DNA of 63,840 nucleotides from Octopus bimaculoides (taxonomy: Eukaryota): contig NC_069006.1 in NCBI RefSeq assembly GCF_001194135.2, forward strand, positions 2,274,623-2,338,462. Reading direction: 5' to 3'. The first letter of the stretch is position 1. Each line of letters begins with the position of its first letter. Below the pieces are notes generated by a model. That model made no database searches, was not told the DNA's origin, and worked only from the letters and a program-made list of their open reading frames with translations. Of this stretch, positions 1-63,840 are shown in pieces. The position numbers and the translations under genes were made by a program.

Positions 1-23309: not shown

Positions 23310-24100
23310 GTTACCTGCGACCATTGTCTTCAATAACTTCACCTCTTCTTTTCACACTCAGGTGGTAATACCGTCCTATTTTGGTATCACCCATCACCCG
23401 TGTTACATCCCATAGTTATTCATTAGACCACCCCATACTGCCGGCCTTCTATCATATCCGATCAGGTGTAGTTCATTACATAACCCCATCCATCATTAAA
23501 TTCCTTTTTAATAGGTAACACTCTACTTCACTATAACCTTAATTTCCATAAATGTTTGATTTTCAATAGCCTTGTACCTGCTCCCTGAATACCCCTATAT
23601 TTCTGTATCACCTCTGTCTCCCTTCCGTGGTCTTTTACCATCAGCTAGAGATTCCTATACTCCCACCCTATACCAGATTGGTTTGTATTCTTTTATTTTT
23701 ATTTTATTTTTTATCCCCCCCCCCCATCACCCTTTCCGTTTCATTTATTTATCTTTTCTCCTTGCCTTATCCTTAATTGTCCTCTCCTTATCACTATGCC
23801 AAGCCTATCATAATAAATTATCTCCTACACTCCACTCCAGCCCACCTAGAATCTAGCCTAGCAAACTCCTTCTCACCTGAATCACTAACCTTGGATATCA
23901 TATTATACCCTTTTCTTAACCTAAACAGCCAACATACCTGCTCATTCTCCCATTTTACAGTTGGCCTCAACAGACTCTATCCACATCCTGGCTGTATTCT
24001 TGGGATATTCTTTTGTTTTGTTAAAATTACTTCTCATCTGATGATTAACGTCTTTTATAATAATGTAATGTTCTCATTCTTCCATTAAAAGGTTATGCAA
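23310..24100 (+). mobile_element. Penelope-like 3' remnant
   Basis: Peptide NSFSPESLTLD resembles the NTL.P.GLN terminus of Penelope-like elements; pyrimidine-rich UTR-like sequence follows. Confidence 0.4.
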
Positions 24101-24926
24101 GAAATGAGCTGACAATTTCTCCATCGTTTGTTCTTATTCACTTGATTATAAACCTCAAGGGAACTTAAAACTTGTCAGACACCTTAGAGCATACCAACAA
24201 CGTACAACTCAAAGTAATGTGTGCTTTGGACCAGCCCCTTAGGTGCTAAATTCTCAAAGGGTTGGTTTTCTCTGTGTAGACTACTAAAATATCTTATCAG
24301 ATATTTCAGCTCTCACCAACCATAGGCCTGAACCAGAGTGATTACCCAATCCTACCTGGTGCATACCTTTTCAAGTACCTGATTCTACCTGAATTCTCAG
24401 GTAAAATTTATTTATATATATATACACACATACATACATACATANNNNNNNNNNNNNNNNNNNNNNNNNNNNNNNNNNNNNNNNNNNNNNNNNNNNNNNN
24501 NNNNNNNNNNNNNNNNNNNNNNNNNNNNNNNNNNNNNNNNNNNNNNNNNNNNNNNNNNNNNNNNNNNNNNNNNNNNNNNNNNNNNNNNNNNNNNNNNNNN
24601 NNNNNNNNNNNNNNNNNNNNNCACACACACACACACTACCATTTGACAACCTGTGTAGGTGTTTTCACTTCCCTGGAACTTAGTGGTTCACCGAAAGTGA
24701 TTGATAGAATAAGTACCAGGCTTTAAAACAAAAATACAGGGGTCAAGTTGTTCACCTAAAATCCTTCAAAGCAGTGCCCCAGTATGGTCGCTATCTAATG
24801 ACTGAAACAAGTAAAAGAGAAACAGATGACTGTAGAAGCCCCGGAAACATGTAAAATGTTGAAGTTGAGTGAAGAAGGGAAACATCTTTCGAAATGAAAA
24901 CAAAAATAAATAAATGTGTGACTCAC

Positions 24927-25132
24927 TGCTGTCCCCAACCAAAAATTTCCTTCACCATAAAAAGTTATTCTTGTTATTTGATTCCAGTCCATTGGAATAA
25001 AAAAGGATGTATTTGATGTTCTAGAATTTCTTCTAAATGTAATATTAGTGTGCCCATAAAACCAAGATTCAAAAGAATAGTTATGATCGTCATTTGGCTC
25101 ACTGCGTATAACTTCAATAGTCCATGGTACCA
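24927..25132 (-). CDS. Gene L exon 4 (VPWTIEVIRSEP...GNFWLGTA; PLAT-like domain 2a)
   Basis: Acceptor cttacgttccag|, donor GCA|gtgagt, 206 nt, phase 1-0, open; paralog at 59611-59816. Confidence 0.9.
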
Positions 25133-25449
25133 CTGGAACGTAAGAGATAAAAACTGGACATCAGTAACAGCAAAATTTCAAAATTAATAAACTTAAAATG
25201 ATAATTATTTTTATAAAGAGGAAGATTTAAAGGGAAATTATAAGAACATGATTGGGAAATATTTATTTTCTCTGCTCTTCCACCATTTTTACATTTTGGT
25301 GAGACTGTGTAGGAGGAAGTTTGCTTCCCTGCCACATGGTTCTAAGCAAGTGTCTTGTACAACAGACTTTGGTCAACCAGAGCTTTGTGAGGGGATCTGG
25401 TAGATGGAAACTTAAGGAACGCCATGGTATATATATATATATATGTATA

Positions 25450-26130
25450 TATCATCATCATCATTTAACATCCGTTTTCCATGCTCGCATGGATTGAACG
25501 GTTTGACTGAAAACTGGTAGGCTGGTGAGCTACAACAGGTTCCAATCTAATTTGCCATGGTTTCTACTGTCAGATACTCTTCCTAACACCAACCACTCCA
25601 AGTAGTGGGTGATTTTTATGTGCATTTGGCATGGGTGCCAGTTATGTAGCACCAACATTAGCCATGACTGTGATCTTACTTGGTTTGACAGGTCTTCTTA
25701 GGCACTATATGTTGACAAAGGTCCAGGTCACTTCTCATTGCCTCAACGTTTGGAGATCATGCTTCACCGTCTTGTCTCATATCTTCCTGGGTCTACCTCT
25801 CCTCCAGTTTCCCTCCACAGTTAGAGGTTGACACTTCTTCCCACAGTCGTCCTCATCCATACACATCACATGACCATACAAGCACATTAGAGCGCCGCAT
25901 CTCAGGTGGCATCCGGTGCGCTCTCAGCGGCCCTGGAAAATCCGGGTCTTTTACACACCACAGCTGATGCCTCTTATGCCCAATTATTCTCTCAAGATGC
26001 TTACACTCTGTTGTGCATGCATACTGACATAGCACATCTAGCGATGCATACTAGCTTCATTTCTTTTAAGCCTTCACATGTCCTCAGCGATCACTTCTAC
26101 ATCATGTGATGTTATGTCCCCCTTCTATTT
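25450..26130 (-). mobile_element. RTE LINE 3' end with (GAT)n tail
   Basis: Degenerate GRPRK-type C-terminus and the catgc…ggaaaacggatgttaaatgatgatg tail shared with many short copies. Confidence 0.7.
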
Positions 26131-27315
26131 CGTCAAAGGCTTCAAGTAAAACATCTCTAAATCTCTGTCCATTCGCAGCATCTTTAAGCTTCCAGACCCT
26201 TCTCCTCTAAGCTGGTCATCCATTTAGCCCTGATCCCGAATGTTAACAGATTAATCTGTTCTTTAGCACAATCTTCTAACATAGAGAAAAAGGGATATGA
26301 ATAAATTTTAACTAATAAAGTTTACATTAATAAAAACAGTGAAATGTCTGTCAGTTTCTTAGTCAAGTTAGAGAATGCTGATGAGATGCAATAGACTGAA
26401 ACATATCTGTGGGTATCTAATCCTTTAACATGGATTAGATATTCCCTAATCACCTAAATTAACTTCTTAATTTTTTGAAATTTTTTCCCACTTTCTTTAA
26501 ATACTGCCAATTGTGAATTGCAAAAGAATTTTGTTTTAATTTCTCTAGTCAATTCAGAAAATTTCACTTAAGACTTTTTACATGTGACATTCAGTACATC
26601 ACTTCTTAATTTGTTTCATACAAATTCATGCCATTGGTATCTTTGAGTTATCTCCCTTAGCTAATATTTTTGCCCCAAAATTAATTATACAGAATATACT
26701 AACTCAAAATTATTATAACTGATTTACTATTTGTAAAAATCATTATTAGTCGCAATAACTAAACTATCCTAATGAGGTCTAACAGATTGAAGTATAACCA
26801 TTGTTGTCCCCCTTGCCTGCAAATCAAGACCAGTCTTTCTTTCTTGATAATCATTTAAATTACTTTGAGAAATTTATTCCAATCTCTTAAAATTATCTCC
26901 CCTTTTCCTTAACAGTTGCCAATGATTGGACTTAGAGTTTTCCTTTCTCTATCTAAACAAGAACTTGCAAGGAATTTAAGAAGGTTTTTCATACATGAAC
27001 CCTTAAATTATTTATGCAAGATCTTAAACTCAGAGTAACATTACTGCTTTAGCCATTTAAAAAAATATTACTTTTATATCCATTTTCATATGTCAACATT
27101 AGTTGGAAAAGTTATTGAAAATTTCAAATAATGATTTGTGGTTGAGATATGATATTGATTTTATACCTGTTTGTCTTTCTCATTACTGACTACACAACTG
27201 TGAATTGAACCACTAAGCATAGAATAATATGTCGTTCATGGGGATTGAATGGCAGCAGTAAGATTTGAACTCCTTTTTAGTTGAGCACACTAATCTCATA
27301 ACCCTTATTATTCCA

Positions 27316-27346
<31 letters not shown>

Positions 27347-27433
27347 CAACCAAAACAATTCCTTAATAAGTTGAAAAGAAGAAAAACAACCAAAAACAAA
27401 AACCAAGAAAGAGCCCTAAGGCAAACAGCTTAC

Positions 27434-27524
27434 TTTTCATTAATTTGATAATTGTGTCATTACAAAAAGTCTTCCCGCATTTGCCAAAATACATTTCTTG
27501 AAGATCATCGTTTTGAACGGACAC
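27434..27524 (-). CDS. Gene L exon 3 (VSVQNDDLQEMYFGKCGKTFCNDTIIKLMK; domain 1b)
   Basis: Acceptor ttatcttag|, donor A|gtaagc, 91 nt, phase 0-1, open; paralog at 56852-56942. Confidence 0.88.
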
Positions 27525-27735
27525 CTAAGATAAGATAAATAAACAAAATTAACAGCAACAGATTATTTAAAATAGATTAATAATGATGTTGATGATGATG
27601 GTGATGATGATGACATTGATGATGATGGTGATGATGATGATGATGATTAAGAGGGTGATGGTTAAGATGATGGTAGAATGTTTATAATGTACAGTCAGTA
27701 CTTTGTTTCTCAGTTTAAGATCAGTTTGGAGTAGT

Positions 27736-27782
<47 letters not shown>

Positions 27783-28136
27783 TATCCAGGGCTTAAATAC
27801 TGAACTTCTGTACCTTTGACCTTTACATTGTCAAAGCAAAAGGATTAAATCCAATAATACCAAAAGCAACAAAAATACTCTCACACCTTGTGCCTCCCTA
27901 ACGAAAGAGAAACATCTACAGTCTTGTTTATACAAAGTTCCTCATGCATGAATAAATTATAAAGCATAACAAAAACCCAAATTTAATCAATAAAAAATTG
28001 TTCCAAAACACATTCCCATAACAACATATCTAAAACTGTCAATTTATTTATCTATCTGTTTGTCTGTCTTTCTCTCTATCTCTCCCCCCCTCTCTCTCTA
28101 CATATGTATGTATATATATATATATATATATATATA

Positions 28137-29636
28137 GTTTTAGGGAAAATAACCAAGTTTCAAGAACTCATCGATGAAAATCCACTATCACATATAGAAA
28201 AATTAACAATTAAAAGCACAATAAATGAGTATAATATAAAGCAAAGTAAATATAAGATAAATATAATAAAATGATTACACGTGTTTCATAACTAATTTTC
28301 AAATAGAAAGGAAATTTTAATCGATTAAAATCAATTGAAATTATCGAAAATTAAATTCTATTCAAAAATATAGCTAATCGCCAGATCTTAAGTAGAACAA
28401 TAATTAGATATATATATCTCAACCAACAATAAGTACCAAATGAATTAATATGAAATACTTATTTTATAAAGATAGAAAAANNNNNNNNNNNNNNNNNNNN
28501 NNNNNNNNNNNNNNNNNNNNNNNNNNNNNNNNNNNNNNNNNNNNNNNNNNNNNNNNNNNNNNNNNNNNNNNNNNNNNNNNNNNNNNNNNNNNNNNNNNNN
28601 NNNNNNNNNNNNNNNNNNNNNNNNNNNNNNNNNNNNNNNNNNNNNNNNNNNNNNNNNNNNNNNNNNNNNNNNNNNNNNNNNNNNNNNNNNNNNNNNNNNN
28701 NNNNNNNNNNNNNNNNNNNNNNNNNNNNNNNNNNNNNNNNNNNNNNNNNNNNNNNNNNNNNNNNNNNNNNNNNNNNNNNNNNNNNNNNNNNNNNNNNNNN
28801 NNNNNNNNNNNNNNNNNNNNNNNNNNNNNNNNNNNNNNNNNNNNNNNNNNNNNNNNNNNNNNNNNNNNNNNNNNNNNNNNNNNNNNNNNNNNNNNNNNNN
28901 NNNNNNNNNNNNNNNNNNNNNNNNNNNNNNNNNNNNNNNNNNNNNNNNNNNNNNNNNNNNNNNNNNNNNNNNNNNNNNNNNNNNNNNNNNNNNNNNNNNN
29001 NNNNNNNNNNNNNNNNNNNNNNNNNNNNNNNNNNNNNNNNNNNNNNNNNNNNNNNNNNNNNNNNNNNNNNNNNNNNNNNNNNNNNNNNNNNNNNNNNNNN
29101 NNNNNNNNNNNNNNNNNNNNNNNNNNNNNNNNNNNNNNNNNNNNNNNNNNNNNNNNNNNNNNNNNNNNNNNNNNNNNNNNNNNNNNNNNNNNNNNNNNNN
29201 NNNNNNNNNNNNNNNNNNNNNNNNNNNNNNNNNNNNNNNNNNNNNNNNNNNNNNNNNNNNNNNNNNNNNNNNNNNNNNNNNNNNNNNNNNNNNNNNNNNN
29301 NNNNNNNNNNNNNNNNNNNNNNNNNNNNNNNNNNNNNNNNNNNNNNNNNNNNNNNNNNNNNNNNNNNNNNNNNNNNNNNNNNNNNNNNNNNNNNNNNNNN
29401 NNNNNNNNNNNNNNNNNNNNNNNNNNNNNNNNNNNNNNNNNNNNNNNNNNNNNNNNNNNNNNNNNNNNNNNNNNNNNNNAGTTATGAAACACGTGTAATC
29501 ATTTTATTATATTTATCTTATATTTACTTTGTTTTATATTATACTCATTTATTGTGCTTTTAATTGTTAAATTTTCTATATATGATAGTGGATTTTCATC
29601 GATGAGTTCTTGAAACTTGGTTATTTTCCCTAAAAC
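28137..29636. repeat. ~157-bp inverted repeat flanking a ~1-kb N gap
   Basis: 28137-28293 is the near-exact reverse complement of 29480-29636. Confidence 0.85.
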
Positions 29637-30719
29637 TATATATTTTATATATATTTTATCTATAAAGCTCAATGTAATTTTAATTTTTTATAAATTGGTT
29701 TTAATTGAGTTTTTACCTGTAATTTTGGATTTTGTCCCTAATATTATTATTATTATATATATATATATATATATGTATACATATATATAAGGGCAAGATT
29801 GAGGGATTCAAGTGTAGCAAGTTAGTAAGCTTCAAGCAGTCTGTGGCATGTAGAGAAAACAAAATGTGGAGAGTGTGTGGTCAGGAAGAATAACAATTTA
29901 TTTTTATATACTTCATGGTAGGCAACTAGCGTTGTTCTGAATGTGAATAAAGATTCAAATTGAAGTAGTGGAACAGTTAAAATCCAGGCTACATATGTTT
30001 CTTATCTGGCTGATCTTCCAATATAATTATTATGCAGAGATGGGTATGCAGGTAAGCTATTCATCAGGCCCAAAATACCTTAATTATATGAAAGTTACAT
30101 TGTCGTTTAAGAATCCAAGTTAATTCATCAAAGATCTTAGTTGAAATGAGTGAAGCCAGAACAGCAAAATCAAAAAAACAAAGGATTGAAGAAATAAAAT
30201 GATTAAGAAGTAAAATGTGCATCAATGTCTGTGCCCATTTGCACACTCTCACAGGCAAAAAGGTAAACATAAAAGAGACCACCAAGAAAAGGAAATATGT
30301 AACAAAAATGCCATAATGTAATGGTTATGAATATACAGAAAAGATTAACGTACAGAGGATGTAGGAGAATTAGCCAAGGAATTATCAAGGTGAGAAACTA
30401 TTATTTGTAACTTAAGAATGTGTTACATAACTTATCTTTACAGTTAAGAACAAGGTCATTTCGTTCATTAATGCAGTTACTGCATCATATAATGGAAAAA
30501 AGTTCTGCAATGCAGAGATGGCATTTTTTTTCAGAACTAATATATGGTTTAGCATGGGTAGCAATGGACTACTTTATACTTCATAAAACTGAGTAAGGTT
30601 TTAGCTTATGAATGAGTCTAGATTGAGATGTACTGTTAGTTTTTGCTATATACATATAGTTTACTGTTTTGTTATAGTTAGGATCAACAGAAATATTATT
30701 CTAGTGAGAGATAAATATC

Positions 30720-31141
30720 ATTTAATCTTTGTTACTTTGTGACTTGTTTCAGTCTAGTCATTAAATTATGGCCATGCTAGAGCACCACCTTAAAGGGGTT
30801 AGTCAAACAAATCGACCACAGGGCTTATTCTTTAACGCCTAGTACTTATTCTACCAGTCTCTTTTTGCTGAACCGATATGTTACAGGGACATAAACAAAC
30901 CAACATTGGTTGTCAAGTGATGTCAGGGCAACAAACACAGACACACCCACACACATAGATGCATATACATATACATACGACAGTCTTTTTTCAGTGTCTG
31001 TCTACCAATTACACTCACAAGATTTTGGTTGGCCCAAGGCTATAGAAGAAGAAGCTTGCCCAAAGTGTCACACAGTGGGATTGAACCTGGCACCATGTGG
31101 TTGGGAAGCAAGCTTCTTACCACACAGCCATACCTGCACCT
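30720..31141 (-). mobile_element. SINE family B
   Basis: Reverse-complement match to the family B head, core and tail. Confidence 0.8.
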
Positions 31142-31315
31142 ATACACAAAATTTGAAAAAGCGCTTCTAATAGTTTCATGCAGTAGAGATACAATAATTT
31201 GGCAGTTTTATATAACATAACACATGTCTCCATGCAATCTTTGAAACATGTTATATAAATCTGCCAAATAATTGTACCTCTAAGGCATGAAACTATAAGT
31301 TGGTGTTTTTAAAAT
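31141..31315. mobile_element. ~175-bp foldback MITE in intron 2 (orthologous copy at 55001-55180)
   Basis: Arms 31185-31218 and 31248-31281 pair with 3 mismatches, and pairing extends outward imperfectly; TA-like ends. Confidence 0.6.
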
Positions 31316-31330
31316 TATTGCATAATAAGT

Positions 31331-31367
<37 letters not shown>

Positions 31368-31413
31368 ATATGTGTGCATGTATGTGTGTGCGTGTGCATA
31401 TTAATTTCCTTAC

Positions 31414-31607
31414 CCCATCAACATCACTGTTATCAAATTCTGCAAAACCTGGCTTTGTTGTATTGTCTAATTCAAATTCAGTGTTGAAACATTTCTGTGC
31501 CTTTTTACTTGAAATGTTTACATATTCCACCTTGTCCAAAGAAATGCGAACAGAATTGAATTCCTTTAAAGAACAAAGGGTCATGTTCCACATTGTGGCC
31601 TGGGTAA
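31414..31607 (-). CDS. Gene L exon 2 (end of signal peptide, TQA|TMWNMTL...DVDG; repeat domain 1a)
   Basis: Acceptor tattttccag|, donor GGG|gtaagg, 194 nt, phase 1-0, open; paralog at 54680-54912. Confidence 0.88.
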
Positions 31608-32264
31608 CTGGAAAATAGTTGGAAAAAAAAAACAAGTTATCAAATTTTTTTAAAACATCAAAATTCTTTTACAATGTGACTAGTTGTACTGGTATTCTAT
31701 TACTGGTTACAGCCGGAAGCTGTGGGCATGTCCCATCCCAGTTATACAAGGAAAATCAGAGTAAGGTGAAGGTGTGGCTGTGTGGTAACAAATTTGCTTT
31801 CTAGCCATGTGGTTCCAGGTTGATTCCCACTTCCTTGCACCGTGAGCAAGTGACAGAAATGAACTCTACAATACACTGCCACAGTAGCGCCACCTACCAA
31901 ATTCCACTCTTTCACCATTTAGTATTCAGATTATTCGATTAAGTGTAATACTTATTTATTCTCATTGTTTTGAATTAATCATGCATTCTTTTGTAGCTTC
32001 AAGGTTTCGATGATTTGATTGCTTATTTTTAGAATGCCATTGCATGGTAGGTGTGAGAGGCTGGATATGGCCAGCTGGAATATTTGAACTGGAAGGCTGG
32101 TTTGAATGGTGAAGTATTAAAATTCTGTTGAGTTGAGGTTATTGTTCAAGATACTAATAAATTTGAAACCAAGTGGAAAACACAGGTGAGGGAAACAAAG
32201 TTCTTAACCATACACAACCAACCATGATGATTGCACAAATAAATAAATAATTAAGAGAACTTAC

Positions 32265-32319
32265 ATAATAAACAGGGGAAGATTATGACTAAAATACTCC
32301 AAAATGGAAGACCCAGCAT
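32265..32319 (-). CDS. Gene L coding exon 1: signal peptide MLGLPFWSILVIIFPCLL (phase 1 end)
   Basis: ATG at 32319-32317, hydrophobic 18-mer, donor T|gtaagt at 32264. Upstream acceptor ccatttctccag| at 32347 (whole exon 32265-32346). Paralogous exon at 50680-50734. Confidence 0.85.
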
Positions 32320-32727
32320 GGCAGGAGATGGAAAGAATTGGTTAGTCTGGAGAAATGGTGATTTTTCCTTTTTCCTTTTTAAAGGTCTTTTGCAAAGAAT
32401 GAGGAATTTCTATATCAAATATTCTTAGAGATGAATCGTCATTAATTCCTTTTCATTTATCTGTTCAACTATTTTATAAACTGCAAAACACAAAAAACAG
32501 AATATTGTCAAATGTCAGTTGATATTCTAAACCATTGAATAATTCTTGTTTTATAATTCTTACCATGTCAAATTCTTGTGCTTGCGGGTTGTGGAGATTA
32601 CGAAATTGAAAGTTCTGGACAATATTTAATGCTTTTTTTAATGTTTGGACACATTATTATTGCATCAAAGCTGTTCTAATATATAAACTGGCTTCTAGAA
32701 CATTGCTAAAAACTGAATAATTGATAT

Positions 32728-32764
<37 letters not shown>

Positions 32765-33419
32765 TTATGTATGCATGCTTGTTCAGTTTTATTTCAAGAT
32801 TTCTTGTCAATACAGAAGGAACTGGTTTCTAACCTAGATCCAAATCTTTTTCACTGGAATTTCAACATTAACAACAGGGTATTTTTGTACGTATGTATGT
32901 ATGTATGTATGTATGTATGTATGTATGTANNNNNNNNNNTGCATGCTTGTTCAGTTTTATTTCAAGATTTCTTGTCAATACAGAAGGAACTGGTTTCTAA
33001 CCTAGATCCAAATCTTTTTCACTGGAATTTCAACATTAACAACAGGGTATTTTTGTACGTATGTATGTATGTATGTATGTATGTATGTATGTATGCATGT
33101 ATGCATGTATGTATGTATATATATGTGCAGATTTGTATGTTTTGCTTTGTGTATATATTCTCATGCGTATAGCTGCATATCTAGACATGCTCATATATAC
33201 CTTTAAAGGATAAACTTCTGGAGAGTTTTACAGATTTTTACTGTTCCAGTGATGGCTTGGATCTGTAGTCATCAAATCAGCTTTCTGCTTTCTGGTTTAT
33301 GTATGTATGTATGTATGTATGTATGTATGTATGTATGTATGCATGTATGCATGTACACATGCATATAAAGCATCCATTACAGTCTTAGAGTGGTTAGCTT
33401 TAGGAAGGGCTTACCAGCT

Positions 33420-33860
33420 CCAGTCAAACATTCCAACCATGCCAGCATGGAAAGCAGTCCTTAAATGATGATATATATATATATATATATATCATCATAC
33501 ATACATACTGACATTGTACATCTAGCGAAACATACCAGCTTCATTTCTTTCAGGCATTTGCATGTCCCCAGCATGCCCAGCCCATGTTTACACCCAGGCA
33601 TCATACAGCCTTCCTTTCATTCTGAGGGAAAGACCCTTTTTTACCAGCAGAGGGAGAAGCTCTCTGAGCTTTGCTCAGCCTATTCTTATTCTAGCAACTA
33701 GGCTTTCAGAGCATCCACCACCACTGTTGGTTTGGTCACCTAGATAGCTACAGCTTTCCCCACTGGCATTTGATGGAATCTATTTTCTGTACATTAACCT
33801 TCCTCTGATATTTCTGCACTTCTTATACACCATTTTTATATGTCAAACAGTATTCTATAC
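33420..33860 (-). mobile_element. RTE LINE fragment (mirror of 49600-50100)
   Basis: Antisense ORF ILATRLSEHPPPLLVWS is shared with 49769-50149. Confidence 0.8.
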
Positions 33861-34149
33861 TAATAAAATTAGTAAAACTAAAACAATTACTATTAATTGA
33901 CCTGATGAACTAATTATAAAATGCCAACATTTTAAATACAAATCTTTTCTGCACTACAAACACATAGAGTTATACTTATCCTTATAACTACAGTTACTAA
34001 ATTATAACCCTAGTTTTAATACTCAGAATATATTCAATATATTTTAATAAGTGTATCCTTACATCTTAATGAAAATCTTCCATACCTTAAACTACAATTT
34101 AACTCTACTAATTTAATAATTATTATATTCAAATTTAAACACTTCTATT

Positions 34150-35881
34150 TTTCAAAAAATTCTCCCTTTTTAAATGAAATTCCTCTATGGATTACACAAG
34201 TGACATTTGATGGTCTTCAAATAGCGACTTATATAGGGGCATAGAAGACAGCATGGAGGTGAAGTGGCAGCATCAGTGGGGCCAGCATTAGGATTAGAAC
34301 GTACACAGGGAGGGGATGGCATTATTAACCAAATGTTAGCATCAGAATATGGCAGCAGAGATAAAGTAATATCTTGGCCCCCATGCCATTCTTCGTCTTT
34401 AGAAATTTTCTCCTGTGTTAGTTGACCTCTCAGACTAATTCTGGCCGAATATGACAATGGAAGGGGGAGAAGGGAGATAGGGGATACGAGTTAGCTCCCA
34501 TAGAATATGACGGAGGAGGAGGACAAAGCGAGGACGAAGGCTGAAAGACTGTTTCCAAACCATTTAGGCAGAAGCCTGTTTGAAGCACACCATGTAATTC
34601 CTCATAACTTCTTGTTTATGTTTTGGAATTTAAAAAAAAGTTTAGCAAATTTGTATTCTATATATGGGAATTCATATTACAGTGAAAAACAAATTTGTTT
34701 TTAATTTTTCGATTTTGTTTTTAAAAATCTCATTTTAAAAAACGGACAGTCCAAACTTTTGGCTTAAATCCCAGCAATGTGGACCATTAAATGTGTTTAT
34801 GAGGAGAACGATATTGAAAAACATCTATACTTCAGAGTGACAAACGAGGAGGGTGTTAGGTTGTCGTGTGATGTGTTAAAAACAACAGTCAAATAGCCAC
34901 TAAGCATACACAACATTTTTTTTCCCTGTCGTTTTTGCATAAACGTATGAATTCTCGTGCGTGGAATACAAATTCGTAAAATATTTCTGAAAGTTCCAAA
35001 AAATATAAAAGTTATGAGACTGGCTGTTATGGGAGTGGTGGAGTGAATAAGAGGAGAGGGCGCAGGTTTGCGATGGAGGTAGAGGGGGGAACCGGATGAA
35101 ACGCATTAACTCTGGCAGTGAGGCTCGGCTTGGAGTGTGCGGGTTAGGAGGCGATGAAAGTAGGCAGGTTGTTACGGGAGTGGTCTGGTGTATAAGGGGA
35201 CGAGTAAGACCAATTCCGACTGAATCCGACGAGAGAAATGGGAGAAGGGAGATAGGGAAATATGAGTTTGTTCTCTTGAAATGTGACGAACGAGGTGGGC
35301 AGAGCAAGGACGAAGGCTGATAAAATGTTTCAAAATCGTTGAGGTGGAATTCTGTTTTAACCATTCCATGTAATTCCTCAAGACTTTTTTTTTTCACTTT
35401 TTGTAAGTTTCTGGAAAGTTTTTGTATCCTATACACAGGAATTCATATTACAGTGAAAAACAAATTTGTTTTGAATGTTTCGAATTTATATTTCTTTAAA
35501 TCACATTTTAAAATATGGACAGTCCAAACTTTTGGCTTAAATCCCAGCAATTGACCATCAAATGTGTTTAATGGGGAGAACGATATTGAAAAAACATCAA
35601 TACGCCAGAGTGACAAACAAGGAGGGAATCAGGAGATCGTGAGATGTGCTAAAAACAACAGCCAAATGACCCCTAATCACACGCAAAATATTTTTCCTTT
35701 TGCTTTTGCATAATTGTATGAACTCTCGCGTGTGGGGCACAAATTCGTAAAAGATTTCAGAAAATCCTGAAAAATAGAAAAAAATATGAGGGGTTATATG
35801 GAATGATTAAAGCAGAATTTTGCTATCATTTAGCCATGGGGGGGGGGGAGTGGTCTCTTGGTCAATCGCTGCATGGCCCTA
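34150..35881. mobile_element. hAT-like non-autonomous/composite element end with an internal ~450-bp direct duplication (mirror at 44985-46130)
   Basis: Terminus TAGGGCCATGCAGCG (minus strand, 35867-35881; TAGGGTCATGCATCG at 44985) fits the hAT (T/C)A(A/G)NG start. 34540-34990 is repeated at 35330-35790. Confidence 0.5.
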
Positions 35882-38169
35882 AAACTTTTTTTTATTTAAT
35901 TTTATTTTCATCCGAACACCAACGTTGAATCTAACCAGGCCATCATTATGACAATGATGGTCAAGTGAGAGNNNNNNNNNNNNNNNNNNNNNNNNNNNNN
36001 NNNNNNNNNNNNNNNNNNNNNNNNNNNNNNNNNNNNNNNNNNNNNNNNNNNNNNNNNNNNNNNNNNNNNNNNNNNNNNNNNNNNNNNNNNNNNNNNNNNN
36101 NNNNNNNNNNNNNNNNNNNNNNNNNNNNNNNNNNNNNNNNNNNNNNNNNNNNNNNNNNNNNNNNNNNNNNNNNNNNNNNNNNNNNNNNNNNNNNNNNNNN
36201 NNNNNNNNNNNNNNNNNNNNNNNNNNNNNNNNNNNNNNNNNNNNNNNNNNNNNNNNNNNNNNNNNNNNNNNNNNNNNNNNNNNNNNNNNNNNNNNNNNNN
36301 NNNNNNNNNNNNNNNNNNNNNNNNNNNNNNNNNNNNNNNNNNNNNNNNNNNNNNNNNNNNNNNNNNNNNNNNNNNNNNNNNNNNNNNNNNNNNNNNNNNN
36401 NNNNNNNNNNNNNNNNNNNNNNNNNNNNNNNNNNNNNNNNNNNNNNNNNNNNNNNNNNNNNNNNNNNNNNNNNNNNNNNNNNNNNNNNNNNNNNNNNNNN
36501 NNNNNNNNNNNNNNNNNNNNNNNNNNNNNNNNNNNNNNNNNNNNNNNNNNNNNNNNNNNNNNNNNNNNNNNNNNNNNNNNNNNNNNNNNNNNNNNNNNNN
36601 NNNNNNNNNNNNNNNNNNNNNNNNNNNNNNNNNNNNNNNNNNNNNNNNNNNNNNNNNNNNNNNNNNNNNNNNNNNNNNNNNNNNNNNNNNNNNNNNNNNN
36701 NNNNNNNNNNNTATATATATATATATGAGGTCGGGTGTAAACAAAATATTAACTGAGCATGAAGTTGATCTATCATGGTTAAAATGGAATTCTACTTACG
36801 TGTGCATCTGTTTATTTATCGTTTTTTTTTTCTCATCTGTCTCTTTTGTTGCTACGCTGTTGAATACGTGGGTGAGAATTTGGTGCAGTTGCTTCGGTTG
36901 TTGTGATATATTTACTGTGTCGTCATATCATTAAAAAAAATTAAATGGAAACAAATTCGACCGTATATAGATTTACTTTCAAAGCAATGTTCCAGTAAAT
37001 CACAAACCTCTTTCTATTCTAAATATAAATCATTCTGCATCTGTTTGACCTCATTTAAAGCTGCACGTTGTGACTCTGACGGGTCTTCTGTTGCTGTATA
37101 ATTAGATCACTCGACCACAGTGTGACAGACGATGCTCAGAGGAAGTGGGTAGGTGTGTGCAAGGTGGTTGAATTGATATGCAGCTCTCTTATGTTTACTG
37201 AAGAATTTCTTTTAGAATTTCTTTGCTCTAATTATTTTAAATCGTCAACAAATTACTTAAAGGGCTGTGGCAATTGTATGAAGGGGAGTTGGCATTATTA
37301 GCCAAATTTTGGAATCAAAATATGGCAGCAGAGAAAGAGTAATATTTTGGCCCCAAAACCATTCTTCGTCTTTAGAAATGTTCTGCTTTAGTTGAGTCTC
37401 TCAGATTTCTTCTTGCTGACCTAATAAATTGCAGCTATGAATGCAAGTATAAAGTTACAAAACATTTTCAAAAAATATCAAGGAATGACTTGGAATACAA
37501 GAACAGTTGAAATTGGTACTGCTGAAAATTTTTGCATCTTCACATTGTGGAGAGTGAACATTGGGACGAAATTCAAATGTATATGTGAATGATATCTCCA
37601 TTTCTTTAAAACTTTTATTTCTTAAACGATGATTGGCATCGTATCATAAATTGATCCCCATAATTGAAACTGAAATCTACATTAAATCTCTGAATCCACA
37701 TGAATTCAGAAGGGATCGTCATGGGCTGCGAGTTTGGACATAGAAAACTGAAGATAATCAAGTTATAAAGTTAATTCGATAAAGTTGGACAGCCGGGTTT
37801 AGATTGTATTTCTGTCTTCGGAACTGCTGACCGGTTAGCGTTGATAAGGATCTCCATAGCATCACTTTTGTGAAGTTAATTGAACTTATTTTTATATGGT
37901 TTATTTCCCAATATGTTATTATCATCGTGTTTGTATCCCTCAAAAAAGAAAACAAAAATATTATCGAAAAATTGGATCCCTACAAATGCCATTTTCTTCA
38001 TAGGTAATTCCATCAGGTTTAGCTGATTTCTTTCCTTTCTACTGATTCCATTGAAGAACACAAGAGACAAAGCTTGCAATTCACAGAGGAACTGAAAGTT
38101 CTAACAATATCATCAGTTGTATATGCACAGCAAACTTACTTGACCCGTTTGTAATAGCATAACCTTTAT

Positions 38170-39620
38170 TAAGATGATATTCACCCCTGGATATTAGATT
38201 AACCCGTTGACAATAGCTTAACCACCTAATATTAATTTAATCCTTGAATATTAGATTTACTGCTTAGCATTAGATTAACCCCTGAACATTAGATTAAACC
38301 CTTCCGTGTAGACAACATTTGGCGTAAGTCTTCTTACATTTTCATTATGACGTCTACTTGTTGCTGATCTGGTAGATTCTTTTTGATCAGCAAATATTTT
38401 AAGATTCACTGGATCCCCAACTCTACTAAGAGCGACATATAGTAAGTACGGTCGAAGGCATGTAGATGCCGCACTTAGAAAGGCTTTGCCCTTGACTTTT
38501 GTTAATAGACATCGCAAAAGAAGGTCTCACTGGAAATTGGCGTCTTTTCAAAGTAAAGGGCAAATCGGTATGAGATGTTTGCAGAATAATGCAAGGAATC
38601 AAAAGTGTGCATCCTGCATCAACACCAGTTAGTTCACTTGCAGTTATTATATTATCTGACACTATAACGTGCGCCGTTGCAGTGCCCAATTCTCTGATCT
38701 AAGTTTCTTAGCAACATTATAGGAACACCCGTTTTTGATTTGATAATGTGGGGTGGCATGACACTTATATTAAGAGAATTCAGAAATTCAGGAAGATAGA
38801 AGGCAAATTGTTGATCTTCTGCAACGGAATCAATGCTCCTCAGAGTATATGTCTCACCTGGAAATTTCTGGATTATGTGGTAATTTAGATTGTCAAATTC
38901 TTTATTCTTTGTTGTTCATATTGCTCGTGATGATAACTGTTAGGCATTGTTAAAATTAACCTCTAAATCTTCATAAACATGGTTGATCAAATCTTCCTTG
39001 CTGTTGACTTGAAATTACCGAGGAATCTCTATTACATCATCAAATAATTGTCTTTGAACATTGGGGATTCTTCCATTACCAATTTGCAATAACCAAACAG
39101 AATGATATTCCAGTCGAGCTTGAGAGGTGTTATCATTAATCTGAGACAGGTTTGCACTCTCATATTAGTGGTGAGATGAAGTACTTCTCATTCGTGCCAA
39201 ATTACGGATCTTTTCAAACATGCTCCAATTAGAGAAGACCCTTGTGTTTTTCGAACCACTGGAAGCATTTGACGGAAATCACCACCTAAAATTATCAATT
39301 TGCCGCCAAAGATCAAATCGTTGTTCATTATGTCCTTCAGGGTTCGATTCAGCGCTTCAAATATATAACGATGACACATGGGTGCCTCGTTCCAAACAAT
39401 CAAGCGTGCACCGAGATATTCGCCCATAACTTGGTGACAGTTTGTCGTGGATAGCGGGTATAAATCCAAATTTTTAATATTTCTCTGAATATGGACGAAC
39501 TGTTTTTTTATTTGAATCAAGCACGATGAGATTTCAATTCAAGCAAATTGTTTCAACAATTTCTTCAAAACGATTTCAGCATAAACTTTCGGAAAATATG
39601 CTCAAAAAGAAACAAAAAAT
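38170..39620 (-). mobile_element. Helitron Rep/helicase (PIF1-type) remnant
   Basis: LIVWNEAPM…FGGKLIILGGDFRQMLPVV, RRQFPVRPSFAMSINKSQGQSL and LYVALSRV helicase motifs in broken frames. Confidence 0.9.
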
Positions 39621-39742
39621 ATTCAGTGAATCTTCTCAGATGCAAAAGCCTTTGTATCAATGATAGAAGTTTTATCTTAACTTTTTCCTGAATTCACAAA
39701 CTGACTGGTGGGAATAAAATGACCTGTTAATTATCGACTCTG

Positions 39743-39783
<41 letters not shown>

Positions 39784-39818
39784 GTGTGTGTGTATGTATG
39801 CGTTACCAGTAACATAAA

Positions 39819-39850
<32 letters not shown>

Positions 39851-40913
39851 GTCTGTCTGTCTGTTTATCACTCTCTCTTTCTCTCTTTCTCTCTCTCTTT
39901 CTCTCGCTGCCTCTTTCTCTTCCTCCACTAAAGCTACCCATCACTTTCACTCCATTTCAACCCATTTCACACTATTCAATTCTTTCACCTCTCACCCCAA
40001 CACCATTTTTTACCATACTCTGCAGCACCACATTTTTCTTGTGTACCTAGGTTTTTATCCCCCAGAGATAAAAGAGTCAATACTTTTATCTCTTGCACAC
40101 ATAAGTCTGTCTTCAGTTCATTTCTCCATTGGAATTAAGATGGCATTGCTTTCATTACTGACCAGTCCTATACTATATACACGCATGCACGCACGCACGC
40201 ACACACAAACACACGCGCGCATCTGTAATTACCTACATGTTTTCACATACCACTAAATCGAAGGAAATAATCTATTCCCTCTTTAGTGACATCAGATCTT
40301 ATGATTATGATGAACGTGTCCAAAATTTGATAAAACTGTCCACAGAAGTTATGTGAAGAATTTTTTTGTTAATAACTCATTCTCGAATTGCCTCCTTTCT
40401 CAATTAGTATACTAAACATTGTGTACAAAAGGTATAAATTCAACATAACCCTAGGCATGCCTCACCAAAATGTTACCATGGCCCACGTTGGGAATCACGG
40501 TAATATCTATTTACTGGTGGCTTTGGACAGATGGACGGACAGACGCGGCCAGGTATGACAATATTTGTATCTTATTTACACAAGGTGAGGTATAAAAATA
40601 ACCAAACTTTCTATTTCATTCCCTCCTTTCCTCTATCTAATTACTGATCGCGTCGGAAAGACGGACGGACGCGGCTCATATCATAGTATAAGATTTCATT
40701 TAGAGATAAAACGCTCTAAATTACGAGGGTAGGGTGAAAAATTCATAGGCTGAATATGAAGGAGTGATTCTAGGGTTTTGAAATCTTGCATAATATAATT
40801 TCAAACCTTTAATTACATTCGTCTTCCTTTTCGGGCGAACTGATATCTGGGGACCATTTGATACTACCTCGTATGAAAGAACCACGTGAATACTTCAATG
40901 TTATCTGACACAG

Positions 40914-40962
<49 letters not shown>

Positions 40963-41571
40963 CACATGCACATGCATAGGTAAAGTATACTCTGTTGTGG
41001 TTTTGCATTTTCCTGACCTAAAATATGTCTAGTCATTGTTCGAATCCTGGAGGTTTTCATTGAACGATTTTTTGTATTTTTAATTACATCCTCTTTAAAT
41101 TCGCATACTTCTACGCATAGTTTATGTATGTATGTATGTATGTATGCATCTATCTGTCTATTTATACGTGAAGGCGTAGCAATATGAAAAGAATTTAGTT
41201 TCTCAAAAACATGGTCCCAAGTTCAATCCCCAGCGTTGCAACTTGAGTAAATGTATTTTACAGTTGCTTCGGGTCGACGCCTTGTTTGTGGATGTGGAGG
41301 ATAGAAACTGAAAGGGGCCTGCCACATTAACACACACATACATACACACAGAAACACACACATACGCGTTGTGTGTGTTTTTATGTGTGTACATATGTGT
41401 GTACATATGTGTAAATGTGTGTATGTGCGTGCGTGTGCGTGCGTGTGCGTGCGTGTGTATACGTGGGTGTGCGTGCGTGTGGATGTACGACGGTCTTCTT
41501 TCAGTATTTACGTCCCCAAATGAAGTCATTCGACAAACGAAATCGACAGAATATGCATTCTATCTATGATG

Positions 41572-41623
<52 letters not shown>

Positions 41624-41624
41624 A

Positions 41625-41670
<46 letters not shown>

Positions 41671-41672
<2 letters not shown>

Positions 41673-42299
41673 CGAACCACTACTCCGGAAGCTGGCGACA
41701 CTGAGGGGTATCCCACGGGAGCTGGGTTGCGGGACGAGCGTGTCTGCATATGCGGACGATGTCACCGTCATAGTGTCGAGCGAAAAGCACGTCGAGATGC
41801 TAGGCGAGACACTTAAAGAATACGAAACGGTGACAGGAGCAAAAATTAACCCGGAAAAGTCTGTGGGTTTGTTACTCGGCACCTGGAGAAGCAAGCCCAT
41901 ACCGTCCAACAGCGACTCCGTAGTGGGACGCTGGACGGACGGACCGGTTAAACTGCTCGGGGTCTGGTTCAGTCCGGACCTCCAAATGGATAAGAACTGG
42001 GACGAGATCACCAGTAGAGTGATCAAAACTCAGCCAAACATGGGCCGAGAAAAAGTTATCTCTAAAAGGCCGGGCGGAGGTGGCTAATGTGTATATCGCA
42101 TCAGTCATCGATTACCGCCTGACCGTCGTGCCTTGTCCTGATGCCACTATCACAAAACTAGAACGCATACTTTTCCACTTTCTGTGGAAAGGTGGCGTTC
42201 CGATGGTGAGGCGATCCATTTGCTGTCAACAACCATTACATGGAGGACTGGGGATGCCGTGGTTAATGATGCGCAGACATGCGCTGAGACTGCGGCATC
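41671..42299 (+). mobile_element. Tx1/L1-clade LINE RT fragment, 5'-truncated, 3' end lost in a gap
   Basis: SAYADDVTV, GAKINPEKS, VKLLGVWF, FLWKG…GGLGMP; GC-rich; single frameshift near 42025. Confidence 0.9.
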
Positions 42300-42932
42300 N
42301 NNNNNNNNNNNNNNNNNNNNNNNNNNNNNNNNNNNNNNNNNNNNNNNNNNNNNNNNNNNNNNNNNNNNNNNNNNNNNNNNNNNNNNNNNNNNNNNNNNNN
42401 NNNNNNNNNNNNNNNNNNNNNNNNNNNNNNNNNNNNNNNNNNNNNNNNNNNNNNNNNNNNNNNNNNNNNNNNNNNNNNNNNNNNNNNNNNNNNNNNNNNN
42501 NNNNNNNNNNNNNNNNNNNNNNNNNNNNNNNNNNNNNNNNNNNNNNNNNNNNNNNNNNNNNNNNNNNNNNNNNNNNNNNNNNNNNNNNNNNNNNNNNNNN
42601 NNNNNNNNNNNNNNNNNNNNNNNNNNNNNNNNNNNNNNNNNNNNNNNNNNNNNNNNNNNNNNNNNNNNNNNNNNNNNNNNNNNNNNNNNNNNNNNNNNNN
42701 NNNNNNNNNNNNNNNNNNNNNNNNNNNNNNNNNNNNNNNNNNNNNNNNNNNNNNNNNNNNNNNNNNNNNNNNNNNNNNNNNNNNNNNNNNNNNNNNNNNN
42801 NNNNNNNNNNNNNNNNNNNNNNNNNNNNNNNNNNNNNNNNNNNNNNNNNNNNNNNNNNNNNNNNNNNNNNNNNNNNNNNNNNNNNNNNNNNNNNNNNNNN
42901 NNNNNNNNNNNNNNNNNNNNNNNNNNNNNNNN

Positions 42933-43310
42933 GTAGTTGTTGTGTGCCTAAAGCACAGTGGTGTATTTTTAGATCGCGAAATGTTGGGCATTTTCATCAA
43001 GTCAGAAGAGGATACTTCTTCGAAATATTTTTCAAAAACCTCACTTCTCGTTTTTGAAAGAGAGTTTTTCAACTTTTCAATCAATTTCAAGCAATCACCG
43101 GCTGTCGTGCCTGGACGCTGTAAGCTACGTGCCATTGGCTCACATACCTCAAATATATCCCCAGCGATTTTAATGCCGAACAAAATGGAAGCTTTGCCAG
43201 ATTGTTTTTCAGCAACACCAGTTTCAACTGTTCTTTTATCCCAAGTCATTCCTTGATATTTAAAAAATATTGTTTTGTAACTTTATACTTGCATTCATAG
43301 CTGGAATTTA
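42933..43310 (-). mobile_element. hAT-type transposase remnant
   Basis: FGIKIAGDIFEVCEPMARSLQRPGTTAGDCLKLIEKLKNSLSKTRSEVFEKYFEEV resembles the C-terminal half of hAT transposases. Confidence 0.7.
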
Positions 43311-44023
43311 TCATGTCAGCAACAAGAAATCTGAGAGACTCATCTAAAACAGAAAAAAACATTTCTAAAGACGTAGAATGGTTTTGGGGTCAAGATATTA
43401 CTCTTTCTCTGCTGCCATATTTTGATGTCAAACTTTGACTAATAATGCTAAATCCCCTTCATACAATTTCCATAGCCTTTTAAGTCATTTGTTGACGATT
43501 TAGAATAATGTAGGCGAAGAAATTCTAAGAGAAGTTCTTCAGTAAACATAAGACAGCTGCATATCATTTCAACCACTTTGCACACACCTACACACTTCCT
43601 CTGAGCATCATCTGTCCCACTGTGGTCGAGCGAACTACTGGTATAGCAGCAGAAGACCCATCAGAATCACAACATGCAGCCTTAAATGAAGTCAGAATAA
43701 TGGGAATCGTTTTTACATTTTGAATAGAACTTTGTGATTTACTGGAACATCGCTTTGAAAGTAAATCTATATACGGTCGAATTTATTTCCATTTACTTTT
43801 CCTCAATGACCTCATGACACAGTAAATATATAACAACAACCAAAGCAACTGCACCAAATTCTCACCCACATATTCAACAGGGTAGCAACAAAGGAGACAA
43901 ATGAAAAAAAAACAAAACAATAAATAAACAGATGCACACGTAAGCAGAATTCCTGCCACAAATTTAACCATGATATATCAACTGCATGCTCAATTGATAT
44001 CTTGTCTACATATGCGTATATAC

Positions 44024-44056
<33 letters not shown>

Positions 44057-47000
44057 GCTAGATAAATGTATGTATATATATATANNNNNNNNNNNNNNNN
44101 NNNNNNNNNNNNNNNNNNNNNNNNNNNNNNNNNNNNNNNNNNNNNNNNNNNNNNNNNNNNNNNNNNNNNNNNNNNNNNNNNNNNNNNNNNNNNNNNNNNN
44201 NNNNNNNNNNNNNNNNNNNNNNNNNNNNNNNNNNNNNNNNNNNNNNNNNNNNNNNNNNNNNNNNNNNNNNNNNNNNNNNNNNNNNNNNNNNNNNNNNNNN
44301 NNNNNNNNNNNNNNNNNNNNNNNNNNNNNNNNNNNNNNNNNNNNNNNNNNNNNNNNNNNNNNNNNNNNNNNNNNNNNNNNNNNNNNNNNNNNNNNNNNNN
44401 NNNNNNATATATATATATACTTACATATATATAACACTTTCGCTAGGTGTAAAAATCACCTAAGTGATATTAGATATCCGTAGAACTTACTGGTTTTTAT
44501 TACGTGTATCAATAACAAAGTTTTCCAATAGGTAAATAAATACAAATAAACAAAGAGTTTATTAATTTATAAATATAAATAAGAAATGGAGACTGCTGTA
44601 ATTTGTAAGATGTGCCATTTGTTTGTATAAAATATTTAAATTGAATTGAATTTATAATTGTTCAATTCATTGTTTTGCTTTCCATTTCTTAAATATATAT
44701 ATATATATATACAAAACATTTTTATATTATGTTTTCTCATTCGAATGCCCGTTCGCTAGTCTTATTGTGTTTATGTATTGTGTTTTCATTTTTTAATTTT
44801 TGAACGCTTTCAGTTTTTTCTTCTCCCAGCGTTTTAATGTTCCCTCTGTTCTCTTATGACATTTCCGCTGTTTTAAATGCTTGCACTCGCACCCACAATG
44901 ATCCTTTGGAAACTTCACTCACATTCCTTCATGAACACATTATTCATTTTCCTACTTTCGGATAAAAATAAAATTAGCAGGTTTTAGGGTCATGCATCGA
45001 GTGACCTAGAGACCCGCATGGCTGAACGGCGGCAAAAATTCTGCTTTAAGCATTCCGTATAACCCCATAATGTTTCTTTTTAGTTTTGGGGATTTTCAGA
45101 AATCCTTTACGAATCTGTGTTCCACACATGTCTGTCACTCTGAAATAATGATGTTCTTCAGTATCTTTCTCCCAATAAACATATTTAATGGCCCATTGCT
45201 GGGATTTAAGCCAAGGATTTACTTAAATTGGCTTCCATCGCCTACCCCCACCGACATCCAACTCCCACTACCAAGGTTCATATTTTTTTTACCCGGCTTT
45301 AAGCATTTCATATAACTCCTCATAGCTTTTTCCTAGTTTTTGGAATTTTCTGAATATTTTAACGAATTTGTGTTCCACACACGAAAATTCATGTTTATGG
45401 AAAAACAAAATGTAAAAATATTGCGTTATTAGGGGTTATTTGGTTGTTATTTTCAGCACATCTCACGACCACCTGATACCCTCTTTGTCACTCTGAAGTA
45501 GTGATGTTGTTCAATATCGTTCTCCCCATGAACACATTCAATGGTCTATTGCTGGTATTTAAGCCAAACTTTTGGACTGTCCGTATTTTCAAATGATTTT
45601 TTAAAACAAAATCGAAAAATTAAAAATAAATTTGTTTTTCACAGTTGTATGAATTCCAATATGTAGAATAAAAGCTTGCAAAACATTTTTAAAAATTCCA
45701 AAGAATAAAATGCTATGAGGAATTACATTGCGTGCTTAAAACAGAATTCCGCCAAAACGATTTTGAAACATTTTATCAGCGTTGTTGACGATTTAAAATA
45801 ATATAGGTGAAGAAATTCTAAAAGAAATCCTTCAGTCCACTTATTCCCCCCGCTACTCTCGTAACAGCCAGTCTACCTCCATCACCATCTTTCCTCCTGC
45901 CACCAACCGATCCCCACTGCTAACCTTCATATCGTTTCACCTGGTTCCCACCTCTCCCTCCATCACCAACCTTTACCCCAACCATCATCCTCTCCCAGTC
46001 TAAATCCTCATGCTGATCGAAATGATGCCCCCAGTTCACCCCCAAGCTGTCTTTTCTGCCCCTATACAAATCGCTATTTGAAGACCATCAAATGTCACTT
46101 GTGTAACCCATCACAGGAGCTTCGTTGGCATTACTAAGGTCCAGGCTGAAAGTTTTTCAAATTGGACATGCAACCAACGTCACTTCAGCTCCCACATACT
46201 TCCCGAGGCCGAACCTTGCTCTGATGTTCAGATTCATGTCAAGGATTTTGCAGCCGCCGTCCACATATTCATGACTGCAAACCGGTCATCAACACTTCAG
46301 TCCATTCGGTTATTGTATATCATTATGTATGCCTTACCAGAAGTCCTTGATAAACATGTGTTTGGTTAAAATTATGATCAAAGATACTCACTCATGTTAA
46401 AGCAATGGGCATACATACACAACTGTGCCCCACTGAGTCGTAAAAAAGTTTTTTCACAGAAGTGGGAGAAAAAGTTAAAGAAATTCACAAAAGTCGGTTT
46501 GTTTCCTCATGACTTTTTTTTGTTTTAAATGTGTGTTTTTAGATGAAAATTTCAACAAATACATTTTAGAGTGTGTAGATTACAATTATATCTGAATTTG
46601 ATATGAGAATAAAATATAGTGGAATAGTACACATACGTCTTAAAACACATCAAGTCTATTGCTCACCAAATTCCAAGATAATCGAAGTTTCACACCATTT
46701 TTGCTCTCTATAGATATCATGGAGAACGAAAATGAGAGAAAGAACTCAAGAAATCTATATTGTGTGCTGATATAGCTACATAATGTTTCTTATTCTGCTG
46801 CAATCACTGAGGCTATGTTATGAAGAGAAGGGACTTAACTGCGTAGATCTCTATGTAACTGATACCAGGTGTTAGCTGATCATTGTATGTTTTCGTCACT
46901 GCCCATCCATTGTTTAACCATTGTGACAGCACTCTTGCTATCTGCTAGTTATGCTTGTGTTGTGTGTCTAGTCTGATGTCTATCTGCCATTTGTCTATAA

Positions 47001-47329
47001 TTGCTAAAATGCACTGAATATTTTGTGGTGGCTTTGCTCAGAAAAAAAGCAAATAGAAGATACAATTGTTGTTAGATCCAGTTCCACACAAAATCTTGAA
47101 TGGTGACATTTTTTTTATGGCATCGGTAATATTCCAGTGAGTAGCGATTATCATGTTGAACTGGTTTCTTTTCCTGGCTATAGTCATCCGGGGTTTTTTC
47201 TTAAATATTCCTGCTTCACAAATGAAAATGTAGAATGTCAACTTTGAAAAATGTGACGAAATGATACAAGACAGGTGTGTGCTGTGCCATGTTGAAGTAC
47301 CTTAATACCGAAGATAGTAAATGAAGTCG

Positions 47330-47530
47330 TGAGCTGACAGAATTGTTAGCTGGATGAAATATTTAGCAGCATTTCACTCGTTGCTATGTTCTGAGTTCAA
47401 ATTCTGCCGAGGTCGACTTTACCTTTCAACCTTTCGGGGTCGATAAAATAAGTATCATTTGAACACTGAGATCGGTGTAATCGACTCGTCCCCTCCCCCA
47501 AAATTGCTGCCCTTGTTGAAACATTTGAAA
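47330..47530 (+). mobile_element. tRNA-derived SINE, third family (related copy on minus strand at ~20030-20220)
   Basis: B-box gagttcaaattc followed by gaggtcgactttacctttcaacctttcggggtcgataaaataagta; approximate reverse-complement match at 20030-20220. Confidence 0.65.
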
Positions 47531-48049
47531 CAATTATATTAAAGATAGTAATGACTATATATTACTCAGGTGTAAATACCTAGGTATAAGTAGAAAACTA
47601 TTCAAAGTTCAGGAGATATAGATACAGAGAGTGGTACTAGGAATATAGGGGAGTAAATGTATTGATATAGGAAACTATTTACTATATTATGGGCTGCAGA
47701 TATAATAGAAATAATACATTTCTAAATCTCTCAGAGAGATTTATGCAGTAGCAGCACAATAAAGTGATAGTATGTTGTCAACTTAATGTGACAGTCTCCA
47801 TGAAAGGGAAGAATGCTACTGTTATTTAGCCCTAGGAAACACCGTTTCTTGTTGGACTTGACACAGAAAGCTTACTTATATAATTTTGTTCGTTATCTTT
47901 AAGATTTATAGGAGGATGTCATGGTAGGAAAGTTTCTGTTCTTTTATCAAAATTAAGGGATTTCACTATATTATTTCCTTGTTTATTGATACTAAATAAA
48001 TCCGAATTTTGTGCCAGTTTGTAATCGTTATTTAGTTCTTTATAAGATA

Positions 48050-50045
48050 GAGGCTTGGAAATGATCGTCGTTATATGGATTTCACCTGAAACTCATGGGA
48101 GAAGTGTCTACCTAATGTGGATCCAAAGGAGTGACCAGCAATCCAAATAGACAGTAGCTTGGTAGACAAAGCCATGAAGGATATGAAGACAGGGAAAGCC
48201 CCCGGCCCATCAGGAATAAACGCTAAGATGCTTAAAATATCTAACGGTGTGGGTTATAGTATAGTCACTCGTATAGTCAATCAAGTTGTATACGAAGGAC
48301 TAATATCCAATGAAAGGCAAAGGTGATGCCTTAGGTAGAAATAATTACAGAGATATCAAATTTTTGGATCAGGTGGTGAGAGTTACGGAAAGGGTCATAA
48401 CCCAACTAATTAGGAAGAGAGTCTACAAGTTTGGTTTTGTGCCAGGGAGAAGGACCACTGATGCTTCATTCCTGTTACGGCAGCCGCAGGAGAAGTACCT
48501 AGCCAAAATTAAACCCCTGTACTTGGCTTTCAATGACATGGAGAAAACCTTTGATATGGTCCCCCACTCCCTTAATTTGATGGTCAATGCGAAAACTAGG
48601 GATAGACAAGTGGATAGACAGCGTTGCTATCAGTAAGGTGAGGGTCGGCAATGAGTATAGCGATGAATTCAGGGTACAAGTAGGGGTTCATCAAGAATCA
48701 GTCCACAGTCCCCTCTTGTTCATCATAGTCCTCCAGGCAATAACGGGAATTTAAGATGAGCTGCCCCTAGGAGCTTCTCTGTACTGATGTTCTTATAGTT
48801 GATTCCCCACCAGAACTAGAGAAGAAATGTTTTCGGATCCCTCCGTTTTAGATGTCGGAGATTACGAATATGCAAGAAATCACGTTTTCAAAATTTTAAA
48901 TTCAATAAGCATATAGATATGTGTATAAAGAGATAGATAGATATGAATGTCTTCCTGGGACTAAAAACAACAGTAATACTGTCTTCTATAGGACCACCAT
49001 ATTTAGTTGACAAATATATTTTATGGATAAACGGACAGGGATAAATAGATAGACAGATAAATAAATAGATGAATAAGTTCAAAATTTAAAATTGGGGAGG
49101 GGTGAAATTTGAGCCCCTTATTAAACTTCATAACATTAATTATTAAACATTGTTTGTTTCTCATAAAATGGTGTATATTTAATTTACATTAAATTATTAT
49201 TTACGATTATTTAAGGCAGATACAAGTAAAACGTAAATTCTTTTCATTTTAATGTTTTTGTCTGTATTTAATTTCGATTTGTATATGTTCGTCAATTCAC
49301 TACGATCTCTTTAAAGTAAACAAAATCAAAAATTTATATTAGTGGTGGAGAGGAGGAGGTGAAATAATTTTTATTTTTCCATATTCGTAATCTCCGATAT
49401 CTAAAACGTTGGAATCCGAAAAACATTTTTCGAAAAAAATGTATTTTTCAAGGAGAGGTATGAAACTGCATTAGCCCCGAAATTTCAAACATGGAAACAA
49501 GGTCTCAAAGAGTCTGAGAGTTAACCTAACAAAAACCAAAATCTTAGTGCATAGAAAGCGGACAGATCACAAATACTTTTGGGTAGATGGCTCTGCTCGA
49601 TCTGAAGAAAAGGCGTATAAGAAGTGCAGCAATATCAAAGGAAGGTTAACAGGGAAAAATAGTCCTTGGGTGTGGAAGGTGGACAGGTACAATAAACATT
49701 AAAAATGTACAGAAAATAGACTCCATCAAATGCTAGTGGGGAAATTTAGAAGTAGTTAATAGCTTTCGCTATCTAAGTGACCAAACCAACAGTGGAGGTG
49801 GATGCTCTGAAAGCCTAGTTGCTAGAATAAGAATAGGTTGAGCAAAGTTCAGAGAGCTTCTAACTCTGTTGGTAACAAAGGATCTCTCCCTCAGAATGAA
49901 AGGCAGACTGTATGATGTCTGGGTGGGAACAGCCATGCTTCTCAACAGTGAAACATGGGATGTGACTGCAAGGGATATCTGAAGGCTTGAAAGAAATGAA
50001 GTGAGTATGCTTTGCAGTATGTGCAATGTCAGTGTGCCTGTACGA
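48050..50045 (+). mobile_element. RTE-clade LINE RT remnant interrupted by a ~650-bp insertion
   Basis: KTGKAPGPSG, NYRDIK, FGFVPGRRTTD, LYLAFNDMEKTFDMVP, GVHQESVHSPLLFII, then LRVNLTKTK and FRYLSD…ARIRIG after the insertion. Confidence 0.9.
48830..49480. mobile_element. Non-autonomous DNA-transposon-like insertion with inverted repeats
   Basis: tttcggatccctccgttttagatgtcggagattacgaatatg (~48833) is mirrored at ~49378-49428; it splits the RTE RT. Confidence 0.6.

Positions 50046-63840: not shown

Follow-up and report, generated by a model that had tools for sequence, protein, structure and literature searches.

In the venom and reproductive genes known for 'accelerated exons', such as those of snake PLA2, conotoxins and abalone lysin, dN lies clearly above dS and the signal peptide is conserved. 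Interlocus gene conversion acts on the primate red/green (LW/MW) opsins (Shyue et al. 1994; Teshima & Innan 2008, reviewed in PMC3924837). In these genes, paralogous introns resemble each other at least as closely as orthologous ones, the exons sort by orthology, and they create a 'peak of divergence', based on two known spectral-tuning residues, amid homogenised introns. Colobine RNASE1 duplicates also combine coding divergence with homogenised non-coding DNA (PMC3924837). Their tree topology varies with the part of the gene that is used, and adaptive charge-changing substitutions have been verified by experiment. Finally, the GOT1 paralogs of Tigriopus californicus encode a conserved metabolic enzyme (PMC3728101).

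We analyzed a window of 63,840 nt from Octopus bimaculoides that contains two paralogous genes, hereafter L and R. As in the opsins, the non-coding sequences of these paralogs are as close as those of orthologues, or closer, and the exons group by orthology; as in RNASE1, the topology depends on the part of the gene considered. The opsin exons, however, differ by a few per cent, whereas the exon islands of L and R reach 25-32%. The octopus pair also differs from the opsins in that one copy has an omega of at least 1 and in that most of the non-coding DNA is star-like and less clearly concerted. RNASE1 differs from the octopus pair in the experimental confirmation of its adaptive changes, and GOT1 in being a conserved enzyme, whereas L and R encode a lineage-restricted, fast-evolving surface protein. 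With the accelerated-exon genes the locus shares exons that exceed introns, an omega at or above about 1, secreted or surface proteins and a tandem family organization, but it departs from them in an omega of only ~1, a high dS, a signal-peptide exon that is itself an island of divergence and a constrained L copy. The pair adds an invertebrate case to a pattern described chiefly in primate opsins and RNASE1, and its exon islands are unusually deep.

The composition of the window is eukaryotic (~35% G+C, 13 runs of N, microsatellites and transposon remnants). Comparing the window with itself revealed a large inverted duplication, delimited by a colinear chain of blastn HSPs. The L arm (22697-37528, minus strand) includes the 5' half of the L gene and ~5 kb of upstream sequence, and the R arm (43206-62160, plus strand) includes the 5' half of the R gene. 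L is LOC106880589, on the minus strand, and R is LOC106880587 (XP_014786078.1, P0001), on the plus strand; they stand head to head with 18 kb between their first exons, and the window holds no third copy. The L gene extends leftwards to ~4.4 kb, and the remainder of R lies outside the window. Comparing the ORFs of the two arms by blastp was uninformative because the introns match in all frames. A word-indexed protein search with L exons 2-5 returned zero matches, even though the RefSeq protein of L (P0013) was in the searched collection. Relatives were instead found by an exhaustive profile search with the pair of exon-2 peptides, and a family-profile search then named them. A literature search with the LOC identifiers found nothing.

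Exons 1 to 5 of L correspond to P0013, every residue matching. On the minus strand, exon 1 (32265-32319; 55 nt coding) consists of an ATG and an 18-codon signal peptide (MLGLPFWSILVIIFPCLL) and forms the N-terminus of P0013. It is followed by exon 2 (31414-31607; 194 nt), with AG/GT sites and a match to P0013, exon 3 (27434-27524; 91 nt), with the motif CGKTFC, exon 4 (24927-25132; 206 nt), which encodes VPWTIEVIRSEPNDD...NFWLGTA and matches P0013 exactly, and exon 5 (22773-22872; 100 nt). In R, on the plus strand, exon 1 (50680-50734) is a 55-nt ATG...GT segment with the signal peptide MLLLPYWSIFLIISPHFI. Exons 2 (54680-54912; 233 nt) and 3 (56852-56942; 91 nt) present AG/GT sites and match P0001, exon 4 (59611-59816; 206 nt) is a 100% match to residues 155-224 of XP_014786078.1, and exon 5 (61982-62084; 103 nt) is the last in the window, the later R exons lying past its end. 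Exon 2 of R contains an extra in-frame segment of 39 nt (54845-54883) that is missing from L. In the five-exon models all ten exons are open in the same frame, with canonical AG acceptors and GT donors at matching places in the two copies, just as the initial annotation had described. Its gene model of five exons, on the other hand, was incomplete. A reading of exon 5 through to a stop was rejected: the annotated proteins show an internal donor at AAATG/GTAAG, beyond which P0013 continues (...CFLTN/DSTWKIEL), and at least five further exons follow. In L these lie between 4387 and 20991 on the minus strand, at ~20740-20991, 19483-19590, 17556-17798 and 16060-16161, with the last coding exon at 4387-4515; the positions are approximate, having been located by tblastn of P0001, P0002 and P0013 and mapped through 100% matches. 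They encode two more beta-sandwich domains, a TM helix and a cytoplasmic tail. The RefSeq model of R (XP_014786078.1) begins with an exon at 42981-43118, lacks a signal peptide and does not include 50680-50734. All 18 residues encoded at 50680-50734 recur at the start of P0018, the O. sinensis orthologue. The RefSeq annotation of R probably misses the true first exon.

The contrast between exon and intron divergence is genuine. The initial annotation had counted differences between L and R by hand, and its exon counts were exact: 66 of the 206 nt of exon 4 differ without any indel, only 29 of 68 amino acids are identical, six synonymous changes fall in the 29 conserved codons, and 14 of the 55 nt of exon 1 differ. 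Both exons exceed their flanks, as it had claimed, although these flanks are slightly less similar than had been judged by eye. Within 200 nt on each side of exon 4, 53 of 381 positions differ (13.9%; 21% in the 100 nt adjoining the acceptor and 8-13% in the remainder), compared to 32% in the exon (Fisher p=3.4e-7). Around exon 1, again with 200 nt per side, 28 of 392 positions differ (7.1%; range 4-10%), compared to 25.5% in the exon (Fisher p=1.4e-4). Exon 5 differs at 17 of 100 positions (17%), against 2.5% in its flank, measured on the upstream side only (Fisher p=1.5e-5). The general claim of higher divergence in exons than in introns is thus correct for exons 1 and 4 and for all aligned DNA taken together (25.2% in exons vs 13.6% in non-coding sequence; p=2e-13), but not for exon 2 (26% vs 24%; Fisher p=0.48) or exon 3 (22% vs 29%; Fisher p=0.19). 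Non-coding divergence between L and R is very uneven, from 1-5% up to more than 30% per 100 columns. Nevertheless, exon 4 presents the highest divergence among all 206-column stretches of the 6.3 kb of aligned paralogous DNA: none of the 4576 non-coding windows of this size reached 66 mismatches, the maximum being 58.

We then compared the pair with its O. sinensis orthologues, LOC118768046 for L and LOC115224696 for R, which were fetched with their introns; by exons 4 and 6, R is most closely related to LOC115224696. Because both species carry L-type and R-type genes whose exons group by orthology, these sequences show that the L/R duplication predates the split of O. bimaculoides and O. sinensis. 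Informative sites in exons number 52 in favor of orthology, 7 in favor of concerted evolution and 4 others (26:2:1 in exon 4 and 8:0:0 in exon 1). The corresponding ratio in filtered non-coding DNA is 33:25:5, which differs from that of the exons (Fisher p=1.7e-4). The raw four-way flanks of 250 nt contained O. sinensis stretches that could not be aligned (distances of 0.4-0.6), and window-filtered columns were used instead. Over 1550 well-aligned non-coding columns, all six pairwise distances fall between 0.11 and 0.15, as in a star tree: with b and s denoting O. bimaculoides and O. sinensis, the paralogs are separated by 0.116 (Lb-Rb) and 0.148, and the orthologues by 0.111 (Lb-Ls) and 0.140 (Rb-Rs). 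The immediate flanks of exon 4 favor orthology (13:2), with a short internal branch.

Several tracts go further. In the most homogenised ones, the O. bimaculoides paralogs differ by 2-4%, compared to distances of 0.07-0.11 between orthologues. A recent conversion tract covers the 3' end of intron 4 and continues into the first part of exon 5 (22852-23114, minus strand; partner in R, 61740-62002). At the 3' end of this intron, L and R differ at 6 of 250 positions, whereas their comparison with the R orthologue of O. sinensis yields 27 of 246 and 23 of 246 (p=1e-4 and 1e-3). L and R are identical over two stretches of this tract, one of 122 nt (P ~1e-5) and one of 100 nt. The promoter and 5' flank of exon 1 (32320-32737, minus strand; partner in R, 50265-50679) are also homogenised, with 3-5% divergence between L and R. 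Upstream of this exon the paralogs differ at 10 of 243 positions compared to 24 of 249 (p=0.02), the Lb-Rb distance is 0.04 against 0.10 for Lb-Ls, the informative sites are four concerted and zero orthologous, and a perfect run of 86 nt is found at 32531-32617. These tracts show that interlocus conversion has homogenised non-coding DNA at this locus, and we infer the same process for the rest of it.

Substitution rates in the coding sequence do not reproduce the signature expected of accelerated exons. For exon 4, maximum likelihood (GY94) yielded an omega of 1.06-1.11 between L and R, with dN of 0.46-0.49 and dS of 0.42-0.47, and a test against 1 gave 2dlnL of 0.02-0.06. Omega is 0.82-0.93 for exons 1-5, and the Nei-Gojobori estimates are 1.11 for exon 4 and 0.69 overall. 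The dS between paralogs (~0.35-0.47) is two to three times the non-coding divergence (K ~0.13-0.15). Synonymous counts of the NG86 type ignore the transition bias (kappa 2.5-4), which inflates pS about 1.4-fold; the likelihood estimates serve as one check on this dS and the codons that encode the same amino acid in L and R as another, the latter giving pS=0.30 against 0.116 in non-coding DNA (p=1e-4), a count itself somewhat raised by this bias. Lineage-specific rates were estimated from four sequences, using a four-taxon codon model with separate omegas for the L, R and internal (post-duplication) branches. The values were 0.42, 1.38 and 0.93, respectively, for exons 1-5 and 0.17, 1.64 and 0.95 for exon 4, and three ratios fit better than one (2dlnL=10.5 and 12.4, respectively). 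The L omega is significantly below 1 (2dlnL 9.2, exons 1-5), whereas those of the R and internal branches are indistinguishable from 1; for R, the estimates run from 1.38 in exons 1-5 to 1.64-2.03 in exon 4, with 2dlnL of 1.2-2.2 over this whole range. In none of these estimates was omega significantly above 1 (2dlnL at most 2.2).

The two copies are therefore asymmetric: purifying selection acts on L, and amino-acid change in R proceeds at the neutral rate or faster. Indeed, the L orthologues differ at 10 of the 68 residues of exon 4 (omega 0.16), whereas the R orthologues differ at 29 of these 68 residues and at 93 of 213 overall, with an omega of 1.4-2.0 and an intact frame. Neutral simulations with the local mutation spectrum indicated that the frame of exons 1-5 would stay open through ~164 substitutions with a probability of only 0.0007, and two exon indels were observed, both in frame, compared to 7.3 expected (P=0.024). 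We found no stops, frameshifts or lost splice sites in the ten exons, and a processed or decaying pseudogene was rejected. Since R combines fast amino-acid change with a conserved frame and conserved splice sites, its distal ectodomain points to a mix of constrained sites and sites that change adaptively or freely.

The most probable explanation of the contrast is a pair of old paralogs in which the non-coding DNA was homogenised and the exons retain the older split. It would then be largely a mosaic of ages created by gene conversion and not in itself a signature of dN exceeding dS, since the omega between paralogs is ~1, the non-coding DNA of paralogs is as close as that of orthologues and the exons group by orthology. 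Some conversion of non-coding DNA around or before speciation would have produced the star-like non-coding tree, and some conversion after speciation in O. bimaculoides would have left the tracts that are 2-4% apart and include identical stretches of more than 100 nt. Homogenisation would largely have spared the coding exons, above all the signal-peptide exon 1 (55 nt) and exon 4 but also parts of the others, and they would persist as islands in which synonymous and non-synonymous divergence both exceed the intron level. Such islands could be maintained by selection for a functional difference between L and R, which would purge converted exons, or by dense mismatches that halt heteroduplex extension at exon edges; one or both of these processes may operate. 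The initial annotation had attributed the contrast to positive selection on ligand-binding surfaces, and had listed as refuting outcomes a corrected dN/dS of 1 or less, or introns made similar entirely by gene conversion with exon dS no lower than dN. Both outcomes were essentially obtained for the paralogs, since dS is close to dN and the non-coding distances between paralogs equal those between orthologues, and are lower in some tracts. The reading thus keeps partial support: positive selection may have acted in R, where omega is not significantly above 1 but the frame is kept, and a ligand-binding surface would be hypothetical in a protein that lacks any known domain.

Pure diversifying selection would imply that the introns record the true age of L and R, shortly before speciation, and that exons 1 and 4 were accelerated. 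We consider this unlikely as a full account, while a role for positive selection in R, or in exon 4 along its post-duplication branch, stays a live minority reading. When exon 4 alone was forced to the depth of its own flanks, the loss of fit was not significant (p=0.105), and the internal omega became 3.1. The high omega of R in exon 4 and its many amino-acid differences between species are in line with this reading, as are the 48 of 52 orthology-supporting exon sites that fall in codons with amino-acid differences, and variability across the family peaks in the N-terminal exons of the ectodomain. However, forcing exons 1-5 to the relative internal-branch length of non-coding DNA was rejected (p=0.026 with a ratio of 0.11; p=1.4e-4 with the global ratio of 0.03), the L lineage is strongly constrained in exon 4, and diversifying change would hardly be expected to target a signal-peptide exon. 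Moreover, the tracts in which paralogs are far closer than orthologues require conversion in any case. Against the conversion mosaic, in turn, stand the strictly synonymous informative sites, which are few (4 for orthology, 2 concerted), and the fourfold sites (n=26), which do not show a deeper split of the paralogs. Relaxed constraint, with the R copy of one or both species drifting towards a pseudogene at an omega of ~1, appears very unlikely. The R omega of 1.4 does not differ from 1, nor does that of the paralogs, and the O. sinensis R orthologue has gained a coding exon, while neither cysteine of the CGxTFC motif survives in its exon 3 (L002 11654-11740, 17219-17308). Yet an open frame would be improbable under neutrality, all splice sites are intact, full-length ORFs are annotated in both species, and drift would not push exons past the divergence of neutral introns.

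Orthologue dS (0.24-0.25) is also ~1.6-2 times the orthologue intron K, so it is possible that the non-coding yardstick is biased low by alignability or that exons mutate faster. In conotoxin and venom PLA2 genes, exon-confined mutation has been a matter of speculation, and error-prone repair or transcription-coupled mutagenesis focused on exons would raise both dS and dN above the introns. The L orthologues present a pS of 0.215 compared to 0.111 in non-coding DNA (p=0.004), although the former is an NG86-type count subject to the inflation described above and the latter rests on alignable DNA only; exon 4 has a dS of 0.40 against 0.12-0.13 in its flanks, and the internal-branch omega is ~1. 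Because exons 2 and 3 are no higher than their flanks and because the tracts with paralogs closer than orthologues would be left unexplained, we hold a mutational origin to be highly improbable. Most improbable of all is an assembly artefact, in which mis-assembled haplotypes or collapsed repeats would have created a false inverted duplicate with introns filled in by consensus. The assembly behind the window is a gapped one built from short reads, one of the 13 N-gaps of the window (42300-42932) lies on the axis of the inversion, and the chromosome-scale v2 record was built from the same contigs and so provides no independent check. In O. sinensis the L and R orthologues are in tandem on one strand, ~10.8 kb apart, and not head to head. 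That long-read assembly is nevertheless gap-free and carries L-type and R-type genes side by side with matching exon types, and many indels and private TE insertions separate the two O. bimaculoides copies. The doubt thus covers orientation only, and two genes are certain; the head-to-head arrangement across the gap may reflect a true inversion or faulty scaffolding.

If the exons do retain an older split amid homogenised non-coding DNA, a higher divergence of exons than of introns can be a misleading sign: at this locus it reflects mostly homogenised introns and only possibly adaptive exons, and paralog dN/dS or intron dating alone would therefore give the wrong history. The family of L and R is well suited to testing models of how neofunctionalisation proceeds under gene conversion.

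The proteins belong to a family of 27 clusters found among 5.8 billion proteins, all from Octopus bimaculoides, O. sinensis or O. vulgaris except for one entry, and all members are annotated as 'uncharacterized'. The members are octopus-restricted single-pass type-I membrane glycoproteins. We detected no Pfam domain in single exons, in the spliced proteins or in any family member, and the search for sequence relatives in the PDB found none. An AlphaFold2 model of P0013 based on the family alignment (mean pLDDT 73.6, pTM 0.65) predicts a signal peptide, an all-beta ectodomain of ~4 sandwich domains, a TM helix (465-504) and a disordered tail. Foldseek returned local matches over 120-140 columns to the PLAT/LH2 sandwiches of lipases and lipoxygenases, with a probability of 1.0, E=0.03-0.3 and an rmsd of 4.4-5.4. 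With a structural match of weak E-value and no Pfam PLAT match, membership in PLAT/LH2 was rejected, and we regard this as a resemblance only. Variability across the family is highest in the N-terminal exons 1-4 and 6 (36-45% mean pairwise identity) and lowest in the membrane-proximal exons 7-9 (56-62%). The exon-2-type module occurs in eight copies in P0008 (3150 residues) and in two in P0006 (188 residues), and therefore appears to behave as a repeatable domain. As octopus-restricted surface glycoproteins that include a constrained copy and a fast neighbor, the family would be a reasonable candidate for cephalopod-specific recognition. A bolder and rather doubtful reading is that the R copy, and perhaps all of this octopus-only family of ~10 genes per species, represents rapidly diversifying cephalopod cell-surface receptors, with selection shielding the variable exons from conversion and an omega of ~3 for exon 4 after duplication. 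Candidate roles would then be innate-immune, self/non-self or contact-chemosensory.

The window also contains repeats. Between the two genes, fragments of a PIF1-like helicase on the minus strand (38655-39538; Pfam PIF1 E=7e-25, Pif1_2B E=1e-17) are probably the remnant of a Helitron-type transposon. Remnants of reverse transcriptase and of mariner-type transposase lie in intron 4 of R (60153-60551 and 60977-61480), and another reverse-transcriptase remnant lies upstream of R exon 1 (48304-48633); all of these are private to R. A mariner tail is common to L (~23120-23300) and R (~61560-61740) and is older than the last homogenisation. The distal introns of L include three copies of a dispersed repeat of ~385 bp (920-1301, 6989-7374 and 18995-19387; 90-92% identity), which is also present in the O. 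sinensis locus, and a distal L intron contains three tandem units of ~450-490 bp (10316-12332; 80-85% identity). A 176-bp inverted duplicate (28118-28293 and 29480-29654; 97% identity) flanks the N-gap at 28481-29479, with one copy 187 nt to the left of the gap and the other directly after it, and looks like an assembly artefact of the gap edge. Finally, the same short-period microsatellite is found in intron 5 of L (20444-20600) and in the intergenic spacer (41559-41672), the two aligning in many registers at 88-97% identity.
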